Assembly: GCA_040755995.1 (NCBI GenBank)
Contig: JBFMAF010000031.1
Coordinates: 64,001-128,000 of the forward strand
DNA: 64,000 nucleotides
Origin: Acidobacteriota bacterium
GTDB taxonomy: Bacteria > Acidobacteriota > CAIWXX01
Direction of reading: 5' to 3'
Translations under genes and position numbers: made by a program
In this document: positions 1-64,000 of the stretch, piece by piece
How positions within the stretch are numbered: the first letter of the stretch is position 1
Layout of the letters: each line of letters starts with the position of its first letter
The notes under the pieces: generated by a model
Database searches by the model: none
What the model saw: only the letters and a program-made list of their open reading frames with translations
Told to the model about the DNA's origin: nothing

Positions 1-438
1 CGCCATCGGATGGTCACGCAGGAGAGGCAGCTGCTGTCGACGAGGCTGGGATTCGCCGAGATCCCGCCGGAGATCGTCGAAGCGGGATTCAGCGACGACA
101 TACAGACGCGCGTAGACGCGAGCGCGCGGATGTACGAGCGCATCCGCGCGGATCTCGGACGAGAGATCGCCCAGTACGCCGTGCTGTTCGGGTTCAACGT
201 CCGCTGCTACTTCGGATTCAACGATCGTGAGGCGCAGCACCTGCTCGAGCTCCGAACGGGGCGGCAGGGGCATCGGAGCTACCGGCGGGTCTGCCAGGAG
301 ATGTACCGGCAGATGCTCGCCGTGGCCCCCGAGCGCGTACGTGCGATCTGCCAGTTCGTCGACCTGAACGACTACGAGTGGCCTCGCGCCGACTCCGAGG
401 CGTGGCAGCGCGCGATGGAGGCTGGTCTCGGGTCTTGA
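1..438 (+). CDS. thyX: FAD-dependent thymidylate synthase ThyX-like protein, C-terminal part (5'-truncated by window edge)
   Basis: Frame is open from base 1 (RHRMVTQERQLLST). AQYAV..F and LLELRT..QGH.SYRRVCQEM match the C-terminal domain of long/tandem ThyX proteins. Confidence 0.75.
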   Translation, partial: RHRMVTQERQLLSTRLGFAEIPPEIVEAGFSDDIQTRVDASARMYERIRADLGREIAQYAVLFGFNVRCYFGFNDREAQHLLELRTGRQGHRSYRRVCQEMYRQMLAVAPERVRAICQFVDLNDYEWPRADSEAWQRAMEAGLGS

Positions 439-532
439 TTGCCCGCGGATCGCCGAATTCGATGAATGAATCCAATGTGATCAGTTGGTTCGCGGCAGTT
501 GGACTTCGGAAATCGGCTCGTCATCCAGCCGC

Positions 533-1546
533 ATGCCTGGCCTGATTTCCCCTCGGGATCTCCCGCCGCCGCCGGACGGCATGACGGGATGGCCGTGGAC
601 GTGCGACGAACTGCCGCATGTCGCACGCACTCTGCCCGATGGATCTCCGTGGCCGCTCGTCAGCGTCATCACGCCATCATACAATCATGCACACTTCCTG
701 GAAGAGGCGATCCGGTCGGTGCTCCTGCAGGGCTATCCGAACCTCGAGTACATCGTGATAGACGGTGGCAGCAGCGACGGCAGCGTGGACCTCATTCGCA
801 AGTACGAGCCCTGGATCACAAGCTGGGTGAGCGAGCGCGACGAGGGGCACGTCCACGCGATCAACAAGGGGTTCTGGCGGTCCACCGGGGATTTCCTCGC
901 CTGGATCAACGCCGACGACTTGCTGTATCCAGGTTTCCTGATCCAACGTGTCACGCAGTTCCACGAGCGTCCTGACGTGGCCCTGGTCTACGGGGATGTG
1001 GAGACCGCCTGGGACAGGGATCCGAGGAGATGGCAAAGGAAGGGCAGGGCAATCACGCTGCGCGAGATGGTCCGCACGGCCGCGACACCGATGCCGCAGC
1101 AGGCATGCATGTGGCGGAGGCGGGTGTTTGACAAGATCGGCTGGCTCGACCAGAAGTGGAAGACCATAATGGATCGCGAGTTCCTGCTTCGAACGTGTAT
1201 GCACTTCAAGGCGGAGTATATTCCGGGCAAGGTGGGCCTGTTCAGATTCCACGGGGGCTCCAAGTCGGTGTCGATATCTCACGTCTGGCTGGATGAGGTG
1301 CCCGCTCTCTACACAGAGATATTCGACCGGCCGTACTTCCCCGAGGAACTGAAGCCCCTACGGAAAGAGAGCCTCAGCTCAGCCTACATCTTCTCTGCGA
1401 GGACGGCCTATGGGACCGGCGCGAGACGCCTCGCCTACGGCTTCACGCTGCGGGCGATTCGTGCCTATCCCAAGCTCCTGCTGAGAAGGAACGAGATCTA
1501 CATCGGGCTGTGGAAGTGCATCCGCAGGCTCTTGCGGATCTCCTGA
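533..1546 (+). CDS. Glycosyltransferase family 2
   Basis: VSVITPSYN, YIVIDGGSSDGS, AINKG, WINADD motifs. ATG 533 chosen over TTG 485. Confidence 0.92.
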   Translation: MPGLISPRDLPPPPDGMTGWPWTCDELPHVARTLPDGSPWPLVSVITPSYNHAHFLEEAIRSVLLQGYPNLEYIVIDGGSSDGSVDLIRKYEPWITSWVSERDEGHVHAINKGFWRSTGDFLAWINADDLLYPGFLIQRVTQFHERPDVALVYGDVETAWDRDPRRWQRKGRAITLREMVRTAATPMPQQACMWRRRVFDKIGWLDQKWKTIMDREFLLRTCMHFKAEYIPGKVGLFRFHGGSKSVSISHVWLDEVPALYTEIFDRPYFPEELKPLRKESLSSAYIFSARTAYGTGARRLAYGFTLRAIRAYPKLLLRRNEIYIGLWKCIRRLLRIS

Positions 1547-1576
1547 TCGCCGCGCCCGGGTGGCGCGGTATCGGGC

Positions 1577-2362
1577 TCAGGGCGAATCGCCTTGCGGGGG
1601 CGGGCGCCTCTCGCTGCCTTTCCTGAGGAACGCCGCATCCGCGTAGGAGAGAGTCATGCAGGGAGGATGCCGGCGTTCCTCGACGAACTCCAGAAAGCGG
1701 AACCCGCTCGCATCCATGAAGCCCACGATCTCGCTGAAGCCGGCCTGGCCCTCGTAGAGGGGTTCCACCAGGATCTCCATCATGACCACGGTCGTGTCGG
1801 CCAGCGTCCTCTGTGCACCTCGCAACACCGCCAGCTCGAATCCCTGGACATCCAGCTTCATGAAGATCGGCGGCTCGAAGCTGCTCTGTTGGGCGATCTC
1901 GTCGAGCGTCGCCACCTGCACCTCAATTCTCCGGGCGTGCGCAGTCTTCGGGGATATCTCGCGATGCCGGTCGAGCATTGGCAGGAAACTGCTCGACGGG
2001 TCGTAATCGTTCTCGAACATCTCCGCTCGCCCGGCGTGATCGCCCAGCGCTGTAGGATGGACTCGGATGCGCGGTTCCGAGGCGGCCGCGGCCTGCAGCG
2101 CCGCCTGGCAGCCGCTCAGCGGTTCGAATGCATGGATCACGGCGTGCGGGAACAGCGCTGCGCACCAACGCGCAAACTGCCCGCGATTCGCTCCGACATC
2201 CAGCACCGTACGAATGTCGGCGTAGAGGCCGATTCGCCGAAGGAACTGATACAACGGTAGTGGGATGCGGCGCCGGCGGGCGTACCAGGCTCCGGGCGTG
2301 TCGAGGAGATCGGCATACCGGCGGAGTCTCCGCGCCCAGCTGCTCGCCCAACGATTCGTCAT
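1577..2362 (-). CDS. FkbM-family methyltransferase
   Basis: VLDVGANRGQF, HAFEP and KLDVQGFE motifs. Confidence 0.92.
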   Translation of the reverse strand: MTNRWASSWARRLRRYADLLDTPGAWYARRRRIPLPLYQFLRRIGLYADIRTVLDVGANRGQFARWCAALFPHAVIHAFEPLSGCQAALQAAAASEPRIRVHPTALGDHAGRAEMFENDYDPSSSFLPMLDRHREISPKTAHARRIEVQVATLDEIAQQSSFEPPIFMKLDVQGFELAVLRGAQRTLADTTVVMMEILVEPLYEGQAGFSEIVGFMDASGFRFLEFVEERRHPPCMTLSYADAAFLRKGSERRPPPQGDSP

Positions 2363-2545
2363 GCCGAGGACAGGATACCAGAAGATAGGTGTGCGCGTGT
2401 ACTCGCCCGCTGGGCCGCTCGTGCTGACCCGTCGCGACCGATCGTGATAGCATCTTCACGGAACGCGGTCAGCGATGGAGGAAGTTGCGATGGCAAAAGG
2501 GCAGGCCCGCAGGAGAGCGCTGCCTATGGTGGAGGCCGCGGGGCT

Positions 2546-3292
2546 GTGATCCGTCTGCCGTTCTCGATAGAGCCCCTTGTGCGATTGCTGCCCGCGTCAT
2601 GGGCAGCAGCCATCGACTACCATCTCCGCCCGCATCTTCGAAGGGAATGGCACGGGCCGTTCAACGGACAACATCATCGCCAGCAGATCTTCCGGGACCT
2701 GGTGGCGGCATGCGACTTCGTCGCGATCGCGGAGACGGGCACATACCGCGGAAGCACCACGGAGTTCATGGCCCGGCAGACAGGCCTGCCGGTGTACACG
2801 GCCGAAGTGGCGCGGCGATATCACGGCTATGCCGCTCGGCGGCTCCGGCGCGTCGCCGGCGTCCACCTGTTCTTGGACGACTCGCGCCGCTTCCTGAGGC
2901 GACTCGCGGAGGATCCGGAGATACCCAAGAGCAGCGTGTTCTTCTATCTGGACGCCCACTGGTACGGGGATCATCCGCTTCTGGAGGAACTCGGGATCAT
3001 CTTCTCCCGGTGGAGCCGGCCCGTCGTCATGATCGACGACTTCGCAGTGCCGGACGACCCGGGATACGACTGTGATGACGAGGGGGCCGGACGCCGGCTG
3101 TGCCTGGCCTACATCGAACCGCCTCTTCTGAAGTTCGATCTCGTGCCCTTCTTCCCGCGGCTGAGATCGGAGCTGGAGTCGGGCAGCAGGCAGGGTTGCG
3201 TCGTCCTCGCCCGCGGCGAGACGCTCTCGCTGCTGGGCGGCGTCACATCTCTCCGCCGCTGCGGGGGACGGCGCGAGGCATCGAGCGTATGA
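2546..3292 (+). CDS. Putative class I SAM-dependent methyltransferase-like protein
   Basis: AETGTYRGSTT, FYLDAH, VMIDDF motifs. GTG 2546 is preceded by GGAGG. Confidence 0.7.
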   Translation: MIRLPFSIEPLVRLLPASWAAAIDYHLRPHLRREWHGPFNGQHHRQQIFRDLVAACDFVAIAETGTYRGSTTEFMARQTGLPVYTAEVARRYHGYAARRLRRVAGVHLFLDDSRRFLRRLAEDPEIPKSSVFFYLDAHWYGDHPLLEELGIIFSRWSRPVVMIDDFAVPDDPGYDCDDEGAGRRLCLAYIEPPLLKFDLVPFFPRLRSELESGSRQGCVVLARGETLSLLGGVTSLRRCGGRREASSV

Positions 3293-3317
3293 TGCACTCC
3301 GCCCCGGGGACAGAGCG

Positions 3318-4760
3318 GTGAAGAAGCAGCTCTCGCACCAGATCTTCTGGGGCGCCACCTGGCTCAACATCGCCAACGGCGCGAGCATGGCCATGGGGTT
3401 TCTCCAGCAGATCGTGTTCGTGCGTTGTATGGGTCTGAGCCAGTACGGGTCGATGCAGATAGCCGTGGCTGCGTTCGAAGTGGCGGTGGCGTTCTTCGAT
3501 TTCAACCTGTACTACTCGGCTATCCGATACGGCGGCGAGGCGCTGGGGAGAGGGGATCAACGCAAGTTCGAGGAGGTATTCTCGGCCGCGCTGCAGATCA
3601 AGGCGATTCTTGCCGCCCTGCTGCTGGTGATGGCGACCGTCGTGTGGGGGATCGGCGCGTCCTACCGAGGCACAACGCTGGGGATACCCTTCCTGATCCT
3701 CGCATCGAACTACCTCTTCTCCAGCCTGCTCGGCTACGCCACCACTCTGTACAACACCGAGAAGCGATTCGGTGTCGTGTCGCTCCAGAATGCGGCCATG
3801 TCGTTTGCGACATCGATAGCGATGATGACCGCCGCATTTCTGCGGGGCACCGTAGTGAGCGTGCTCCTGGGCCAGATGATCGCCACGTTCATCGTCGCCA
3901 CGATCGCCCTCTTCGTGGTGCGCCGAAAGATCTACTTCCGAAGGATCAGACGAACGGTTCTTAACGAGGTGGCCGTCTACGCCGGGCAATTCGCCATATC
4001 GAGCATCATGAAGAGGATCCTGGGGAAGACGGATACGTTGATTGTGGGCTACTTCCTCACCACCAGGGATGTCGGGCTCTACCGGATCGCCCAGACGTTC
4101 GCGTCGCCAATCTACAATGCCATCAGCCCGCTCTGGAACGTCTTGTTCCCCATCGTCGCTGAGCTTTCCGGCAAGGAGGACTACCCCAAGCTCATGACGC
4201 TGTTCCAGCGCGGTTCCCGGCTGCTCACCGTCGCAGCCATTCCAGCAGCGGGCTTCGGGTCGCTTCTGATCGCACAGTTCCTCCTGATCGCCTACAAAGT
4301 TGATGCCCCCGAGGCAGTGTCCACGTCTCTTCTGCTATTCTGGGCGTCGGCCATCTCGGCCACTATCCCGATGTGTCCTCCGATCATTCGCGTCTTCAGG
4401 AATGATGTCGCGACCTGGTACTCCGTAGTCGCCACGGTCCTCAACACAATGCTCGACTTGCTGCTGGTCCCCTACATCGGGATACTGGGCTGCGGCATCG
4501 CCACGCTGATGGTGGTGAGCCTCGGAGCGACCTTCATGTATGTCTACGTCCACCGATTCCTGTCGGCGCGCACACCCCCTGCCGAATCCAGTCCACACCT
4601 GTTCTTCTTTGCGGCGGCAATCGGTCTGATGATCTTTGGATGGATGCATCTGCACGCGATCACGGCTGCAGGCGCGGCCGCGCTGGTCGTCGCAGCCTTT
4701 GCGTTCAGGATGATCTCGCTGCGGGAGATCAGGCAGCTTTTCGGCGACCTGCGTCGCTGA
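3318..4760 (+). CDS. Oligosaccharide flippase (Wzx/MOP family)
   Basis: 480 aa with many hydrophobic segments, D.LIVGYF...DVGLY motif, and glycosyltransferase context. Confidence 0.88.
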   Translation: MKKQLSHQIFWGATWLNIANGASMAMGFLQQIVFVRCMGLSQYGSMQIAVAAFEVAVAFFDFNLYYSAIRYGGEALGRGDQRKFEEVFSAALQIKAILAALLLVMATVVWGIGASYRGTTLGIPFLILASNYLFSSLLGYATTLYNTEKRFGVVSLQNAAMSFATSIAMMTAAFLRGTVVSVLLGQMIATFIVATIALFVVRRKIYFRRIRRTVLNEVAVYAGQFAISSIMKRILGKTDTLIVGYFLTTRDVGLYRIAQTFASPIYNAISPLWNVLFPIVAELSGKEDYPKLMTLFQRGSRLLTVAAIPAAGFGSLLIAQFLLIAYKVDAPEAVSTSLLLFWASAISATIPMCPPIIRVFRNDVATWYSVVATVLNTMLDLLLVPYIGILGCGIATLMVVSLGATFMYVYVHRFLSARTPPAESSPHLFFFAAAIGLMIFGWMHLHAITAAGAAALVVAAFAFRMISLREIRQLFGDLRR

Positions 4761-4810
4761 GGCCTCGGGCTGGCCAGCTCGCCGAGGAATCGGCCGGACC
4801 ACCAGCCCTG

Positions 4811-5890
4811 CTAGCCAAGCTCTCTCGAGAGGAATGTGTTGAAGGCGGCGGCGTTCTTCGCGAGATCGTATCGGGCCTCGATCTTCTTGCGCGCCCGCAA
4901 TCCCATGGCAAGCCGCGATTCGTCGTTGTCGAGCAGCGAGCGCAGCTTCTCGACCCACTCGTCGCTCGTTGCGGCCAGGAATCCGTCAATGCCGTCGTCC
5001 ACCAAGTGCTTGTTCTCCCCGATTGAGGAAACGACCACGGGGATACCGCAGGCCATGGATTCAATCGCCTTGAACGCGCACTTGGCCCGATGCCTCGGAG
5101 TGTCCGTCAATGGCATCAGCCCGATGTCGAAGCGATGAAGCGTTGCCACGACATCCACCGAGTCGGACCAGTTCAATCTCGGGATGACCTCCATGCGCAC
5201 ACCGGCGAAGGAGCGGAGAAGCTCGAGCAGCGCCGGATCATCGAGTGACCCGACGAAGAGGAAAAGGAAGTCGGCGCGCTTCGCCAACTCGATCAACGGC
5301 TCCCTGATCAGCCTTATGTTCTCGAGATGCTCAGGGCCCGTGCCCATCCATCCTATCGTCAGCGGCTGCGCACGCAGCCGCGAGCGCAAGGGGTACTTCT
5401 CCAGCGGTACGCTCGTGGGGAGTAGAAAGACCCTCCGAGCGCCGGTCTCGACAGCAAAGCGATCCAGTTCGTGCGACCCCACCACGACGAGCTCGGCGGC
5501 ACACAACATCCGCGTCGTCAGGCGCGCCTGCCCCTCGAACACCGCGTCGTCGATGTCGAAGACGAGCTTGCGGCGGTAGCGCCGTGCGAGGAGCGCAGCG
5601 GCAAACGTCCGGCTGTAAACCGAGCGCTGAGCGAAAATCAGATCGCCGGCCGGAATCGAGGCAAGCGCGCGAACGTTTCGCACCGTCTCCCTGAGACGCA
5701 CCGAGAGCAGCTCGAATGTCGACAGAGGCCGGCCGGTGTTCTGCGTAAGGTAGCGGCGAAGCATTCGCGGTGGATCGTAGATGGTGGCTGGGCGACCGAG
5801 ACCGATCAGCGCGTCGGCGAGGTAGAACACTCGATACCTGGAACTGGCCAACCACCGGCCGCCCTTGGGGAAGAAGTGGACCCGCTTCAT
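4811..5890 (-). CDS. Glycosyltransferase family 4
   Basis: VFDIDDA, IGWMG, DIGLMPL, KAIESMACGIPVVVS motifs. Confidence 0.92.
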   Translation of the reverse strand: MKRVHFFPKGGRWLASSRYRVFYLADALIGLGRPATIYDPPRMLRRYLTQNTGRPLSTFELLSVRLRETVRNVRALASIPAGDLIFAQRSVYSRTFAAALLARRYRRKLVFDIDDAVFEGQARLTTRMLCAAELVVVGSHELDRFAVETGARRVFLLPTSVPLEKYPLRSRLRAQPLTIGWMGTGPEHLENIRLIREPLIELAKRADFLFLFVGSLDDPALLELLRSFAGVRMEVIPRLNWSDSVDVVATLHRFDIGLMPLTDTPRHRAKCAFKAIESMACGIPVVVSSIGENKHLVDDGIDGFLAATSDEWVEKLRSLLDNDESRLAMGLRARKKIEARYDLAKNAAAFNTFLSRELG

Positions 5891-6163
5891 GTTCTGTTGG
5901 CTCGCCAGACCCCGGATGCCATCGGCTGCTTCGGCGACAACAGTATATCTCGGATGGCCAGGGGCCCGCGCGACTCCTGCGTAGGTGCTCCGGCCCCCGC
6001 CGGCAGCAGGCTACCGCTCGCGCCCCAGGCGCATCCAAGCCTTGCACGCGGCGACAGCCACGCCCACGCCAGCGTCGACCGCCACGACGACGGCGAGGTC
6101 GACGGACACGGAACGGGGGTCAATAGGATGGCCCCGCGGCCGCCTCATTGGGCCGCATCCGGG

Positions 6164-7147
6164 CTAAGTGCCCTCGGCAATGATCCGGTCGTAGATCCAG
6201 GCGTATGTCTTCTCGAGGCCGGTGCGCAGCGGTGTCGACGGCTCCCAACCCAGATGCTGCCTGATCCTCGTGTTGTCGCTGTTCCGGCCGTTGACACCCT
6301 TTGGCGCAGCCGGGTTGTACTTGCGCCGCACCTTGATGCCGGCGATGCTCTCGACTATGTCGACAAGCTGGTTGATTGTGACCAGCTCGCTGCTGCCTAC
6401 ATTCAACGGCTCGATGCTGTCGCTCTCCATGATCGCCTGCGTCGCCTTGAGGCAGTCGTCGATGTAGGTGAAGCTGCGGGTGCGCGTGCCGTCGCCCCAG
6501 ACCTCGATTTCGTGGTTGCCCGAGAGCTTCGCCTGGATGACCTTGCGGCAGATGGCAGCCGGTGCCTTCTCGCGGCCTCCGTCGTACTCCCCGTGCGATC
6601 CATACACGTTGTGGTATCTGACGACCCGTGTCGCGAGCCCGAAGTCCTCCCGGAAATGGCGGCACATGCGCTCGCTGAACAGCTTCTCCCACCCGTAGCC
6701 GTCCTCGGGCATCGCCGGGTAAGCGTCGTCCTCCTTCAACGGGATCACGTCGGGCGACATCTGCTTGTCCATGTTGTAAACACAAGCCGAGGACGAGTAG
6801 AAGAAGCGCTCGACACCGAGATCCCGCGCAGCCATTAGTAGGTGCGTGTTGATGAGGACATTCAGCATGCAGAGCGCCTTGTTGGTCTCGATGAAGCCCA
6901 TGCCGCCCATGTCCGCGGCAAGGTTGTAGACCTGAGACGCGCCCTGCAGCGCCTCGTAGCAGGCCGGCTTGCCCTGGAGGTCCAGGACCAGGTTGTCCAC
7001 GTCGCGAAAACGCTGATGCCATTGGGTGAGCGGTTTGATGTCCACCGATCGCAGACGAGTGCACCCCTGCCGGCGCAAATCGGCGATGAGGTGCCCGCCG
7101 ATGAATCCGCCGCCTCCGCAGACTACGATCCTATCGTCCCTGTTCAT
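6164..7147 (-). CDS. NAD-dependent epimerase, GDP-mannose 3,5-epimerase-like
   Basis: GGGGFIG, YNLAADMGGMGFI, SSSACVY, YGWEK, GGREKAPAA motifs. Confidence 0.85.
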   Translation of the reverse strand: MNRDDRIVVCGGGGFIGGHLIADLRRQGCTRLRSVDIKPLTQWHQRFRDVDNLVLDLQGKPACYEALQGASQVYNLAADMGGMGFIETNKALCMLNVLINTHLLMAARDLGVERFFYSSSACVYNMDKQMSPDVIPLKEDDAYPAMPEDGYGWEKLFSERMCRHFREDFGLATRVVRYHNVYGSHGEYDGGREKAPAAICRKVIQAKLSGNHEIEVWGDGTRTRSFTYIDDCLKATQAIMESDSIEPLNVGSSELVTINQLVDIVESIAGIKVRRKYNPAAPKGVNGRNSDNTRIRQHLGWEPSTPLRTGLEKTYAWIYDRIIAEGT

Positions 7148-7469
7148 GCTTCACTCTCCGTGTCTACGCAAACATCGCATGCACATGTTATGCGTCCGCG
7201 AGCGCGAGATCAACACGCACTCGCACGCCGGGCCCGTAACGGGCCTGGGGGCGAGGGCCCTGGCCCACCAACGCTCCGCCGCGTCCGAGTCGCTCAGGCG
7301 CATTCACGTGCCTCCCCGATCGTGCCCAGGGACCGCGCCCGTTCGCGCTCCCGAGAAGGATGGGCCGGGAACGGGTGCGGGAAGGTGTGCAGGCACGACT
7401 CGACGGCAGCCGCCAGGGCCTCGCCATTCGTTGAGCACCCGGAGATGCGGAGATGCGCGGCGCGGCCGG

Positions 7470-7515
7470 TTGACAGGGAGCGCGATTTGTGTAAAATGAT
7501 ACTGCGTCTCATTTT
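7470..7515 (+). promoter_or_regulatory. Sigma70-type promoter overlapped by a Fur-box-like palindrome upstream of feoB
   Basis: TTGACA (7470) -16 bp- TAAAAT (7492). Inverted repeat AAAATGA-N9-TCATTTT at 7493-7515. Confidence 0.7.
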
Positions 7516-7686
7516 CAGCTAATATTGTCGAGGCGGAAGGGATGATGCGGATGAGTCAAGTCTTGGGCGCTGTGCGGCGTCGGCCCGCAGTGCGGGGATG
7601 GGAACGGGCCTTCCTGGGCACGCAGGAGCTGTTTGAGCTTGCAGTCTGAATCCTCTTCCCAGGCCCGATCTCACAAGGGGTGAGCG

Positions 7687-9624
7687 ATGGTTGGGTGTGA
7701 AGGATCGGCGGCGGCGCAGCCGGGCACCGGGCCCACCGGCCGCAGGAAGATCGCGCTCGTCGGCAATCCGAACGTCGGGAAGTCCGTGTTGTTCATGCGG
7801 CTGACCGGCCGGTACGTCGCAGTCAGCAACTACCCGGGCACCACGGTCGAGGTGACTCGCGGCGTAATGAAGCTCGGCAGAGACGAGTTCGAGGTGATCG
7901 ATACGCCCGGCGTGAATACGCTCGTGCCCCAGTCCGAGGACGAGCGCGTCACCCGCAATATTCTGATAGACGAGAAGCCTGATATCGTGGTCCAGGTCGC
8001 GGACGCGAAGAACGTCATGCGGACGTTACACGTGCTGTCGCAGCTCTCCGAGATCAGGCGCCCGACCGTGCTGGTTCTCAATCTCATGGACGAGGCGCGG
8101 CTGCGCGGGATCGAAATCCGGGACGATGAGATCTCGAAGCTCTTCGGCATCGACGTCGTGAAAACGGTGGCCACCGAGGGCACGGGAATCTCGCAGCTGC
8201 GCCGGGTTCTCCGCGGTGCGCGCCTTCCGGCGAGCCCGTTCGCGGCATCGTTCATCCCGCGCGAAGCACGGGCGCAACCCGACCTTCCGCTCCAGCTCCT
8301 GCTCGAATGGGCGCAGTACGAGGACCCTCACCCGCTGGCCCACAGGATGGGGCTCGACGGCACGCTCGGGGAATCGCTGGAGCGATACAAGGACATGGGG
8401 AGAATCGTATCCAGGGAGCGCGCGGCGTTTGTGGAGGGGCTCGTGGAGCGGATCAAGGACCAGTCGGCTCCCGCGCGAGTGCGCTGGACCGAGCTCCTGG
8501 GACAATGGACGCGCACCCCGCTGCTGGGAATTCCCATTCTCGCCGGCGTTCTGATAGCCACCTACTACTTCGTCGGCGTTCTCGGGGCAGGCGTCCTGGT
8601 AGACTTCTTCGAGGACACCCTGTTCGGCCGCTACTTGACGCCTGCACTTTCCTCCCTGCTCCGGACGCTCTCGGCCGGACAGTTCATCACAGATCTGGTT
8701 GTCGGCAAATATGGGCTGTTCAGCGTCGGGCTCACATACGCGTTCGCTATTGTGCTCCCGGTCGTCAGCACCTTCTTCATCGCCTTCGGCGTGTTGGAGG
8801 ACAGCGGCTATCTGCCGCGCCTTGCGATACTGTCAGACCGCATCTTCCGGTTGATGGGCTTGAACGGCAAGGCCGTCCTCCCGATGGTGCTGGGCCTAGG
8901 TTGCGACACCATGGCGACGTTGACGACGCGCATTCTCGGGACCAAGAAGGAACGTCTCACCACTACGATCCTCCTGGCACTCGGCGTTCCTTGCTCCGCC
9001 CAGCTGGGCGTCATCATGGGCCTTCTCGGCGCGCGATCGTCCGGCGCGCTGGTACTCTTCATCCTCCTGATTCTCTCCCAGATCCTGATCGTTGGCACTC
9101 TGTCAGGGCGCCTCCTCCCCGGCCGCCGCAGCGATTTCATCCTCGAGATCCCGCCGATCCGCATGGTGAAATGGGAGAACATCCTTCTGAAGACGGGCCT
9201 GCGCGTGAAGTGGTTCTTGCTGGAGGCCGTGCCGTTGTTTCTCGCCGGCACGATGATCCTCTTCGCAATGGACAGGCTGAAGCTGCTGGGCGCTCTTGTA
9301 GGCGGGCTGAGACCCGTCGTCAGCGGGCTGCTCGGTCTTCCTCCACAGACCGCCGAAGTGTTCGTCATGGGGTTCCTGAGGCGTGACTACGGGGCGGCCG
9401 GCCTGTTCACGATGTCAGAGGCGGGGATGCTCACGACCGTGCAGGTGGTAGTGAGTCTGACGGTGCTTACGCTCTTCGTCCCCTGCATCGCGAACTTCTT
9501 CATGATCGTCAAGGAGCAGGGCCTGAAGCGCGCGCTGCTCATTCTCGGATTCATCACGCCTTACGCCGTCGCCGCCGGCGCGGTGGTGAACTTCGCATTG
9601 CGGAGGCTCGGCGTCTCGCTCTAA
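7687..9624 (+). CDS. feoB: Ferrous iron transporter FeoB
   Basis: GNPNVGKS, NYPGTTVE, DTPG, LEDSGYLPR, GLGC, VPCSAQ, LFVPC motifs. Confidence 0.97.
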   Translation: MVGCEGSAAAQPGTGPTGRRKIALVGNPNVGKSVLFMRLTGRYVAVSNYPGTTVEVTRGVMKLGRDEFEVIDTPGVNTLVPQSEDERVTRNILIDEKPDIVVQVADAKNVMRTLHVLSQLSEIRRPTVLVLNLMDEARLRGIEIRDDEISKLFGIDVVKTVATEGTGISQLRRVLRGARLPASPFAASFIPREARAQPDLPLQLLLEWAQYEDPHPLAHRMGLDGTLGESLERYKDMGRIVSRERAAFVEGLVERIKDQSAPARVRWTELLGQWTRTPLLGIPILAGVLIATYYFVGVLGAGVLVDFFEDTLFGRYLTPALSSLLRTLSAGQFITDLVVGKYGLFSVGLTYAFAIVLPVVSTFFIAFGVLEDSGYLPRLAILSDRIFRLMGLNGKAVLPMVLGLGCDTMATLTTRILGTKKERLTTTILLALGVPCSAQLGVIMGLLGARSSGALVLFILLILSQILIVGTLSGRLLPGRRSDFILEIPPIRMVKWENILLKTGLRVKWFLLEAVPLFLAGTMILFAMDRLKLLGALVGGLRPVVSGLLGLPPQTAEVFVMGFLRRDYGAAGLFTMSEAGMLTTVQVVVSLTVLTLFVPCIANFFMIVKEQGLKRALLILGFITPYAVAAGAVVNFALRRLGVSL

Positions 9625-9641
9625 CTCGAAAGGGGGCGGTC

Positions 9642-10316
9642 ATGACGATGAATCGCAGGGAACTCGACGAGGTTCTGGAGTACATCTGGATGTCGCGCGA
9701 GGGCGGCGACGCCGCTCAGGAAATCGCGGAGTGCGACAAGCTGTCGACATCGGATGAGGAGCTGGCCGAGCTGGAGGCGGCGGGACTGATCCGCCGGCGC
9801 GGCCAGCAGGTCGAGTTCACCGATCGCGGGGAGGCGGAGGCCTCCGACCTGGTCCGCCGGCACCGTCTGGCGGAGCGCCTCATCGTGGACATCCTCGGGC
9901 CCGGCGGTCACGAGGTACAAGATGCGGCCTGCGAGTTCGAGCACGTCATAGCGCCGCGTCTGACCGAGTCCATCTGCACGCTGCTGGGACACCCGCGGAA
10001 GTGCCCCCACGGCCTGCCGATTCCGGAAGGCGACTGCTGCCGCGAGGCGCGCCGGCAGGTAGAATCAGTCGTCGTACCACTCACCGCTCTCCAAGTGGGC
10101 GAGGCGGCGCCGCTGGCGTACATCAGCACGCGCGACTACCCGAGGCTCCAGAAGCTGATTTCATTCGGAATCTCGCCGGGTGTGCAGATCAGGGTGCACC
10201 AGCGATTCCCGACTTACGTGATCCAGGCCGAAGAGACGCAGATCGCGCTCGAGAGCCAGGTAGCTCGCGACATCTACCTGTGGCGGGGGAGGAGCGAGCC
10301 GAAGACGGCACTCTGA
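9642..10316 (+). CDS. DtxR/MntR-family metal-dependent regulator with C-terminal FeoA domain
   Basis: RRHRLAERL, ACEFEH, LGHPRKCPHGLPIP, followed by a FeoA-like tail (LISFGISPGVQIRV). Confidence 0.9.
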   Translation: MTMNRRELDEVLEYIWMSREGGDAAQEIAECDKLSTSDEELAELEAAGLIRRRGQQVEFTDRGEAEASDLVRRHRLAERLIVDILGPGGHEVQDAACEFEHVIAPRLTESICTLLGHPRKCPHGLPIPEGDCCREARRQVESVVVPLTALQVGEAAPLAYISTRDYPRLQKLISFGISPGVQIRVHQRFPTYVIQAEETQIALESQVARDIYLWRGRSEPKTAL

Positions 10317-10458
10317 TGGCGCTCGCGCGCTGTCCCTGGGGCCTTGCATTTCGCGACGGCCTCGGTTCTGCGCGGGCGCAAGCAGGCGTGAGCGCTTGAC
10401 GCGCGTCCCTTCCCTGGCCTAGTCTAGCACGGCGCTGGAGCGAGGCGCCGAGCTGGAG

Positions 10459-10911
10459 ATGCTGTCGAAGAAGGCGCGGTACGCGATGAAGGCGTTGCTC
10501 CATCTGGCCAGAATCTACCCTGGCGGGCCTGTGTTGATAGCCGACCTGGCGCAGAAGGAGAAGATCCCGAAGAAGTTTCTCGAGCTGATCCTGCTGGATC
10601 TGAAGCACAGGGGTCTTCTGCAGAGCAAGAAGGGCAAGGGCGGAGGATACTCGCTGGCGAGGTCTCCCGGAGAGATCACGTTCGGACCGATCATCCGGAT
10701 GTTCGAGGGCCCACTGGCGCTGGTGCCATGCGCGAGCGTCACTGCGTACCGCAAGTGCGACGACTGTGACGACGAGGCGAGCTGCGGGATCCGGCTGCTG
10801 ATGAAGGACGTCCGGGATGCGACCGCGGCTATCCTTGACGGGACCTCGCTCGCCGACGTCCTTGATCGAATCGAGAAGATCCGGTCAGGCGCGACCGAGA
10901 CATGGATGTAG
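10459..10911 (+). CDS. Rrf2-family transcriptional regulator
   Basis: IPKKFLELILLDLK..G...S.KG.GGGY, plus Cys cluster CAS...CDDC...C. Confidence 0.93.
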   Translation: MLSKKARYAMKALLHLARIYPGGPVLIADLAQKEKIPKKFLELILLDLKHRGLLQSKKGKGGGYSLARSPGEITFGPIIRMFEGPLALVPCASVTAYRKCDDCDDEASCGIRLLMKDVRDATAAILDGTSLADVLDRIEKIRSGATETWM

Positions 10912-10971
10912 TGATACTCATATTGCGCGGGCCGATTCATCGCAAAAGCATTTCATGACAAGGAGGCATTC

Positions 10972-12510
10972 ATGAGGCGTTTTCTGTTCTCCGGGATCAT
11001 CTTCTTGACGCTCTTCTTGACGGCCGGAGTCGCTCGAGCATCCGAGCAGGAGGAGCCGGCGGCGCCGGCAGCCGGCTCGACGACCTCTTCGTCCGATGAC
11101 GTCGAGGAACTCAAGGCAGAGATCGAAGCACTGAAGAAGAAGCTCCAGGAGATGCCGGACCTCGGCGAGGAAATCAAGGAGCTCGAGAAGAAGCTCGAGA
11201 GCGTCCAGAAGGTGACCGCGAAGATCGACTCGGAGGAAGCCAAGCTCAAGGAGGAGAAGAAGGAGCGGGCGATCGCATACTATCGAGACGGATTCTTCAT
11301 CGAGACGCCCGACAAGAAGTTCCGGCTGCAGATCACCGGAGTGCTGCATTTCGACACGCGTATCTTCAGCGGCGACGAACAGGGCTCTCCCACCTCTTTC
11401 GACATCCGCCGGGGCCGTTACGATTTCCGTGGCAACCTGTACCGTGGCGACATCGAGCACCAGTTCCGGCTGCAGATCGAGATGGCGGACACCCCGTACC
11501 TGCGAAACGCGTACTGGATGTTCAAGTTCCGCCCGGAGCTCAATCTGCAGCTCGGGCAGTTCAAGACGCCCGCAGGCGGAGCCGACTGGCTGACAGAAGA
11601 GGCTCAGGTGAACTTCATCGAGTATTCGATCCTTCCTCCGGTGACACCGTTCTTCGACCGTGGATTCAATCTTCACAGCTTCTTCGCCGGCGGAAAGATC
11701 CAGACGTGCCTTGCCATCGTCACGGGCGTCGGCACCGACTTCGATGCGCCGCAGGGCGACTACGACAACCACAAGGACTATGCCGCCCGAGTCCTTCTGG
11801 TTCCTTTCAAGGGCAAGAAGGACCACCCGTTGGAGGGGTTGCACGCGGCAGGCAGTTTTCAGCAGGGATTGGCTAGCGTGGCGGCCAAGCAGGGTGGGGA
11901 GACCGGTATGAGAACCGAGAACTACGAGTCGAAGTGGTACGAGTGGAAGTCCACTGCCCTCGACATAGAGAAACGCACGCGGTACGGCTGGGACCTTCAC
12001 TACATTCGCGGCCCATTCATTGTGAGCTATGAGTGGGACCGGATAGAGTGGAAGAACGTGACATCGTACACGAGCGGAATCGGAAACCTGCGCGGCGCTG
12101 CTCACTCCGACGCAGGTCAGATCTGGGTCAGCTATTTCCCGACGGGCGAGCAGAAGACCTTCGAGGACGTCTTCTTCGCCTGGCGGCAGCCCAAGCCAAA
12201 GAAGAACCTCAGCATCAAGGAAAAGACCTGGGGCGGATGGGAGCTAATGGGGAAATACGCCTGGAAGAACACCTCGAAGGAGCTGTTCGATCTGGGGATT
12301 CTCGACGGCAGCAGAAAAGGGTACACCGTCACGGGCGGCGTTCGCTGGCTGTGGGATCCCAAGGTGAGAATCATGGCCGACATCAACTATTGTAAGAGCA
12401 CGGAGGGAAAGGGCATCATCGTGCAATACGCGGACAAAGGGTCAGCTTCGCAGAAGCGCTACGTGGAGCACGAGACTGCCCTGTTGGTGCGTTTCATTCT
12501 CACCATTTAG
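10972..12510 (+). CDS. OprO/OprP-like anion-selective porin with N-terminal coiled coil
   Basis: Signal peptide, charged coiled coil, GFFIET.D..FRLQ, IRRGR, GQFKTP motifs, amphipathic C-terminal strand. Confidence 0.8.
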   Translation: MRRFLFSGIIFLTLFLTAGVARASEQEEPAAPAAGSTTSSSDDVEELKAEIEALKKKLQEMPDLGEEIKELEKKLESVQKVTAKIDSEEAKLKEEKKERAIAYYRDGFFIETPDKKFRLQITGVLHFDTRIFSGDEQGSPTSFDIRRGRYDFRGNLYRGDIEHQFRLQIEMADTPYLRNAYWMFKFRPELNLQLGQFKTPAGGADWLTEEAQVNFIEYSILPPVTPFFDRGFNLHSFFAGGKIQTCLAIVTGVGTDFDAPQGDYDNHKDYAARVLLVPFKGKKDHPLEGLHAAGSFQQGLASVAAKQGGETGMRTENYESKWYEWKSTALDIEKRTRYGWDLHYIRGPFIVSYEWDRIEWKNVTSYTSGIGNLRGAAHSDAGQIWVSYFPTGEQKTFEDVFFAWRQPKPKKNLSIKEKTWGGWELMGKYAWKNTSKELFDLGILDGSRKGYTVTGGVRWLWDPKVRIMADINYCKSTEGKGIIVQYADKGSASQKRYVEHETALLVRFILTI

Positions 12511-12658
12511 CGAGGCGCAGCCCGGAAAGCGACTGCGGGCACGACGGTTCACGACTCCGCGGATCGATATCATCGTGCCCGCGTTGCACGTCTGCCTGTG
12601 ATCGGCGCCAATGCCCAGACCAAGACGTGGTACGATAGTCCCGCAAGGAGGCGTGCCA

Positions 12659-13255
12659 ATGTACAGTCGTCACAGTGAACTCGTGGGAATCGTGGTGGTT
12701 ACCGCTATGTTCGCGCTGGTTGTTCCTGCCGTGGCCCAGGAGGCGAATGCACCGGAGGGTCCGACGCGGAAGGCGCCGCTGCGGTTCACGGCTATTGCCG
12801 TGAGCATGCCGCAAGGTGTGGAGGGGCAGGTGCAGATTGTCGTCGAACGGTGGACAACCGATGACGAACGGCAGGCGCTCGTTACGGCGCTTGCGCAAGG
12901 GGGCCAGGACAAGCTGCTCAGCTCGCTTCAGAGCATCAAGGAACGAACCGGGTTCATCAGGACGCCGAACAGCATCGGTTATGACCTGCGCTACTGCCGG
13001 GAGAACATGCTCGCGGACGGGACGCGCCAGATCGTCATCGCGACGGACAAGCCAGTGAGCTTCCTGGCGGCGGCCAGCCAGGCGAGAACGATGGACTACC
13101 CATTCACCATCGTCGAGCTGCGATTCGACAAGGACGACAAGGGTGAAGGCAAGATGCTCGTGGGCACCAGGATCGCAGTGGCGAACGGGAGGCTCGAGCT
13201 CGAGAACTACGGGCAGCAACCGGTGCGGCTCTCGAATGTCAGGGAGTCCAAGTAG
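12659..13255 (+). CDS. Hypothetical exported protein
   Basis: GGAGG before ATG, signal-peptide-like N-terminus, coherent globular sequence. Confidence 0.75.
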   Translation: MYSRHSELVGIVVVTAMFALVVPAVAQEANAPEGPTRKAPLRFTAIAVSMPQGVEGQVQIVVERWTTDDERQALVTALAQGGQDKLLSSLQSIKERTGFIRTPNSIGYDLRYCRENMLADGTRQIVIATDKPVSFLAAASQARTMDYPFTIVELRFDKDDKGEGKMLVGTRIAVANGRLELENYGQQPVRLSNVRESK

Positions 13256-13359
13256 AGGTTTGGGGTCGGGCCGAGGGGCACGCGCCATTTTTCGTCCCAA
13301 CTTTCCCTCTCCGACTGCGAACCGGTAGGATGGTACGCGGGCCGCGGGCGGGGTGACCC

Positions 13360-14304
13360 ATGGAAACGTCTCAACCGGACGCCACGTCATCCGATCAGTG
13401 CGGATCGTCTCCGGCCACACAAGTGGAAAAGGACAGTAGGGCCACCGGGGTCGCCCTGGTGCTCTCCGCGGGTTTCTTCGGATTCTTTGCGCATGCGGGC
13501 TTTCTGATCGCTCTCGATGAGCTGCGCATCGGCTACCGGGCGATCGCCGGATCTAGCGCCGGTGCGCTGGTCGCTGCGTTCGCGGCTGCCGGAATGCAAC
13601 CGCGCGACATCGCCCGGCTGCTGGTGAGCCTGAAGAAGGAGGACTTCTGGGATCCGCCCGGCATCTTCGGCATCGCGCGAGCTGTGCTCAGGCGCGGACG
13701 CGGTTGGAGCGGGTACCTGGCAGGCGATAGGTTCGAGGAACTTGTCGAGCGCCACCTGCCGGTGAAGACATTCGAGCAGTGCGCCAGGAAACTCTACATC
13801 ACGGCACTCAACCTGACCGAAGGCGGAGACGAGACGTTTTTCGAAGGCCCGATTGCTGAGAAGGTGCGGGCATCCTGCAGCTATCCGTTCCTGTTCTCGA
13901 CCAAGCGAATCGGTCGCAGCCAGTACTGGGACGGCGGGGTGACGGCGAAGGTGCCGATGGAGGTGATGGTGGAACGGGAGAGGCCGCAGCTCACGATCGT
14001 ACACTATCTCGAGTCCGCGTCTTCCGAGGAGCCGGGCGAAATCATGGATCGGCCGCTGGCGCCCCTGAAACTGGTGGACCGTGCGATGAGCATAGCTCGC
14101 CGGGAGATCGAGCAGAGCCGCAGGAATGCACATGACAGGCTGTGCCAAGGCTCCATCCGCTACATCACCCCCGAGCTGCCGCGATCGGGCCCGGACCGGC
14201 TTCACCTCGGAGCCGAGATAATCGAGAGGTCGCGCGAGCAGGCCGTGCGCGCGCTGAGCGATTGCGGCAGGCCGGGTGCCGCTTGCCCGGCCTCACCAGG
14301 CTAG
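13360..14304 (+). CDS. Patatin-like phospholipase
   Basis: LSAGFFG..AH.G, GSSAG nucleophile motif, ASCS.P, DGG motif. Confidence 0.9.
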   Translation: METSQPDATSSDQCGSSPATQVEKDSRATGVALVLSAGFFGFFAHAGFLIALDELRIGYRAIAGSSAGALVAAFAAAGMQPRDIARLLVSLKKEDFWDPPGIFGIARAVLRRGRGWSGYLAGDRFEELVERHLPVKTFEQCARKLYITALNLTEGGDETFFEGPIAEKVRASCSYPFLFSTKRIGRSQYWDGGVTAKVPMEVMVERERPQLTIVHYLESASSEEPGEIMDRPLAPLKLVDRAMSIARREIEQSRRNAHDRLCQGSIRYITPELPRSGPDRLHLGAEIIERSREQAVRALSDCGRPGAACPASPG

Positions 14305-15884
14305 GGTCGCAGGAGGACCTCCGTGGGGCGGTGCCTCTCGCTCAGCTCCTCGAAAACCTCCTGGATCTCGTCGAGGCCGAGGTGGATGGTCATGGTGATG
14401 TAGTCGTGAAGGCGATTCTCGAGCCCCTCGGACTGGGGATCGGCCCTGAGAACTCTGATCGAGACTTCACCCACGGCCGTGACGGCATCGCAGACCTCTT
14501 GTTCACTGAATCCCTGTTCGAAGCGCCGCCCAGCCAGATCGCGACAATATGCCATGAACAGGGCCTTCTCGCGCGTGCGCACAGCGTTCTTGAGATGGCG
14601 GAGGATGAGGCGATGGTTCCAGTCAAGGTCCTCCGGGTTGATCCGCTGGTAGGTGCCGAAGCGGCCCTTGGCCTCGGGTCCCAGGAACGTCTGGGTGAGC
14701 ATGTCCCGTATCTGCTCCTCATGGATTTCCAGCAGCCGATGGATCCGCAGATTGGCATGCATACGATAACCCTTCATCGCGGCGCGGTTCCTGCTCCCCC
14801 ACTCGATAGGATTTGTCTTGAGATTCTCCATGAGGAACGGTATCCGGCGAAGGATCTGGAGGCGGGCCTTGGGGCTCCAGTCGAGCATCTCACGGGTGAC
14901 CTTTGCTTTCACCGTCATCTCGAGATCGATGTACTGGCCCATCCAGGGGCGCTCGAACGGGCGGCTGCCGAGAACCCGGCCCATCCAGTCCATTGCATAC
15001 AGGCCGATCCGGCAGATGAGCTTGGGCATGAACGTGGGCCTGACCCTTCTCCCAAGATAGGCCGTCGTGGCCGATTCGAAGAGATCGAGGTGCGACACCG
15101 CGCCATCGGTGCTCGCGACGAGCGTAACATCCGGCGGCAGATATTCGTGCCGTTCCAGGAGCTTGGTCATGAAAACGACGGCATCGCGCACGTGGAGGTA
15201 TGGGATCGCGGAACGTCCTTTGCCGGCGAGCACGCGCCGATTCCAGACCCTTGAAAGCCAGGTCTCGAGGAAGACATAGAGCGGCGGATACTCGCACCAG
15301 TCCGAGAACATCGCGCCGAACCTTACGATGCAGTACGGCATCTTGTCGCGGTAGGTCGCGACCATCTCCTCGCCGATCCGCTTTGTCACAGCATAGATGT
15401 GCTCGCCGTCCGGCGGGCTGAACTCGTCGAGCGCCGTGCCCGGCGCAGGGAAATAGCAGGCCGCCACCGAACTGGCGAAGATGAACCGTTTGAGGTGCAT
15501 GTCCTTGGCGAGCTCGAGCACGTTGCGGAGCCCGTCGACGTTCGTGCGGTAGTATTCGGGATGCGGGTCGCCCGTGAAGTCGTAGAACGCCGCCAGATGA
15601 ATCAGCACCTCGATCGGACCGTCTTCCAGCGTCTTCTTGAAGACGGTGGCCAGGCTCTCCGCGTCACCGATATCGACCTGAGACCAGGAGATGTTGTGAT
15701 GCACGGGCGCACCGCTCTCACGCTGCGAGCGCCGAGCCATCCCGACGATGCGGTACTTCTCCTTGAGCGCATCCAGCAGGTGCCTGCCCAGGAACCCGGA
15801 GGCGCCGGTGATCATGATTCGAGGCAGGCGGCGATCAGGCTCTCTCCTCGGAATGCTCAGGTCAGATGAGGACGGTGTCGTCAT
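14301..15884 (-). CDS. NAD-dependent epimerase/dehydratase (extended SDR) with extra C-terminal helical domain
   Basis: ITGASGFLG, HLAA, FASS, YAVTK motifs, then about 150 aa of predicted all-helical extension. Confidence 0.82.
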   Translation of the reverse strand: MTTPSSSDLSIPRREPDRRLPRIMITGASGFLGRHLLDALKEKYRIVGMARRSQRESGAPVHHNISWSQVDIGDAESLATVFKKTLEDGPIEVLIHLAAFYDFTGDPHPEYYRTNVDGLRNVLELAKDMHLKRFIFASSVAACYFPAPGTALDEFSPPDGEHIYAVTKRIGEEMVATYRDKMPYCIVRFGAMFSDWCEYPPLYVFLETWLSRVWNRRVLAGKGRSAIPYLHVRDAVVFMTKLLERHEYLPPDVTLVASTDGAVSHLDLFESATTAYLGRRVRPTFMPKLICRIGLYAMDWMGRVLGSRPFERPWMGQYIDLEMTVKAKVTREMLDWSPKARLQILRRIPFLMENLKTNPIEWGSRNRAAMKGYRMHANLRIHRLLEIHEEQIRDMLTQTFLGPEAKGRFGTYQRINPEDLDWNHRLILRHLKNAVRTREKALFMAYCRDLAGRRFEQGFSEQEVCDAVTAVGEVSIRVLRADPQSEGLENRLHDYITMTIHLGLDEIQEVFEELSERHRPTEVLLRP

Positions 15885-16013
15885 GTGTGATCCCGACCGC
15901 GGTGCGCAATCAGCAGCATGATGTCGTACATCCGTCAGTAGTCATGGCCGGCTTGTCTACAAGGCGGAAGGGTACCAGAAAACGCATCGCAAGAGAAGCG
16001 CGCGCCTCGCCGG

Positions 16014-17207
16014 CTAATCGATCCCCCGAGGGAGCGAATCCACCTTGCAGCAGCGGCGGCAGATCGGGAGCATGTTCCCCTTGAGGAGGCTTCGCCGGAA
16101 CTCCCGGAAGTCCTCGGCGTTCCAGATCTCTTCGAACGTCTTCTCGAGCAGGTTTCCCCAGCTCTTCCTCAGGACGCCGCAGAACAGGATGTTTCCAAGG
16201 TGGTCGATGCGGGCCGTGGGCTCCAGCAGCTTCGGGCAGACGAGTTGCAGCGTGCGATGCCCGGTGCCGTGGTAATAATCCTCCAGGTGATGCTCCCACG
16301 TGTACGGCGTGAAGTTTACGAAAACGCCTCTGGACTCGGCGAATAGCCGAACATCGCGGAGCCGTTTCCTGAGATCCTGCAGTGCGTATGGGAACCCGTC
16401 GCGCTCGTGCGTCGAGATCTCGAACTCGCCTTCCCTCCAGCCCAGGTGCCGGGTGAGTATGTTTCGCGTCTGCGCGATCTCTTCACGCGTGTAGACTTCT
16501 TCAAACGTCAGGTTGAGCGTGGGCAGGCCCAGGTCCCTCACGATCGAGACGGTCTCTTCCAATTGGTCAAGGTTGTCCCCGAGGATCACGGTGTTGATCG
16601 ATATGTTGAAATGCGGCCTGGTCAGCTCGATGGCGCGGCAGACCTTGTCGAACGCGCCCGGCACTCCGCGTATGCGGTCGTGGACGTCGCGCGGGCCGTC
16701 TATCGAGTAGATGATCCGCTCGGTCGACGGCCGGAAAGCCAGCAGGACCGGCAGGTTCCCTTCGTTGATCAGCGTACCGTTGGTCAGAATCGTGTAGGCG
16801 ACGCCGCGGTCCTGCAGATGCTGCAGGAGCTCGAAGATGTCCTTGCGGACAAACACTTCGCTCCCGACCAGCCCGATCGACCGCAGGTTCAGACGGTCGT
16901 AGAGCAGCTTCACCTCCGCCGTGCGAAGTTCGCGGCCGTAGCTCATGAGAGGCAGGGCATTGACCTCATCGCGGAAGTTCTGCTGGTAGCACATCTTGCA
17001 CTTGAGATTGCAGCGGATCGTGGGTTCGTGCGCGACCGAGTACTTGCCGCCGTCGAAACAATGCGGCCCGAAGAGATCCCTCGCCAACGCCGCCTGTAGC
17101 TGCTCGTGTCGCCTGCGCACCTGTCTGCCGCGGTAGGCAGCGTGCACCAGATGATTGACTCCCGGTGTCCTGGCAAGCAGCTTGCGGACTCCCTGTTTCA
17201 CCTGCAT
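16014..17207 (-). CDS. Radical SAM / SPASM(Twitch)-domain protein
   Basis: CNLKCKMC, TNGTL, SIDG...HD.IRG, and C-terminal C..FCG..GNL...FEEIWN...C..C. Confidence 0.9.
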   Translation of the reverse strand: MQVKQGVRKLLARTPGVNHLVHAAYRGRQVRRRHEQLQAALARDLFGPHCFDGGKYSVAHEPTIRCNLKCKMCYQQNFRDEVNALPLMSYGRELRTAEVKLLYDRLNLRSIGLVGSEVFVRKDIFELLQHLQDRGVAYTILTNGTLINEGNLPVLLAFRPSTERIIYSIDGPRDVHDRIRGVPGAFDKVCRAIELTRPHFNISINTVILGDNLDQLEETVSIVRDLGLPTLNLTFEEVYTREEIAQTRNILTRHLGWREGEFEISTHERDGFPYALQDLRKRLRDVRLFAESRGVFVNFTPYTWEHHLEDYYHGTGHRTLQLVCPKLLEPTARIDHLGNILFCGVLRKSWGNLLEKTFEEIWNAEDFREFRRSLLKGNMLPICRRCCKVDSLPRGID

Positions 17208-17404
17208 ACACGCTGATCATAGGAGGGCGATGGCCCCAAATCAACCAGGGGCAGGAGGCCGAGGCATTTCTCGCACTCCGCGTGGTGGCACGGACCTGCC
17301 TTCTCACCGCCACTCTGTCTCTTCCCCTCGCCCGTTTCCCCGATTCTCCCGATCTGCGCGTCCCAGTTTTGACATCTGCCGGATCGGATGTATATTTCAT
17401 CCGG

Positions 17405-17433
17405 TTGACAGAGAGGGAGCGGGACTTTAGAAT
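17405..17433 (+). promoter_or_regulatory. Sigma70 promoter for the tRNA pair
   Basis: TTGACA -17 bp- TAGAAT, ending 14 bp before tRNA-Lys. Confidence 0.8.
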
Positions 17434-17447
17434 CTTGCGCTTTCGGT

Positions 17448-17520
17448 GGGCCGTTAGCTCAGCCGGCAGAGCACCTGCCTTTTAAGCAGGGGGTCGCGGG
17501 TCCGAATCCCGCACGGCTCA
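17448..17520 (+). tRNA. tRNA-Lys(TTT), CCA not encoded
   Basis: Acceptor GGGCCGT/ACGGCTC, anticodon arm CCTGC-CTTTTAA-GCAGG, T arm GCGGG-TCCGAAT-CCCGC. Confidence 0.9.
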
Positions 17521-17744
17521 ATTCCAACGGAAACGATGCAGCCGTTGGCCGACATGGTTCGGCCGGAAGAGATGGAGCGTTAGGAATGCGACGCAGTGAC
17601 GCGGTGACAAGGAGACGCGGTGAGTGTTCGCGGCCGGTCTCCGCCTCCCCGCGTCTCCGCTTCTCCGCGTCGTCTGCTGTCGTGACATGGCCGGCTGAGA
17701 GCCCGATCCTTTCTGGAACAGCATCGTGGACTGAGCGAGCCCGC

Positions 17745-17820
17745 GTCCCCATCGTCTAGAGGCCTAGGACACCGCCCTTTCAAGGCGGTAACGGGAGTTC
17801 GAATCTCCTTGGGGACGCCA
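17745..17820 (+). tRNA. tRNA-Glu(TTC)
   Basis: GTCCCCA...TGGGGAC-G-CCA, anticodon arm CCGCC-CTTTCAA-GGCGG, GTTCGAATC T loop. Confidence 0.97.
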
Positions 17821-17824
17821 ACTA

Positions 17825-18253
17825 TCAACCTCGCAGCGGCTTGACCTGGCCATTCCGATAGACCCGCGCGATGAATGGCGGTCGCCGGCCGCGAATCAGC
17901 AGGATCATGCCGGGAAGCGCCCGCTTGATCACTTCCGCCATCTGCGGGCCGGTTAGATTTGCTGACACCAGGATGAAGGCCCTGACCATTGCTCGTTCGA
18001 GAGCTCGTCTTTCCAGCTCACGGTACTGAATCCGTGTGTCCTTGGAGAGGACCACCCATCCGCTCCTCCCCGCTTCCGCCAGCCACTCCTCATCGAGCGC
18101 GCCGGCGGCAAACCTCTGCTCGTGGGTCACCACCTCGTGTCCCTGAGATCTGAGTGCCTCGGCGACGAAATGGCTTCCTAAGGAGCGATCGATGAAGAAG
18201 ACGACCCGCTCAGGCTGCCCGGAGCTCGCAACGGATCGCTTCCTCGATTTCAT
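17825..18253 (-). CDS. VapC45-like PIN-domain toxin
   Basis: FFIDRSLG, DEEWL..AG..GWVVLSKD..I motifs. Overlaps the upstream DUF433 gene. Confidence 0.85.
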   Translation of the reverse strand: MKSRKRSVASSGQPERVVFFIDRSLGSHFVAEALRSQGHEVVTHEQRFAAGALDEEWLAEAGRSGWVVLSKDTRIQYRELERRALERAMVRAFILVSANLTGPQMAEVIKRALPGMILLIRGRRPPFIARVYRNGQVKPLRG

Positions 18254-18917
18254 CCCGGTCTCTGGCGTAGTCCTTGGCGAGATCCTCGATTGACTCACCG
18301 CTGTTGAATCGCTCGGCGAGTACCTCCGTCGGTATCCCGGTTCCCCGCAAGACCGGGCGCCCGAAAGAGATCCGAGGATCGATCACCACGTAAGACGGTG
18401 CACCCAGATCAACCGGCCGCACGAAGGGGTAGAGCCTTTCGGCCCTCCCAAATGCGTCCCATTCGATTCTCTTCAGATGGGCTTCGAGAACTTCCTTCAT
18501 AGCGAGTTGGCCCCTTCTCGAGACGGCGATGAGCTCGCCGTACTTCACCACGAGAAGGTCGAGCCCATCTGTGAGGAACCGATGATCAGTGAGTGGATGG
18601 GGCGAGGGGAAGGCGCTCTTCAGGTAGTCCAACGCCAACCGGATGCTCCTGAGCGGGACTCCGTGCCGGCGGCGGGTGGCCTTCAACACGTGGGCCTCGA
18701 CGACATTCATGAACGAGAGGAGCCGCTTGCTCCTGTCCGGGAGCTCTATCACAGGCGAGAAGAACGTGCGGCCCTTCTCAGTCGGATAGTAGAGACCGAA
18801 GGCCCAATTCCTGAGCGTGCCTGTCGGCAGACCGACATAGCGAGCTGCTTCACGGGCCGTGTACGTCGGGATCTCGCGCGGATCAGCGCCAGAGTAAATG
18901 TCGCTCCCCTCTCCCAT
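18210..18917 (-). CDS. VapB45-like antitoxin (HTH + DUF433)
   Basis: YTAREAARYVG.P..TL..W, LLSF...VEAHV, IDPRISFGRPVL.GTGI motifs. Confidence 0.88.
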   Translation of the reverse strand: MGEGSDIYSGADPREIPTYTAREAARYVGLPTGTLRNWAFGLYYPTEKGRTFFSPVIELPDRSKRLLSFMNVVEAHVLKATRRRHGVPLRSIRLALDYLKSAFPSPHPLTDHRFLTDGLDLLVVKYGELIAVSRRGQLAMKEVLEAHLKRIEWDAFGRAERLYPFVRPVDLGAPSYVVIDPRISFGRPVLRGTGIPTEVLAERFNSGESIEDLAKDYARDRDEIEEAIRCELRAA

Positions 18918-19023
18918 TTCACCGCGCCTCTCTTTCATGATACCACACTCGCCGGCAGGCCAGGCGCATGGGCTCCGGCCACCCGCCATCTTGGACAGGA
19001 GCGTCTAAGCCGTACGGTCCTAG

Positions 19024-19287
19024 CTATTGGTGCGCCGGCTGGAATCCGATTCGCTTCTGCAATGCGTCGGGAAGCTCAGCCAAGATGCGAGTGTGCTCAA
19101 TCAGAGTTGCGAGCACCTGGTCCAGTTTGACCTCAACCACGTCCATCCGCCGCGCAAGCTCCACCCATCTCTCATCTTGTTCCGCATGTCTCTTCACCGC
19201 CCATGCCTGAAGCGCCAAGAGCTCCGACATCTGTTTCTCAGTCGTGCTCTGCCTCGGCCTCGGCCGGCCGTTCTTCCGTGGTGGCAT
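19024..19287 (-). CDS. Small coiled-coil hypothetical protein ending in RIGF motif
   Basis: GAGGAGG RBS, heptad-rich sequence, C-terminal KRIGF. Confidence 0.65.
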   Translation of the reverse strand: MPPRKNGRPRPRQSTTEKQMSELLALQAWAVKRHAEQDERWVELARRMDVVEVKLDQVLATLIEHTRILAELPDALQKRIGFQPAHQ

Positions 19288-19465
19288 CGTTGCCTCCTCA
19301 TATGCGGATAGCGCGGAATCGCCGCGCCTGCCAGAGCGCAAGAGCGAGCGGAGCGGGCGAGAATCCTTGACCCGCCCGTTCGCCTGCGTTAGCCTAGAGA
19401 CATAACGGTCGAATCAGGGTACAGGAACGTGCGGCCGGACCTAGCGCACAACGGAAGGAAGACTC

Positions 19466-19981
19466 ATGGCACTAGTCCCTTGCAGGGAATGCAAGAAAGA
19501 GATCAGCACTGACGCGCCCAACTGTCCACACTGCGGCGCGCCGTATCCAGCGAGGGCGGGCTGGCGCGGGCCGGGTTTCGAGTGGAAGTCACAGCAGACA
19601 CTCTGGGGGTATCCGCTCGTGCACGTCGCGTTCGGGCGCGACGCGGGTGGGCGGCTGCGGGTGGCCAAGGGGATCATCGCCATCGGCCAGTTCGGCGTTG
19701 GCCTGATCACGTTTGCTCAGATGGGCATCGGATTGCTCTTCGGCTTCGGCCAGGTGATGTTCGGACTCACAGCCCTGGCGCAGTTCGCCTTCGCTGCGTA
19801 TTTCGGAATCGGACAGATCGCTACCGGCTACATCGCCATCGGCCAGGTGGTTTTCGCATACTACGGCCTGGCGCAGTCTGGATTCGCCGAGTACCTGTGG
19901 AGTGTGAAGAGACGCGATCCGGAGGCCGTCGAGTTCTTCAGGCAGCTGGCAGAGAGAGTCGGGCTGGCCCTGGGCCGATGA
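19466..19981 (+). CDS. Zinc-ribbon membrane protein with Gly-rich hydrophobic repeats
   Basis: C..C...C..CG N-terminus, PLVHVAFG, AKGIIAIGQ repeats. Confidence 0.8.
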   Translation: MALVPCRECKKEISTDAPNCPHCGAPYPARAGWRGPGFEWKSQQTLWGYPLVHVAFGRDAGGRLRVAKGIIAIGQFGVGLITFAQMGIGLLFGFGQVMFGLTALAQFAFAAYFGIGQIATGYIAIGQVVFAYYGLAQSGFAEYLWSVKRRDPEAVEFFRQLAERVGLALGR

Positions 19982-20011
19982 GGCACGGGGACGCGGCCAA
20001 TTGGAGGTATC

Positions 20012-20803
20012 ATGGCACTGAAGCTGTATCAAGTTGACGCGTTTACGGATCGCGTGTTCGGCGGCAATCCGGCGGCCGTCTGCATTCTGACCGAGCCGCG
20101 TCAGGACACGTGGATGCAGAGCCTGGCGCAGGAGATGAACCTGTCGGAGACCGCATTTCTCTTGAAGGAACAAGATGACTACGGCCTTCGCTGGTTCACG
20201 CCCGCGGTGGAGGTGGACCTTTGCGGCCATGCCACGCTCGCGAGTGCGCACGTACTATGGGAGACGGGCATGCTCGCACCCGACGAGCTGGCGCGGTTTC
20301 ACACGCGCAGCGGCCTGCTCACGGCCGGCAGACGAGGCGACTGGATCGAGATGGACTTCCCGGAAGAGCCGCCTGAGGCTGCAGATGCTCCTCTGGAGTT
20401 GGTGAAAGCTCTGGAATTGCCTCCTCGTTGGATCGGGCGAAATCGCCGCGACTACTTCGTCGAGGTGGACTCGGAAGAGGTGGTACGGAAGATGAGGCCC
20501 GACTTCGCACTCCTGGCGACCATCCCGGTCCTGGGGACCATCGTGACGAGCCGCTCCGAATCGAGAGAGTATGATTTCGTTTCGCGGTTCTTCGCCCCGA
20601 GGGCCGGGATCAACGAGGACCCTGTGACGGGATCGGCGCATTGCGCGCTGTCACCTTACTGGAGTCGCCGCCTCGACCGCACAGAGCTCGTAGGCTACCA
20701 GGCATCCGCCCGCGGAGGTGTCGTCCGCGTGAGCCACCGGTCTCCTCGCGTGATACTCGGCGGCCAGGCGATCACGGTGCTGACAGGAGAACTGGCGGCA
20801 TGA
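20012..20803 (+). CDS. PhzF-family isomerase
   Basis: QVDAFT...GNPA, EMNLSETAF, EVDLCGHATLA, EDPVTGSAH motifs. Confidence 0.95.
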   Translation: MALKLYQVDAFTDRVFGGNPAAVCILTEPRQDTWMQSLAQEMNLSETAFLLKEQDDYGLRWFTPAVEVDLCGHATLASAHVLWETGMLAPDELARFHTRSGLLTAGRRGDWIEMDFPEEPPEAADAPLELVKALELPPRWIGRNRRDYFVEVDSEEVVRKMRPDFALLATIPVLGTIVTSRSESREYDFVSRFFAPRAGINEDPVTGSAHCALSPYWSRRLDRTELVGYQASARGGVVRVSHRSPRVILGGQAITVLTGELAA

Positions 20804-20925
20804 GCGACCTCCTGGGGCTGATCTACCAACACTGAGCTGCTCGGCATGCCGCATGACAGATCCTCTCCGTCCGGCAGCGGCCACACTCCGTTCGGGCGGA
20901 CAATGCCGATCAGCTTGACACCCCA

Positions 20926-21714
20926 ATGGCTCTCTCACCCGTGATCCCAGTTCTCGCCGTCGCAGCGGCTGCCCTGACCATTCTGCTTTTCTTCCGGGTC
21001 ACGCGATACTCCCGGGTGTTGTTCTGGGCCGCCACATGTCTGCTGCTCGCAGTGCTCTTTCATGCCGATGCGTGGAAGAGACCGATCTCATCGGACGGTT
21101 ACTACTACTACGTCTGGCTCGTGAGTGCCTGGTTTGATCATGATCTGGATCTGACTGACAACTACGGGGCCGGTGGCAATCACTATGGATTCGGCTCCAC
21201 CAACACTGGCTACGCAGACAACATGTTTCCCGTGGGATGTGCTCTAATGTGGCTCCCCTTTTTCGTCGCTGGGCAGTGCCTCCGGTTGCTCCCGGGCCTT
21301 CGAGTCGATGCCGTTGCTGGAATGAGTCTCTTGGAGCAGCGGGCCACGATGGTCGGTACGCTGGTCTATGGGATCGCAGGCCTCATTCTGCTCTTCCGTG
21401 TTTGCAAGCGAACCTCGTCGGAACGCACGGCGTTCCTATCCTTGAGTTGCTTGCTCTGGGGCACCTTCCTCGCATATTACCTGACCTCGCGGCCGTCGAT
21501 GTCGGAGGGTTGCTCGTTCTTCACACAGTGCCTGTTCCTGTTCTTGGTGGTGCGGGCGCGTTCTGATGCCTCGTTGAAGGAATGCTTCGTGCTTGGCCTG
21601 GTCCTGGGCATATCGGCCGCCGTCCGCTATCACAACCTGGCCTCTCTCTGTCTCGTCGCCCCGGTCTTCGTCGGTGGTCGAAGAACACGTGGCTGGGGGG
21701 GGCCAGTCGACTAG
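20926..21714 (+). pseudogene. GT-C-type (PMT/ArnT-like) membrane glycosyltransferase, probably C-terminally truncated
   Basis: SDGYYYY....S...D.DLD, FPVG..L.W.PF, transmembrane helices. Ends abruptly at 262 aa in non-homologous-looking sequence. Confidence 0.55.
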
Positions 21715-22271
21715 ATTGCCAATACCGACTCAGTGAAAGCCGGGACACAGGCACCCAGAAGCTCTGGATTGTCGCCGCTGATGGAGCCTGTGGACGGGTC
21801 GCGGTTGCATGGATTTCTCATGTCCGTGCTCCGCGATCACAATCGCCATTGCCTGGCGAACCGAGATAGCAGCTGACTTGGGGCGGGAGCCGTCTTCCCC
21901 GGCGGTTGAATTTGTGATGAGCATGTCGCCAGTTTCTGCTGCAGGCGGGCAGTGCTATGATGGCCGTACATGCATAGCGATCTGGAACACGATCCGGCTA
22001 GTTCGGCATCCACGCGGGGCGGGAACGGATCCTCTCCGGCCGAGATAGCCGGCATTGGGAAGGTCGAGCGGCAACAAGGGCGAAGCGCTCCGTGGCTACC
22101 GCAAGTGCATTGAGGCGAACCGGTACACGGACCTGGCGAAGCGGGCCCAATCTGCAATCAGGGTTCTGGCCGCACACTAGCCGCAGGAGCCGTAGCTCCT
22201 CGCCGCCCAATCGAGTGACACTGCAACGACCGGCTACGGCGAGCCGATAGCGCCTCGCCCTTACGCGTAGG

Positions 22272-22691
22272 TCATCCATTCCTACGGCCGGCATGCTCGA
22301 AGACTCCGAGAGCTGAATGGTATGGAATGCCCAATTTCAGGCGAATCAGCTCGGATAGTGAAACATGCTCCTGCTCAGCCTCCCTCTTCAGCGCCGCGTG
22401 AAGACTTCGAGGGACAACCACTGTCAGTCGCCCGGAGAGACATTGAACCTCCTTCGCGAAGCTCTTGGCATCCCGAGCCCGGAGCTTGCTGTGCTCCTTC
22501 TCGAGCCACCTGTACAGCTCGGACTCAACCAAAGCCCTCCGTTCGGCCTCCGTGGTCCATAGCTGTCGCAACAGCCCTTCTGGTCCGAAGAATCGTGCCG
22601 AGAAGCCTGTTGCTGTGGTGCCCTCTCGCACCATCTCCAAGGCTTCCGAATAGATCTTCTTTTCAGTGGTCCCCAGTTGTTTGACATTCAT
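22272..22691 (-). CDS. HicB-like / ribbon-helix-helix antitoxin-type protein
   Basis: C-terminal SGRLTVVVPRSLHAALKREAEQEHVSLSELIRLKL is an RHH signature. Confidence 0.8.
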   Translation of the reverse strand: MNVKQLGTTEKKIYSEALEMVREGTTATGFSARFFGPEGLLRQLWTTEAERRALVESELYRWLEKEHSKLRARDAKSFAKEVQCLSGRLTVVVPRSLHAALKREAEQEHVSLSELIRLKLGIPYHSALGVFEHAGRRNG

Positions 22692-22704
22692 ACGAAACCC
22701 CCAC

Positions 22705-23016
22705 TCATATGAGGCGCATGTCGACGTTGTGCTCAATCTCCAAGTAGATTGATTCCTGGGTTGTCCTGGATTTGAACCGCCACAGAATACCCTCCAGCTC
22801 CGGTATGCATTCCTCATCCAATACGATCCAATACGCCGCACTCACGTCCATCTTGCGATCCCCAGTTTGCATCTTCCAAGCTCCCGTGAAGTATCCGGCA
22901 TGTGTCCACGCTCCAAATGCGGCGAAGCACTCGCGTTCGACTTGGACGATCTCCGATGACAAGTCACGTCCGTCGTTGTCTTTCACCGGGAGGAAGAACG
23001 TCGCCTTCACTCTCAT
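22705..23016 (-). CDS. Small hypothetical alpha/beta protein, cotranscribed with the RHH gene
   Basis: 103 aa: FFLP..DNDG, FG..T, G.W, QESIYLE. 13 bp gap to the next gene. Confidence 0.75.
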   Translation of the reverse strand: MRVKATFFLPVKDNDGRDLSSEIVQVERECFAAFGAWTHAGYFTGAWKMQTGDRKMDVSAAYWIVLDEECIPELEGILWRFKSRTTQESIYLEIEHNVDMRLI

Positions 23017-23077
23017 ACCACTATATGTACCACTGAATACGCCATTAGTCAAGGATGCCATGCTTGTCGGCCGTGGT

Positions 23078-23218
23078 TCACTGAATCGCGAAGTCGCTCA
23101 TGGCCTCGCGACATTCCTTTTGGACGTCAGTCAAGCTCAGATCCTGGTAGATGCTCAGGGTTTCCCGGTTCTTGTGGCCACTGATGAGCTGGATCTTCGC
23201 ATCCGCGACGCCGTATCG
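23078..23218 (-). pseudogene. Tyrosine recombinase/integrase C-terminal remnant
   Basis: Manual translation RYGVADAKIQLISGHKNRETLSIYQDLSL... matches box II (IQ..xGH....T..Y). Preceded by an in-frame stop with no start. Confidence 0.7.
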
Positions 23219-23251
23219 TCAGTGTTCGGTCGTGAGACACTGGAGTCCGCA

Positions 23252-23398
23252 ATGGAATCCGATGACGAGAGGATACAGCTGATCAAGACGCTCGAGAGAA
23301 ACCGATGGAACAAGGCCCGCACGGCGCGCGAGCTCAAGATAACGGTTCAGGGACTCTGGAAGAGGATGAAGCGGCTTGGTGTCCGCAATCCGGATTGA
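23252..23398 (+). pseudogene. Fis-type HTH fragment (tail of a sigma54 activator)
   Basis: ERIQLIKTLERNRWNKARTARELKITVQGLWKRMKRLG. Confidence 0.7.
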
Positions 23399-23663
23399 GC
23401 GTTCGCTCGGCGATCATCGTGCCGAGGAGCAGCTCTACCCTGCCTTGGCGCAGATGGAGCGTGCTTTGCGCCGCCTGACCGAACATCTCCTCCGGCGCCA
23501 ACGCTCCACCTGACGAGCCCGTCAGACCAAGAATCGCCTCCCACTCGAGAAAGAGACGGAACCCGGGCCGCTGCAGCTCTTCCTCTGCGATCATCGCGCT
23601 TGACACACGCACCGTCCGCGGTGATATGAATAGGCGCAGGTGAGACTGCTAGGAAAGGTTGAC

Positions 23664-24896
23664 ATGAAGCTATCAAGGCGCGCCATCAAGATGCCCGCTT
23701 CTCCGATTCGCAAACTGCACCCTCTGGCTGTCGCGGCCAAGAAGAAAGGCGTCGATGTCATTCATCTGAACATCGGCCAGCCGGACCTCGCGACACCACG
23801 GCAGTTCTTCGAAACAGCCGCGCAGTATCCGTCCCCGGTTCTCGCGTACAGCCCGTCTCAAGGCATTCCCGAATTCATCGACGGCCTTATTCAATACTAC
23901 AAGCAGTGCGAAATGCACGTCGAGCCGAGCCAGGTGCTGGCCACGATCGGTGGCAGCGAGGCGATCGTCATGGCGCTGCTCGCGGTGGCCAACCCCGGCG
24001 AGCGCGTGCTCTGCTTCGAGCCCTTCTACACCAACTACTACTCGCTGGCGCTCACGATCGGCGTCCGCGTCGACGTCTGCTCCACCAGCATCCACGACGG
24101 CTTCCGCCTGCCGAGCGAAGACGTGATCCGCACTGCGCTGACTCCCAAGACTCGCGCCATCCTCTTCTGCAACCCGAACAATCCGACCGGCACCGTGCTG
24201 ACTTGCGGCGAGATAGACATGCTCACGCGGATCGTCAAGGACAAAGACATATTCCTGATTGCAGACGAGGTCTACCGCGAGTTCTGCTACGACCGCCCGT
24301 TCGTCTCGATCTGGCACCAGCAGGGGCTCGATGACCGGTTGATCCTGGTGGATTCGCTGTCGAAGCGATTCTCGGCCTGCGGCGCGAGGCTCGGGAGCAT
24401 CCTCACGCGCAACGAGCAGCTCCAGCAGACGTTCCTCCGGATCGGGCAGGCACGGCTCTCGGCCGGCACTTTCGACCAGTACGCCGCAGTCCCGTTCTTG
24501 TCCCTCGAACGCGACTACTATGCGGGCGTCATCGAAGAGTATCGCCGCCGCCGCGACGTGCTGGTGGATGGGTTGCTGCGCATCCCCGGTGTTGCGACGC
24601 GCAAGCCCGAAGGCGCTTTCTATCTACTGGCCGAGCTCCCGATCGACGACAGCAACCGGTTCTGCGCCTGGCTCCTAACGCATTTCCAGTACCAGGGCGC
24701 GACCGTGATGCTGGCGCCGGCCGACGGATTCTACCTCACCCGCGGCAAGGGCAAGCGCGAAGTGCGGCTCGCTTACGTCGTCAACGTCGACCGCCTGCGG
24801 GTGGCCCTGTCGATTCTGGAGAAGGCGCTCGAAGTCTACCCGGGCCGCGTCAAGCCGAGCGTCGCAGAGAAAGAGCTGGAACCCGTCGGCGCATAG
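23664..24896 (+). CDS. PLP-dependent aminotransferase class I/II
   Basis: LNIGQPD, NPNNPTG, DEVYREF, DSLSKRFSACGARLG motifs. Confidence 0.95.
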   Translation: MKLSRRAIKMPASPIRKLHPLAVAAKKKGVDVIHLNIGQPDLATPRQFFETAAQYPSPVLAYSPSQGIPEFIDGLIQYYKQCEMHVEPSQVLATIGGSEAIVMALLAVANPGERVLCFEPFYTNYYSLALTIGVRVDVCSTSIHDGFRLPSEDVIRTALTPKTRAILFCNPNNPTGTVLTCGEIDMLTRIVKDKDIFLIADEVYREFCYDRPFVSIWHQQGLDDRLILVDSLSKRFSACGARLGSILTRNEQLQQTFLRIGQARLSAGTFDQYAAVPFLSLERDYYAGVIEEYRRRRDVLVDGLLRIPGVATRKPEGAFYLLAELPIDDSNRFCAWLLTHFQYQGATVMLAPADGFYLTRGKGKREVRLAYVVNVDRLRVALSILEKALEVYPGRVKPSVAEKELEPVGA

Positions 24897-25008
24897 CTGC
24901 GGCCTCAACGCTCCTCGGGCGGTCTTTCGACTCGAGTCCTCACCGCGTCTCCCCGTCGGCTATGACGATCGCCCGAATGCCCCCTGAGGCGCCGACAACT
25001 GAACGATA

Positions 25009-25043
25009 AAGGGAGGGGGCGAGCGCGATGCTCGCCCTCCCTT
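25009..25043 (-). terminator. Probable intrinsic terminator of hppA
   Basis: Hairpin AAGGGAGG..GGCGAGC/GCTCGCC.CTCCCTT between convergent genes, with a short T-rich tail on the minus strand. Confidence 0.6.
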
Positions 25044-25066
25044 GCTGTGAACTCGGTAGCCCGTCG

Positions 25067-27310
<2,244 letters not shown>

Positions 27311-27633
27311 TTATTCGTGCTCCTCCTCCCTATATGGTTATGAGCGAATTAGGGTCGTTCTTCTCAGAGGTCTTCCCACGAGTTCGGCTTTCTATGAATG
27401 CCCAAACGGAAGCGGCAGTATAAACAAAGGCAGCTTGCGAAATCAAGCTGCCGTGAACCGCCAAACCGCCGGCGCGGGCGGTGCCTGGTGGCGGCTGAGG
27501 GGCGGCTCTGGCCCTCGGGCCCGGAGCCCCTATGAGGTGGCGGGCTCCGGGATTAGAATGGCCGGGAACATCAGTGCTGGACGCGCTCATCGGGGATAGG
27601 ATGGCGGGAATCGGCAGGGAGGTACTTGGCGTA

Positions 27634-28235
27634 ATGGAGGGGCAACGATCGCGCCGGCTGCGTTGCGTGCGCTGCGCCCGGAATCCGATAGTCCGGCCGG
27701 GAATGTTTACTACAGCCGTGGCAAACGTCAACGGACCCAGTCTCATCCAGGCGCCTCCGTGGCAACCGAGGCCGCTGGCGGCCTACTACTTGTACTTCGC
27801 TCATCAGCAGGGCACATTGATCGAGCTGTCGGTGGCGGACACGATCGAGGGGCCGTGGCGCGTTCACGCGCCCGGTGTACTGAGGCTCCACGAGACGCCC
27901 TGCCGCCGCCACATCGCCTCACCGGACGTACACCTGGATCTCCGCAGACACAAGGTGTACCTCTATTTCCACGGGGACACGCCGGACGGCCAGCGCACAT
28001 TTCTGGCCGTGTCCTTCGACGGGCTTCATTTCACCGTTCATCCTGCGGTCCTCGGACCGCCGTACTTCCGGGCGTTCCAGCATGATAGCAGCGTGTACGC
28101 AGTCGCCAGAGGAGATGAAGGACCGCGAGTGCTCAGGTCAAGAGACTGGACCGGTCCGTTCACACCGGGACCGCGTCTGCTGCCGCGCGCACGCCACACC
28201 TCGGTCGACGTGGATGGCGACGTCCTCATGCTAGA
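27634..28235 (+). pseudogene. Truncated beta-propeller glycoside-hydrolase-like gene
   Basis: NPIV, NVNGPSLI..P.W...LA.YYLYFAH, HIASPDVH, LYFHG. Protein-like character is lost after about 28230 and the frame runs into the next gene. Confidence 0.55.
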
Positions 28236-28477
28236 GCGGCTCGGTGTCGAGGATGGTCGCCCGTTCACTCTTGCAGGGTGTCGGCATCGGGCGCATCACA
28301 CTCGGCCAGCGTGCCTGCGAGCCGTTCGGCCAGCGGCCGGCCCGCTCGGAGGCTTTCAGTCCGCCGATCTTATCGAACTCGATTTCTTCTCTACCGAGTC
28401 GGCTTCACCTCACGCGTGCACTTGGGTTAGGATGTGGCGCAACGACGGCGTGATCGCCGCGATTCAGGAGGGAGCAC

Positions 28478-29758
28478 ATGGTCGAGACGGGAAGACAACA
28501 CTCGGGTTCAACCACCATGGCCAGCGTTGTCGGCAACGCTCTGGAGTGGTACGACTTCGCGGTGTTCGGCTACCTGGCTCCGGTCATCGGCCAGCTCTTC
28601 TTCCCCTCCGACGACCCGATGGGCGCGCTCATCAGCGCATTCGGAGCCTTCGCAGCGGGGTACATCGTGCGCCCGATCGGCGGCGTTATCTTCGGCCAGA
28701 TCGGGGACCGGCTCGGCAGGAAGAAGGCCCTGCTGCTTTCGGTGGTGATGATGGGCATCCCCACGGCTCTGGTGGGGTGCCTGCCGACGCACGCCCAGGT
28801 GGGCATTCTCGCCGGCATCTTGCTCGTCATCTTGAGGATCATCCAAGGTGTGTCGGTCGGTGGTGAGCTCATAGGCTCGGTCGCCTACCTGGTAGAGATG
28901 GCGCCGCCCGGCCGTCGAGGCTACTACGGGAGCTACTCCATGGTCACGGCGGTCGGAGGTGTGCTGCTCGGGTCGGGCGCCGGCAGCATCCTCAGCGGCG
29001 TCCTCTCGCCGCAGCAGGTGCAGGCCTGGGGATGGCGGATTCCATTCCTGCTGGGATTGGTCATCTGCGCGATAGGGGCATGGATGCGGCGCGACCTGCA
29101 GGAGACGCCCGATTTTATCGAGGCGGCGCGAACGGGGCGGACTCACCGCATACCGGCGGCCGAGGCACTCCGCAAGCACCCGTGGCGGATCTTGCAGGTG
29201 ACCGCAATGAACGCGATCATGGGGAGCGCCTTCTATGTGCTGTTCCTCTGGATGCCGACATACACGTCCAAGATCCTCCCACACCCGCTCCACCACGGCC
29301 TCTTGCTGAACACCATTTCAATGGCGATCCTGGTGTCGTGCATGCCGCCGGCCGGATGGCTTTCGGACAGGATCGGGAGGAAGCGGGTACTTCTGAGCGG
29401 TGTGGTCGGAATCGCATTCAGCGTCTATCCGCTCTTTCGGCTCATCGAGGACGGCAGCGTACCGGGCACGCTGCTTGCACAGTGCGTCTTTGCAGTGGTC
29501 GTTGCCGCCCTCTACGGGGTCATGCCGGTTTCCGTTATGGAGCTTTTTCCGGCCGCCATCCGGTTTAGCGCGGTGGCCGTAGGGTACAATGTGGCATTCG
29601 CTCTGTTCTGCGGCACAGCGCCGATGGTGAGCACCTGGCTCATCCACAGAACGGGGATTCTCACGGCACCAGCCTTTTACCTGATGGCGCTGGCGATCGT
29701 CGCCCTGCCTGCGTACCTGGCCCTGCGCGAGGCGGGTGCCGATCATAGTGGCGAGTGA
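28478..29758 (+). CDS. MFS transporter, metabolite:H+ symporter (ProP/ShiA-like)
   Basis: GNALEWYDF, RPIGG..FG..GDR.GRK, QG.SVGGE, WGWRIPF motifs. Confidence 0.94.
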   Translation: MVETGRQHSGSTTMASVVGNALEWYDFAVFGYLAPVIGQLFFPSDDPMGALISAFGAFAAGYIVRPIGGVIFGQIGDRLGRKKALLLSVVMMGIPTALVGCLPTHAQVGILAGILLVILRIIQGVSVGGELIGSVAYLVEMAPPGRRGYYGSYSMVTAVGGVLLGSGAGSILSGVLSPQQVQAWGWRIPFLLGLVICAIGAWMRRDLQETPDFIEAARTGRTHRIPAAEALRKHPWRILQVTAMNAIMGSAFYVLFLWMPTYTSKILPHPLHHGLLLNTISMAILVSCMPPAGWLSDRIGRKRVLLSGVVGIAFSVYPLFRLIEDGSVPGTLLAQCVFAVVVAALYGVMPVSVMELFPAAIRFSAVAVGYNVAFALFCGTAPMVSTWLIHRTGILTAPAFYLMALAIVALPAYLALREAGADHSGE

Positions 29759-29842
29759 GTCCCGCGGCTGCAGCGCTCCACGATCCCGTGATTCATCCCT
29801 GCGTGCACAGACTTGCCGCGTCGCCACCGGGGTCGCGGTGGA

Positions 29843-30598
29843 TTACATGCTGAGGACGAAGACCACCCCTCCTGATCCCGGCCCGGCGTAGGGGAAGAAC
29901 GAAAGCCTGGATGCCGTATTCGACTGAGTCCGCAGGGCGGTGCGAGCAGTCAAGTACCCGAGCGTAGCGCCGAAAATCACGTCGCTCAGGTAGTGCTTGC
30001 CCAGTTCTACCCGTGACCAGCTCACCAGGCCGGCGAAAACGTAAGCCGGGACGGAGAGCTTGTATCCGTAGTAGTGGTGAACCACGGTCGCGAACATGAA
30101 GGTGGTAGCAGCATGGCCCGAGGGAAACGAATAGTCCTCCCCGTTGGGCCGGGTTCGGTCCACGGCCAGCTTCAGGCTTCTGTAAATAACCTCGTCCATG
30201 ATGACGGCCTGCCCCAGCGTGAAGCTGAAGGCGCGGAATCTATCGTTCTGCGTGAAGGGTGCGGCGATCACGCACGCCCCGATCAGTGAGCTCATGACAA
30301 CCGGCCCACCCGCGATTTGGCCTGCCTCACCGAACCCCTCGGAGTCCCCCGCCACAGCGTCACTGATCGACTGATCATAGTTGTATGCTAAAGCGGTGCC
30401 GACACCGCCGATGAAGAGTGGAGGCAGGTTGTCGGAGGTAAACAGCCCACAGGTGAAATTGTGTCCGAGTGTGGGAAGGAACTTGCGAAAATCGGTTTCC
30501 CCCCAGTCCGGCTTTCTCCCGGAGCCCTCATCGGCGGCGGCGGGGCATACTATGAACAGAAGCGTGACCACATGGAGCAACCCCGTGAAACGACTCAT
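29843..30598 (-). CDS. PAP2-family phosphatase
   Basis: K....R.RP, SFPSGH, SRV....HY.SDV motifs, with signal peptide. Confidence 0.9.
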   Translation of the reverse strand: MSRFTGLLHVVTLLFIVCPAAADEGSGRKPDWGETDFRKFLPTLGHNFTCGLFTSDNLPPLFIGGVGTALAYNYDQSISDAVAGDSEGFGEAGQIAGGPVVMSSLIGACVIAAPFTQNDRFRAFSFTLGQAVIMDEVIYRSLKLAVDRTRPNGEDYSFPSGHAATTFMFATVVHHYYGYKLSVPAYVFAGLVSWSRVELGKHYLSDVIFGATLGYLTARTALRTQSNTASRLSFFPYAGPGSGGVVFVLSM

Positions 30599-30734
30599 CC
30601 GCCCTCCACATCAGCTGGAATCCAACTACGCTGCAAGACGCGCACTCTGCTCATGATCGCGAATCGTGAGGCAAGGCGCAACCCCTCGTAGAAGGCTCGA
30701 TACGACGTGCGCGCAAGCCAGCCGCGGCTGGCTG

Positions 30735-30904
30735 CTCCGATCGCGACCCTGCGTTCATGAACTACGTCAGGGCGTGGCTCGAGCTGAAGAGAGGCGACGG
30801 AACCGTCCAATCCCTTTATGATCACGGGATTTGGGATAAGGACGTCCAAAGACGCGTCCCCTCGCTGGTGTGTGATCTGCCACGTATTCCACTGGACAGA
30901 TTGA
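30735..30904 (+). pseudogene. Frameshifted C-terminal remnant of an amino-acid-binding/symporter fusion protein
   Basis: FMNYVRAWLELKRGDGTVQSLYDH... then a shifted frame PRWCVICHVFHWTD*. Resembles from memory the WIELK..DGT...LYD.W...PRW.V...VLHW tail of dicarboxylate-symporter/SBP fusions. Confidence 0.45.
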
Positions 30905-30947
30905 CGGCCTGCGGCGCACTCAGGCACACAGGTGCCGTTCGAGCGAC

Positions 30948-31160
30948 CTATGCGCTCCGGGAGACCTTTGGCGAGCCGGTCTCCATCTGCAGCCGCGCTT
31001 CTGCTTCCGTGCTCGCCGAAGCAAAGGACACCTTCCGTTGCGGGTTCTTCTGCTCGGCCTGCTTGAGGGCTTCGCACATCGCAGCGATTTCGAATCGGTA
31101 CTTCGCGGCAAACGCTTGGCGCGCACGCCGCGTCTCCTCAACGATCTCGTCGTCCCACAT
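30948..31160 (-). CDS. Small putative antitoxin downstream of PIN gene
   Basis: MWDDEIVEETRRAR...A N-terminus, GGAG RBS, 3 bp after the PIN stop. Confidence 0.7.
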   Translation of the reverse strand: MWDDEIVEETRRARQAFAAKYRFEIAAMCEALKQAEQKNPQRKVSFASASTEAEARLQMETGSPKVSRSA

Positions 31161-31163
31161 TTC

Positions 31164-31637
31164 TCACTCCTCCAGGAGCTCCTCCGGCGTGCAAATGACC
31201 GGAGGCCCGTATCCATGCCGGCGGCACGCTTCAACGATCCGCTGGCGACTGACGGCATTGGCAATATGCTTGAGATTCCAGGTGATGAGATAGTCGACGC
31301 CGTGAACAGCAGCTATCGCTACATGGATGGCTTCCGCCGCGAATTCAGATGGGATAGTGTGATCGTCGACCAGGGCCTGCGCGAGAGTGACGACATCGGA
31401 TGTAGTCTCCAGCATTGGGACCTGTTCGATGAGCTTGGCCCTCTCGCTCGCAGCCTGTTGGTCCCCATCGCGCGCCTCCTCCACCACGAGTTGAGAAATG
31501 AGCAGGTCATGGTGCTCTCGACGGCTATCCCACCATTCGTTCGTGATCCGCTGATGGGCTGCGACTAGCAGGTCACGGCTGGGCCGGGCCGCCCGGTAGC
31601 TTATCACAGTGGTTTCAATGTAGGCTTTGGGTTTCAT
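31164..31637 (-). CDS. PIN-domain (VapC-like) protein
   Basis: YIETTVISY, S.LVVEE...GD, A.HVAIA...G.DYLITWNLKHIAN, ICTPEEL motifs. Confidence 0.9.
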   Translation of the reverse strand: MKPKAYIETTVISYRAARPSRDLLVAAHQRITNEWWDSRREHHDLLISQLVVEEARDGDQQAASERAKLIEQVPMLETTSDVVTLAQALVDDHTIPSEFAAEAIHVAIAAVHGVDYLITWNLKHIANAVSRQRIVEACRRHGYGPPVICTPEELLEE

Positions 31638-31770
31638 ACGCTAGCAGTATATCACTGCAGGGCCGTCGATTCAGAGCACAACGGGAGGCCGGGGCCGGAG
31701 GCCGGCGTTCCCCGCATAGCGCAAGCATGCAGCGGGAATGGGAGGCGCCCCTGTTGCGGCGACCGCAGCC

Positions 31771-34700
31771 CTACGGGCCGGCGTGTCTTTTCAGCGGCAG
31801 CGGCCGGGCGGCGTCGGTGACGGCGTCGATCTTCACCGCATAGCTCGTCTTCTGCGCGATGTCTTCATCCCTGACGATGTGAATGTCGAGGAGGCCGCCG
31901 GTGCGGTACCCTGTTCTGATGTGGTTCATCTCGTCGAGGCAGAGACTCCACCCGTCGAACCAGATCGTGAGCTCGCGCAGCTGCTGTTCGGTTCCGCCGA
32001 AGTGGACGAGCAGATCTATGTCGCTCTGCGGGCCCGCCGTCGCGTTCTTGGTGCTCCCGATCAGATACAGCCCCTTGACGCCGAAGCGCTCGGGATCGAG
32101 CTGGGAGGCGATGTGTTCCGCCATCTTGAGGCGCCACGCCCAGAAGTTTTCCGGCTGCCTGTCCGCGTTCTCTCTCAGGGTCGCGGGGCTTTCGAGGCGC
32201 GACGGCTCGCGGACGAGGTATCCGACTGCCTCATCGAGATCCGCGTTCATGAGCACGCGCAGCAGATGACCCTCCGAGCTCTTCGGTACATCGATCACCT
32301 TGACAACCTGCGCGAGGTGAGCGAACTCGGGGAGGAGCTCCGGCAGCACGTTGGTTGCACGCTGGAAGAACGCGTCGTTGAAGACGACTCCAGTGTCATC
32401 CGGGTAGAGCGGCAGGTAGCGAATCCGGGCCTCGACCAGGTCCTGGAAGAAGTGCGTGCCGAAGGACAGATCCGGAATGTAGTTGCCCTTCTGGCGCGCC
32501 ACCTCGATCAGGATCGCCGTGTTCGTGATGTCGGCGTAGGAGACCTTGACGCCGAGCTTGATGTCGCCACGGCTGCCCCATCTGCCCGGACCCATCAGGA
32601 TGAAACGGCGGCTCGGAAGCAGCTTGTTGAGCTTGCCGATAGCCCGCGCGACTGAAAGCAGGTCGGCCCGGTCGGCCAGTTGATCGTAGCTCTGGGGGTC
32701 GACATAGACAATGTGACTGATATCGGGAATACGCCCATTCGAAACGTACCGGCTCGCGGTGAATACGATCTTCTCCTTCGGGATGTCGTGAGGGATCGGC
32801 GCCGGCGCGGAATCCTCGAGGTAGCTCTGGGGGCGGCATTGCAAGAGGTAAAAGGCGCTTCCGTCGGAAGCGAATTCGATGTCCACGGGCGTCCCAAGCT
32901 GCTTCTCGAGCAGCTCCAGAAGTGCCTTGATCTTGGCCACGAACGGGGTTCCGGTGACAAGTCCTTCGAATGTCACCACCAGGTCTTCATTCTCGAAATC
33001 GATACCTGTCGGAAGAGGCTTGCGCATGTGGTAGCCGTCGAAGACGGATACGATCTTGTCGACCGCCGGGTACTTCTCACCATACCTTCTCAGCAGATCC
33101 CTGACTTCGATAGTCTCGAACCGGTTGGTTCTGAGATTGATCACGTCGATTCTCTTCGGAGCGTAACGCGCGACCTCATCGGGAGTCACATTGACCCGGA
33201 AGCCTATCTGTCCGGGGGCGAGCAACACCGGGAAGTCATCGCTCACTCTGTCGACCGCCCTGGTGCCCAACCCCGGGACGAGTCTCAGGAGCCCGTCCTG
33301 CTGGCGGATTCGAGGGGACCACCGGAACTCGTTTCGGCTGAAGGCGACGCCGGCGTAGGCAGGCATGAAGTAATCGCCGATGCGCGAGCCGACGACTTCC
33401 TGAACCATGATCCCCATCTCTTCGGCGAAATCGACGAGTCCGCGTTCGTGCCTGTAGCTGATCGGGTCGGGGCCGAACGTGGACGCGTAGACCTCCGCGA
33501 TGGCGTCGATCAGCGCATCGAGCCGTTCCTGTTTGCTCCCCTGGTTCGCCAGGAAGAGACTCTTGTATTTCCCCGAGAAGGACGACCCCATGCGGTCCTC
33601 GAGCAGACTGGAGCTCCGTACGATGAGAGGCAGATCCTTGAACTCGTCGAGGACCATGGAGAGCCCCTGGACCAGCTCGGTGGGCAGCGGACTGTTCTTG
33701 AATGACTGCACGATGTGCGGATACTCCAGCCGCACCTGGTGGATGTCCTTGTACTTCTGCTCGACCACCTCATTCAGGTTGTTGTAGGTGAGGAAATTGA
33801 GCAGCTCGTCGGTGGCGATGTACCATGTCCGCGGCACCTTGATGTCCGCCAGGTGCGAATGCTCGCCGGAGGCACTCTCGACGACCCGCTGCGCCAGGAA
33901 CAGGCCGCTCCCCTTGCCCCCAAGCCTGCCCTGGCTCTCCGGCGAGAAGACCAGGTGATTGAGGATCTCGTAGAAATCCTCGATCTCGATGAACTCCTTC
34001 GCCGTTCGCAGATACTGGGGCTGGCTCGACAGAAACCGCCGGATCAGCGACACCTGGACCCCCCGCCTGCTCGGCGGCGGAAGCTCCACACCCTCCGATG
34101 CGATGAGACGATAGCGCCGCAGTGCCTCGATGATGCGGACCAGAGGGAGGTTCTTGTTAATGACCTGGACGAGGAAGCTCAGCCGGTCTTCCTGTATCCA
34201 GCTCTGTATGTTGGAAAGTATCTGCTCCTCGGAAAGATGCTTCGCCGCGATGCGGAAAACCTCGTCGCTCAGCCTCTCCGTGAACGGCTGCGGGCTTTTC
34301 TGGTACGGCCGGTTGTCTTCCAACACAAGGCTCTCGTCGCGTGGGCCGGAGCCCGACGTGGACCTCTGCAGCAGCGTCTCGGCCTCCTCGGTCCCGCTCC
34401 AGCAGAGGAAGTTCAGCATGCGCCGGGATATGTTGAGGAAGAGGTTGCGGTCCGTCTGGCGCAACAGGTTCAGCGCTACACGCCACTCTTCGATTCTATG
34501 CTCCGCGACTCCGCTCCTCGCCGTCTGGAACACATGCTTCATGCGGTGGTACATGATGTAGTGGCCGAGCCGGTCCGCGATGGTATTCAGAAGCTTGGTT
34601 TCTTCCTTCAGGAACGGCCCGTGGTCGGCCTTCGGCATCTCTCTGGTGTAGTACACGCTTATTCGACCGACGGCCTTCTCCTGCAGCGTGACATCCGCGT

Positions 34701-34950
34701 ATTGGACCCACGGCGTTTCCTGGAAGCCCGGGGATGCGTGCGAGTACTCCTCGATTTCGACTCTGGCCACACAGACGTCAGGGTACTGCCATCCGGGTGG
34801 AATCGCATCTACTGTGCCGGCGCAGATCTCACCGAAGTCGGCGTCGGGTTTGCTGAGGAGCTCCTCGATCCTGTACAGACAGTTGAGCTCCTTGGCCCTC
34901 TCCGAGAGGAACCAGATCAGCTCCTTTGTCGTCTTCTCCTGGCTAGTCAT
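31771..34950 (-). CDS. GAF-like + PEP-synthase-N-type ATP-grasp + C-terminal nucleotidyltransferase fusion protein
   Basis: ERAKELNCLY...IPPGWQYP...GPFL.EE sensor; LGGKG, PLIVRSSSLLED, FSGKY.S, VDIEFA, LLQCRP; C-terminal YLIGSTKNATAGPQSDIDL (GS...DxD). Confidence 0.85.
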   Translation of the reverse strand: MTSQEKTTKELIWFLSERAKELNCLYRIEELLSKPDADFGEICAGTVDAIPPGWQYPDVCVARVEIEEYSHASPGFQETPWVQYADVTLQEKAVGRISVYYTREMPKADHGPFLKEETKLLNTIADRLGHYIMYHRMKHVFQTARSGVAEHRIEEWRVALNLLRQTDRNLFLNISRRMLNFLCWSGTEEAETLLQRSTSGSGPRDESLVLEDNRPYQKSPQPFTERLSDEVFRIAAKHLSEEQILSNIQSWIQEDRLSFLVQVINKNLPLVRIIEALRRYRLIASEGVELPPPSRRGVQVSLIRRFLSSQPQYLRTAKEFIEIEDFYEILNHLVFSPESQGRLGGKGSGLFLAQRVVESASGEHSHLADIKVPRTWYIATDELLNFLTYNNLNEVVEQKYKDIHQVRLEYPHIVQSFKNSPLPTELVQGLSMVLDEFKDLPLIVRSSSLLEDRMGSSFSGKYKSLFLANQGSKQERLDALIDAIAEVYASTFGPDPISYRHERGLVDFAEEMGIMVQEVVGSRIGDYFMPAYAGVAFSRNEFRWSPRIRQQDGLLRLVPGLGTRAVDRVSDDFPVLLAPGQIGFRVNVTPDEVARYAPKRIDVINLRTNRFETIEVRDLLRRYGEKYPAVDKIVSVFDGYHMRKPLPTGIDFENEDLVVTFEGLVTGTPFVAKIKALLELLEKQLGTPVDIEFASDGSAFYLLQCRPQSYLEDSAPAPIPHDIPKEKIVFTASRYVSNGRIPDISHIVYVDPQSYDQLADRADLLSVARAIGKLNKLLPSRRFILMGPGRWGSRGDIKLGVKVSYADITNTAILIEVARQKGNYIPDLSFGTHFFQDLVEARIRYLPLYPDDTGVVFNDAFFQRATNVLPELLPEFAHLAQVVKVIDVPKSSEGHLLRVLMNADLDEAVGYLVREPSRLESPATLRENADRQPENFWAWRLKMAEHIASQLDPERFGVKGLYLIGSTKNATAGPQSDIDLLVHFGGTEQQLRELTIWFDGWSLCLDEMNHIRTGYRTGGLLDIHIVRDEDIAQKTSYAVKIDAVTDAARPLPLKRHAGP

Positions 34951-36703
34951 GGGTGATGACTCCAAATCCTCTCCGCCCGTCGACCCGCACTTCCAGCGGC
35001 GACGGCAAGCGCACATGGCATGTCCATCCAGTCTCCTCCACAACCTCTTGCCGGCGCAGCCATTCCCAATCGATCCGGTATTGGCCCTCATGCGGAACGG
35101 AGAAATACAGGACCTGGAAGCTGGTGATATTGTGGAAGAAATGCGAGCCCTGGCTGAGCAGGAAGTTCATCTGCGGCAGCATCGACTCGACTATCACCTT
35201 GGCTCCCGAGATCTGTCCGAAATTGACCGGTATCCCGGCCGACGGGTCGGAGGTCCCCCAGCGCCCGAAACCGATGAGTACGTACGGCGCGCGTGCCGAG
35301 ATGAGTCGTCGATTCATGACCTCCAGCTCTTCGGCTATCTCGTGGGTCGCTCCCGGTACGAACGACTCCGGTTTCACGTAGATGACGTCGCGGATGGTGT
35401 CGATCCTGCCGTTTCCCATCGCAGACTGTGATGCGACCAGCGCGCGGCTTCCCGAGAGCTCGTCCGCCGTCACGTCCACTGTGCCCTGCGACACCACCAT
35501 CGGGCGGACCTGGAGGAATCCGAACCTGGCCGGCGTCCCGCGGTCGTTGTCCAGCGTCACCGCGAACTCGATCTCGACCATGCTGCCGAGGGTTTCTCCG
35601 CAGGAGCGCAGGAGAGCCTTGAGCAGCTCGTTCAAGGGGATCTCATCCAGCTTCAGGATCGGCGCGAAGTTGACCAGCCTGGCGCCACGCTCGGCAATGC
35701 CGATCACCAGCCGCTCGTCGTGCGGCCTGTAGGTCGACGCAATAAACGTCAAGCTCCCATCCTGCTCGGCATCATCGAGATGATACCTCATCATGTACTC
35801 GACTTCCTTGACGGGATCGTACACGGGGGGCGGGCCCATGTTGATCCCCCAGAAGTCCCTCTGGCTCTGCTCGAGAAGTTCGTCCAGGGTGTTGTACGGA
35901 GGGTTCGACTGCGGGTAGGCGGGGGAGTACGTCCACGCCGTCCCGTCGTCAACGATCATCTTGCCGAGGCCCAGCGCAAGGTCGATGACCCCGTCTTCCG
36001 GCTTCGCGTGCCCGAGCGGGTAGAAGTTGTAGCTCCGCGCGACCCCGGAGATGTGCGGATAGAAGCGTTCCTCATGCCGGCACCCGACGACCTCCTGGAC
36101 GATCACAGCCATCTTGTCGCCCGTATCTCCGTGCCTGGTCGCCTGTAGGTAGTTCCGGGCGCCTTTGAAGTACGTAGACGCGTACACGTACTTGACCGCC
36201 TCTATCAACCGGCGGAAACGAATATCCGTGTCGTGCTGGTTGTTCGGGATCATCTTGGTCTTGTAGACGCTTGCGAAGGGCTCGAACATGGCGTCTTCGA
36301 GCATGCTGGATGAGCGGACCGCGAGCGGAGTGTGGACCTGCGCGATCAGAGCGCGGAGATCACCAACTAGCTGCGCGGGAAGGGCGGCTCTCTGGAATGC
36401 GAGCGCCTTCTGGTCGTCGCGCAGATCCGAGCCCGCAACATCGAAGAGATCGTTTTGCTTCATGAAGAGATCGAAGAAATCGGTGCCGATGACCGTGAGG
36501 GTAGGGATGTTGACGATCATCCGAGGCTCGAACAGCGGCGCGATTCGCTTCTCCAACAGATCCTTCATCCTCGCCAGCCCCTGCGCCTTGCCCCCGATCG
36601 AACCGCCGCCGATGCGCGTGAACCTCTCCCGCCCAGTGAAGAACTGCCGATCAAAGGCCTGAAGCGTAGGGCTCTGACTGACGATTCTATTTCCGCCGTT
36701 CAT
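34943..36703 (-). CDS. PEP-synthase/PPDK N-terminal-type ATP-grasp protein
   Basis: IGGKAQGL, PLAVRSSSMLED, MAVIVQEVVG, VEIEFAV, FLQVRP, GRWGT, GSHFF. 8 bp overlap with the downstream gene. Confidence 0.85.
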   Translation of the reverse strand: MNGGNRIVSQSPTLQAFDRQFFTGRERFTRIGGGSIGGKAQGLARMKDLLEKRIAPLFEPRMIVNIPTLTVIGTDFFDLFMKQNDLFDVAGSDLRDDQKALAFQRAALPAQLVGDLRALIAQVHTPLAVRSSSMLEDAMFEPFASVYKTKMIPNNQHDTDIRFRRLIEAVKYVYASTYFKGARNYLQATRHGDTGDKMAVIVQEVVGCRHEERFYPHISGVARSYNFYPLGHAKPEDGVIDLALGLGKMIVDDGTAWTYSPAYPQSNPPYNTLDELLEQSQRDFWGINMGPPPVYDPVKEVEYMMRYHLDDAEQDGSLTFIASTYRPHDERLVIGIAERGARLVNFAPILKLDEIPLNELLKALLRSCGETLGSMVEIEFAVTLDNDRGTPARFGFLQVRPMVVSQGTVDVTADELSGSRALVASQSAMGNGRIDTIRDVIYVKPESFVPGATHEIAEELEVMNRRLISARAPYVLIGFGRWGTSDPSAGIPVNFGQISGAKVIVESMLPQMNFLLSQGSHFFHNITSFQVLYFSVPHEGQYRIDWEWLRRQEVVEETGWTCHVRLPSPLEVRVDGRRGFGVITHD

Positions 36704-36745
36704 GGTGAATCGTCCGACTCCGCTTCGGACTCTCCTGGAAAACCC

Positions 36746-36843
36746 CCGTCAGTTCGCATGTCTGATTCCGCACTCCGCACTCCGCATTCGGCAAGCCACC
36801 GTCAGGTCGCAGGTCTGATTCCGCACTCCGCATTCCGCATTCG
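36746..36843. repeat. Tandem 45-bp direct repeat containing TCCGCAY heptamers
   Basis: Copies at 36746-36790 and 36799-36843, 42/45 identical by manual comparison. Confidence 0.85.
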
Positions 36844-36845
36844 CC

Positions 36846-38132
36846 TCACACCCACCCTCGCTCGCGACATGCCTGGGCGACACGGGAAACGGCGATAACA
36901 TTGGCTGCGTCCCGCATGTACAGGCCCTTCTTCTTTGCCAGCTCACGGACCGCATGAAAGGCCGACGTTATCTTCAGATCGAGCTTGCCGAACACTTCAT
37001 CCTGTTCCCAGAAGTAGTTCGCGTTGCCCTGCACCTGCTCGAAGTAGCTGCAGATGACGCCGCCGGAATTGGCGAGGATGTCCGGGATCAGGAACAGACC
37101 CCGATCGTGGATGACTCGATCGGCCTCGGGAGTAGTCGGGCCGTTGGCCCCCTCGATGATCAACTTCACCCTGCTGGACATGCGTCCCACGTTGTCAGCG
37201 GTGATCTGCTGCTCGATGGCCGCAGGAATGAGAATGTCGGCGTCCTGTTCGATCCATTGCTCCCCCGCCAGCACTTCGTAGCCCAGACCAGCCGCTTTCG
37301 CCCTGTCGATGCCGCCGAAGCGGTCGGTGATACCGGCCAGCTCGTCGTAGTCGATTCCTTCGGGCTTCCGGAACGCGTATGAGGTCTGGTCGCTCTGGTC
37401 CCAGCAAGAAACGCAGACCACCTTGCCCCCGATCTGCTGGTAGAGACGAACGGCGTGCTGGGCGACGTGACCGAATCCCTGAACGCTAGCCGCCGTCGAC
37501 TCGGGGGCAAGGCCGAGCTCCTTGAGGGCCTCGCGCGCGGCGAAGACGACGCCGAAGCCAGCGGCTTCGCGCCGCCCCTGCGACCCGCCGAGGCTCACGG
37601 GCTTACCCGTGATGAATCCGGGGCGCTTCTCGCCCTGAATCGTCTCGAACTCGTCGAGCATCCACAGCATGTACTGGGGACTGGTCATGAGATCTGGTGC
37701 CGCGACGTCGATGGAAGGGCCCAGATCCCTTGAAAGGCGACGCACCCATCCCCGGCAGACCCGCTCCTGCTCCCACAGCGACAGGTTATGCGGGTCGCAA
37801 ACGACACCGCCATTGCTGCCGCCCAAAGGAATGTCCACCAGCGCACATTCCCAGGTCATCCACATGGCCATGGCCCGGACGGTGTCGAGGGTCTCCTGCG
37901 GGTGGAATCGGATACCGCCCTTGGCGGGGCCCCTTGAGTCGTTGTGGACAACGCGAAATCCCCTGAAGATTCGTGGGCGGCCGTCGTCCATGCGCACCGG
38001 GATCGTGAACTGGTGCTCTCGCACGGGAGTGCGGAGCATCTCGCGGGTCACCTCATCTAGTCCAAGCAAGTCCAGCGTCTTGTCGAGCTGCGATTGGGCC
38101 ATGTCAAATGGCGTGGATGTCCTGGCGGCCAT
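36846..38132 (-). CDS. Glu/Leu/Phe/Val dehydrogenase homologue with substituted catalytic lysines
   Basis: GPAKGGIRFHP, APD, TGKP, EGANGP, PDILANSGGV present, but MTWEC (family MTWKC) and GGSNGG (family GGGKGG). GAAAGG RBS. Confidence 0.88.
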   Translation of the reverse strand: MAARTSTPFDMAQSQLDKTLDLLGLDEVTREMLRTPVREHQFTIPVRMDDGRPRIFRGFRVVHNDSRGPAKGGIRFHPQETLDTVRAMAMWMTWECALVDIPLGGSNGGVVCDPHNLSLWEQERVCRGWVRRLSRDLGPSIDVAAPDLMTSPQYMLWMLDEFETIQGEKRPGFITGKPVSLGGSQGRREAAGFGVVFAAREALKELGLAPESTAASVQGFGHVAQHAVRLYQQIGGKVVCVSCWDQSDQTSYAFRKPEGIDYDELAGITDRFGGIDRAKAAGLGYEVLAGEQWIEQDADILIPAAIEQQITADNVGRMSSRVKLIIEGANGPTTPEADRVIHDRGLFLIPDILANSGGVICSYFEQVQGNANYFWEQDEVFGKLDLKITSAFHAVRELAKKKGLYMRDAANVIAVSRVAQACRERGWV

Positions 38133-38179
38133 TCGTATTTTCCTTTCAAAGAATCTCGCGGGCGATCGACCGCTTTCGC

Positions 38180-38231
38180 GAACACGACCTGTCGTGTTCC
38201 AGACGATAGCGCCAGCCCCTGCAATTGTCAA
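38180..38231 (-). promoter_or_regulatory. Promoter of the GDH paralogue with a perfect palindromic operator candidate
   Basis: Minus strand TTGACA (38231-38226) -17 bp- TATCGT. GAACACGAC-CT-GTCGTGTTC at 38180-38199. Confidence 0.6.
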
Positions 38232-38397
38232 AGAAAAGATGGCCTCGGGAGTCTTGGTTTTTTATCAGAAGCCAAACGAAAACCAAATAATTTCCAAACA
38301 AAACTCGCGTATGTATGCGGATTGTCCTTATGAAGGGGCTTGCGCGCGTAGTGATTCGATCCACATTCCTCATTTACAAATCCTAAGGAGTGATTGC

Positions 38398-39759
38398 ATG
38401 AACAGTTTCGTCTCCGATTTCATGGCCGCGGTGAAAGCCAAGAACCCGGCCGAACCCGAGTTCCACCAGGCTGTATTCGAAGTCGTCAGCTCAGTGGCAC
38501 TCGTGATCGAGAAGAACCCCGAGTACCGCAAGGCGAAGATCATGGAACGCATCGCCGAGCCGGAGCGCGTGATCATGTTCCGCGTTCCCTGGATGGACGA
38601 CGCCGGCGAGATCCATGTCAACCGTGGCTACCGCATCGAAATGAGCAGCGCCATCGGGCCGTACAAGGGCGGGCTGCGCTTCCACCCGACAGTGACGTTG
38701 GGCATCCTGAAGTTCCTGGCATACGAGCAGGTCTTCAAGAACAGCCTGACGGGACTCCCGATGGGTGGCGGAAAAGGAGGCTGCGATTTTGACCCTAAGG
38801 GCAAGAGCGACTACGAAGTGATGCGCCTCTGCCAGAGCTTCATGAATGAGCTCTTCAGACACATCGGGCCCGATACGGACGTGCCCGCGGGAGACATCGG
38901 CGTGGGAGGGCGAGAGATAGGGTACCTGTTCGGCCAGTACAAGAAGCTCCGCAACGAGTTCACCGGCGTCCTCACCGGCAAGGGCCTGGATTGGGGCGGC
39001 TCGCTAATCCGCCCGGAAGCCACAGGCTACGGCGCCACCTACTTCGCAGCAGAGATGCTCGGCACGCGAAACCAGACTCTGCAGGGCAAGACCTGCCTCG
39101 TGTCCGGAAGCGGCAACGTCGCCCAATACACGGTCGAGAAGATCAACCAGCTCGGCGGAAGAGCTGTGACACTCTCTGATTCGAACGGCTATATCTACGA
39201 TCCGGAGGGAATCGACGCCAAGAAGCTCGAGTTCGTCATGGATCTCAAGAACATCCGGCGCGGCAGAATCAAGGAGTATACCGACAAGTACAAGAGCGCC
39301 ACGTTCATCCCGCTGAAGCCGGGCCTGGACTACAACCCGCTCTGGGACCACAAGGCGGACTGTGCCTTCCCCAGCGCGACGCAGAACGAGATCAACGGGA
39401 AGGACGCCGAACACCTGGTCAAGAACGGCGTCTACGTCGTCGCCGAAGGCGCCAACATGCCGACGACACCTGAGGGCATCGAGGTTTTCCTGAATGCCAA
39501 GATCCTCTACGGGCCGGGCAAGGCCGCCAACGCCGGCGGTGTAGCCACCTCCGGTCTCGAAATGTCCCAGAACAGCCTGCGCCTGAGCTGGACTCGCGAA
39601 GAGGTTGACAGCCGGTTGCACCAGATAATGAAGAACATCCACAAGACCTGTGTGGAGGCCGCCGCCGCCTATGGCACGCCAGGCAACTACGTCAACGGGG
39701 CCAACATCGGTGGGTTCCTCAAGGTCGCCAGGGCCATGATGGACCAGGGCCTCGTCTAG
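38398..39759 (+). CDS. gdhA: NADP-specific glutamate dehydrogenase
   Basis: EPEFHQAV, GPYKGGLRFHP, EQVFKNSL, GGGKGG, DVPAGDIG, RPEATGYG, SGSGNVA. AAGGAG RBS. Confidence 0.96.
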   Translation: MNSFVSDFMAAVKAKNPAEPEFHQAVFEVVSSVALVIEKNPEYRKAKIMERIAEPERVIMFRVPWMDDAGEIHVNRGYRIEMSSAIGPYKGGLRFHPTVTLGILKFLAYEQVFKNSLTGLPMGGGKGGCDFDPKGKSDYEVMRLCQSFMNELFRHIGPDTDVPAGDIGVGGREIGYLFGQYKKLRNEFTGVLTGKGLDWGGSLIRPEATGYGATYFAAEMLGTRNQTLQGKTCLVSGSGNVAQYTVEKINQLGGRAVTLSDSNGYIYDPEGIDAKKLEFVMDLKNIRRGRIKEYTDKYKSATFIPLKPGLDYNPLWDHKADCAFPSATQNEINGKDAEHLVKNGVYVVAEGANMPTTPEGIEVFLNAKILYGPGKAANAGGVATSGLEMSQNSLRLSWTREEVDSRLHQIMKNIHKTCVEAAAAYGTPGNYVNGANIGGFLKVARAMMDQGLV

Positions 39760-39784
39760 GACCGAGACGCGATCGTAGTCACCT

Positions 39785-39836
39785 GGGCCTCTCGCGGCGC
39801 CCCGGAACCGGCGCGCTGCGAGAGGCCCTTTCTCTT
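39785..39836 (+). terminator. Intrinsic terminator after gdhA
   Basis: GGGCCTCTCGC...GCGAGAGGCCC followed by TTTCTCTT. Confidence 0.75.
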
Positions 39837-40002
39837 GACGCGGGGACTAACTCCTGGATACTCCCGCCCTGGCCCCGGCACGTTCGATTGCGCCGGCGCT
39901 GACCCGAGCTCGGGGATGATGCGTCCCACGCTTGAGAACACACCTGCATTCGGCGTACAATCGACGCCTGAACTCGATGAGGATTGAGAAAGGAGAAAAG
40001 GA

Positions 40003-40593
40003 ATGAGACTCGTGTCCACGGTGTTCTTGATGTTGTTTGCCGTTCAGCTCGTCGCTGCGCAGGAGCCCAAGCCGGCGCAAAGTCCGGAAGAGGCTGCCAT
40101 GATGCAGGCCTGGATGCAGTTCGCAACCCCGGGCGAGCCCCACAAGAAGATGCAGCAAATGGTCGGCGTGTGGGACAGCACCATAAAGATGTACATGGAC
40201 CCCGGCGCGCCGACCGAAAGCAAAGGGACATCCACGTACACCTCGCTCATGGATGGGCGGTATGTCCAGGAGGTGGCTGAGGGCGTGTTCAACGGGATGC
40301 CATTCCACGGCCTCGGGATCTACGGGTACGACAACTTGAAGAAGAAGTACGTTTCGTTATGGATCGACAACATGGGGACCGGGTTGATGGTCGGAACCGG
40401 CGAGAGCCCGGACCAGGGAAAGACCGTGAACTGGACTGCCACTTCCTCCGACCCGATGCTCGGGAAAGAGTCCACTTACCACAGCGTGGTGAAGGAGATC
40501 ACCGCGGACCAGTTCACATTCGAGATGTCCGGGCCCGGTCCGGATGGAAAAGAGATGAAGATGATGGAGATGACCTACACGCGCAGGAAGTAG
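40003..40593 (+). CDS. DUF1579-like exported protein
   Basis: Signal peptide, ATPGEPHK....VG.W, G..GYDN..KKY...WIDNMGT, ME.TYTR motifs. Confidence 0.85.
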   Translation: MRLVSTVFLMLFAVQLVAAQEPKPAQSPEEAAMMQAWMQFATPGEPHKKMQQMVGVWDSTIKMYMDPGAPTESKGTSTYTSLMDGRYVQEVAEGVFNGMPFHGLGIYGYDNLKKKYVSLWIDNMGTGLMVGTGESPDQGKTVNWTATSSDPMLGKESTYHSVVKEITADQFTFEMSGPGPDGKEMKMMEMTYTRRK

Positions 40594-40786
40594 GCCTCTC
40601 CATCAGGAACGGGAGGGCGTCCGCGCGCGCCCTCCCAGCTCCGGCTCTTCGCCGCATCGAGACGCGCGATCGCGGCGGATCAATAAGACCGTCGGCTCGA
40701 TATTCGCCGGCCTCCGCCTTCTCCCGGCTATCGGAAACCGGGGAGCAACAGGGCTTCAGTCCACCAAGTGCGTGGGGCCGTCAGGC

Positions 40787-42220
40787 TCAGTCGGTGACCA
40801 GCAGGTCAGCCAGCAGCACGATCTTGTGGCCGCCCTGCGTGCGGAAATAGCGCGGGAGGCTCCCGGCCTCGCGCCGGGCATCCTTGGATGTCCGATACAG
40901 CCCCCAGCACACGTTGTAACACTTGCGGCCCTTGAACAGTGTCGAGAGCACGAACAGCGAGGGACTGGAATCGCCGTTTTCGAAGGCCGTCTGCACCGAC
41001 CTGGTCTCGCAGTCCGTCTCGAGTACCACCGTGTAATAGTTCAGGCCGGCCTTCAAGAGCCGCTCGCGGCTGATGTCCACCGCCCTGTCTATCTCGCCCG
41101 ACCCGACCGCTGCGAGCAACGGATCCAACTCCTCTCCAGCCGCCTCCTGCGTCTGGGGCACAGGCTGGGTCTGCGGCAGCTGCGGTTCCTGGAAGAAGGA
41201 CGGGGCCTCGGTGCGGACAGGCTCCCTGCGCAGCGTGGGTCCCCGCACCCAGTAGAGCACCCCGGCAACCACCGCCAGGGCTCCGACGAGAATCACGAGC
41301 AGCACGGGCAGTGAGAGATGCCGCCGGCGGTGCGCCGTGCGCGCCGCCTCTTCCTCGTTGGCGAGGAAGCTGATCGACCTCTGCACCGTGGCCTCCCGGC
41401 TCTCGGCGGCGGGGCCCGCGCCGGTCGATGGGCCGGACGTCCCGGCCGCGACCGCTGCCGCCGCCTTAAACGGGAGCTTCACCGTGCGCGATAACTCATC
41501 CGGCATCATTCGTCGCAGCGCGCCCGCCAGTTCCATCGCGTACAGGAACTTGCACACGTTGAAGTTGTCCTGCGACGAATTGCGGCAGATCTCCTCGACG
41601 GTACGCTCTCCATCCACGAGCTGCACCAGCGGCTGCAGCTCCTCGGGCGCATACGAAATGCTCGTGCTGAGCGCATCCCCCCCGATCGTCTCCAGCGCCA
41701 ACACGGCGTCCATCGGGAGCATCTTGGCGATCCAGTGCCGATCCTCGCACTGCATGACCGAATCGATGAGGACCGCGGGCGCGGCGAAAGCCGGGCCCTC
41801 CCATTCGATCCGCGAGGGCTGAAGGCGATACTGCCCCACTGCCGAAAGCGGTAGCATCGAAGCGATCACGCTGACCATCTGCGCGTTGGCGATGCCCTCC
41901 CATTCCCTCGGCGTGAGCAGCCCGGAGCGCACGAACGCCGTGCCCGCGTCTTCCTCCACGGGCTTGCGATCGAGCACCGCCGAGATCTGATCCTCGCTCA
42001 GCTTTCCGCTGGCCCGCAGAAACTCCTCGATAGTGTCCTCGACACGATCCGATGTGAGCCCTACGAGGTTGCCGTCCTTGAAGGTGATGATTCGCATCGA
42101 ATTGGGCTGGTCGAACTTGAGCGCGCCGGTGAATCGGGAGTTCCAGATGCGGAGCAGGAGGGCGGGAAGCCCGGCGCCTTCGAAGCTCCCCTGTTCCATT
42201 CCCGAGAGGATCGTAGACAT
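40787..42220 (-). CDS. DUF4388-like N-domain, single TM, SPOR-like C-terminal domain protein
   Basis: G......LP.LL..I.....TG.L N-terminus, one hydrophobic helix, C-terminal CY.VCWG.Y.T...A. Confidence 0.7.
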   Translation of the reverse strand: MSTILSGMEQGSFEGAGLPALLLRIWNSRFTGALKFDQPNSMRIITFKDGNLVGLTSDRVEDTIEEFLRASGKLSEDQISAVLDRKPVEEDAGTAFVRSGLLTPREWEGIANAQMVSVIASMLPLSAVGQYRLQPSRIEWEGPAFAAPAVLIDSVMQCEDRHWIAKMLPMDAVLALETIGGDALSTSISYAPEELQPLVQLVDGERTVEEICRNSSQDNFNVCKFLYAMELAGALRRMMPDELSRTVKLPFKAAAAVAAGTSGPSTGAGPAAESREATVQRSISFLANEEEAARTAHRRRHLSLPVLLVILVGALAVVAGVLYWVRGPTLRREPVRTEAPSFFQEPQLPQTQPVPQTQEAAGEELDPLLAAVGSGEIDRAVDISRERLLKAGLNYYTVVLETDCETRSVQTAFENGDSSPSLFVLSTLFKGRKCYNVCWGLYRTSKDARREAGSLPRYFRTQGGHKIVLLADLLVTD

Positions 42221-42410
42221 GACTAGCGCGGCACTACCGCGGAGCGATGAAGCATGACCCGCTCCACCGTACCCAGGCCGGAGGCCTGTACCCGTACGCG
42301 TACCCGATCGGGACCGTGAACGGGAAGGGGTATGGGTCCGGATTCAGGCCAATGACTCGCCGCTCCACCACACCTACTCAATCGCAACATGTTCCTCGTC
42401 TCAAGCAATT

Positions 42411-44774
42411 CTACGGCTCCCGGCGCGCTCCAACAGCCTCGGCCGTGCCGGCCTGCGCTCGGGCCTTCGGCGCAAGCCCGGGGTAGATGGCCCGGTACCG
42501 GTAGTAGTCCGTCAAGATCCGGACGATGTAGTTGCGCGTCTCGGGATAGTTGACCTCGGTCAAGTATTGGTGGATCTCGCTGGTGCCCGCCATTCGCAGC
42601 CACAGCTTGCCCTGTTCCTCCCCGGCGTTGTAGGAGGCCAGCACGGGAGCGATCGCGTTGGAGAACTGCCGGGAGAGCTTGGAGACGTAGTAGGCACCGA
42701 GCCGGATCGAGAGATCCGGGTCATAGAGATCATCTTCGTGCAGGCTCCCACCCCCCAGCTCGCTCTGCACCTGCGAGGCTGTGCTCGGGATGAACTGGAG
42801 CAGCCCGCGGGCCCCCGCGCTGCTCCGGGCAAACGTGTTGAACCGGCTCTCCTGCCGGATCAGCGAGTAGAAGAGATAAAGGTCCAGGTCGGCGGCCGCC
42901 GCCTTATCTACGATTGTAGTAAAGTTCAGCGGGTAGAGAAGCTCCTTCAACCTTGCCGGCAACAGGTCGAATTCGAAGTCTCGGGGAAGCAGGTCGATGA
43001 GCGATTCCGTACGCAGCATCGCCATGTAGGCGGTCCCGCCGCGCTGGTAGTAGTCGGCGATAGAGAAGAGGGCCGGAAGCGATACCAGCCTCCCGTGACG
43101 GGCCGCGTCCATTTCGCGGGCCGCGTCCGCATAGCATCCCAGGTAGGTGAGCTCCCCGGCCGTGCTTCGATCTCCGGTCTTCCGCGCGTCGATGATTGTG
43201 CCTCGCGGTGGAAGGGTCGAGAGGTCGAGGAAGTCGCGGTACTTCGGGAGGCGCGCATAGACGTCCCGCAGCCTCTGAATCGTTGTTTCGCGCCGCGAGG
43301 GGTATCTGTGGAGGAGGTACGACAGGAGCTTCCTGCTCTCTTCGAGCCGTCCCGAGGCCAGGTGGGCCTCGGCGCGGCCCAGCTCCTGGTCGTATCCGTT
43401 CGAGAACGATGCCAGCGACGCTTCTGCCAGTCTCTCCCCCGCCAGCGTGGCATAGAAGCTGGACGGGTAGAGCCGGATGATCGCGTCGCAGGCGGAGACG
43501 GCTTCGCCGAGGTTTCCCATTCGCTGGCAGGTCCAGGCCTTCCAGTAGAGGATCTCAGCGCGACGCGACGCGGGCTCGGCTTCCAGCAGCGCGTCCAGCT
43601 GCACCACCACGTCGGCCAGCTTGCCTTCGGCGGCCAGCGTTCTCACGGCCCTGAACTTCATGTAGTAGAACATGGACCTGTGACGACCGAGGATCTCTCT
43701 CGCGGTCGCGAGAGCGCGTTCCCTCTGCCCGGACAGTTCCTGGCAGCTGAGTATCCGCAGCCTCACGGACAGATCGTTCTGCGGGGACGGCGCGAGCGGG
43801 AGCGCGCGCTGGTAGCGCTCTTCGGCGCGCAAGAAGTCCTGGCGCTTGTAGAGGATCTCGCCCTGGAACCACACCGCCCAGAACCTGTAGGTCCCGCGCA
43901 GAGTCCCCTCGGCATCCTCGAACCAGGCCAGTGCATCGGCCTTCTTGCCGGAGCTGTCGAGCGACCGGCCGATGGCGTAGATCAGGTCGTCGGAGGACTG
44001 GCCGCGGTCGTCGTAAAGGATGCGGTAGTAGAAAAGGGCGCGTTCGAAGTTGCGGTTAGCGTAATACAGATCGGCGCGTCGTTCGAGGTCGTCGTTGGAC
44101 AGCCGCGCAAGATCCTCCTCGGTCTCGTCGAGCTCGATGAGGCCCAGGGCCTTGAGCACCCCGTCCGACTTGCTCCTGCGCCGCATTGCGTCATTCACCA
44201 GGCGATGGGCCTCGACGACCCTGTCCAGCCGCGCCAGGCATCGCACGCGCTCGTACAGCAGGTCGCGGCCCGCGAGCGTCCTCGACGTGAGCCCGGCGAG
44301 CGCCTTCTCGTAAGCTCCGTCTTCGAGCAGGCTGAGGGCGTGTTCATAGGCCGCCTGCGGTGCGAGAAGGCTCGTGGGGCGGCTGAGGACGAGCTCCAGG
44401 TACACGCGCTGTTCGGCCCGCTTTCCGGCTTCCTTCTCCATCTGCGCGAGCTGCCAGGCCGCGTACTCGGAGAGCTCGCGCGATTCCAGCGCCGCCGTGA
44501 AGTACCGCCGGGCGGTTTCGCGCTGCCCGAGGCGGTCCGTGACGATCCCGGCCAGGTAGGGATAGTTGTTGGCGCGAAAGAGCTGAGCGTCCGTGCGCTC
44601 CAGTTCCTGCAGCGCATACGCGGCCTTGGCGTCGTCGCCCGAGCGGACGAAGACCTCGATCTGCCCTGCCAGCGTCTCGAACTTGATCTGGTCCGCGCGC
44701 ATGGTGGCGGCGAAGATCAGGAGCAACATGGCCGGCTGTGCAGCTGCCCGGACAAACCTCTGCAGCGGCCTCAT
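42411..44774 (-). CDS. TPR-containing soluble lytic transglycosylase (Slt-like)
   Basis: IRQESRF, SSAGARGLLQF, ASYNAG, ETRNY motifs after TPR repeats. Confidence 0.92.
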   Translation of the reverse strand: MRPLQRFVRAAAQPAMLLLIFAATMRADQIKFETLAGQIEVFVRSGDDAKAAYALQELERTDAQLFRANNYPYLAGIVTDRLGQRETARRYFTAALESRELSEYAAWQLAQMEKEAGKRAEQRVYLELVLSRPTSLLAPQAAYEHALSLLEDGAYEKALAGLTSRTLAGRDLLYERVRCLARLDRVVEAHRLVNDAMRRRSKSDGVLKALGLIELDETEEDLARLSNDDLERRADLYYANRNFERALFYYRILYDDRGQSSDDLIYAIGRSLDSSGKKADALAWFEDAEGTLRGTYRFWAVWFQGEILYKRQDFLRAEERYQRALPLAPSPQNDLSVRLRILSCQELSGQRERALATAREILGRHRSMFYYMKFRAVRTLAAEGKLADVVVQLDALLEAEPASRRAEILYWKAWTCQRMGNLGEAVSACDAIIRLYPSSFYATLAGERLAEASLASFSNGYDQELGRAEAHLASGRLEESRKLLSYLLHRYPSRRETTIQRLRDVYARLPKYRDFLDLSTLPPRGTIIDARKTGDRSTAGELTYLGCYADAAREMDAARHGRLVSLPALFSIADYYQRGGTAYMAMLRTESLIDLLPRDFEFDLLPARLKELLYPLNFTTIVDKAAAADLDLYLFYSLIRQESRFNTFARSSAGARGLLQFIPSTASQVQSELGGGSLHEDDLYDPDLSIRLGAYYVSKLSRQFSNAIAPVLASYNAGEEQGKLWLRMAGTSEIHQYLTEVNYPETRNYIVRILTDYYRYRAIYPGLAPKARAQAGTAEAVGARREP

Positions 44775-45095
44775 CCCCGATCCTCCGCTATATCCTCTCA
44801 CAGTACTTCGGCCCAGATCATCCCAATCATCTTGATGCACTCTGGTCTGCGGACATGGTCCGTCAACCAGAACCAGCGACGAACACTAATTATACCGTCC
44901 GCGAAACACCCCACACAATCGGATCGCCAGAAACATCATCCGGGCGCGCCAGCGCCGATTTCGAGACAACATGCTGTCGCCGGACGATCGGCGGCGTCCG
45001 CAGGCCAGGCTGGCGCGTTTTTCTCCTTTCGGATGTCGCATGCCGGACCGAACGCCGGCAGCTCGGAGCGAATCCGAATTCCGGAAGCCGAAATT

Positions 45096-46016
45096 CTAGG
45101 TCTCTCTCACCGCCCCGAGTATCTCCCGAACGGTGCGATCGGCCTCCGTCGAAGCGACCTGGCAGGTGCCTGCGCCTCGGTGCCCGCCTCCGCCGTATCG
45201 CGCCATCAATGCGCCAACGTCGGTCTTGGAGGTTCGGTTGAAGATGTTGTGGCCGACCTGAATGGATACCTTCTCGCCGCCTTTGACGGCTGCAAGGCGG
45301 ACCGAGATGTTGGTGGCGCCTGCGCCCGGCAGCGTGTACACCAGGAATCGGTTGGCGGGGGGAATGTTCGCAACGCTTCTCAGGTCCGTGATCAGCATGT
45401 TCCCTTCAATCCTGCTCTGGCCGCCGTACACTCGTCGCGCCTCCGCATCCAGCGCCTTGTAGCGTTCCACCCGCTCTTTCACGTCCGGCATTTCGAGGAT
45501 CTCCTTGGCCGAGTGCCGGAGCAGCAGACCGGGCATCATGTCCGTCAGCTGCTTGTTGCTGATCCTATAGTTGTGCTCGAAGCCAAGCCCCGTTCTGGGG
45601 TCGACCAGAAAGACCAACAGCATTTCGGGCGACGGGCGGAGGACGTCGTCGAGCGTGAGATTGGCGCTGTCGAAGCGATCCACGACCTCAAGGAGAGGCT
45701 GGAATCGCTGGAGCTCCGGATGATCGCCCAGAAAGTAATCATAGACAAGCCGCGCGGCGCTGGGCGCCAGGCCATAACGCCCCTTGAACTGCGCCGGCTG
45801 CCTCCCCGGGGCCTCCTCGCTGCTGTGGTGGTCGAACCACATCGCACAGCCCTCCACATACGGTAGGTTGCACACAACGTCATCCGGCGTGATCGCAAAC
45901 ACGCCGTCCTGTACGTCCTTCGGATGAGCCTGGACGACGTTGTCTATGAGCCCCGCCGCTTTGAGAAGCACAGCGCACATGATCCCGTCCACATCGCCAC
46001 GAGTGACAAGCCGCAT
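45096..46016 (-). CDS. DHH-family phosphoesterase (exopolyphosphatase-like)
   Basis: RLVTR.D.DG, FDHH, GGGH..AG motifs. Confidence 0.88.
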   Translation of the reverse strand: MRLVTRGDVDGIMCAVLLKAAGLIDNVVQAHPKDVQDGVFAITPDDVVCNLPYVEGCAMWFDHHSSEEAPGRQPAQFKGRYGLAPSAARLVYDYFLGDHPELQRFQPLLEVVDRFDSANLTLDDVLRPSPEMLLVFLVDPRTGLGFEHNYRISNKQLTDMMPGLLLRHSAKEILEMPDVKERVERYKALDAEARRVYGGQSRIEGNMLITDLRSVANIPPANRFLVYTLPGAGATNISVRLAAVKGGEKVSIQVGHNIFNRTSKTDVGALMARYGGGGHRGAGTCQVASTEADRTVREILGAVRET

Positions 46017-46361
46017 GGGTACCTCCTTCTTGATTTCACGAACAGGCTGTCGCGCGCCGCAGGGCGCGCGAGATATCCCGGATCATGAGGACAGGGTAGC
46101 AACGGCGGGGGAGCAAGTCAATGCAAAATGCAAAATGGCCGGACCCCAGTGCAGGCGCTGGGCCGTGCTATCTGCGTGATGCGGCGGAATCTGCGCGATC
46201 TGCGGATTCGCGCGCTGTCACTCCCGGTTGTGCCGTCGCATTCGGCGGATGCACCAGACGAGCCGGCGAGTCCAGGTTTCTTGTGCGGCCGCCGCTTTCT
46301 GCATAGAATGTCCCGCGGTGATGAGAAGTCCGGAAGGGGTGCTTTCCAGGGGGTCTGCTGC

Positions 46362-47171
46362 ATGGCGAGAATCATCACGGTAGCGAGCCAGAAGGGCGGC
46401 GTGGGCAAGACCACCACCGCTTTGAACCTGGGGTTCAGCTTGAGTCGACTGGGCCAGCGCGTGCTGGTCGTAGACGCGGACCCGCAGGGCGGTATGGCAA
46501 TCGCCAGCAATCTGAGCAGAAGAACGTCGCTCGGCCTCGTCCAGATCATCAGGCGAACGGCATCGCCGAAGGACGTCCTGGCCTACACGCGCGACAGGCA
46601 GATGGCGGCGATCGGCACGGGACTTTCCGACCCCGATGAAGTCGTGTTCTTCGAGGACGCCGCGAGGAGCGGCGCACTTGGAGCCAAGATTCTCGTGCTC
46701 TCCGCGGGATTCGACTACGCCGTGCTGGATGCGCCGGCGGGGGTGGGGAGCATCGTCCAGGCGCTGTTGCACGTGAGCGACGGTGTCGTTCTGGTAGTCC
46801 GGTGCCAGAACATCCTGCTCAAGAGTCTTCCGGTCTTCTTGCGGCTTGTGCAGCGCGTCAGAAAGACGAGGAATCCAAAGCTCCGGATGGACGGCGCTGT
46901 CGTGACGATGTTCGACGACCGCGATCCGGCCGAGGCCCAGTTCTGCGAAGAATTCACCGGCAGTCTCCCCGAAACAGTGTTTCTGAAGACGCGAATCCGA
47001 TTCGATCCGGTCTTCGAAAGGGCGAGTGTCAAAGCGGTTCCGGTGGCAATGATGCCGGGGGCCGACGCTGCCGCTCGCTCGTACCTGGACCTCGCTTTCG
47101 AGCTTCGGGAGAGAGACATGCGACGCATGGCAGAAGGAGGAACCCATGAGCCCACTGAAGGACTCTTCTGA
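46362..47171 (+). CDS. ParA/MinD-family ATPase (orphan)
   Basis: SQKGGVGKTTT deviant Walker A, VDADPQG, LDAPAG. Confidence 0.92.
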   Translation: MARIITVASQKGGVGKTTTALNLGFSLSRLGQRVLVVDADPQGGMAIASNLSRRTSLGLVQIIRRTASPKDVLAYTRDRQMAAIGTGLSDPDEVVFFEDAARSGALGAKILVLSAGFDYAVLDAPAGVGSIVQALLHVSDGVVLVVRCQNILLKSLPVFLRLVQRVRKTRNPKLRMDGAVVTMFDDRDPAEAQFCEEFTGSLPETVFLKTRIRFDPVFERASVKAVPVAMMPGADAAARSYLDLAFELRERDMRRMAEGGTHEPTEGLF

Positions 47172-47697
47172 AATCCAGGAGGCGATCCGGCTGCTGAGGG
47201 AGATCTCGGAGGAGAGCGAGCGGTCGAGGACCGGCGCTCCGTGGGAGGCCCAGCGGCCTCCCTTTCCCGCGGCACGAGATGCTGAAGATGTCGAAATAGA
47301 AAGACGCGGGGTCGATGAGAGACACCTGGGCGAAATGGACGAAGTGCGAACCGCTGTGATGCAGCTCGCGCACGAGGGGGCGGTATTGGCGCCGGCACCG
47401 CAGGCCCCGACCTCAGATACTGTGACCAGCGAGCCCGCGCCGGAGACGCGCCAGGAAGCGCCGGCGGGTACTCCGCTGGAGGCTCCTTTCCCGGCCATTG
47501 CCGCGACCGGGTCGGCCGTCGAGCCGGTAGCTGATCGACCTGCTGCCGATGAGAAGGCAGTCGATGAGTCGCACGAGGGCGAGCCGCAGCCGCCCTGGGT
47601 CGGAATGGTTGAGGCCCGTGCTGAATCGGCAGTCCAGTCGCCTACGTGGCCAGCCTTTGAAGAGGGGCCTCCCGGCGGTACAGCCGAGGTGTATTAG
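47146..47697 (+). CDS. Acidic Pro/Ala/Glu-rich hypothetical protein overlapping parA
   Basis: GAAGGAGG RBS, 26 bp overlap with the parA end, short N-terminal helix then low complexity. Confidence 0.6.
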   Translation: MSPLKDSSEIQEAIRLLREISEESERSRTGAPWEAQRPPFPAARDAEDVEIERRGVDERHLGEMDEVRTAVMQLAHEGAVLAPAPQAPTSDTVTSEPAPETRQEAPAGTPLEAPFPAIAATGSAVEPVADRPAADEKAVDESHEGEPQPPWVGMVEARAESAVQSPTWPAFEEGPPGGTAEVY

Positions 47698-47818
47698 CAG
47701 GTATCTCAGGACCGATGGTTCGACCGCGGAGCCTCGAAGTGTGGCGCGCCGATGGTGTCAGGCGGCCGCCCGGACGGCGTACTTATGGGGGCGAGAGAAG
47801 GTGCTTGCGGAGCGTAGG

Positions 47819-48664
47819 ATGTACAAGCGTGTAATCGAAGGGGTGCGCGCGACGTTTCGGAGGCGGCATCCGATCGCCGATGGTAGAGGTACGCTGGTGT
47901 TGATCGGTGGGGCCGAAGACCGGAGTCGAAGCGGCCAGGTGATGAGCCGGCTCGTCGAGATCGCCAGGCCGAAGAGCGTCGCGGTCATTCCCACCGCCAC
48001 CTCGCAGCCGTCCGAGCTCGGGCGTGAGTATCGGAACGCGTTCGTCGACCTGGGAGTCGGCGAGGTCACGGTCCTGCAGGTCCAACACCCTGATCAGGCC
48101 GACCGCCAGGAGAATCTGCAGGCGGTCGAGGAGGCAGAGCTGATCTTCTTCACTGGCGGGAACCAGTTCAAGCTGGTCGAGGCGCTGAAGGGTACGGCGT
48201 TGCTCGACAGGGTTTTCAAGAAATACCACGAGGGTGCCACCATTGCGGGCACCAGCGCCGGCGCTGCCTCGGCCGGAGAGTTCATGATCGCCAACGGTGA
48301 CAATCACGGATTGGACAAGGGATCTGTCCGCTGCGAGAAGGGATTCGGTTTCCTGGAAAAAACCGTAGTGGACACGCACTTTGTCGAGCGCGGCCGGATT
48401 CACCGGCTGGCGCAGGTGCTGTCGAGCGGCATCGTCCGGCGAGGAATCGGACTCGCGGAGGACACAGCGGTCGTGGTTCACGCTGGAGCGTCGTTCGACG
48501 TCATCGGTGCGGGCTTCGTGACTGTGTTGAACAGCGAGGCGCTCTCGTTCTCCAACTATGATCAGGTCGGCGACCGCGAGCGACTCGCCGTCGATGGGAT
48601 CCGCGTCGGCTTCCTGCCACCAGGCGTGTCCTTCGACTTGACGGCCTGGTCGATCACATCGTGA
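47819..48664 (+). CDS. cphB: Cyanophycinase
   Basis: IGGAED, VIPTA, FTGGNQ, GTSAGA, DTHF.ERGR..RL, G.GL.EDT motifs. Confidence 0.93.
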   Translation: MYKRVIEGVRATFRRRHPIADGRGTLVLIGGAEDRSRSGQVMSRLVEIARPKSVAVIPTATSQPSELGREYRNAFVDLGVGEVTVLQVQHPDQADRQENLQAVEEAELIFFTGGNQFKLVEALKGTALLDRVFKKYHEGATIAGTSAGAASAGEFMIANGDNHGLDKGSVRCEKGFGFLEKTVVDTHFVERGRIHRLAQVLSSGIVRRGIGLAEDTAVVVHAGASFDVIGAGFVTVLNSEALSFSNYDQVGDRERLAVDGIRVGFLPPGVSFDLTAWSITS

Positions 48665-48837
48665 GACGCGGAGACGCGAGGAAATTGGGCCACGTTGGGG
48701 TCTCCGCGTCCGCTGCGAGGCCCGCCCCTTCGGCCTCGCCGCCGCTAAGACTCGGCGAGCCGCGTCAACACCCGGCCACCTCGACCCGTGGCTATCAGCC
48801 ATTCCAGCCCCTATAGTATATTTTCGATGGAGGTTGC

Positions 48838-50724
48838 ATGAGATACTACGAAATACGGAATCTTCGCTCGTTCTCCGGCCCGAACTACTACCTCGATTCA
48901 CCGGCGATAGTCTTCGACTTGGATATCGATCATGGCGGCCCCTTCGAGGCTTTGAGGGAAAGCGCCGTGGATCGCTTCCCTGTGCTCCGTTCCAGAACCA
49001 TCGAAACCCCGGCGGATCTTTTCGCGTTGACGCTGCTACAGGTCATCAGGCTCGACCTCGACCTCTTCGTCAGCAAATCCGCGGTCCACGTGATCGACGG
49101 AGCGGCCCGGATCGCAGCTGAGTACATCGATGAGGGTGTGGCCAAGGAGGCCGCGTATCTGGTCAGAGACTGGCTGTCCGCAGTCGCCGAGAAGAAGCCG
49201 TTCGACTTCGAGGGCAACATGCAAGGACTCCAGACCGATTTCGACAAGACGTTGTATGGCGGCCCGACTCTTTACTCCCTCCTCGAGGCCGCGATGAAGC
49301 GCTCGATACCGGTGCACTACCTGTTCGAAGAGAATCAGTTCCAGTGGGGATACGGCAAGAAACAGCTCCGGGGCCGATCCACCACCTTCCACACCGACGG
49401 CATCAAAGACACCGAATTCACCACCTACAAGGACATGGTCAAGGATTTCCTGCAGATGTGCGGATTCCCGACGCCCATCGGCAGGAACTGCTACTCGCTG
49501 AAGGAGGCTCTGGCGCAGGCGGAGCAGCTCGGCTTTCCGGTTGTCGTGAAGCCGGTGGCCGGGCACAAGGGGCAGGGCGTCACGACGAACGTCCGTTCGA
49601 TGGACGAGCTCCGCAGCGCCTACCAGGCCGCCGAGCAATCGGCGCGGCAGGAGAAGGGGCACAATGACGGCGTAATCGTCGAGCAACAGATCGAGGGGAC
49701 CGACCACCGCCTCCTGGCTGTGAACGGCAAGTTCCTCGCCGCCCTCCAGCGCATCCCAGCATATGTTGACGGCAACGGCCACGACACGATCGAAACGTTG
49801 ATCGAGCGCGAGAACGCGACGTCGGCCCGCGTCGACAATGCGCGATCGCCGCTTTGCAAGATCAAGACAGACGAGAATCTGATCGAGTTCCTGAAGCTAC
49901 AGCGGCTCTCGCTCCGCTCCGTGCCCAAGCCGGGCGAGCGCATCTTCCTGCGCCGCGTCGCGAATATCTCAGCCGGCGGTGTCTCGATCAACGTCACCAG
50001 CAAGGTCCACCCGAAGAACGTGAAACTCGTCGAAGACATCGCTAGCTTCTTCAACCTGACGGCTCTCGGCATCGACGTGCTCGCGGGCGACATCAGCAAG
50101 CCGTGGACCGACGGGGATTTCGGAATCATCGAGATCAACGCCGCGCCCGGCGTCTTCATGCACCTCACGCCCGCAATCGGAGACCCGCTCGACATCCCCG
50201 CGGCGATCTTGCGATCGCACTTCCCCAAAGACGGGTCCGAGCGAATACCCATCGTTACCGGCAACAGGCTCTCGCTCAATTTCAGCCAGATGCTCTTCCG
50301 TGAGCTCCGCGCGATCCGGCCGGGCATTCAATTCGCGAGCCTCACGGAAGAGGGAATCCTTTTCAACGGCGAGTTCTTCTTCAAGAACCCGGTGCACGCG
50401 CAGAACGTCAAGATCATGCTTCGCCACCCGAAGCTCGATCTGGCCCTGTTCACACATCGCCGCGACGACATACTGGATTCGGGGATGCTCCATCGGGGGG
50501 CCGATCTCGTCATCCTGGAGGCTCCTGATAAAGAAGAGGAGGTCCTGAGACGAGACCTGCTGCCGGGAGGCATCCTCGTGGAGCTTGGAGGGCCGGAGAT
50601 CGTGATCACACGTGACGGACAGGCGCTGGGCTCTCGACCAATCGCCGGCGGCGAAGACAAGGACGGCGCGCTGCTCGACGCCTTGAAGCCGGCGTTGCCC
50701 GGGCTCGTCTCCAAGTACGACTGA
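48838..50724 (+). CDS. cphA2: CphA2-like cyanophycin synthetase (ATP-grasp intact, Mur-ligase domain vestigial)
   Basis: 628 aa. YGGPT.Y.LL, VKPVAGHKGQGV, DHRLL, ANISAGG, IEINAAPG present. No GTNGKT P-loop (VTGNR) and no DYAHN. Confidence 0.82.
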   Translation: MRYYEIRNLRSFSGPNYYLDSPAIVFDLDIDHGGPFEALRESAVDRFPVLRSRTIETPADLFALTLLQVIRLDLDLFVSKSAVHVIDGAARIAAEYIDEGVAKEAAYLVRDWLSAVAEKKPFDFEGNMQGLQTDFDKTLYGGPTLYSLLEAAMKRSIPVHYLFEENQFQWGYGKKQLRGRSTTFHTDGIKDTEFTTYKDMVKDFLQMCGFPTPIGRNCYSLKEALAQAEQLGFPVVVKPVAGHKGQGVTTNVRSMDELRSAYQAAEQSARQEKGHNDGVIVEQQIEGTDHRLLAVNGKFLAALQRIPAYVDGNGHDTIETLIERENATSARVDNARSPLCKIKTDENLIEFLKLQRLSLRSVPKPGERIFLRRVANISAGGVSINVTSKVHPKNVKLVEDIASFFNLTALGIDVLAGDISKPWTDGDFGIIEINAAPGVFMHLTPAIGDPLDIPAAILRSHFPKDGSERIPIVTGNRLSLNFSQMLFRELRAIRPGIQFASLTEEGILFNGEFFFKNPVHAQNVKIMLRHPKLDLALFTHRRDDILDSGMLHRGADLVILEAPDKEEEVLRRDLLPGGILVELGGPEIVITRDGQALGSRPIAGGEDKDGALLDALKPALPGLVSKYD

Positions 50725-50754
50725 CCCGGCCTGAAGGTGAAAGGAAACGTAACT

Positions 50755-51918
50755 ATGCTGACTCTTTTCAGAGCGTGTGAGCTCTACGCGCCCGAAAGGC
50801 TGGGCATCAGAGATGTTCTGATCGGCGCCGGCCGGGTTCTCGCCGTGGATCAACACATTGCCGAGCCCAAGGACGTGGCTTGCGAGGTCATCCCTGCTGA
50901 TGGGCTGCGGATGATTCCGGGCCTCATCGATGTGCACGTGCACATCGCGGGAGCCGGAGGCGAGGGCGGGCCGTCGACACGGACTCCGGAGATGCAGCTG
51001 GGCCAGATGCTGAAGGGCGGCATCACCAGCGTGATCGGTTCGCTCGGTACCGACGGCATGACGCGCTCGGTGGAGAGCGTCCTGATGAAGGCGAAGGCGC
51101 TCCGCCAGGAGGGCGTGTCCGCGTGGATCCTCACTGGCGCCTACCAGGCGCCTACACCCACTATTCTGGGCGATGCCGGCAGGGATGTGGCCATGATCGA
51201 GGAAATAATCGGCGTGGGCGAGGTCGCCGTCTCCGACCACCGATCGTCATGTCCGACCGTGCCCGAGCTGGCGCGGATCGCGGCACACGCGCGTGTCGGC
51301 GGCATGCTCGGCGGCAAGGCCGGCCTGGTGCTCCTGCACATGGGCGACGCCCAGAAGCCATTCGACATCCTCTACCAGGTGGTGAGCTTCAGCCAGCTTT
51401 CGCTCGCGCAATTCCTGCCTACGCACTGCACCCGCAATGCGCACATCTTCCAGGAGGCCAAGGAATACGGAAAGCAGGGCTATGTAGATATCACGGCGAG
51501 CGCCTACCCCTTCTTCCCCGACGACGAGGTGAAGCCGTCGAAGGCGATCGTGGAGCTGCTCAAGGCCGGCGTGCCGCTCGACCACATCACCATGTCATCG
51601 GATGGGTGCGGGAGCCTGCCTCGATTCGACGAGAAGGGAAACGTGGTGATGCTCGTGAGCGGCGAGCCCGATTCGATCTTTCGCGAGCTTGTCGAGGCCG
51701 TTCGCCAGGACGGGCTCCCACTCGAGCTGGCCCTCAAGGTGGTCACCTCGAACCCGGCCCGCATATTCAAGCTCCCGCGCAAGGGAAGCATCGCCGCCGG
51801 CTATGATGCCGACCTCGTGCTCCTGGATAAGGAGGACCGGCCCTATCACGTCGTCGCCAACGGAGCGTTTTTCGTGAAGTACGCGGAGGTGCTCCGGAGA
51901 GGCACCTTCGAAAAGTAG
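50755..51918 (+). CDS. iadA: Isoaspartyl dipeptidase (beta-aspartyl peptidase)
   Basis: PGLID.HVHI.G.GGEGG...RTPE, LGTDG, SDHRSS, LHMGD, PTH, SSDG.GSLP.F motifs. Confidence 0.95.
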   Translation: MLTLFRACELYAPERLGIRDVLIGAGRVLAVDQHIAEPKDVACEVIPADGLRMIPGLIDVHVHIAGAGGEGGPSTRTPEMQLGQMLKGGITSVIGSLGTDGMTRSVESVLMKAKALRQEGVSAWILTGAYQAPTPTILGDAGRDVAMIEEIIGVGEVAVSDHRSSCPTVPELARIAAHARVGGMLGGKAGLVLLHMGDAQKPFDILYQVVSFSQLSLAQFLPTHCTRNAHIFQEAKEYGKQGYVDITASAYPFFPDDEVKPSKAIVELLKAGVPLDHITMSSDGCGSLPRFDEKGNVVMLVSGEPDSIFRELVEAVRQDGLPLELALKVVTSNPARIFKLPRKGSIAAGYDADLVLLDKEDRPYHVVANGAFFVKYAEVLRRGTFEK

Positions 51919-52348
51919 CCTTGAGGGTGTCTCAGCAAGTCGGGTCCTTCCTGTCCCCACGTCTCCCACGTCCGGTTGGCTGCCCATCGTGACTTGGACG
52001 TGAACGATGCGTTTGACCTCCCTCCGCTCACGTTCAGGTCGACGTGTGCATCTACGAATGCGATGTCGCCGAACTGAGGCGCCGGGCCCGGGATTGCACA
52101 ATGCCGAAGAATAGTCGAGAATTGGGTTCAGCCCATCCAGGAGGCGTATCGACGTGAACGGCGCCCGATGCCCCAGGCGACTTGAGACGACGAAGATGTT
52201 GCGCCTGAGTCAAGTTCTTGGACCGGAGCGCCGCTGCCACTCTCTACTCTCCACTCCCTGCACTCTACGCGAGGCCCGGCCGGCTCGGCCTCGCATGATA
52301 CATCGGTCCGAGGCCGCGCCTCGTCAGGGGTAAGTCATAGACCCGATC

Positions 52349-54991
52349 ATGAAAGCGTATCTCGACGATCCGATCCACCCCGGCCCGCTCCGCGTCCTCG
52401 ACATCCGCGTCATGCACGGGGCGAACTACTTCAGCGGGGGACCCGTCGTCATCATGAGGCTCGACCTCGGCGAATACGACGAGGTCTTCACGAACCAGAT
52501 CCCGGGCTTCCTCGAAAGACTCCAGGCGCTGCTCCCAACGCTTGCGGAGCACCACTGCTCGGAGGGGAAGACTCTGGGGTTCTTCTCGCGCGTGAGTGAG
52601 GGCACGCTGCTCGGACACGTCACCGAGCATGTCACGATCGAGCTCCAGACCCTGGCGGGCATGGACGTCGCCTACGGCAAGACGCGCAGCACCTCGGCGA
52701 AGGGTGTCTACAACGTCGTCTATCGTTTCTTCGACGAGGTGGCGGGTGTGGTCGCCGGCAAGGCCGCCGTGAACATGATGAACTCCATCCTGCTTGGGCG
52801 CCCGTTCGACACGGCCTCGGCGATTACTACGCTTGTAGAAATACGTGAGAAGAGGCTGCTGGGTCCCAGCACCCAGGCTATCGTCAAGGAGGCCAGGCAG
52901 CGCGGCATCCCATTCCTGCGGCTCGACGAGTACAACCTGGTGCAGCTCGGCACAGGCAGGTACCAGAAGCGCATCCGGGCCACGATCACGTCCGACACCG
53001 ACTACCTCGCCGTGGAGACGGCGGACAACAAGCGGTTGACCACCCTGATGCTGACGGAGGCCGGCATCCCCGTGCCGGAGACCGTCGTGGCCGAGCGGCT
53101 GGAGGAGGTGATCGAGTTCCAGGCAAGGCTGAAGCAGCCTCTGGTGATCAAGCCGCGCGAGCGCCACATGCGCAAGGGTGTCACCGTTCGGCTTGATTCC
53201 GACGAAGAGATATCAGAAGCCTTCGGCTGGGCCAGGCAGTTCGATGAGGCCGTTCTCGTACAGCCCTTCGTCAGCGGCAACACCTACCGCGTCCTCGTTA
53301 TCGACTACCAGATGGTCGCCGCCGCCCAGGTGACCCCCCCTGTGGTTGTAGGAGACGGGCGGCACAGAATCACGGAGCTGATCGAGATTCTCAACCGGGA
53401 GCCGGACCGGGGAGTCGGCGACAAGTCGAAGCTGACGCGAGTGGAGGTGGATGAGATCACGCAGCGGATCCTGCGCGGGCGCGGGTACAGCCTCGACACG
53501 GTCCTCCCGGCAGGCGAGACGCTGCCGTTGAAGCTTTCAGGGAGTCTGAGGAGCGGCGGAAGCGCCCGCGACGTCACCGACGAGGTCCATCCGTTTAACC
53601 GGTTCCTGGCCGAACGCGCCGCCAAGGTCATCGGCCTGAATGTCGCCGGCCTAGATATCGTCGCGCCATCTCTGAGCACGCCGATTCTCGAGAACGGCGG
53701 CGTCTGCATCGGCGCGACCGCGGCGCCCGACCTGCGGCTCCATCTCAGCCCGACTCACGGCGCGGTGCGCGCCGTGGCAGGGCCGATCGTGGATATGCTG
53801 TTTCCCGCCGGAAGCAAGACGCGCATCCCGGTCTTCTCCGTCACCGGCACCCTGGGCAAGACCACCACCGTCAACCTGCTCGCCCATTGCCTCAAGCTCG
53901 CCCGATACCACGTCGGGTTGACGTCGACCGAGGGCCTGTCTATTTCGGACAAGATGCTCATGAAGGGCGACATGACGTACCCCGAACACGTCGCCCTGGT
54001 GTTGAAGGACCCCACGATCGACTGCGCCGTCCTCGAGACGGCACGCGAAGGGATCCTGCGCCGCGGCATCGGATACGAGCTCGCCGACTTCGGCATCGTG
54101 CTGAACATGTACGAAGACCACGTCGGGAGCGATGACATCAGGTACGTCGAGGACCTTGCCTACGCGAAGTCGGTCGTGGCCGAGCAGGTGTACGACGACG
54201 GCTACGCCGTCCTCAACGCTGACAACGACCTGGTGCTGGACATGCGGGATAGGGTCAGAAGCCACCTGGCGCTCTTCTCCCGATCCTACTCCAACCGCGA
54301 CGTGCGCGAGCATGCGGACGCCGGCGGCCTCGGTGTAGTCCTCGATCGCGGCGACATCCTGGTGCTCAAGGACCGCAACACGTTGCGCGTCACCAACATT
54401 GACGAGATCCCTCTCACGCACCAGGGCAAGGCTCACCAGAACTACGACAACATCCTTGCCGCAGTCGCCGCGCTGTTCGCCTTCCAGATTCCTCTGGAGA
54501 CGATCCGCTACGGCCTGCGGACGTTCTACCCCGACCCGGCAAAGCTGCCCGGCCGGATGAACGTCATTCAGATGGGCGACTTCACGGTTCTTGTCGACTA
54601 CGCGCACAATAGGGAGAGCTACCTGGAGCTCAAGGAGTTTCTCCGGCACTTCACGCAGAAGAAGCTGGGTGTGATCGATGCTCCGGGCGACCGCAGCGAT
54701 CACGAGATCATCGGCCTGGGCGAGATCGCCGCGCGCACCTACGACGAGGTCTATGTCTACGAGGGGTTCGACAGGCGCGGCAGGCCGATCGGCGAGATCG
54801 CGGAACTGCTCAAGCATGGTCTCGTCACGGCGGGGTTCGCCGAGGACCGCATCACGACCTTCATGGAGCCGGAGGCGGCGTGGAGGAGAGCGCTGGGGCG
54901 CGGAGGCCCGGAGCGGATGGTGGTGATCCTGACGGGGCGCGCCGAGAAGACGCTCCGGGTGATCGAGGCGCACGGAGGCAATGCAAAGTGA
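52349..54991 (+). CDS. cphA: Full-length CphA paralogue with degenerate ATP-grasp site
   Basis: 880 aa. N-domain Cx19HxxEH and Mur-like TGTLGKTTT, ETAREG, EDH, DYAHN present; ATP-grasp motifs altered. Confidence 0.88.
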   Translation: MKAYLDDPIHPGPLRVLDIRVMHGANYFSGGPVVIMRLDLGEYDEVFTNQIPGFLERLQALLPTLAEHHCSEGKTLGFFSRVSEGTLLGHVTEHVTIELQTLAGMDVAYGKTRSTSAKGVYNVVYRFFDEVAGVVAGKAAVNMMNSILLGRPFDTASAITTLVEIREKRLLGPSTQAIVKEARQRGIPFLRLDEYNLVQLGTGRYQKRIRATITSDTDYLAVETADNKRLTTLMLTEAGIPVPETVVAERLEEVIEFQARLKQPLVIKPRERHMRKGVTVRLDSDEEISEAFGWARQFDEAVLVQPFVSGNTYRVLVIDYQMVAAAQVTPPVVVGDGRHRITELIEILNREPDRGVGDKSKLTRVEVDEITQRILRGRGYSLDTVLPAGETLPLKLSGSLRSGGSARDVTDEVHPFNRFLAERAAKVIGLNVAGLDIVAPSLSTPILENGGVCIGATAAPDLRLHLSPTHGAVRAVAGPIVDMLFPAGSKTRIPVFSVTGTLGKTTTVNLLAHCLKLARYHVGLTSTEGLSISDKMLMKGDMTYPEHVALVLKDPTIDCAVLETAREGILRRGIGYELADFGIVLNMYEDHVGSDDIRYVEDLAYAKSVVAEQVYDDGYAVLNADNDLVLDMRDRVRSHLALFSRSYSNRDVREHADAGGLGVVLDRGDILVLKDRNTLRVTNIDEIPLTHQGKAHQNYDNILAAVAALFAFQIPLETIRYGLRTFYPDPAKLPGRMNVIQMGDFTVLVDYAHNRESYLELKEFLRHFTQKKLGVIDAPGDRSDHEIIGLGEIAARTYDEVYVYEGFDRRGRPIGEIAELLKHGLVTAGFAEDRITTFMEPEAAWRRALGRGGPERMVVILTGRAEKTLRVIEAHGGNAK

Positions 54992-55179
54992 GAAATGCAA
55001 AAGGCGGAATGCAAGAGGAGCATTGCCCCCGGGGGCGATGTATGCACATGTCCGTGAAATAGTGGGTCACCAAACGCCAGCTTGCCAACAGAATTGTTGG
55101 TCAACTATGTTGTTGTCGGCGGCGTTGAATGCCGGCTGAGCGCGATTCTGGTCCCCGCGCAAGACCGCCGATAGTCGCG

Positions 55180-57135
55180 CTACCTTGCGTCCTCCACTCT
55201 GAAAACGCCGGTGTCGGTGGCGGCATAGACGACGTTCGGTTCGGCGCTGCTGCTGGCCAGTGCACGCACGTACCTCGAGGCGGGCCGGCCGAGTCCGCGG
55301 CTCATCGGCAGCCAGGTCTTTCCACCGTTGGTGCTCCTGTAGACGCCCTGGCCTTGCGTTCCCGCATAGAGAACGTTGCTCGCGGTGGGCGATACCAACA
55401 GACACGACACCGCACGGCCCTTCATGATGGTGTTCCAGCTTTCACCCCTATCGGTGCTCTTCCACAGTTTCTTCGAGGTCCTTCCTTCGCACGCATAGAC
55501 AGTCGAGGGCGATCCAGGGTCGAGAGCGAGGCCCCATGAGAGGTCCCACGATTCCGTCCCGACTACAAGCATACAGGTCCAGGTAGATCCTCCGTCGGTG
55601 CTTTTCGCCGCGCAGACTCCGTCTTCACGGGCGGCATAGACGGTGGTGGGCATCGCGGGATCAATCTCGATGTGCGACACGGTGCCGCCCGAGAAGGTGA
55701 CGCTGCTCTTCCAGCTATGCCCTCCGTCAATGCTCTTGAACACCTGCTCGTAGATCGACGCATACAGCGTGGTTGGCGTCTGGGGGTCAACTGCTATCAA
55801 GTCGACCGCTCTGGGCATCTGTTTCCAGGTGGCCCCGCTATCGGTGCTCTTGAAGGTCCCGCTTCCTCCGCACGCGTAGACGACGTCCGGGTCGCTGGGG
55901 TCGATCGTGATGCTTCGGAGCCGCGTGAGCTTGGAACACTTGCCGATTGAACTGTTCCAGCTTCCTCCGCCGTCTGTCGTCTTGAAGACCCCTGCCGCTG
56001 TTCCAATGTACACGACGCCGGGTCGTGAAGGGTCGACGGCTAGAGCGTCGACTTGCCATTCTTTGATGCCGGCGTTGGCGGTCGACCATGTGGTTCCACG
56101 GTCGGTACTCTGGAGGACCCCTGATATCGTCGCCGCGTAGAGTAGATCCGAGTTTGTGGGATCAGCGACGATCCGTCGCACGGAGTCAGCTGGCAAGCCG
56201 GAGATGCGAGTCCACTTTTTGCCGCTCGTTGTCGTGACGTAGGCGCCATCCTCCGTGGCCGCATACAGGATGTCGGGACTGGCCGGGTCCACTGTCAGCC
56301 GCGGGACCTGATAACTCCTTTCGTCCGGGAACTCCCCGGCGAATTCCCAACGGGCACCCGCGTTCGTGCTCTTGAACAGGCCATGTGAACACACGCCCAC
56401 GTAAACGACATCAGGATTCGAAGGCGAGATACATATCCCCCCAACGCCGTAGATACGGGCAGGGAGGCCCCGATCGGATGCGACCCAGGTCGCGCCGCCG
56501 TCCGAGGTCTTGAAAATGTTGGGGTCTCCCGTGCCCGCATAGGCCACGTCTGGATTCCGAGGGTCAATTGCAATGGTCCCGACCCAGCCATCGTTCTCGA
56601 ACGAGCGAGTCCGCGACCAGGTGGTGCCGCCATCCGTGCTCCTGACGACGCAATCCCAGCTTGTGGCGGCGTACATCGTGGAGCTGCTCGAAGGACTGAC
56701 CGCGAAGCAACTGACACGGGACTTGCCGAAATGACCTTCGGAGAGCAGCCTGTTCCAACCCCTGCCCCCGTTGGTACTCTTGTACAACGCCGCATCGTGC
56801 AGCGCGTAAACCGTCGTCGCGACCGCGGGATCGACGACCAACTGGTCGTATACGGTGCCTGCGGTCGCCGGCAGGATCCTCCACGTCGCGGCACTGTCCA
56901 CGCTCTCATAGAAGGTCCCTGCCGATGCGTACAGGATGTTCGGGCGGGAGGGAGCTATGGCGAGGTCTGTGATGTTGCCGCCGTCCGGACCTACGTCTCG
57001 CCAGGCGGGCACTTGCTGCGAGCCTGCTTGAACCTTGTTCCCAAGTACCACCAGGCTCGCGGAAAGAACGAACCGTATCGCTACGTTCCATGAGGCGCGG
57101 TTGGGAAGTCGTCTAATCACGAATTGTGCGAACAT
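55180..57135 (-). CDS. Secreted BNR/Asp-box repeat beta-propeller protein
   Basis: Many S.DGG.(T/S)W repeats, and a hydrophobic signal-like segment. Start uncertain. Confidence 0.85.
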   Translation of the reverse strand: MFAQFVIRRLPNRASWNVAIRFVLSASLVVLGNKVQAGSQQVPAWRDVGPDGGNITDLAIAPSRPNILYASAGTFYESVDSAATWRILPATAGTVYDQLVVDPAVATTVYALHDAALYKSTNGGRGWNRLLSEGHFGKSRVSCFAVSPSSSSTMYAATSWDCVVRSTDGGTTWSRTRSFENDGWVGTIAIDPRNPDVAYAGTGDPNIFKTSDGGATWVASDRGLPARIYGVGGICISPSNPDVVYVGVCSHGLFKSTNAGARWEFAGEFPDERSYQVPRLTVDPASPDILYAATEDGAYVTTTSGKKWTRISGLPADSVRRIVADPTNSDLLYAATISGVLQSTDRGTTWSTANAGIKEWQVDALAVDPSRPGVVYIGTAAGVFKTTDGGGSWNSSIGKCSKLTRLRSITIDPSDPDVVYACGGSGTFKSTDSGATWKQMPRAVDLIAVDPQTPTTLYASIYEQVFKSIDGGHSWKSSVTFSGGTVSHIEIDPAMPTTVYAAREDGVCAAKSTDGGSTWTCMLVVGTESWDLSWGLALDPGSPSTVYACEGRTSKKLWKSTDRGESWNTIMKGRAVSCLLVSPTASNVLYAGTQGQGVYRSTNGGKTWLPMSRGLGRPASRYVRALASSSAEPNVVYAATDTGVFRVEDAR

Positions 57136-59185
57136 AGATGCCGTCCTCCGTGCCGGCGTAGAGGACCGGTTGCTCAGCGTCAACGGTAATCGAATTGACC
57201 CATGTGTACGAGCCACTTGTGGGCAGGCCACGGTTGATGGGATGCCAATTCGTTCCACCGTCCAGGCTGCGCCAGACTCCGGATTCGTCTGAGGCCACGT
57301 ACATCGTGCCAGGAGCGTCAGGGTCGAACGCCACTTGGGTAAACCATCGATAAGAGTCAGTCTCCGGGAACACCATTGACCAATGGCCGTCTCCCTGCTT
57401 CCACCGCAACAACGTCCCCCCGGCTATCACAAAGAAGACGCCGGGGTTGTGGGGATCGGGTGCTATCTGTTTGAAGCCCCAAGAAGGGGCCAGAACAGGA
57501 CTGAATGGGCTCCAGCACTTCCCATCATCCTCGCTCCTCCACAGGCGGGCCTTCTCCTCATGGCCCGCATCCGTCGACACGCCGGCGTAGAAGACACCCG
57601 GGCGCCTGGGATCGAAGACGAGGGGGCGCACATCTCCTGCGCCTGGCAGGTCAGAGCTCAGAAGGTGCCAATGGTCCCCGCGGTCGAGCGACTCCAGGAG
57701 GGCTCCATCCACCATGACCAGAAGGCGCCTGGGATTGGCCGGGTCGATCGTGAACGCCTCGAACGTAACCTCGTGCCAGGGCTGAGTCGTGGCCGTCCAG
57801 CTTTTCCCTCCATCTGTGCTTCTATAGATGAGCTCTGTCGCACTTCGCGAGTACAGCGTAAGGGTGTTTTTCGGGTGCACGAGAAGCCCGCCCAGACCGT
57901 AGTAGTCAGGGTATTCTCGAAGGCCCCCGCTGGCCAGTCCCCAGGTGGACCCGCCGTCACGGCTCTTCAAGATGAGCCCGCCGACTGCGTACACTGTTCC
58001 ACCGTGCTTGGGACTGGCGACGACCTCATTCACGCCGAATGAAAGACCCTTGCCTGTAAGCTCCCAGGATCTGCCGCCGTCGGTGCTCCGAAGAATTCCG
58101 CTGCCGTCTGAAATCGCGAGTACGGTGTCGGCCGAGGCCGCGTCCACCTGCAGGTGTATCCGTCCGGTACTGGGGGCGCCCGGAATCGGGACGGCAAGCC
58201 ACGTCGCTCCGCCCCGTGTGCCGCGATAGACCTCACCGGTCACGGTTACTACATAGAGCACGTCGGGGTCTGACGGACTGACAACAACGTCGTACATTTC
58301 CACCGCGGGCAGCCCCCTGCTGAGGCGTACCCATTCTGTGCCCCCATTCGTGGTCCTGTAGAGGCCTCGATTCGTGGCAGCCCATACAGTGTCACTTCGT
58401 CGCGAATGCGCACTTAGCGCGCTGACGAGGAGACCCTGACCGCCGGCAGGCAATCCGTTGTTCACGGACACCCATTTCACACCGGCATCCGTGCTCTTGA
58501 AGACGCCGCCAGTGGTACCGACGTAGACGTTGCTCGGGCTGGCCGGATCCACCTTTATCGAGCGGGGTTCATGGTCGGCGTCGAACTCGAAGATCCGCCG
58601 CCAGTTGTCACCGCCATCGGCCGATTTCCATACCTCCGGATAGTAGTAGTCTATAGCGTACATCACGTCGTGGTTGATGGTATTGACCGAGAGTGTGCTG
58701 GCCAGGATATCCAGGTCCACCCAGGTGCGGCCGCCGTTCCGAGTCCTGCATAGCCCGGCCTCCTTCCCGTCGTTCCATGCCATGAACAGCGTCTTGCGAT
58801 CGACCGGATCCACGACGAGTTCGTATACGGAGCTCCAGTAGGTGTCCGCATCCGGCATCGCCCCATTCCAGGTCTCGCCCACCTCGGTGCTCTTGGAACC
58901 CCAATAGGAACCCTCACCCGGCACAGCGCTGTCCCAAGTCTGGCCTCCATCGGTGCTCTTGATGAGCCGATCGTAGCCTTCGACGGCCCATACCAGGCCC
59001 GGCTGGCTGGGAGACGCGGCGACGACCGCGAGACGCCCTCCCGCGTCGACCTTGGTCCATACGTTCACTCCTGCAGCGGAGCTCGAGCTGGTCGCTGCGA
59101 GCACGATCAGAACCCGCAGCACCCCAATCAGGGCTGCAGCGTGCTTCCGGCAGGATTTCCGCACTCGTGAAAACGCATCAAACAT
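57113..59185 (-). CDS. Secreted BNR/Asp-box repeat beta-propeller protein
   Basis: Many S.DGG..W repeats, signal peptide, GAGGAGG RBS. Confidence 0.88.
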   Translation of the reverse strand: MFDAFSRVRKSCRKHAAALIGVLRVLIVLAATSSSSAAGVNVWTKVDAGGRLAVVAASPSQPGLVWAVEGYDRLIKSTDGGQTWDSAVPGEGSYWGSKSTEVGETWNGAMPDADTYWSSVYELVVDPVDRKTLFMAWNDGKEAGLCRTRNGGRTWVDLDILASTLSVNTINHDVMYAIDYYYPEVWKSADGGDNWRRIFEFDADHEPRSIKVDPASPSNVYVGTTGGVFKSTDAGVKWVSVNNGLPAGGQGLLVSALSAHSRRSDTVWAATNRGLYRTTNGGTEWVRLSRGLPAVEMYDVVVSPSDPDVLYVVTVTGEVYRGTRGGATWLAVPIPGAPSTGRIHLQVDAASADTVLAISDGSGILRSTDGGRSWELTGKGLSFGVNEVVASPKHGGTVYAVGGLILKSRDGGSTWGLASGGLREYPDYYGLGGLLVHPKNTLTLYSRSATELIYRSTDGGKSWTATTQPWHEVTFEAFTIDPANPRRLLVMVDGALLESLDRGDHWHLLSSDLPGAGDVRPLVFDPRRPGVFYAGVSTDAGHEEKARLWRSEDDGKCWSPFSPVLAPSWGFKQIAPDPHNPGVFFVIAGGTLLRWKQGDGHWSMVFPETDSYRWFTQVAFDPDAPGTMYVASDESGVWRSLDGGTNWHPINRGLPTSGSYTWVNSITVDAEQPVLYAGTEDGIYVRTIRD

Positions 59186-59311
59186 CTCGTCCTCCTCTCG
59201 TTGACTCCACCAAACCGCTGCGTTGGGCTCCCGATGCGGGAGGCGGGCGCGGGGATTCGTCCGCCCATGAGCGCAGGACCAGTCCACCCACGCGCGCCTC
59301 CCTCCGCAGAA

Positions 59312-59370
59312 TCCTCAGCATGCTCAATTCCCTCCAACCTTCATACGCGCAACCTGGAGGCGAAACCGCT
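59312..59370. repeat. 59-bp imperfect repeat, copy 1 (copy 2 at 60623-60681)
   Basis: 52/59 identical by manual alignment. Each copy lies upstream of a minus-strand secreted-protein gene. Confidence 0.85.
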
Positions 59371-59412
59371 GCTCCGCAGCCGGTGAGGTCTGCGCGTGGT
59401 GACGTTCGGTGA

Positions 59413-60552
59413 TCATCTCAGGCGGTCTATCACTTCATCCAGTCTGTGCAGATAAAGAGTCCTGTGATTCCTGTACAGGCACGGATCCCAGAGAACTCCG
59501 TAGTATCCTTCACGCCGCACGATCCCCCGGAGCTCGTCAAGATTTCTCGCCCACACTTCCTCCTTCACGGGCATGCACCAAGGTTCTTCGTCGAGACTGG
59601 TTGCCCAGAAGTCCTTCGCGCCGTCGGTGTTGGGAATCAACGGGGTGTTCCATCTCCTGCGCTTGCCCTTCGCGGCGAGAATGGTCTGCCTCTGCTCGAT
59701 CCAGTCGCCGACCGAGCCGATGTTGTGGACTGAAACCACGCCCACCCTGCTGTTCAGGCCCAACTCCAGGAATCGGGAGGCCTGGTTGTAAGAGAAGACC
59801 GTCATCCAGACTCTGGTCTTGGGAAGCGCGGTGAGCTGCAGCTCCTGCCTGTTGTCCTCGTCTTGATAGTAAGCGTACAACGAGTCCAGGATGCGGCTCT
59901 CCGCATCGAGAGCCCAGACGGGGGGCTGATTGCCTATCTCCCAGATCACCCTGTTCCTTGCCTTGGGATCCAGAGCTCTTACGAGCATGTCAATGAGCCG
60001 CCGTCCGAAATGCTCTGTGTCCGCGATGGAGGCCTCAGGTTTGAGGCCGCCCCATCCTTGCCAGTTATTTAGCTTGTTGTACGGGTGGTCCCCGAAATTC
60101 GGGCAAGTCGTTTTCAGCAGGGCACCGTATTCGCGGAGGCAGATTATCGGCGTGATCCCGCAGTCGAGTAGTCTGGTAATCCGGCCGCGAAACCTCTCGC
60201 TGAACTCATCCGACAGCTTTGAGACGTCGAAGCCGCTGCTGTCGTGGGTGTAAGGAAAATAGTCTGCGCACGGGAACATGCCCTCGCCCTCGCCACATCG
60301 CGGTATGTAGTAGGTCCACATGTCCACAATGAACACGCGCACCGCCGGCACACGCCGCGCCGGAGCTGCGAAGTGTTTCTCCAGGATCTCATCGAATTCC
60401 TCATCGCTCCAGCACCAGATGTCACCGAGTACGTCTATCGAAGACTTCCTGCTGTCAATTGGCGCGGCAAGGCGCCCTGTGTCCTCCGCCCACGACGAAT
60501 GCCAAATGAGCACTGCTCCCAGGCCCAACAGCCACCAAGCTAACCTGCACAT
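59413..60552 (-). CDS. Secreted hypothetical protein, possible clan GH-A-like TIM barrel
   Basis: Signal peptide MCRLAWWLLGLG..., GGAGG RBS, NRVIWEIGNQP motif. Confidence 0.65.
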   Translation of the reverse strand: MCRLAWWLLGLGAVLIWHSSWAEDTGRLAAPIDSRKSSIDVLGDIWCWSDEEFDEILEKHFAAPARRVPAVRVFIVDMWTYYIPRCGEGEGMFPCADYFPYTHDSSGFDVSKLSDEFSERFRGRITRLLDCGITPIICLREYGALLKTTCPNFGDHPYNKLNNWQGWGGLKPEASIADTEHFGRRLIDMLVRALDPKARNRVIWEIGNQPPVWALDAESRILDSLYAYYQDEDNRQELQLTALPKTRVWMTVFSYNQASRFLELGLNSRVGVVSVHNIGSVGDWIEQRQTILAAKGKRRRWNTPLIPNTDGAKDFWATSLDEEPWCMPVKEEVWARNLDELRGIVRREGYYGVLWDPCLYRNHRTLYLHRLDEVIDRLR

Positions 60553-60622
60553 GCCTCGCCTCCATCGCATGCCCGGCGACCTGCCAGGTCCGGTTGATCC
60601 ACGTGCTCCCCCTTCCAGAGAC

Positions 60623-60681
60623 TCCTCAGCATTCTCAACGACCTCCAACCCTCATACGCGCAACCTGGAAGGGAAACCGCT
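60623..60681. repeat. 59-bp imperfect repeat, copy 2
   Basis: Matches 59312-59370. Confidence 0.85.
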
Positions 60682-60804
60682 AATGCAAAATGAAAAAGGC
60701 AAAATGCCAAGGGGGGATCGCCCCCGGCGCGATGTCTGTTTCCTGGCTCCTGAATTCCTCTTCACACACTCTTGCCGCACTTCCGGGGTGATGGTAGTAT
60801 TTCG

Positions 60805-61206
60805 ATGATGAAAAGGATCTTTCTGAGCCACGCCGCTCGCGACCACCAGATGGCCTCGAAGCTTGCCGGACGATTGCGAGAAGAGGGGTTTGATGTGTTC
60901 CTGCAAGAGGAGCTGCCCGCCGGAGCCAACTTCGCCCTCGAGGTTGGCCGTAAGCTGGAGAAGGCCGACATCATGGTGGTCTTGCTCTCGCCCGATGCGG
61001 TGGCATCGAGCTGGGTACAGCGCGAGATTGAATACGCGCTCACATCCCGGCGGCTCAAGGGGCGCTTGGTGCCGGTGCAGGTCAGGCCGACCAAGGATAT
61101 CCCGTGGATACTTCGGCACCTTAATTTCCTCGATCTACGCGGGGAGGAGGCCGGGAAGGTCGACAAGGTAGTCGCGGCCCTCAAAGAGATTGATGACGCC
61201 GCGTAG
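60805..61206 (+). CDS. Stand-alone TIR-domain protein
   Basis: IFLSHA..D, G.DVF, VVLLSP....SSWVQREI (catalytic-type Glu), LVPV. Confidence 0.9.
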   Translation: MMKRIFLSHAARDHQMASKLAGRLREEGFDVFLQEELPAGANFALEVGRKLEKADIMVVLLSPDAVASSWVQREIEYALTSRRLKGRLVPVQVRPTKDIPWILRHLNFLDLRGEEAGKVDKVVAALKEIDDAA

Positions 61207-61723
61207 GCTGGGATCCAGGACTTCGATTCCACGGGAGGTCTTTCTCTCACACTCGGATCGCAACAGGGCGTTCGCGGCCCGGCTGGCCGGGGTTCTCGCA
61301 CGACACGGAGTGCCCGTATGGTACAGCCGCCGTAGCCTGCTCGGCGCGCAGCAGTGGCACGATGAAATAGGCAGGGCCTTGCGACGTTGCGACTGGTTCA
61401 TCGTCGTCTTGTCACCGCATTCGGTCCGGTCTGATTGGGTCAAGCGGGAGCTGGTATTCGCCTTGAGCCACGCGCAATACCGTGACCGCATTGTCCCAGT
61501 GATCCACAAAGCCTGTGACCACGAGGCCTTGTCATGGACACTCGGGGGCTTTCAGATGATCGATTTTAGCGACGACTTCGATGCAGGCAGCCGACAGCTG
61601 TTGCGCGCATGGGGCCTGGGCTACTCCCCGGCCGACCATGTTGCGTCGAAGGGAGGCTCTGCAGGAGGCAGGGCTGCGCCGGTTCGTGAAGGGGTGACGA
61701 AGTCCGAACGGAAACCGGGCTGA
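61193..61723 (+). CDS. Stand-alone TIR-domain protein
   Basis: VFLSHS, W.DEIG.AL..CD.FIVVLSP.SV.SDWVKREL, IVPVI. Confidence 0.9.
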   Translation: MTPRRLGSRTSIPREVFLSHSDRNRAFAARLAGVLARHGVPVWYSRRSLLGAQQWHDEIGRALRRCDWFIVVLSPHSVRSDWVKRELVFALSHAQYRDRIVPVIHKACDHEALSWTLGGFQMIDFSDDFDAGSRQLLRAWGLGYSPADHVASKGGSAGGRAAPVREGVTKSERKPG

Positions 61724-61773
61724 GGTCGGCTCCGAGAAGGCTATCGCTTTGGCCTGAGCCGTTCGCAGCCGCC

Positions 61774-64000
61774 TCAGGCTTCGAACTTCTCCTTGTACTC
61801 GTACACCACGCTGATCGCCTTGCGGACGCGGCCTGTCATGTACATCATGAGGTCTCCGGCCTCGGCCTTCTTGAGGGCCGCATCGAGCGCCTCCCATTCG
61901 TCCGGGACCTCGCTGATTCGATCAGCCGGGTACTTGACGCTCGCGAATCCGTCTCGCAGCACCTTCAGGATCTCGCCGGGCTTGCGCCCGCGAAGATCCT
62001 TGTCCTCGTAGAGGATGACCTCGTCGGCGTACTTCGCCGAGGTCAAGGCGATCTGCGTGATGTCCTCGTCGCGGCGGTCGCCGACGGCGTCGAGGATGAC
62101 AAGGCGGCGCTTGTAGTTCAGCCGCGAGATCAGGTCGAAGATGCTGGCGACGGCGAATGGGTTGTGCGCATAGTCGATCAGCACATCGAAGTCGCGGACG
62201 CGCAGGATGTTCATGCGGCCCGGCGCCTGGGATGGTGAGGGGAAAAACGAACTCAACCCGAGGCGGATCTCGTCGACCTTCACGTGGAGCGCATAGGCGG
62301 CAGCGGTGGCCGCCATGGCATTCTGGATGTTGAAACCGGCCTTCCCTTCCATGGTGATCGGGATCTCGTACGCCTTCGCCACGGGCACAACGAGATCGCC
62401 TTCGAGGATGGTGATGTAGCCGTTTTGGTAGACGACGGCAAGCCCGCCGGCTTCGACATGTTCCTTGACGGTCGGATTCTCGGGGTTCACGCTGAACCAG
62501 ACGACGTGGTCTTTGCAGCGGCTCTGCATCCACCGGCACCACTTGTCGTCGGCGTTGAGCACGGAGTAGGCGCCGGGCCGCACGACCGACGGGACGATCG
62601 ACTTGAGCTTCGCCAGGTCCTCGATTGTCTCGATATATCCGAGCCCGATGTGGTCTTCGGTGACGTTGAGGCAGATGCCGACATCCGCGGTGCCGTAGCC
62701 GAGGCCGTTGCGCAGCAGCCCGCCGCGGGCCGTCTCGAATACGGCACAATCCACGGTCGGATCCTGCAAGATCATGCGGGCCGATCGCGGGCCGCTCATG
62801 TCGCCGGCTATGATCAGCCGGTCTCGCACGTAGATGCCGTCGGTACAGGTCATGCCTACGCTCTTGCCCGTGTTTTTCATGATATGGGCGATCAGTCGCA
62901 CGGCGGTGGTCTTGCCGTTGGTACCCGTGACGCTGACGATGGGGATGTCTGAAGGAGAGCCCGGCGGGAACAGCATGTCGACGATGGGGGCGGCCACGTT
63001 GCGCGGCTTGCCTTCGGATGGGCTCAGATGCATCCGGATGCCGGGCGCGGCGTTCACCTCGATCACTGCCCCGCCGTTCTCGGTGATGGGGGTCTCCAGC
63101 GTGGGCGCGATGATGTCGATGCCGGCGATGTCGAGCCCGATGTACCTCGCCACGCGCTCCACCATGAACTTGTTCATCGAATGTACCTTGTGCGTCACGT
63201 CGATGGCGGTGCCGCCGGTGGAAAGATTCGCAGTGCGCTCCAGATAGAAAACCTCGCCCTCGCGCAGGATGGTGTCGAGCGTGCAGCCGGTCTCAAGCAA
63301 CAGGCTCTCAGTGTTCGGGGTGACCTTCAGCAACGTCATCACGTTCGAGTGCCCGTGGCCGCGCCGCGGGTTCTTGTTCTCGGCGTCGATGAGCTCCTTG
63401 ATCGTGTGCTTCCCGTCCCCGACGACGTTGGCCGGGATCCGCTGAGCGGCCGCGATGAACTTGCCGGCGATCACGAGGACGCGGTAGTCGTTGCCCACGC
63501 GCCTCTCCTCGACGACGATCTTCTTCGAAAGCTCCTTCGCACGATCAAAAGCCGCTTTGAGCTGATCCTCGTTCTTGACGCCCACGGTCACTCCCTTGCC
63601 GTGGTGACCGTCGAACGGCTTGACCACCACGGGATAGCCGATGTCGCGGGCGTCTTCCAGCGCCGACGAGAACTTGGTGGCGATCGTTCCCTTGGGCACA
63701 GGTATGCCGTTGTCCTCGAGTATCATCTTCGTCAGCCGCTTGTTCCCCGCCGTCTCGACCGCGATGAGACTCGTCTGCGAGCTCAATGTAGCCTGGATCT
63801 TCTTCTGGTACTTGCCCTCTCCAAGCTGCACCAGGTTGTAGTCGTCGAGACGAATTACGGTGATCTTGCGCCGCCGGGCCTCGTCGACAATCGCCATCGT
63901 CGACGGCCCGAGGTAGTGCTCGTCGCGAATGTTCTTGATCTCCGTGATCACGGCGTCCACGTCGATTTTTTCCTCAGGCACGCCGCGAATGATGTCCTGT
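61774..64000 (-). CDS. cphA: Cyanophycin synthetase CphA1 (5' end outside window)
   Basis: LGPST, VKPFDGHHGKGV, DYRVL, ANLSTGG, IEVNAAPG.RMH, GTNGKTT, ETARGG, EDH, DYAHN all intact. Confidence 0.95.
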   Translation of the reverse strand, partial: QDIIRGVPEEKIDVDAVITEIKNIRDEHYLGPSTMAIVDEARRRKITVIRLDDYNLVQLGEGKYQKKIQATLSSQTSLIAVETAGNKRLTKMILEDNGIPVPKGTIATKFSSALEDARDIGYPVVVKPFDGHHGKGVTVGVKNEDQLKAAFDRAKELSKKIVVEERRVGNDYRVLVIAGKFIAAAQRIPANVVGDGKHTIKELIDAENKNPRRGHGHSNVMTLLKVTPNTESLLLETGCTLDTILREGEVFYLERTANLSTGGTAIDVTHKVHSMNKFMVERVARYIGLDIAGIDIIAPTLETPITENGGAVIEVNAAPGIRMHLSPSEGKPRNVAAPIVDMLFPPGSPSDIPIVSVTGTNGKTTAVRLIAHIMKNTGKSVGMTCTDGIYVRDRLIIAGDMSGPRSARMILQDPTVDCAVFETARGGLLRNGLGYGTADVGICLNVTEDHIGLGYIETIEDLAKLKSIVPSVVRPGAYSVLNADDKWCRWMQSRCKDHVVWFSVNPENPTVKEHVEAGGLAVVYQNGYITILEGDLVVPVAKAYEIPITMEGKAGFNIQNAMAATAAAYALHVKVDEIRLGLSSFFPSPSQAPGRMNILRVRDFDVLIDYAHNPFAVASIFDLISRLNYKRRLVILDAVGDRRDEDITQIALTSAKYADEVILYEDKDLRGRKPGEILKVLRDGFASVKYPADRISEVPDEWEALDAALKKAEAGDLMMYMTGRVRKAISVVYEYKEKFEA

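Follow-up and report, generated by a model that had tools for sequence, protein, structure and literature searches.

The ATP-grasp/glutamate dehydrogenase (GDH) module at this acidobacterial locus is likely an undescribed switch on GDH. From its domains and a structural model, we predict a new architecture of swivelling-histidine dikinase linked to GDH, present here as a variant that has a pseudo-GDH and lacks the usual phosphoesterase. The system is real, widely conserved, built from known folds and apparently undescribed; our literature search found no description of the ATP-grasp family together with gdh.

A sequence check shows that the four genes at the locus are real, with gdhA on the plus strand and three genes on the minus strand. 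Positions below refer to the window, that is, the whole 64,000-nucleotide stretch analysed.

38398–39759, plus strand: gdhA, family-I NADP-type glutamate dehydrogenase, 453 aa
36846–38132, minus strand: GDH paralogue (pseudo-GDH), family-II fold, 428 aa
34943–36703, minus strand: ATP-grasp 1, 586 aa; PPDK_N domain (residues 35–407) plus tail, without an N-terminal sensor
34946–35461, minus strand: tail of ATP-grasp 1 (residues 415–586), predicted swivelling beta/beta/alpha domain
31771–34950, minus strand: ATP-grasp 2, 1059 aa; GAF-like domain, middle domain, PPDK_N, tail, nucleotidyltransferase (NTase)
34531–34926, minus strand: GAF-like domain of ATP-grasp 2 (residues 9–140)
33952–34506, minus strand: middle domain of ATP-grasp 2 (residues 149–333), specific to the ATP-grasp 2 type
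32203–32796, minus strand: tail of ATP-grasp 2 (residues 719–916), with GRWG and SFGTHFFQ; fold predicted via alignment with the tail of ATP-grasp 1
31786–32166, minus strand: Pol-beta-type minimal NTase of ATP-grasp 2 (residues 929–1055)
38231–38203, minus strand: sigma-70-like site, TTGACA-17-TATCGT, a match to consensus only
38262–38291, plus strand: sigma-70-like site, TTATCA-18-AATAAT, a match to consensus only

These coordinates confirm the layout given in a preliminary description of this DNA, which had recognized a three-gene minus-strand unit divergent from an intact gdhA, its last two genes sharing 8 bp (34943–34950, ATGACTAG on the minus strand). The intergenic region shared by the two units (38133–38397, 265 bp) is AT-rich, as had also been noted, with a GC content of 0.47 versus 0.63 for the genome. 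It holds two sigma-70-like consensus matches, one per strand, against 0.4 ± 0.7 in shuffled sequences. The two sites stand back-to-back.

Linkage to gdh is conserved well beyond this genome, with the ATP-grasp proteins beside GDH genes across numerous bacterial phyla. Scanning species genomes with ATP-grasp 2 returned at least 593 confirmed matches, from which the best 80 loci were fetched. Among these best 80 of at least 593, a family-II GDH adjoins the cassette in 69, and nine of the 11 loci without an adjacent GDH start no more than roughly 600 bases from it; two loci (L031 and L033) have more flanking DNA, yet no gdh match. ATP-grasp 1 occurs in 61 of the same 80 loci, and fused forms of 1630 aa occur. 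A metallophosphoesterase is present in 50 of the 80 (44 of the 65 whose downstream DNA extends 1.5 kb or more), including nine of ten loci with a pseudo-GDH, and lies almost always directly after ATP-grasp 2 in convergent orientation. Its HMM gave no match in the source genome at E ≤ 1e-5.

The second sample comprised 61 genomes of the same phylum, chosen independently of cassette similarity; 59 of its 62 ATP-grasp rows were used, after removal of three weak ones (E above 1e-12). Here, 48 of the 59 family matches have a gdh match no more than 6 kb away, in 26 of 29 genomes, and the misses are mostly on small contigs. Among 114 GDH rows, 25 have at least 59% identity to the paralogue, all of them in family-bearing genomes and 19 within 6 kb, while other family-II GDHs lie near the family in 3 of 60 rows (two of the 60 from an unpublished genome, G025) and family-I-like GDHs in 20 of 29, with class borders that were fixed after viewing the list and one or two rows possibly misplaced. 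Both samples bear out the association that the preliminary description had raised for a neighborhood survey, and support the conclusion that the ATP-grasp family is tightly linked to gdh and conserved.

With 801 representatives at 50% identity (E ≤ 1e-30), the family is a large one, and gut Bacteroidales are among its carriers. Relatives from Parabacteroides distasonis and Phocaeicola massiliensis are receiver-type proteins of 984–985 aa, with 40% identity to ATP-grasp 1 and the same GRWG and SQGTHFF motifs. Each such gene has two gdh neighbors: it is transcribed divergently from one and lies downstream of the other, in convergent orientation. A Prevotella record has no gdh within 6 kb of its relative. 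Database names for the family such as 'pyruvate, water dikinase' derive from the N-terminal domain alone.

The evidence supports the earlier view that neither ATP-grasp protein is an ordinary PEP synthase. Both share the PPDK_N ATP-grasp core of PEP synthase and PPDK (109 and 201 bits for ATP-grasp 1 and 2) with its ATP-site motifs. However, the PEP/pyruvate barrel is missing: neither protein has a Pfam match to PEP-utilizers or PEP-utilizers_C, and the predicted model of ATP-grasp 1 contains the ATP-grasp and tail only. Scores against NCBIfam PEP synthase-type models are 57 to 63 bits, about a tenth of the cut-offs (598 to 740). Furthermore, the family and the seven PEPS/PPDK-like domains of this genome fall on separate branches in a FastTree tree of 34 ATP-grasp domains (support 99), with a long-branch warning.

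Both tails carry the family motif GRWG plus SxG[ST]HFF, as first described, with GRWG at residues 480 (ATP-grasp 1) and 789 (ATP-grasp 2) and HFF at 521 and 833; over 535 columns, including the tail, the two share 27% identity. His521 (codon 35141–35143) is present in 147 of 149 rows and His833 (codon 32452–32454) in 100 of 100. In the predicted model, His521 opens a helix (521–528), and we equate it with His825 of RPH by spacing, not superposition. Fold matches of the ATP-grasp 1 model and its tail are known swivel dikinases. The preliminary description was literally right that the TSHAA phospho-His motif is absent (neither protein contains TSH). Yet a divergent swivel-type domain is predicted for the tail, so a phospho-His carrier is probably present all the same, and the HFF histidine is most likely its phospho-His.

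The known swivel dikinases have small-molecule substrates, and such an enzyme can be divided between two polypeptides (PMC12167813; PMC4844700). This precedent, together with the fold matches, favors a metabolic two-component dikinase resembling HpeHI, in which the GDH cleft or the 149–333 domain would hold a small acid (2-oxoglutarate, glutamate, pyruvate or a related compound) that the swivel histidine phosphorylates, thereby linking ATP to a reaction at the GDH node. We consider this unlikely: swappable GAF-like and receiver N-termini, an NTase and a phosphoesterase better suit a regulator, the genome has its own PEPS/PPDK-like genes, and ATP-grasp 1 consists of its ATP-grasp and tail only. 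Compared with RPH and HpeHI, these proteins have no recognized rifampin- or aromatic-binding domain, place the ATP-grasp and tail next to each other, use GRWG plus SxG[ST]HFF in place of TSHAA, and add fused GAF-like, receiver and NTase domains as well as linkage to gdh. PTS Enzyme I, in turn, uses PEP through its barrel, whereas here the ATP-grasp would be the donor site.

Nucleotidylation had been emphasized in the preliminary description, and a Pol-beta NTase is indeed present at the C terminus of ATP-grasp 2 (NTP_transf_2, 27.4 bits against a Pfam cut-off of 21). Its GS, DxD and third Asp (G965-S966, D977, D979 and D1022) are all retained in 98 to 99 of 100 rows. The best PDB sequence matches are minimal NTases and the protein-adenylylating MntA, although the NCBIfam MntA match (18 bits) falls under its cut-off of 60, and no GlnD or GlnE model is among the 16 NCBIfam matches at E ≤ 0.01. 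GlnD and GlnE, whose targets are PII and glutamine synthetase, resemble this system in their Pol-beta NTase motif, nitrogen-assimilation context and, in most relatives of the cassette, a candidate eraser; here, however, a minimal NTase domain of the stand-alone type is fused to a dikinase. A comparable switch would have the NTase write an NMP mark on GDH and the phosphoesterase erase it, with the dikinase modules merely gating the NTase. The conserved NTase aspartates, the MntA matches and the frequent phosphoesterase are consistent with such a switch, as is Y411, found in at least 95% of intact cassette GDH rows versus 5 of 11 pseudo rows. Nevertheless, we regard it as distinctly improbable, given that the source genome carries the NTase yet gave no match to a phosphoesterase of this kind, and that the NTase is absent from ATP-grasp 1, from an ATP-grasp 2 relative on contig C41 and from the scanned receiver-type relatives, which are also gdh-linked. 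Nucleotidylation is therefore not the shared chemistry of the family, and the NTase is, judging from these distributions, an accessory, added layer.

Of the other domains in the proposed GAF-like/ATP-grasp/NTase fusion, the GAF assignment is the weak one. Pfam GAF is matched at E ≤ 0.1 by 13 of the 42 relatives that were aligned (3.8e-5 at best) but not by ATP-grasp 2's own domain, for which a PDB profile search returned a repeat artefact only. Contig C37 has a histidine-kinase-like ORF with a GAF-like domain that is 36% identical to it. Domain 149–333 is a candidate docking domain, for which each Pfam family finds at most one of 42 members. Receiver domains sit in longer relatives: Response_reg with DUF5752 was found in 5 of 14 scanned, and Response_reg alone in one more.

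The two GDH genes at the locus differ in their catalytic residues. GdhA scores 739 bits against NCBIfam PRK09414 (cut-off 536) and has all of its active-site residues (K90, K114, K126 and D166). In pseudo-GDH, aligned to Thermococcus GDH (1euz), the lysine set of active Glu/Leu/Phe/Val dehydrogenases is incomplete: K107N (codon 37812–37814) alters the catalytic lysine of GGxKGG, and K95E (codon 37848–37850) one of the two carboxyl-binding lysines. Retained are K71, D147 and G219 (the GxGxxG glycine), and the protein carries the cassette-clade insertion near 243–252. In an alignment of 71 cassette GDH rows (70 different), K71, K95 and K107 are all kept in 60, and K107 is lost in 11, pseudo-GDH included. 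Since 60 of 71 rows have an intact cassette paralogue, the dead copy represents a variant; the earlier label of pseudo-GDH thus holds for this gene but not for the paralogue at large.

Among the 11 K107-less proteins, six residues replace the lysine (N, S, Y, A, M and G), and these rows have longer branches than intact ones. Such features, and the presence of two intact GDHs in this genome, would fit a decaying duplicate, the cassette–gdh link being shared regulation only. We find this highly improbable. Loss centers on K107 (kept in 0 of 11), while G219 persists in 11 of 11, K71 in 10 and K95 in 8, and of the 195 columns with 95% or higher conservation among intact rows, pseudo-GDH matches 176. 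Full-length frames with 50 to 71% identity occur in Acidobacteriota, Aminicenantes, a Planctomycetota record and Bacillota-labelled records, and start signals are intact. K107 loss needs one change on a quick tree of cassette GDHs, at a support of 22, which makes one common origin possible but does not establish it. These comparisons support a catalytically impaired GDH that appears to be retained under constraint.

Pseudo-GDH is 63% identical to an intact sister GDH on contig C41 (C41:88844–90130, followed by the NTase-less ATP-grasp 2 relative) and 31% identical to gdhA. The source genome thus has two intact GDHs, gdhA and the C41 sister, beside pseudo-GDH. For 8 of 10 other pseudo loci (two are cut at the edge), the retrieved flanking DNA includes a family-I gdhA, versus 3 of 57 intact loci, a contrast inflated by kinship. 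Five of the 10 other pseudo-locus genomes were searched, and all five have a same-clade intact GDH elsewhere, so that with the source genome the dead copy coexists with an intact sister in six of six; a family-I gene is also present in all five, split into two frames in one. The divergent gdhA, previously put forward as the partner, is intact and adjacent here, but its kind is rare beside intact-GDH cassettes. The closer partner of the module may be the intact sister elsewhere in the genome.

In the same ATP-grasp tree, to which the long-branch warning also applies, ATP-grasp 2 forms its own clade and ATP-grasp 1 nests among receiver-type and Bacteroidales proteins. This suggests two pairings, ATP-grasp 2 with family-II GDH and the ATP-grasp 1 or receiver type with family-I gdh, both of which would occur at this locus. 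ATP-grasp 1 may therefore serve gdhA, as its receiver-type kin adjoin family-I gdh genes.

Precedent exists for regulation by inactive homologues. In the excerpts consulted on Thermus thermophilus GdhA/GdhB/APRTh and on ADLP, a catalytically inactive homologue regulates, and control is allosteric, through leucine, AMP or NAD+ (PMC9570180; 10.1101/2025.10.31.685773). The likeness lies in an inactive GDH homologue beside an active GDH, and three traits of the Thermus-type pseudo-GDH are found here: a retained GDH fold, a lost catalytic residue and an active GDH in the same cell. Unlike in Thermus, the active GDH next to it belongs to another family, and the intact sister is on another contig; those excerpts also name no ATP-grasp, His-carrier or NTase partner.

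Our best reading, to which we give slightly less than an even chance, is signal-gated histidine autophosphorylation with transfer of the phosphate to GDH, pseudo-GDH being a non-catalytic regulatory or docking subunit. It builds on what is seen in the sequence, namely ATP-site motifs, a conserved histidine, gdh linkage and K107 loss. The locus would be one copy of a conserved gdh-linked cassette, in which ATP-grasp 1 and 2, given their predicted swivel fold, would phosphorylate their own tail histidine from ATP. By analogy to RPH and PPDK, ATP would yield AMP and Pi via a beta-phospho-His intermediate. The architecture suggests that the reaction is gated by the GAF-like domain, or by receiver domains in relatives, and that the NTase and, in most relatives, the convergent metallophosphoesterase form a second reversible layer. 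The weakest step is the acceptor, which would be a GDH protein: as no acceptor domain is recognized in the ATP-grasp proteins, the phosphate would be passed to a GDH. Pseudo-GDH would most simply co-assemble with its C41 sister rather than with the more distant gdhA, in a mixed hexamer modeled on Thermus inactive GdhA with GdhB.

Alternatively, GDH could be the input. A GDH-fold protein would sense glutamate, 2-oxoglutarate or NAD(P)H and switch the dikinases, whose phospho-His would feed receivers, the NTase or a transcription regulator, with pseudo-GDH a pure sensor. The many receiver-bearing relatives point this way, as do the GAF-like domain shared with a histidine-kinase-like ORF, the response-regulator-like and kinase-like ORFs (each near 8 of the best 80 of at least 593 loci), the nucleotide motif and mostly K71/K95 retained by pseudo copies, and ADLP, a dehydrogenase that lacks the lysine and serves another enzyme as its NAD+ sensor. 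Against this, sensor-type domains are already fused at the N-termini, placing the dikinase core on the output side, and the recurring neighbors of those 80 loci include no conserved output gene besides gdh and the phosphoesterase. We judge GDH as input unlikely. Overall, the initial interpretation stands on the proteins not being PEP synthases, the gdh linkage and the impaired GDH, and is revised on the role of the tail histidine, the centrality of the NTase, the status of the paralogue and the pairing with gdhA.

GDH sits where carbon metabolism joins that of nitrogen, and the family proposed to act on it is large, occurs in gut Bacteroidales and goes under the wrong name of PEP synthase in databases. 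Reversible inactivation of GDH was reportedly observed in B. fragilis in the 1980s, and Baggio and Morrison are said to have described in 1996 a trans-acting gene downstream of gdhA in Bacteroides thetaiotaomicron, a 3-kb downstream segment being needed for activity in E. coli. The His-carrier reading of the tail makes the idea directly testable, with three GDH candidates in one genome. In its full form, which we consider possible but somewhat doubtful, the module would be a protein dikinase that passes the ATP beta-phosphate to GDH under GAF or receiver control, with a GDH-fold subunit replacing the acceptor domain and an NTase/phosphoesterase second layer. If true, this would likely be the 'trans-acting gene downstream of gdhA' of B. 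thetaiotaomicron, and would represent a new class of protein-modifying signaling enzyme across many phyla.

Directly after ATP-grasp 2, the gdh-linked gene with a GAF-like domain and a C-terminal nucleotidyltransferase (NTase), lies a small ORF that occupies the position of a phosphoesterase in relatives.

Window 31164-31637, minus strand: 157-aa ORF, directly after ATP-grasp 2
L017:1562-2854 and 49 other loci (among the best 80 of at least 593 confirmed cassette loci): conserved metallophosphoesterase, convergent on ATP-grasp 2
Window 25067-27310, minus strand: 747-aa membrane protein, 4.5 kb from the cassette

The relatives' metallophosphoesterase carries the motifs DLHG, GGD, GNDD and GHxHE, and none of this type was found in the genome by HMM search (E ≤ 1e-5). 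A Pfam scan of the 157-aa ORF returned no match; by eye we take it to resemble a PIN-domain protein. From motif likeness, the membrane protein presumably resembles an ion-pumping pyrophosphatase.

Related genes and domains occur elsewhere in this genome and near pseudo-GDH cassettes of others.

Contig C41:88844-93090 of this genome (L001:8845-13091): second cassette copy, an intact family-II GDH, then a 917-aa protein
Contig C37:282211-285024 of this genome (L002:5209-8025): histidine-kinase-like ORF carrying a GAF-like domain 36% identical to that of ATP-grasp 2
L003:13406-15073, L004:13427-15112, L005:2101-3762 and L010:261-1949: third, divergent ATP-grasp type, near pseudo-GDH cassettes

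The 917-aa protein comprises the GAF-like domain, ATP-grasp and tail, without the NTase. By eye, the surroundings of the histidine-kinase-like ORF form a CheR/CheB-like cluster. The third ATP-grasp type (21 to 23% identity) has lost the LQxRP arginine, and its tail bears two His motifs, GSHF and GTHF. About eight more PPDK_N genes of this genome, on contigs C7, C19, C26, C34, C49 and C55 (L103-L114), have ordinary swivel domains and make up an unusually large set.

Among the receiver-type relatives of Bacteroidales, the P. distasonis member is separated from a second gdh by genes (L115:7824-11035) annotated as endonuclease/exonuclease/phosphatase, nucleotidyltransferase and RapZ-like, a set not conserved in Phocaeicola. 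This gene type is also present in two 'Bacteriophage sp.' records, MT835811.1 (L118) and MT835667.1, which may be chromosomal fragments.

A repeat of about 26 bases, in two copies (window 36755-36840), lies between pseudo-GDH and ATP-grasp 1.

Window 37377-37406 region: cassette-clade GDH insertion, pseudo-GDH residues 243-252

This insertion of five to six residues, CWDxxD..Y, is common to cassette-clade GDHs, lies in the cofactor domain and is absent from the Thermococcus GDH 1euz; it is a candidate docking surface.

Follow-up and report, generated by a model that had tools for sequence, protein, structure and literature searches.

Thermus is, to our knowledge, the only source of inactive glutamate dehydrogenase (GDH) homologues for which a role in regulation has been demonstrated, and there they partner a sister GDH. 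In the available text of PMC9570180 and bioRxiv 2025.10.31.685773, Thermus thermophilus GdhA is described as the inactive regulatory subunit of a GdhA/GdhB hetero-hexamer, and the former source gives the leucine site as R135, D166 and a C-terminal Arg, the Asp being numbered one residue off the chain index. The available part of bioRxiv 10.1101/2025.10.31.685773 further describes T. thermophilus ADLP (TT_C1082), an alanine dehydrogenase homologue without the catalytic lysine that senses NAD+ and inhibits a neighbouring CoA transferase, on the evidence of assays and cryo-EM. VadK (Rv1127c) is a PPDK derivative presented in the accessible portion of PMC13400623 as a regulatory kinase of metabolic enzymes. 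For active GDHs, the accessible sections of PMC11096400 place Lys69, Lys93, Lys105, Arg187 and Ser351 in the ligand pocket, with the reaction water beside Lys105; those of PMC12001156 agree, and the review PMC13179614, in the part available, counts the equivalent lysines as catalytically important.

We analysed a window of 64,000 nucleotides from an Acidobacteriota bacterium, in which an earlier note had marked a full-length GDH pseudoenzyme. The open reading frame 36846-38132 (minus strand) runs from an ATG at 38132 to a TGA at 36846, over 1287 nt and 428 codons with zero internal stops. An RBS-like GAAAGGAAA lies directly 5' of the ATG, and a sigma-70-like promoter (TTGACA-17-TATCGT; 38203..38231, minus strand; 10/12 matches) is conserved in relatives, so that the intact frame, RBS and promoter described earlier are all borne out. 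The scan of the region counted four sigma-70-like sites, where shuffled sequence gave 0.7, and the heptamer CTTGACA (-35) is found again in 19 of the 23 upstream regions aligned. A promoter-like site for a divergent NADP-GDH gene (38262..38291, plus strand) lies within an AT-rich block that is conserved in relatives. This block (~38250-38300, upstream of the NADP-GDH; near TTGTTAT-AATTTATTTGG-TTTT-GTTTT-GATTTTAATAAAAAA) is kept in most lysine-less loci, and is likely to be a divergent promoter and possibly also a regulator site. Both promoter-like sites are flanked by a 15-nt inverted repeat (38209-38223 / 38331-38345; 87% complementary, 107 nt apart). Between the stop codon and the start of the next gene, two tandem 53-bp copies, 89% alike, occupy 36737-36842; within them is a TCCGCA(C/T)T repeat, the core pattern of which was counted 44 times across the genome, and they are probably a dispersed intergenic repeat.

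The encoded 428-aa protein carries both ELFV dehydrogenase domains (Pfam PF02812, 159.7 bits; PF00208, 215.2 bits) and scores 424 bits against NCBIfam equivalog models, below the cut-off of 750. Its closest solved relatives in a PDB sequence search are archaeal-type hexameric GDHs. An AlphaFold model built from 142 sequences reached a pLDDT of 95.9 and superimposed on the GDH-NADP-Glu structure 8xcr with a TM score of 0.93 and an rmsd of 1.6 A. By its domains and two-domain fold the protein belongs to the ELFV / hexameric GDH fold, and it is probably hexameric. We assign it to a subfamily, labelled as such by us, whose mark is a C-W-D-Q insertion that follows the Rossmann strand.

Alignment to Thermococcus profundus GDH (1euz) equates K71 with Lys69, E95 with Lys93, N107 with Lys105, D147 with Asp145, R187 with Arg187, H222 with Asn222 and S362 with Ser351. 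Two of the three pocket lysines are replaced: N107 (codon AAT, 37812..37814, in GGSNGG) stands where active GDHs have the catalytic lysine of GG(G/A/S)KGG, and E95 (codon GAA, 37848..37850, in MTWEC) where they have the equivalent of Lys93, these and all following codons being on the minus strand. We take Lys105 to be essential to GDH, its loss abolishing activity, and Lys93 and Lys69 to bind the alpha- and gamma-carboxylate, respectively. The two lysine-site motifs, REAAG (T191A; codon 37560-37562) and GFGHV (N222H; codon 37467-37469) are present as claimed before, together with a further change, A356S (ANSGG), and each substitution is a single-base change. What is retained is one half of the pocket, namely K71 (37920..37922), R187 (37572-37574) and S362 (37047-37049), so that the equivalents of Lys69, Arg187, Ser351 and Asp145 and the GxGxxG/A loop (GFGHVA) of active GDHs are still in place. 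From the clostridial GDH literature we assume that K71, R187 and S362 bind the side-chain carboxylate and D147 the amine. Among the best 119 other matches (~70% identity), K95, N222 and A356 are kept in all 119 and K107 in 108, and the changes thus fall on near-invariant sites. The pattern of K95E, T191A and N222H suggests that ligand preference may be weakened or shifted in this copy.

Loss of K107 is shared by many relatives. A metagenome scan for the lysine-less motif, which asked for N, H or Y at position 107, returned 117 stretches, of which 64 were GDH genes; the 53 without a GDH match were left out, and a profile search added further sequences. Pattern matches in genome G369, where there was no GDH match, and a third one in G053, which looks like chance, were also set aside. 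After deduplication the collection held 252 distinct sequences, 99 lysine-less and 153 intact, numbers that reflect the search design and not natural frequencies. None of the conclusions depends on G025, an unpublished genome. The 99 lysine-less sequences carry N (37), H (29), Y (24), T (4), S (2), M (2) or F (1) at position 107, and with seven different residues there no substitute catalyst is conserved; the altered substrate specificity that the earlier note had offered as an alternative is accordingly the weaker option. The same 99 sequences rule out a private mutation or a sequencing error as the full account for K107. K95E is rare, with four further cases among the 64 metagenome loci (L064, L117, L122, L160), and N222H was observed only in the 36846-38132 copy. 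The two lysine changes, paired in the earlier note, are therefore not a package: loss of K107 is family-wide, and K95E is an occasional addition. In two partial lysine-less copies, L090 and L147, K71 has also become Thr, and in L147 K95 has become Gln. A free tree without the trait columns (55 selected rows) implied at least five changes of lysine state, but a topology uniting every lysine-less row with P0077 in one clade was not rejected (p-AU 0.42). A test on the origin of K95E gave a p-AU of 0.072, and this change is likely to be of independent origin.

Substitution rates indicate that the lysine-less family is maintained. Across 80 lysine-less pairs from 44 loci (dS 0.02-1.2), dN/dS had a median of 0.084 and a maximum of 0.32; close pairs lay mostly at 0.05-0.13, resembling the closest intact pairs (0.05-0.13), the 13 closest non-identical genome-derived pairs at 0.06-0.19, and the pair L064-L117, two full-length K95E relatives, at 0.091. 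K71, R75, E189, E327, N355, S362 and the loop glycines are kept in 111/111 lysine-less rows and R187 in 107/111 (rows including duplicates), and Q62, D147 (to E), T191, T333, V359 and T360 are relaxed. T191 and N222 are invariant in 158/158 intact rows but relaxed in lysine-less ones. With the catalytic residue absent, the fold intact and purifying selection at family level, the protein is a pseudoenzyme by sequence definition, and the idea that it has been kept by selection is supported. On these sequences, purifying selection is established for the lysine-less family and, only indirectly, for the 36846-38132 copy, whose nearest relative lies at a dS of about 0.95 or more, too far for a lineage-specific dN/dS.

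The gene heads a run of three on the minus strand. It is followed by PK586 (34943..36703; 586 aa), a PPDK_N ATP-grasp protein whose C-terminal SQG[ST]H motif is conserved, and by a second PPDK_N protein, PK1059 (31771..34950; 1059 aa), whose ATG overlaps the end of PK586 and whose C-terminus gives a weak nucleotidyltransferase match (PF01909, 27.5 bits, cut-off 21). On the other side lies, divergently, an NADP-specific GDH of the GdhA type (38398..39759, plus strand; 453 aa; NF006929 741.7 bits, cut-off 536) with its three lysines intact. Of 44 lysine-less loci, 43 have a PPDK_N gene directly downstream, as do 21 of 26 lysine-bearing ones, and the NADP-GDH is divergently placed in 25 of 31 lysine-less loci versus none of 25 lysine-bearing ones; the lysine-bearing set is dominated by one Acidobacteriota group, and the counts cover long loci, short ones being left out, among them L009 (G003), whose intact copy does have the NADP-GDH placed divergently. 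All 21 lysine-less genomes searched have a PK586 orthologue next to the lysine-less gene; these genomes are kin, so that such counts overstate independence. The suspected link to the NADP-GDH and ATP-grasp genes is thus upheld by conserved gene order. The SQG[ST]H motif occurs in 45/45 aligned PK586 copies, and by analogy with dikinases we take its histidine to be a candidate phospho-histidine. The PPDK_N neighbours score far below family cut-offs, and their best PDB sequence hits, to chains annotated as phosphoenolpyruvate synthase, are weak (5hv6, 5fbs; E about 1e-5); searches of Pfam and of PDB sequences gave no match for the C-terminal domain of PK586.

Several further features were seen in the window. 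Downstream of PK1059, a 157-aa ORF (31164-31637, minus strand) looks PIN-domain-like by eye, with no Pfam match, and a 747-aa ORF (25067-27310, minus strand) resembles, also by eye, a membrane-bound ion-translocating pyrophosphatase. A cyanophycinase-like ORF (47549-48664) precedes an ATP-grasp ORF resembling cyanophycin synthetase (48838-50724), both recognized by eye, and this cyanophycin-type pair (47549-50724) would be another link to nitrogen storage. Glutamate synthase matches are present in the source genome and do not separate the explanations considered below.

A predicted complex of the lysine-less GDH with PK586 scored 0.48 (runs 0.48, 0.41, 0.51), and the best of three controls 0.00. 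The runs share at least 87% of contacts, with a partner pLDDT of at least 82, and recall of a solved complex is unlikely, since a PK586 profile found no close relative among PDB sequences. In calibration 116 of 157 solved pairs and 2 of 215 mismatched ones attained the mark, but only 18 of the solved pairs did so with scores of 0.60 or less, as did both mismatches. A score in the range of 0.48 is rated as more often wrong than right unless the pairing is likely beforehand, and the prediction gives no interface. The prediction lends weak support to a physical complex, and of the proteins considered PK586 is most likely to be the partner.

The parallel with Thermus GdhA/GdhB drawn in the earlier note fits poorly. 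The source genome does contain an intact paralogue, on contig C41, with 63% identity to the lysine-less protein and no gaps; it belongs to a second module (G000:C41:88844-93078; L179:8845-13091), in which an intact GDH of the same subfamily is followed by a 917-aa PPDK_N protein. The paralogue on C41, and further intact ones in G041, G042 and G043, at first seemed to point to an arrangement like that in Thermus. The picture changed once matched codons were read in 201 genomes sampled from a single class of this phylum: of 23 genomes with a lysine-less copy, five also had a lysine-bearing match, and in the other 18 the pattern found no close intact paralogue. A protein search of those 18 genomes (2 + 16), which are 85-94% complete and include three single-contig assemblies, found no second copy above 45% identity, and 12 of the 16 contained only a distant intact GDH (35-40% identity). 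Two further loci, L064 and G209:C14 (L233), hold a lysine-less GDH, two PPDK_N genes and an intact paralogue in one same-strand cluster. In L028:2848-4032 (G031) and L027:3-1067 (G014), a degenerate GDH paralogue that keeps the three lysines adjoins an intact GDH and shows altered motifs (KGGIVF, SRD or ARD for APD, HGFRNIG); judged by these sequences, such copies are possibly the closer analogue of Thermus GdhA. By chained alignments the leucine-site Arg of Thermus corresponds to G128, a position that is Gly in 255 of 269 rows, and the other leucine-site positions, D160 and R425, are invariant. The chain 3aoe_E (4 chains), which we take to be probably Thermus GdhA, is a weaker match to the protein (244 bits) than are archaeal GDHs (380 bits).

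These data bear on several explanations. We favour, with moderate confidence, the view that the protein has no catalytic role but binds a ligand as a subunit of a previously undescribed GDH/ATP-grasp module, in the manner of the NAD-sensing ADLP of Thermus. A reading that we consider rather unlikely makes it a direct regulatory partner of the divergent NADP-GDH, in a mixed oligomer or as an inhibitor, with the ATP-grasp genes as upstream controllers. The NADP-GDH co-occurs with the lysine-less GDH almost as tightly as does PK586 and could be the real partner: besides its divergent position, peculiar to lysine-less loci in the gene-order count, it lies on the same contig in all 16 protein-searched lysine-less genomes, divergently in 15, and is the only other GDH found in G452, G565 and G376. 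However, the two proteins share only 31-32% identity and belong to different GDH subfamilies, they are encoded on opposite strands from separate promoter-like sites while PK586 shares the strand, and the divergent gene is absent from 6 of the 31 loci. A Thermus-type hetero-hexamer, in which the inactive subunit would pair with a close intact paralogue, here the C41 copy, seems very improbable and is disfavoured as a general role. Mixed hexamers may form where both proteins exist, as in the source genome, G041-G043, the five class-sample genomes and the single clusters of G209 and L064, but such a paralogue is missing by pattern and by protein search from 18 of 23 lysine-less genomes, the only intact GDH of 12 of the 16 is distant, and the leucine-site arginine has given way to glycine.

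That the protein is an active oxidoreductase of altered chemistry or substrate, such as an imine/amine reaction for which no catalytic lysine is needed, would fit the conservation of the fold, the GxGxxG loop, D/E147, E327 and N355, and K95E reverses the charge at a pocket position as a specificity switch would. Against it stand the seven different residues at position 107, the relaxation of T191 and N222 on the cofactor side and the genes examined around lysine-less GDHs, among which no substrate-pathway gene is conserved nearby; we regard it as distinctly improbable. There is, finally, only a slim chance that the family is functional but the 36846-38132 copy is decaying, or that K95E and N222H are assembly errors. 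This copy has a long terminal branch (0.29-0.32) and departs from the family at 18 of 216 conserved sites, the most among 120 sequences compared; N222H is found here only, the GC3 of the gene is slightly lower (0.79 vs 0.81-0.88 for six other window genes), a close relative for a dN/dS of its own is lacking, every substitution involves one base only, and the assembly has no listed sequencing runs. Yet of the 157 sites that lysine-less relatives conserve it departs at 3 (median 1), and of the 260 variable ones at 97 (median 70), a contrast that argues against decay. There is no indel relative to the intact paralogue, promoter and RBS are kept, K95E recurs in other loci under selection, and K107N is backed by relatives.

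In the favoured explanation, a folded GDH that no longer turns over glutamate would have been kept to bind ligands as a non-catalytic subunit of the GDH/PPDK_N module whose first gene encodes it. A second, non-catalytic job in such modules may already fall to the lysine-bearing subfamily members, because they too precede PPDK_N genes, and the catalytic job could have been dropped where an NADP-GDH supplies catalysis. The lysine-less protein would bind glutamate, 2-oxoglutarate or NAD(P)(H), closure of its cleft would signal to the ATP-grasp protein, and nitrogen flux would then be adjusted by the ATP-grasp pair, with the NADP-GDH as its most plausible target. A more specific version, which we offer as a speculation more probably wrong than right, would make it the sensory subunit of an undescribed bacterial nitrogen-control system, docking on a PPDK-derived ATP-grasp kinase, with SQG[ST]H as phospho-carrier, which would modify the NADP-GDH; the rare K95E copies, with the one studied here among them, would be retuned from glutamate to an amine free of the alpha-carboxylate, such as 4-aminobutyrate, an idea proposed because K71, R187, S362 and D147 stay while the alpha-carboxylate lysine is charge-reversed.

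A widespread family annotated as ordinary GDH thus appears to have dropped catalysis while staying tied to uncharacterised ATP-grasp proteins, which suggests that the GDH fold can serve a non-catalytic role and that a layer of control at the carbon-nitrogen junction has gone unstudied. Metabolic reconstructions would then overcount catabolic GDH in lysine-less genomes. Versions of this one protein that lack the lysine, keep it or carry K95E are 63-70% identical and can be compared cleanly. A search of the open-access literature, with subscription journals outside its scope, found no description of the lysine-less GDH family or of the GDH/PPDK_N module. New here are the K95E double change, the test across genomes for a close paralogue that is active, and the weak signal for a complex with PK586.

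Compared with the GDHs of T. profundus and Pyrococcus furiosus (1euz, 8xcr, 1gtm), the protein shares the fold (TM 0.93), about 44% identity and the equivalents of Lys69, Arg187, Ser351, Asp145, Asn319 and Asn344, and differs in Lys93 to Glu, Lys105 to Asn, Asn222 to His and the C-W-D-Q insertion. Like Thermus GdhA, whose role is non-catalytic according to the text available, it is a full-length GDH homologue; unlike it, lysine-less GDHs occur without a close active paralogue in most of the genomes tested, are linked to PPDK_N genes and have Gly at the leucine-site Arg, and no close active, GdhB-like paralogue is adjacent to the gene studied here, the copy in the source genome being the one on C41. 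Its neighbours carry PPDK_N as do PPDK-derived proteins (rifampin phosphotransferase / PEP synthase, VadK), but they fall below the family cut-offs, the C-terminal domain of PK586 has no Pfam or PDB sequence match, and its phospho-histidine is a candidate. ADLP, as far as the accessible portion of its report describes it, belongs to the alanine dehydrogenase family and not to ELFV, and has a different partner. Both are nevertheless amino-acid dehydrogenase homologues in which the catalytic lysine has given way to varied residues and most ligand-binding residues are kept. ADLP regulates an unrelated enzyme encoded next door, as the lysine-less GDH may do, and by this analogy it is the best functional parallel for the lysine-less GDH.

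What the first reader, a model, noticed from the sequence alone, without database searches (positions are those of the whole stretch)
48838..54991. Complementary half-active cyanophycin synthetases, plus a third canonical CphA1 nearby
Seen: the 880-aa CphA (52349) has lost several ATP-grasp residues that the canonical copy at 61774 keeps: IEVNAAPG to IGATAAPD, KPFDGHHGKG to KPRERHMRKG, ANLSTGG to GSLRSGG, QRIP to QVTP. It retains the Mur-type P-loop, EDH, DYAHN and the N-domain Cx19HxxEH site. The 628-aa neighbour is the mirror image, with an intact ATP-grasp and no Mur-ligase motifs. Known: in CphA1 the ATP-grasp domain adds Asp, the Mur-like domain adds Arg, and Cx19HxxEH is the primer-generating hydrolase site. 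Inference: a split or heteromeric synthetase, a dedicated side-chain ligase that may add a different amino acid, or a primer-making/regulatory subunit. Any of these would be a division of labour unlike single-enzyme CphA1.
Basis: partly seen in the sequence, partly recalled or inferred. Interest (0 to 1): 0.85.

Follow-up and report, generated by a model that had tools for sequence, protein, structure and literature searches.

The report
Primer-cutting partner of a cyanophycin polymerase
The 880-residue gene belongs to a widespread family of cyanophycin-synthetase look-alikes that kept only the chain-cutting site intact and probably supply starter fragments to a neighbouring dipeptide polymerase (CphA2), an enzyme described as cyanobacterial but found here in other bacteria that mostly lack the usual synthetase.

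Summary
The motif changes are real, but the genes are not two halves of one synthetase. The 628-aa protein is a CphA2-type beta-Asp-Arg polymerase, in a cphB-cphA2-iadA-cphAx operon. The 880-aa protein ('CphAx') belongs to one clade found in at least eight phyla. Of 166 members, none has a full aspartate pocket, 83 lack the Mur lid, and 43 lack both the G and the M catalytic sets. Yet 164 keep the N-domain peptidase motif, against 56 of 79 control CphA1. Of 79 CphAx genomes, 73 carry CphA2, 74 cyanophycinase and 72 IadA, but only 6 an intact CphA1. Co-resident CphA1s, including the 'canonical' copy here, show the reverse decay: synthesis sites intact, N-site groove eroded. Best reading, inferred (0.6): CphAx is a dedicated endo-cyanophycinase that cuts chains into primers for CphA2 and for the local CphA1. 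Open: whether the long form's Mur domain still ligates arginine, and where the dipeptide comes from without CphA1. Ralstonia has an analogous, separately evolved pair. Verdict: new variant of a known kind.

The parts
47819..48664 (+). cphB, intracellular cyanophycinase (start codon inferred; the longest ORF begins at 47549)
   Evidence: TIGR02069, 206 bits, cut-off 126.6; first gene of the operon in many relatives
48838..50724 (+). cphA2-type beta-Asp-Arg polymerase, 628 aa (P0001): intact ATP-grasp site, no N-site motif, truncated M domain
   Evidence: Best PDB hits 7ta5 and 8fxh, E about 1e-144; site residues across 120 sequences
50737..51918 (+). iadA, isoaspartyl dipeptidase (alternative ATG at 50755)
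   Evidence: TIGR01975, 444 bits, cut-off 331
52349..54991 (+). cphAx, 880-aa CphA1-derived pseudo-synthetase (P0002), long form with Mur lid
   Evidence: TIGR02068 over cut-off; model pLDDT 93.6, TM 0.89 to 7wae; one clade
52550..52711 (+). Intact N-domain endo-cyanophycinase site of CphAx: H68, C70, S71, F78, R81, H90, E93, H94, G110, R113, Y121
   Evidence: Each of these residues is present in 162-166 of 166 family members; coordinates
53150..53737 (+). Disabled ATP-grasp (G) site of CphAx: H267 to M274, E300 to Q305, R323 to V328, N394 to S399, S396 to R401, E450 to G455, N452 to T457, G456 to D461; K268, R314, D436 and R463 kept
   Evidence: Alignments; residue roles from PMC9427784 sections 7-8
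53843..54988 (+). Mur-type (M) domain of CphAx: K504, T505, E563, D590, H591, R736 and H753 kept; L502, Y544 and E567 changed; S608 and E612 complete the N-site groove; activity undecided
   Evidence: roles from PMC9427784 section 10 and PMC9262961 section 9
61774..64000 (-). cphA1, 872 aa (P0004; continues to 64392, outside the window): G and M sites intact, N-site groove eroded (S60A, F67L, G99C, T101S, R102Y, Y110H, E607S)

Best explanation
CphAx is a CphA1 descendant kept for its N-domain zinc peptidase. It binds cyanophycin and cuts long chains into short primers. It supplies them in trans to polymerases with no working primer site: the operon's CphA2 and, in the few genomes that have it (this one included), a CphA1 whose N-site groove has eroded. 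Its G domain no longer adds aspartate and serves as scaffold or chain anchor. The M core is kept at least partly because S603 and E607 belong to the N-site groove. With CphB and IadA the operon forms a dipeptide store-and-release cycle. Shown here: sequence states, conservation, co-occurrence and trees. Inferred: cleavage activity, priming of CphA2 and CphA1, the scaffold role of G and M, and the cycle.
For: Strict N motif in 164 of 166 CphAx against 56 of 79 control CphA1. Groove residues S60, F67, R70, E87, G99, T101, R102, Y110 and E607 are each present in 162-165 of 166. N is the best-conserved domain in CphAx (mean identity 0.63 long, 0.61 short, against G 0.53/0.47 and M core 0.53/0.38) but the least conserved of these three in controls (0.31 against 0.43 and 0.42). 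Full G site with aspartate pocket: 0 of 166 against 70 of 79. S396 is R or K in 141 of 166, and S396W inactivates CphA1. Lid state and E450/N452 state each need 15 changes on the tree. Of 166, 40 lost both, and 39 of those keep the N motif. Two operon copies with wrecked G and M and intact N lie right behind cphA2 (L231, L250). CphA2 in 73 of 79 CphAx genomes; no N motif in 120 CphA2 sequences. In a 401-genome phylum sample, 6 of 7 genomes with whole CphA2 have CphAx and the seventh (G317) has a CphA1 with the motif. Eight co-resident CphA1s show G99C in 8, R70 lost in 7 and E607 lost in 6. Precedent: G-/M-inactivated SuCphA1, or the isolated N domain, confers primer independence in trans (PMC9262961).
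Against: No activity was measured. The co-resident CphA1s form one clade (6 of the 8 were in the tree), so their erosion is one event, and they keep the four motif letters. CphB (74 of 79) co-occurs as tightly as CphA2, so cutting could serve breakdown instead. Long forms keep the M catalytic set in 67 of 82 and the family keeps the G ATP/Mg set in 116 of 166, more than pure scaffolds might. H267 is weak evidence because only 35 of 79 controls have H there. Some CphA2 enzymes work without primer (recalled from Sharon 2022 ACS Chem Biol, not seen). In 73 of 79 genomes no intact CphA1 was found, so the dipeptide source is unexplained. No conserved transporter sits beside cphA2 in 20 loci, and the secreted-looking cyanophycinase has close hits in only about 12 of 79 genomes. 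The genomes are mostly incomplete MAGs and are related to each other.
Confidence: 0.6

Rival explanations
1. Two-enzyme de novo route. The long-form M domain is an active Arg ligase. It makes free beta-Asp-Arg for CphA2, or arginylates Asp that CphA2 adds. Priming is a second job. This can hold for this protein together with the best explanation.
For: P0002 and 67 of 82 long forms keep K499, T500, E558, D/E585, H586, R731 and H748. Short forms lose D585, H586 and R561 (10, 12 and 4 of 84 against 55, 74 and 58 of 82), which suggests selection on M while the lid is present. 16 of 66 whole-ORF loci from genomes without CphA1 have an intact-looking M. PMC9262961 proposes that CphA1 ligates Asp and Arg to the dipeptide at a very low rate.
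Against: 50 of those 66 loci have no working M, yet the four-gene set persists across the 79 genomes. N497 is kept in 0 of 166, N696 in 18 of 82 long forms (78 of 79 controls), and G562E is in 82 of 82 long forms. CphA2 motifs are the same whichever CphAx form is present, so Asp addition by CphA2 has no sequence support.
Confidence: 0.18
2. The N-site cutting mainly serves mobilisation: it opens chains so that the exo-enzyme CphB and IadA can release Asp and Arg. Priming is incidental.
For: Cyanophycinase over cut-off in 74 of 79 and IadA in 72 of 79 CphAx genomes; all four genes share an operon.
Against: CphB plus isoaspartyl dipeptidase clusters occur in genomes without cphA1 (PMC10206079 passages). 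In the phylum sample all 7 CphAx genomes had CphA2, one as a contig-edge piece. The characterised N site is slow and yields 4-mers.
Confidence: 0.13
3. The family's G domain has a new ligase specificity (for example, making the dipeptide), and this copy has secondarily lost it.
For: Conserved new residues (D358-K359, K/R401 and D461 in P0002 numbering) with R309, D431, K261 and R458 largely kept; ATP/Mg set complete in 116 of 166.
Against: E450/N452 needs 15 changes on the tree. 19 of 66 loci from CphA1-less genomes lack both G and M sets. Five single-member records delete most or a large part of G and keep N. G456, whose CphA2 equivalent binds the chain's terminal carboxylate, is D in 96% of members.
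Confidence: 0.07
4. A decaying duplicate of cphA1 in this genome with no function.
For: P0002 has lost E450 and N452, which its closest relative keeps at 66% identity.
Against: Intact 880-codon frame and ordinary branch length; 166 non-redundant relatives share the same substitutions; conserved operon across phyla.
Confidence: 0.02

Closest known systems
Cyanophycin synthetase 1 (CphA1; Synechocystis 7LG5/7TXV, Trichodesmium 7WAE; TIGR02068)
   Same: N-G-M architecture and fold (TM 0.89); Cx19HxxEH site with its groove; most M catalytic residues in the long form.
   Different: Aspartate pocket lost family-wide, Mg ligand E450 lost in this copy, lid lost in half of the family, and the N site is more conserved than the synthesis sites.
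Cyanophycin synthetase 2 (CphA2; Gloeothece 7TA5, Stanieria 8FXH/8FXI)
   Same: P0001 aligns over nearly its whole length. StCphA2 T163, T202, R308, D362, R389, N393 and S395 match P0001 T144, T183, R291, D345, R372, N376 and S378, with D212 as E193 (alignment). No N motif, no P-loop, no lid.
   Different: [quoted passage not shown] Here it is in Acidobacteriota, Bacteroidota, Planctomycetota and others, mostly without CphA1, and paired with CphAx. H208 is I and the omega-loop motif differs.
Betaproteobacterial tandem cphA/cphA' pair (Ralstonia wenshanensis, L094; two homologues also noted for R. eutropha in PMC11362209)
   Same: Same logic on sequence: an 886-aa copy with intact N motif, deleted G large loop and decayed M, beside an 855-aa copy with no N motif and intact G and M.
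   Different: A separate duplication: the two Ralstonia copies are sisters (99) far from CphAx. The partner is a CphA1-type enzyme, not CphA2.
Engineered G-/M-inactivated SuCphA1 or isolated N domain added in trans (PMC9262961)
   Same: Provides primers to a primer-dependent synthetase; CphAx looks like the natural version.
   Different: A laboratory construct tested with TmCphA1, not with CphA2.
Cyanophycin utilisation loci (cyanophycinase + isoaspartyl dipeptidase + transporter, no cphA1; as summarised in PMC10206079)
   Same: cphB and iadA together in genomes without CphA1.
   Different: These genomes add a polymerase and CphAx, and no conserved transporter was seen in the loci examined.

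Membership tests
CphA1 (tested on the 880-aa protein) | N-G-M three-domain architecture and fold | tested here: met
   TIGR02068 999 bits, cut-off 850; Pfam; Foldseek TM 0.89 to 7wae
CphA1 (tested on the 880-aa protein) | G-domain aspartate pocket R323, N394, S396 | tested here: not met
   V328, S399, R401; full set in 0 of 166 family members, 70 of 79 controls
CphA1 (tested on the 880-aa protein) | G-domain Mg ligands D431 and E450 (and N452 of the ExN motif; its role is recalled) | tested here: not met
   D436 kept; E to G455 and N to T457; both kept in 119 of 166 relatives
CphA1 (tested on the 880-aa protein) | Active Mur-type M domain with P-loop, D585/H586 and lid | tested here: inconclusive
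   Catalytic set kept, but N497L, G539Y and G562E; lid absent in 83 of 166 relatives
CphA1 (tested on the 880-aa protein) | N-domain Cx19HxxEH site and substrate groove (primer-independent type) | tested here: met
   C70, H90, E93, H94 plus S71, F78, R81, G110, Y121, S608, E612; E90 is T, as in many controls
CphA1 (tested on the 880-aa protein) | Makes cyanophycin from Asp, Arg and ATP | not testable with these tools
   Needs an enzyme assay; the sequence predicts no
CphA2 (tested on the 628-aa protein) | N + intact G + truncated M without P-loop or lid; closest to solved CphA2 | tested here: met
CphA2 (tested on the 628-aa protein) | Dipeptide-site residues D362, R389, N393, S395 and an aromatic residue at CphA1 R458 | tested here: met
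   D345 (at least 90% conserved); R372, N376, S378 and F440 in 120 of 120
CphA2 (tested on the 628-aa protein) | No N-domain peptidase motif | tested here: met
   0 of 120 sequences
CphA2 (tested on the 628-aa protein) | Reported range: cyanobacteria that possess CphA1 (a distribution statement, not a molecular criterion) | tested here: not met
   Record titles of the 79 loci name no cyanobacterium; CphA1 found in 6 of 79 genomes
CphA2 (tested on the 628-aa protein) | Polymerises beta-Asp-Arg with ATP | not testable with these tools
   Needs an enzyme assay
Betaproteobacterial CphA/CphA' pair | One copy N-only, the other G+M | tested here: met
   Analogous pattern for P0002 and P0004; one Ralstonia pair examined
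Betaproteobacterial CphA/CphA' pair | Same clade, tandem duplicates | tested here: not met
   Separate branches, 35% identity; no formal one-clade test was run
Primer-independent CphA1 (tested on the 872-aa gene at 61774) | Motif letters plus groove residues | tested here: inconclusive
   C, H, E, H and R70 kept; S60A, F67L, G99C, T101S, R102Y, Y110H, E607S

The most novel reading that the evidence does not exclude
A CphA1-independent, two-enzyme cyanophycin pathway. The remodelled Mur domain of long CphAx makes free beta-Asp-Arg, CphA2 polymerises it, and the N domain primes it. Lidless forms run on imported dipeptide alone, so many anaerobic heterotrophs would store nitrogen taken from other cells' cyanophycin.
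Probability: 0.2. Interest if true: 0.88.

Novelty: new variant of a known kind. Interest (0 to 1): 0.72.

Why it matters
It moves CphA2 out of the cyanobacteria and away from CphA1, against a printed statement (PMC9974463). It suggests that primer supply can be a stand-alone job, evolved at least twice from duplicated synthetases. CphAx passes the TIGR02068 cut-off, and many members are annotated 'cyanophycin synthetase', so counts of cyanophycin producers include non-producers. It gives direct tests for an open question, how primer-less polymerases start in vivo, and raises a new one, where the dipeptide comes from in genomes without CphA1. A free primer-maker and a large set of new CphA2 enzymes would also be useful for cyanophycin production.

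Tried and rejected
Complex prediction of P0001 (138-628) with P0002 (168-640): no verdict, score 0.00, controls not folded. Sequencing runs: none was listed. Search for CphA2 fusions of 1100-3140 aa: none at E <= 1e-60, weak evidence. Separate Mur-lid gene near short forms: no hit in 43 of 43 loci; downstream sequence held was under 300 bases in 6 of them. Conserved transporter or ligase beside cphA2: none in 20 loci. Rfam in 45000-64000: no match. Promoter and terminator scan: at chance level. Earlier findings of the scan: nothing by sequence or by words. G074/G121 contig C10 first looked like a CphA1 in pieces; it is a frameshifted second copy of the operon. H267 loss was set aside as a diagnostic because many controls have Q. 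An early mapping of StCphA2 D362 to P0001 D333 was wrong; it is D345. Alignment A3 was not used.


Full report
OBSERVATION. The window is G000:C31:64001-128000. On the + strand lie cphB (to 48664), a 628-aa gene (48838-50724, P0001), iadA (50737-51918) and an 880-aa gene (52349-54991, P0002). An 872-aa cphA1 (P0004) lies on the - strand from 64392, outside the window, to 61774. These three are the only CphA-like genes in the assembly. GC3 of the four operon genes is 0.79-0.87, like other genes in the window. Residue numbers below follow Synechocystis/Trichodesmium CphA1 unless marked.

THE 628-AA PROTEIN IS A CphA2. Its best solved relatives are CphA2 7ta5 and 8fxh (485 and 483 bits), against 232 for CphA1. 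Among P0001 and 119 homologues, the residue at CphA1 R458 is F in 120 of 120, as in the aromatic F/Y of the two solved CphA2. R372, N376, S378 and H243 are also 120 of 120, and none has Cx19HxxEH. CphA2 polymerises beta-Asp-Arg rather than adding Asp (bioRxiv 10.1101/2023.04.15.537035), so it does not complement a G-dead CphA1 in the usual cycle. Its activity here is inferred.

THE 880-AA PROTEIN BELONGS TO A CLADE (CphAx). One search listed the 120 best of 800 hits to its G region; I dropped two canonical CphA1 and one fragment. With 72 whole ORFs from 79 genome loci (L081, a canonical CphA1, and 7 contig-edge ORFs were left out) and 13 representatives placed in the clade by the tree, 166 of 187 sequences remained below 90% identity: 82 long and 84 short. 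Controls were 79 full-length 50%-cluster representatives outside this clade, outside the 18-row group resembling the Ralstonia-type pair, and without two long-branch sisters. CphAx is one side of a branch in both trees (FastTree, 179 rows, 99-100; IQ-TREE quick LG+G4, 33 rows, 100). It groups with the lineage of the window's own CphA1 (99 and 96). These are quick trees without bootstrap or AU test.

WHAT IS KEPT AND LOST. N site: strict motif in 164 of 166 against 56 of 79 controls. The groove residues named in PMC9262961 and their neighbours are near-invariant: S60 163, F67 162, R70 163, E87 165, G99 165, T101 165, R102 165, Y110 163, E607 165, S603 137. G site: R323 1 of 166 (controls 75 of 79), S396 6 (73), with R or K in 141, N394 116 (75), E450 134 (76), N452 127 (76), R309 164, D431 154; E300Q and G456D are family-wide. 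So the aspartate pocket is gone everywhere (0 of 166 complete, against 70 of 79), while the ATP/Mg set survives in 116 of 166 but not in P0002. M site: the catalytic set is complete in 67 of 82 long and 1 of 84 short forms, but N497 is kept in none, G562E is in all long forms, and N696 in 18 of 82. The 43 short loci end in a true stop with no lid gene in the locus. Lid state needs 15 changes on the tree (at least 11 forced), E450/N452 state 15; 40 members lost both and 39 of these keep the N motif. Mean identity ranks N above G and M in CphAx and N below them in controls; controls are more diverse, so only the rank is comparable. The M core may persist because S603 and E607 line the N groove (inference).

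COMPANY. The operon cphB-cphA2-iadA-cphAx, whole or rearranged, recurs in records titled Acidobacteriota, Bacteroidota, Planctomycetota, Cloacimonadota, Sumerlaeota, Muiribacteriota, Bacillota and Thermodesulfobacteriota; in many Bacteroidales the genes are scattered. Whole-genome searches of the 79 genomes gave a CphA2-type match in 73 (classed by identity and span; 20 checked by fetching) plus one contig-edge piece. They gave cyanophycinase over cut-off in 74, IadA in 72, and intact CphA1 in 6. Completeness was not reported for these genomes. In a 401-genome sample of the window's phylum (at least 90% complete; only 2-3 candidates scored per genome), CphAx was in 7 and whole CphA2 in 7. Six have both, G027 has CphAx with a contig-edge CphA2 piece, and G317 has CphA2 with a motif-bearing CphA1. 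Five of these genomes appear to overlap the 79. G009, 100% complete, has the operon with a lidless CphAx and no CphA1. Of 78 metagenome cphA2 loci, 17 show CphAx and 8 a CphA1 within the fetched flank; the rest show neither, many being short. All 24 with a visible N domain keep the motif. The 8 cphA1-cphB-cphA2 loci resemble the window's CphA1 (54-61% identity for the four compared) and have G, M and N intact. They may show the ancestral operon (inference).

THE 'CANONICAL' COPY. P0004 and seven CphA1s from CphAx genomes keep C, H, E, H but have G99C (8 of 8; G in 55 of 56 motif-bearing controls), and have lost R70 (7 of 8), E607 (6 of 8) and S60 (6 of 8). The six placed in the tree form one clade, so this is one event. 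A relative from a genome where no CphAx was found (L081/G481) keeps G99 and E607 (one case). C99 as a fourth zinc ligand is a guess.

MECHANISM. CphA1's N domain is a slow endo-cyanophycinase that yields 4-mers, and it primes a primer-dependent enzyme in trans even with G and M inactivated (PMC9262961). I infer that CphAx is the natural form of that construct, serving CphA2 and here also CphA1 (0.6). Rivals: an active M domain in long forms giving a two-enzyme de novo route (0.18), cutting for breakdown (0.13), a new G specificity (0.07), decay (0.02). Unexplained: among 66 whole-ORF loci from genomes without CphA1, 50 have no working M and 19 have neither G nor M set, so the dipeptide is probably imported. 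No conserved transporter was seen, and a secreted-looking cyanophycinase (signal peptide judged by eye) has close hits in about 12 of 79 genomes.

COMPARISON AND NOVELTY. The Ralstonia wenshanensis tandem pair shows the same N-only plus G/M split but arose separately. [quoted passage not shown] Seven literature searches listed no paper on non-cyanobacterial CphA2 or on this clade; the library lacks most subscription papers. What I saw: PMC9262961, passages and sections 9, 10, 12; PMC9427784, passages and sections 7, 8, 10; the bioRxiv CphA2 paper, parts 1-2 of 4 and passages; PMC10206079, PMC9974463, PMC11362209 and PMC5178258, passages only. No supplements were read, and their alignments may bear on residue roles. 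Sharon 2021, Sharon 2022 (ACS Chem Biol), the 2023 review, Klemke 2016, Adames 2013 and Ben Hania 2017 were not seen and may discuss the betaproteobacterial pair or such paralogues. The name CphAx is my label; 'CphA/CphA-prime' is recalled.

VERDICT. Observation confirmed, interpretation partly supported. New variant of a known kind; interest 0.72.

Noticed in passing
L004, L010, L018, L020 and 12 more CphAx loci: A gene resembling dipeptidase PepE (alpha-aspartyl dipeptidase; named from its sequence by recall, not scanned) recurs in 16 of 79 CphAx loci.
   Followed up: no
P0188 (922 aa): Natural fusion of a peptidase S51 (cyanophycinase-like) domain to CphA2; two cluster members.
   Followed up: partly
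P0246, P0311, P0360, P0382, P0301: CphAx records with most or a large part of the G domain deleted and the N motif intact; each seen on 1-2 contigs, so assembly error is not excluded.
   Followed up: partly
L088, L090, L091, L121 (G004, G022, G039, G317): cphB-cphA1 followed by a separate ORF matching only the Mur-ligase (M) part of CphA1; Deinococcus plasmids have similar 'Mur ligase family' hits.
   Followed up: no
P0374, P0378, P0388 and P0329, P0349, P0356, P0359, P0370: Other partial synthetases: N+M with G deleted (cluster members named Bryobacterales, Tuwongella) and N-only with the G large loop deleted (Prosthecobacter), grouping near N-dead G+M forms.
   Followed up: partly
G000:C8:186988-187941 (L093): Second cyanophycinase-family gene of this genome, with what looks like a signal peptide.
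   Followed up: partly
G043, G049, G055, G056, G058, G087, G088, G108, G115, G118: Two CphA2-type genes per genome, often one of about 635 and one of about 675 codons.
   Followed up: no
window 60772-61206 and 61190-61723 (+): Two tandem stand-alone TIR_2 domain ORFs between the operon and cphA1.
   Followed up: no
window 55180-59287 (-): Two tandem BNR/Sortilin-type beta-propeller genes, followed by a 411-aa ORF without Pfam hit at 59413-60648.
   Followed up: no
window 45096-46016 (-), 46128-47697 (+): A 306-aa ORF without family hit, whose homologue also lies near the operon in G129 (L124); a ParA-like ATPase and a 183-aa ORF upstream of cphB, with no match in the CphAx loci.
   Followed up: partly
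L123 (G121:C10): A frameshifted second copy of the whole operon, perhaps an assembly or strain artefact.
   Followed up: yes
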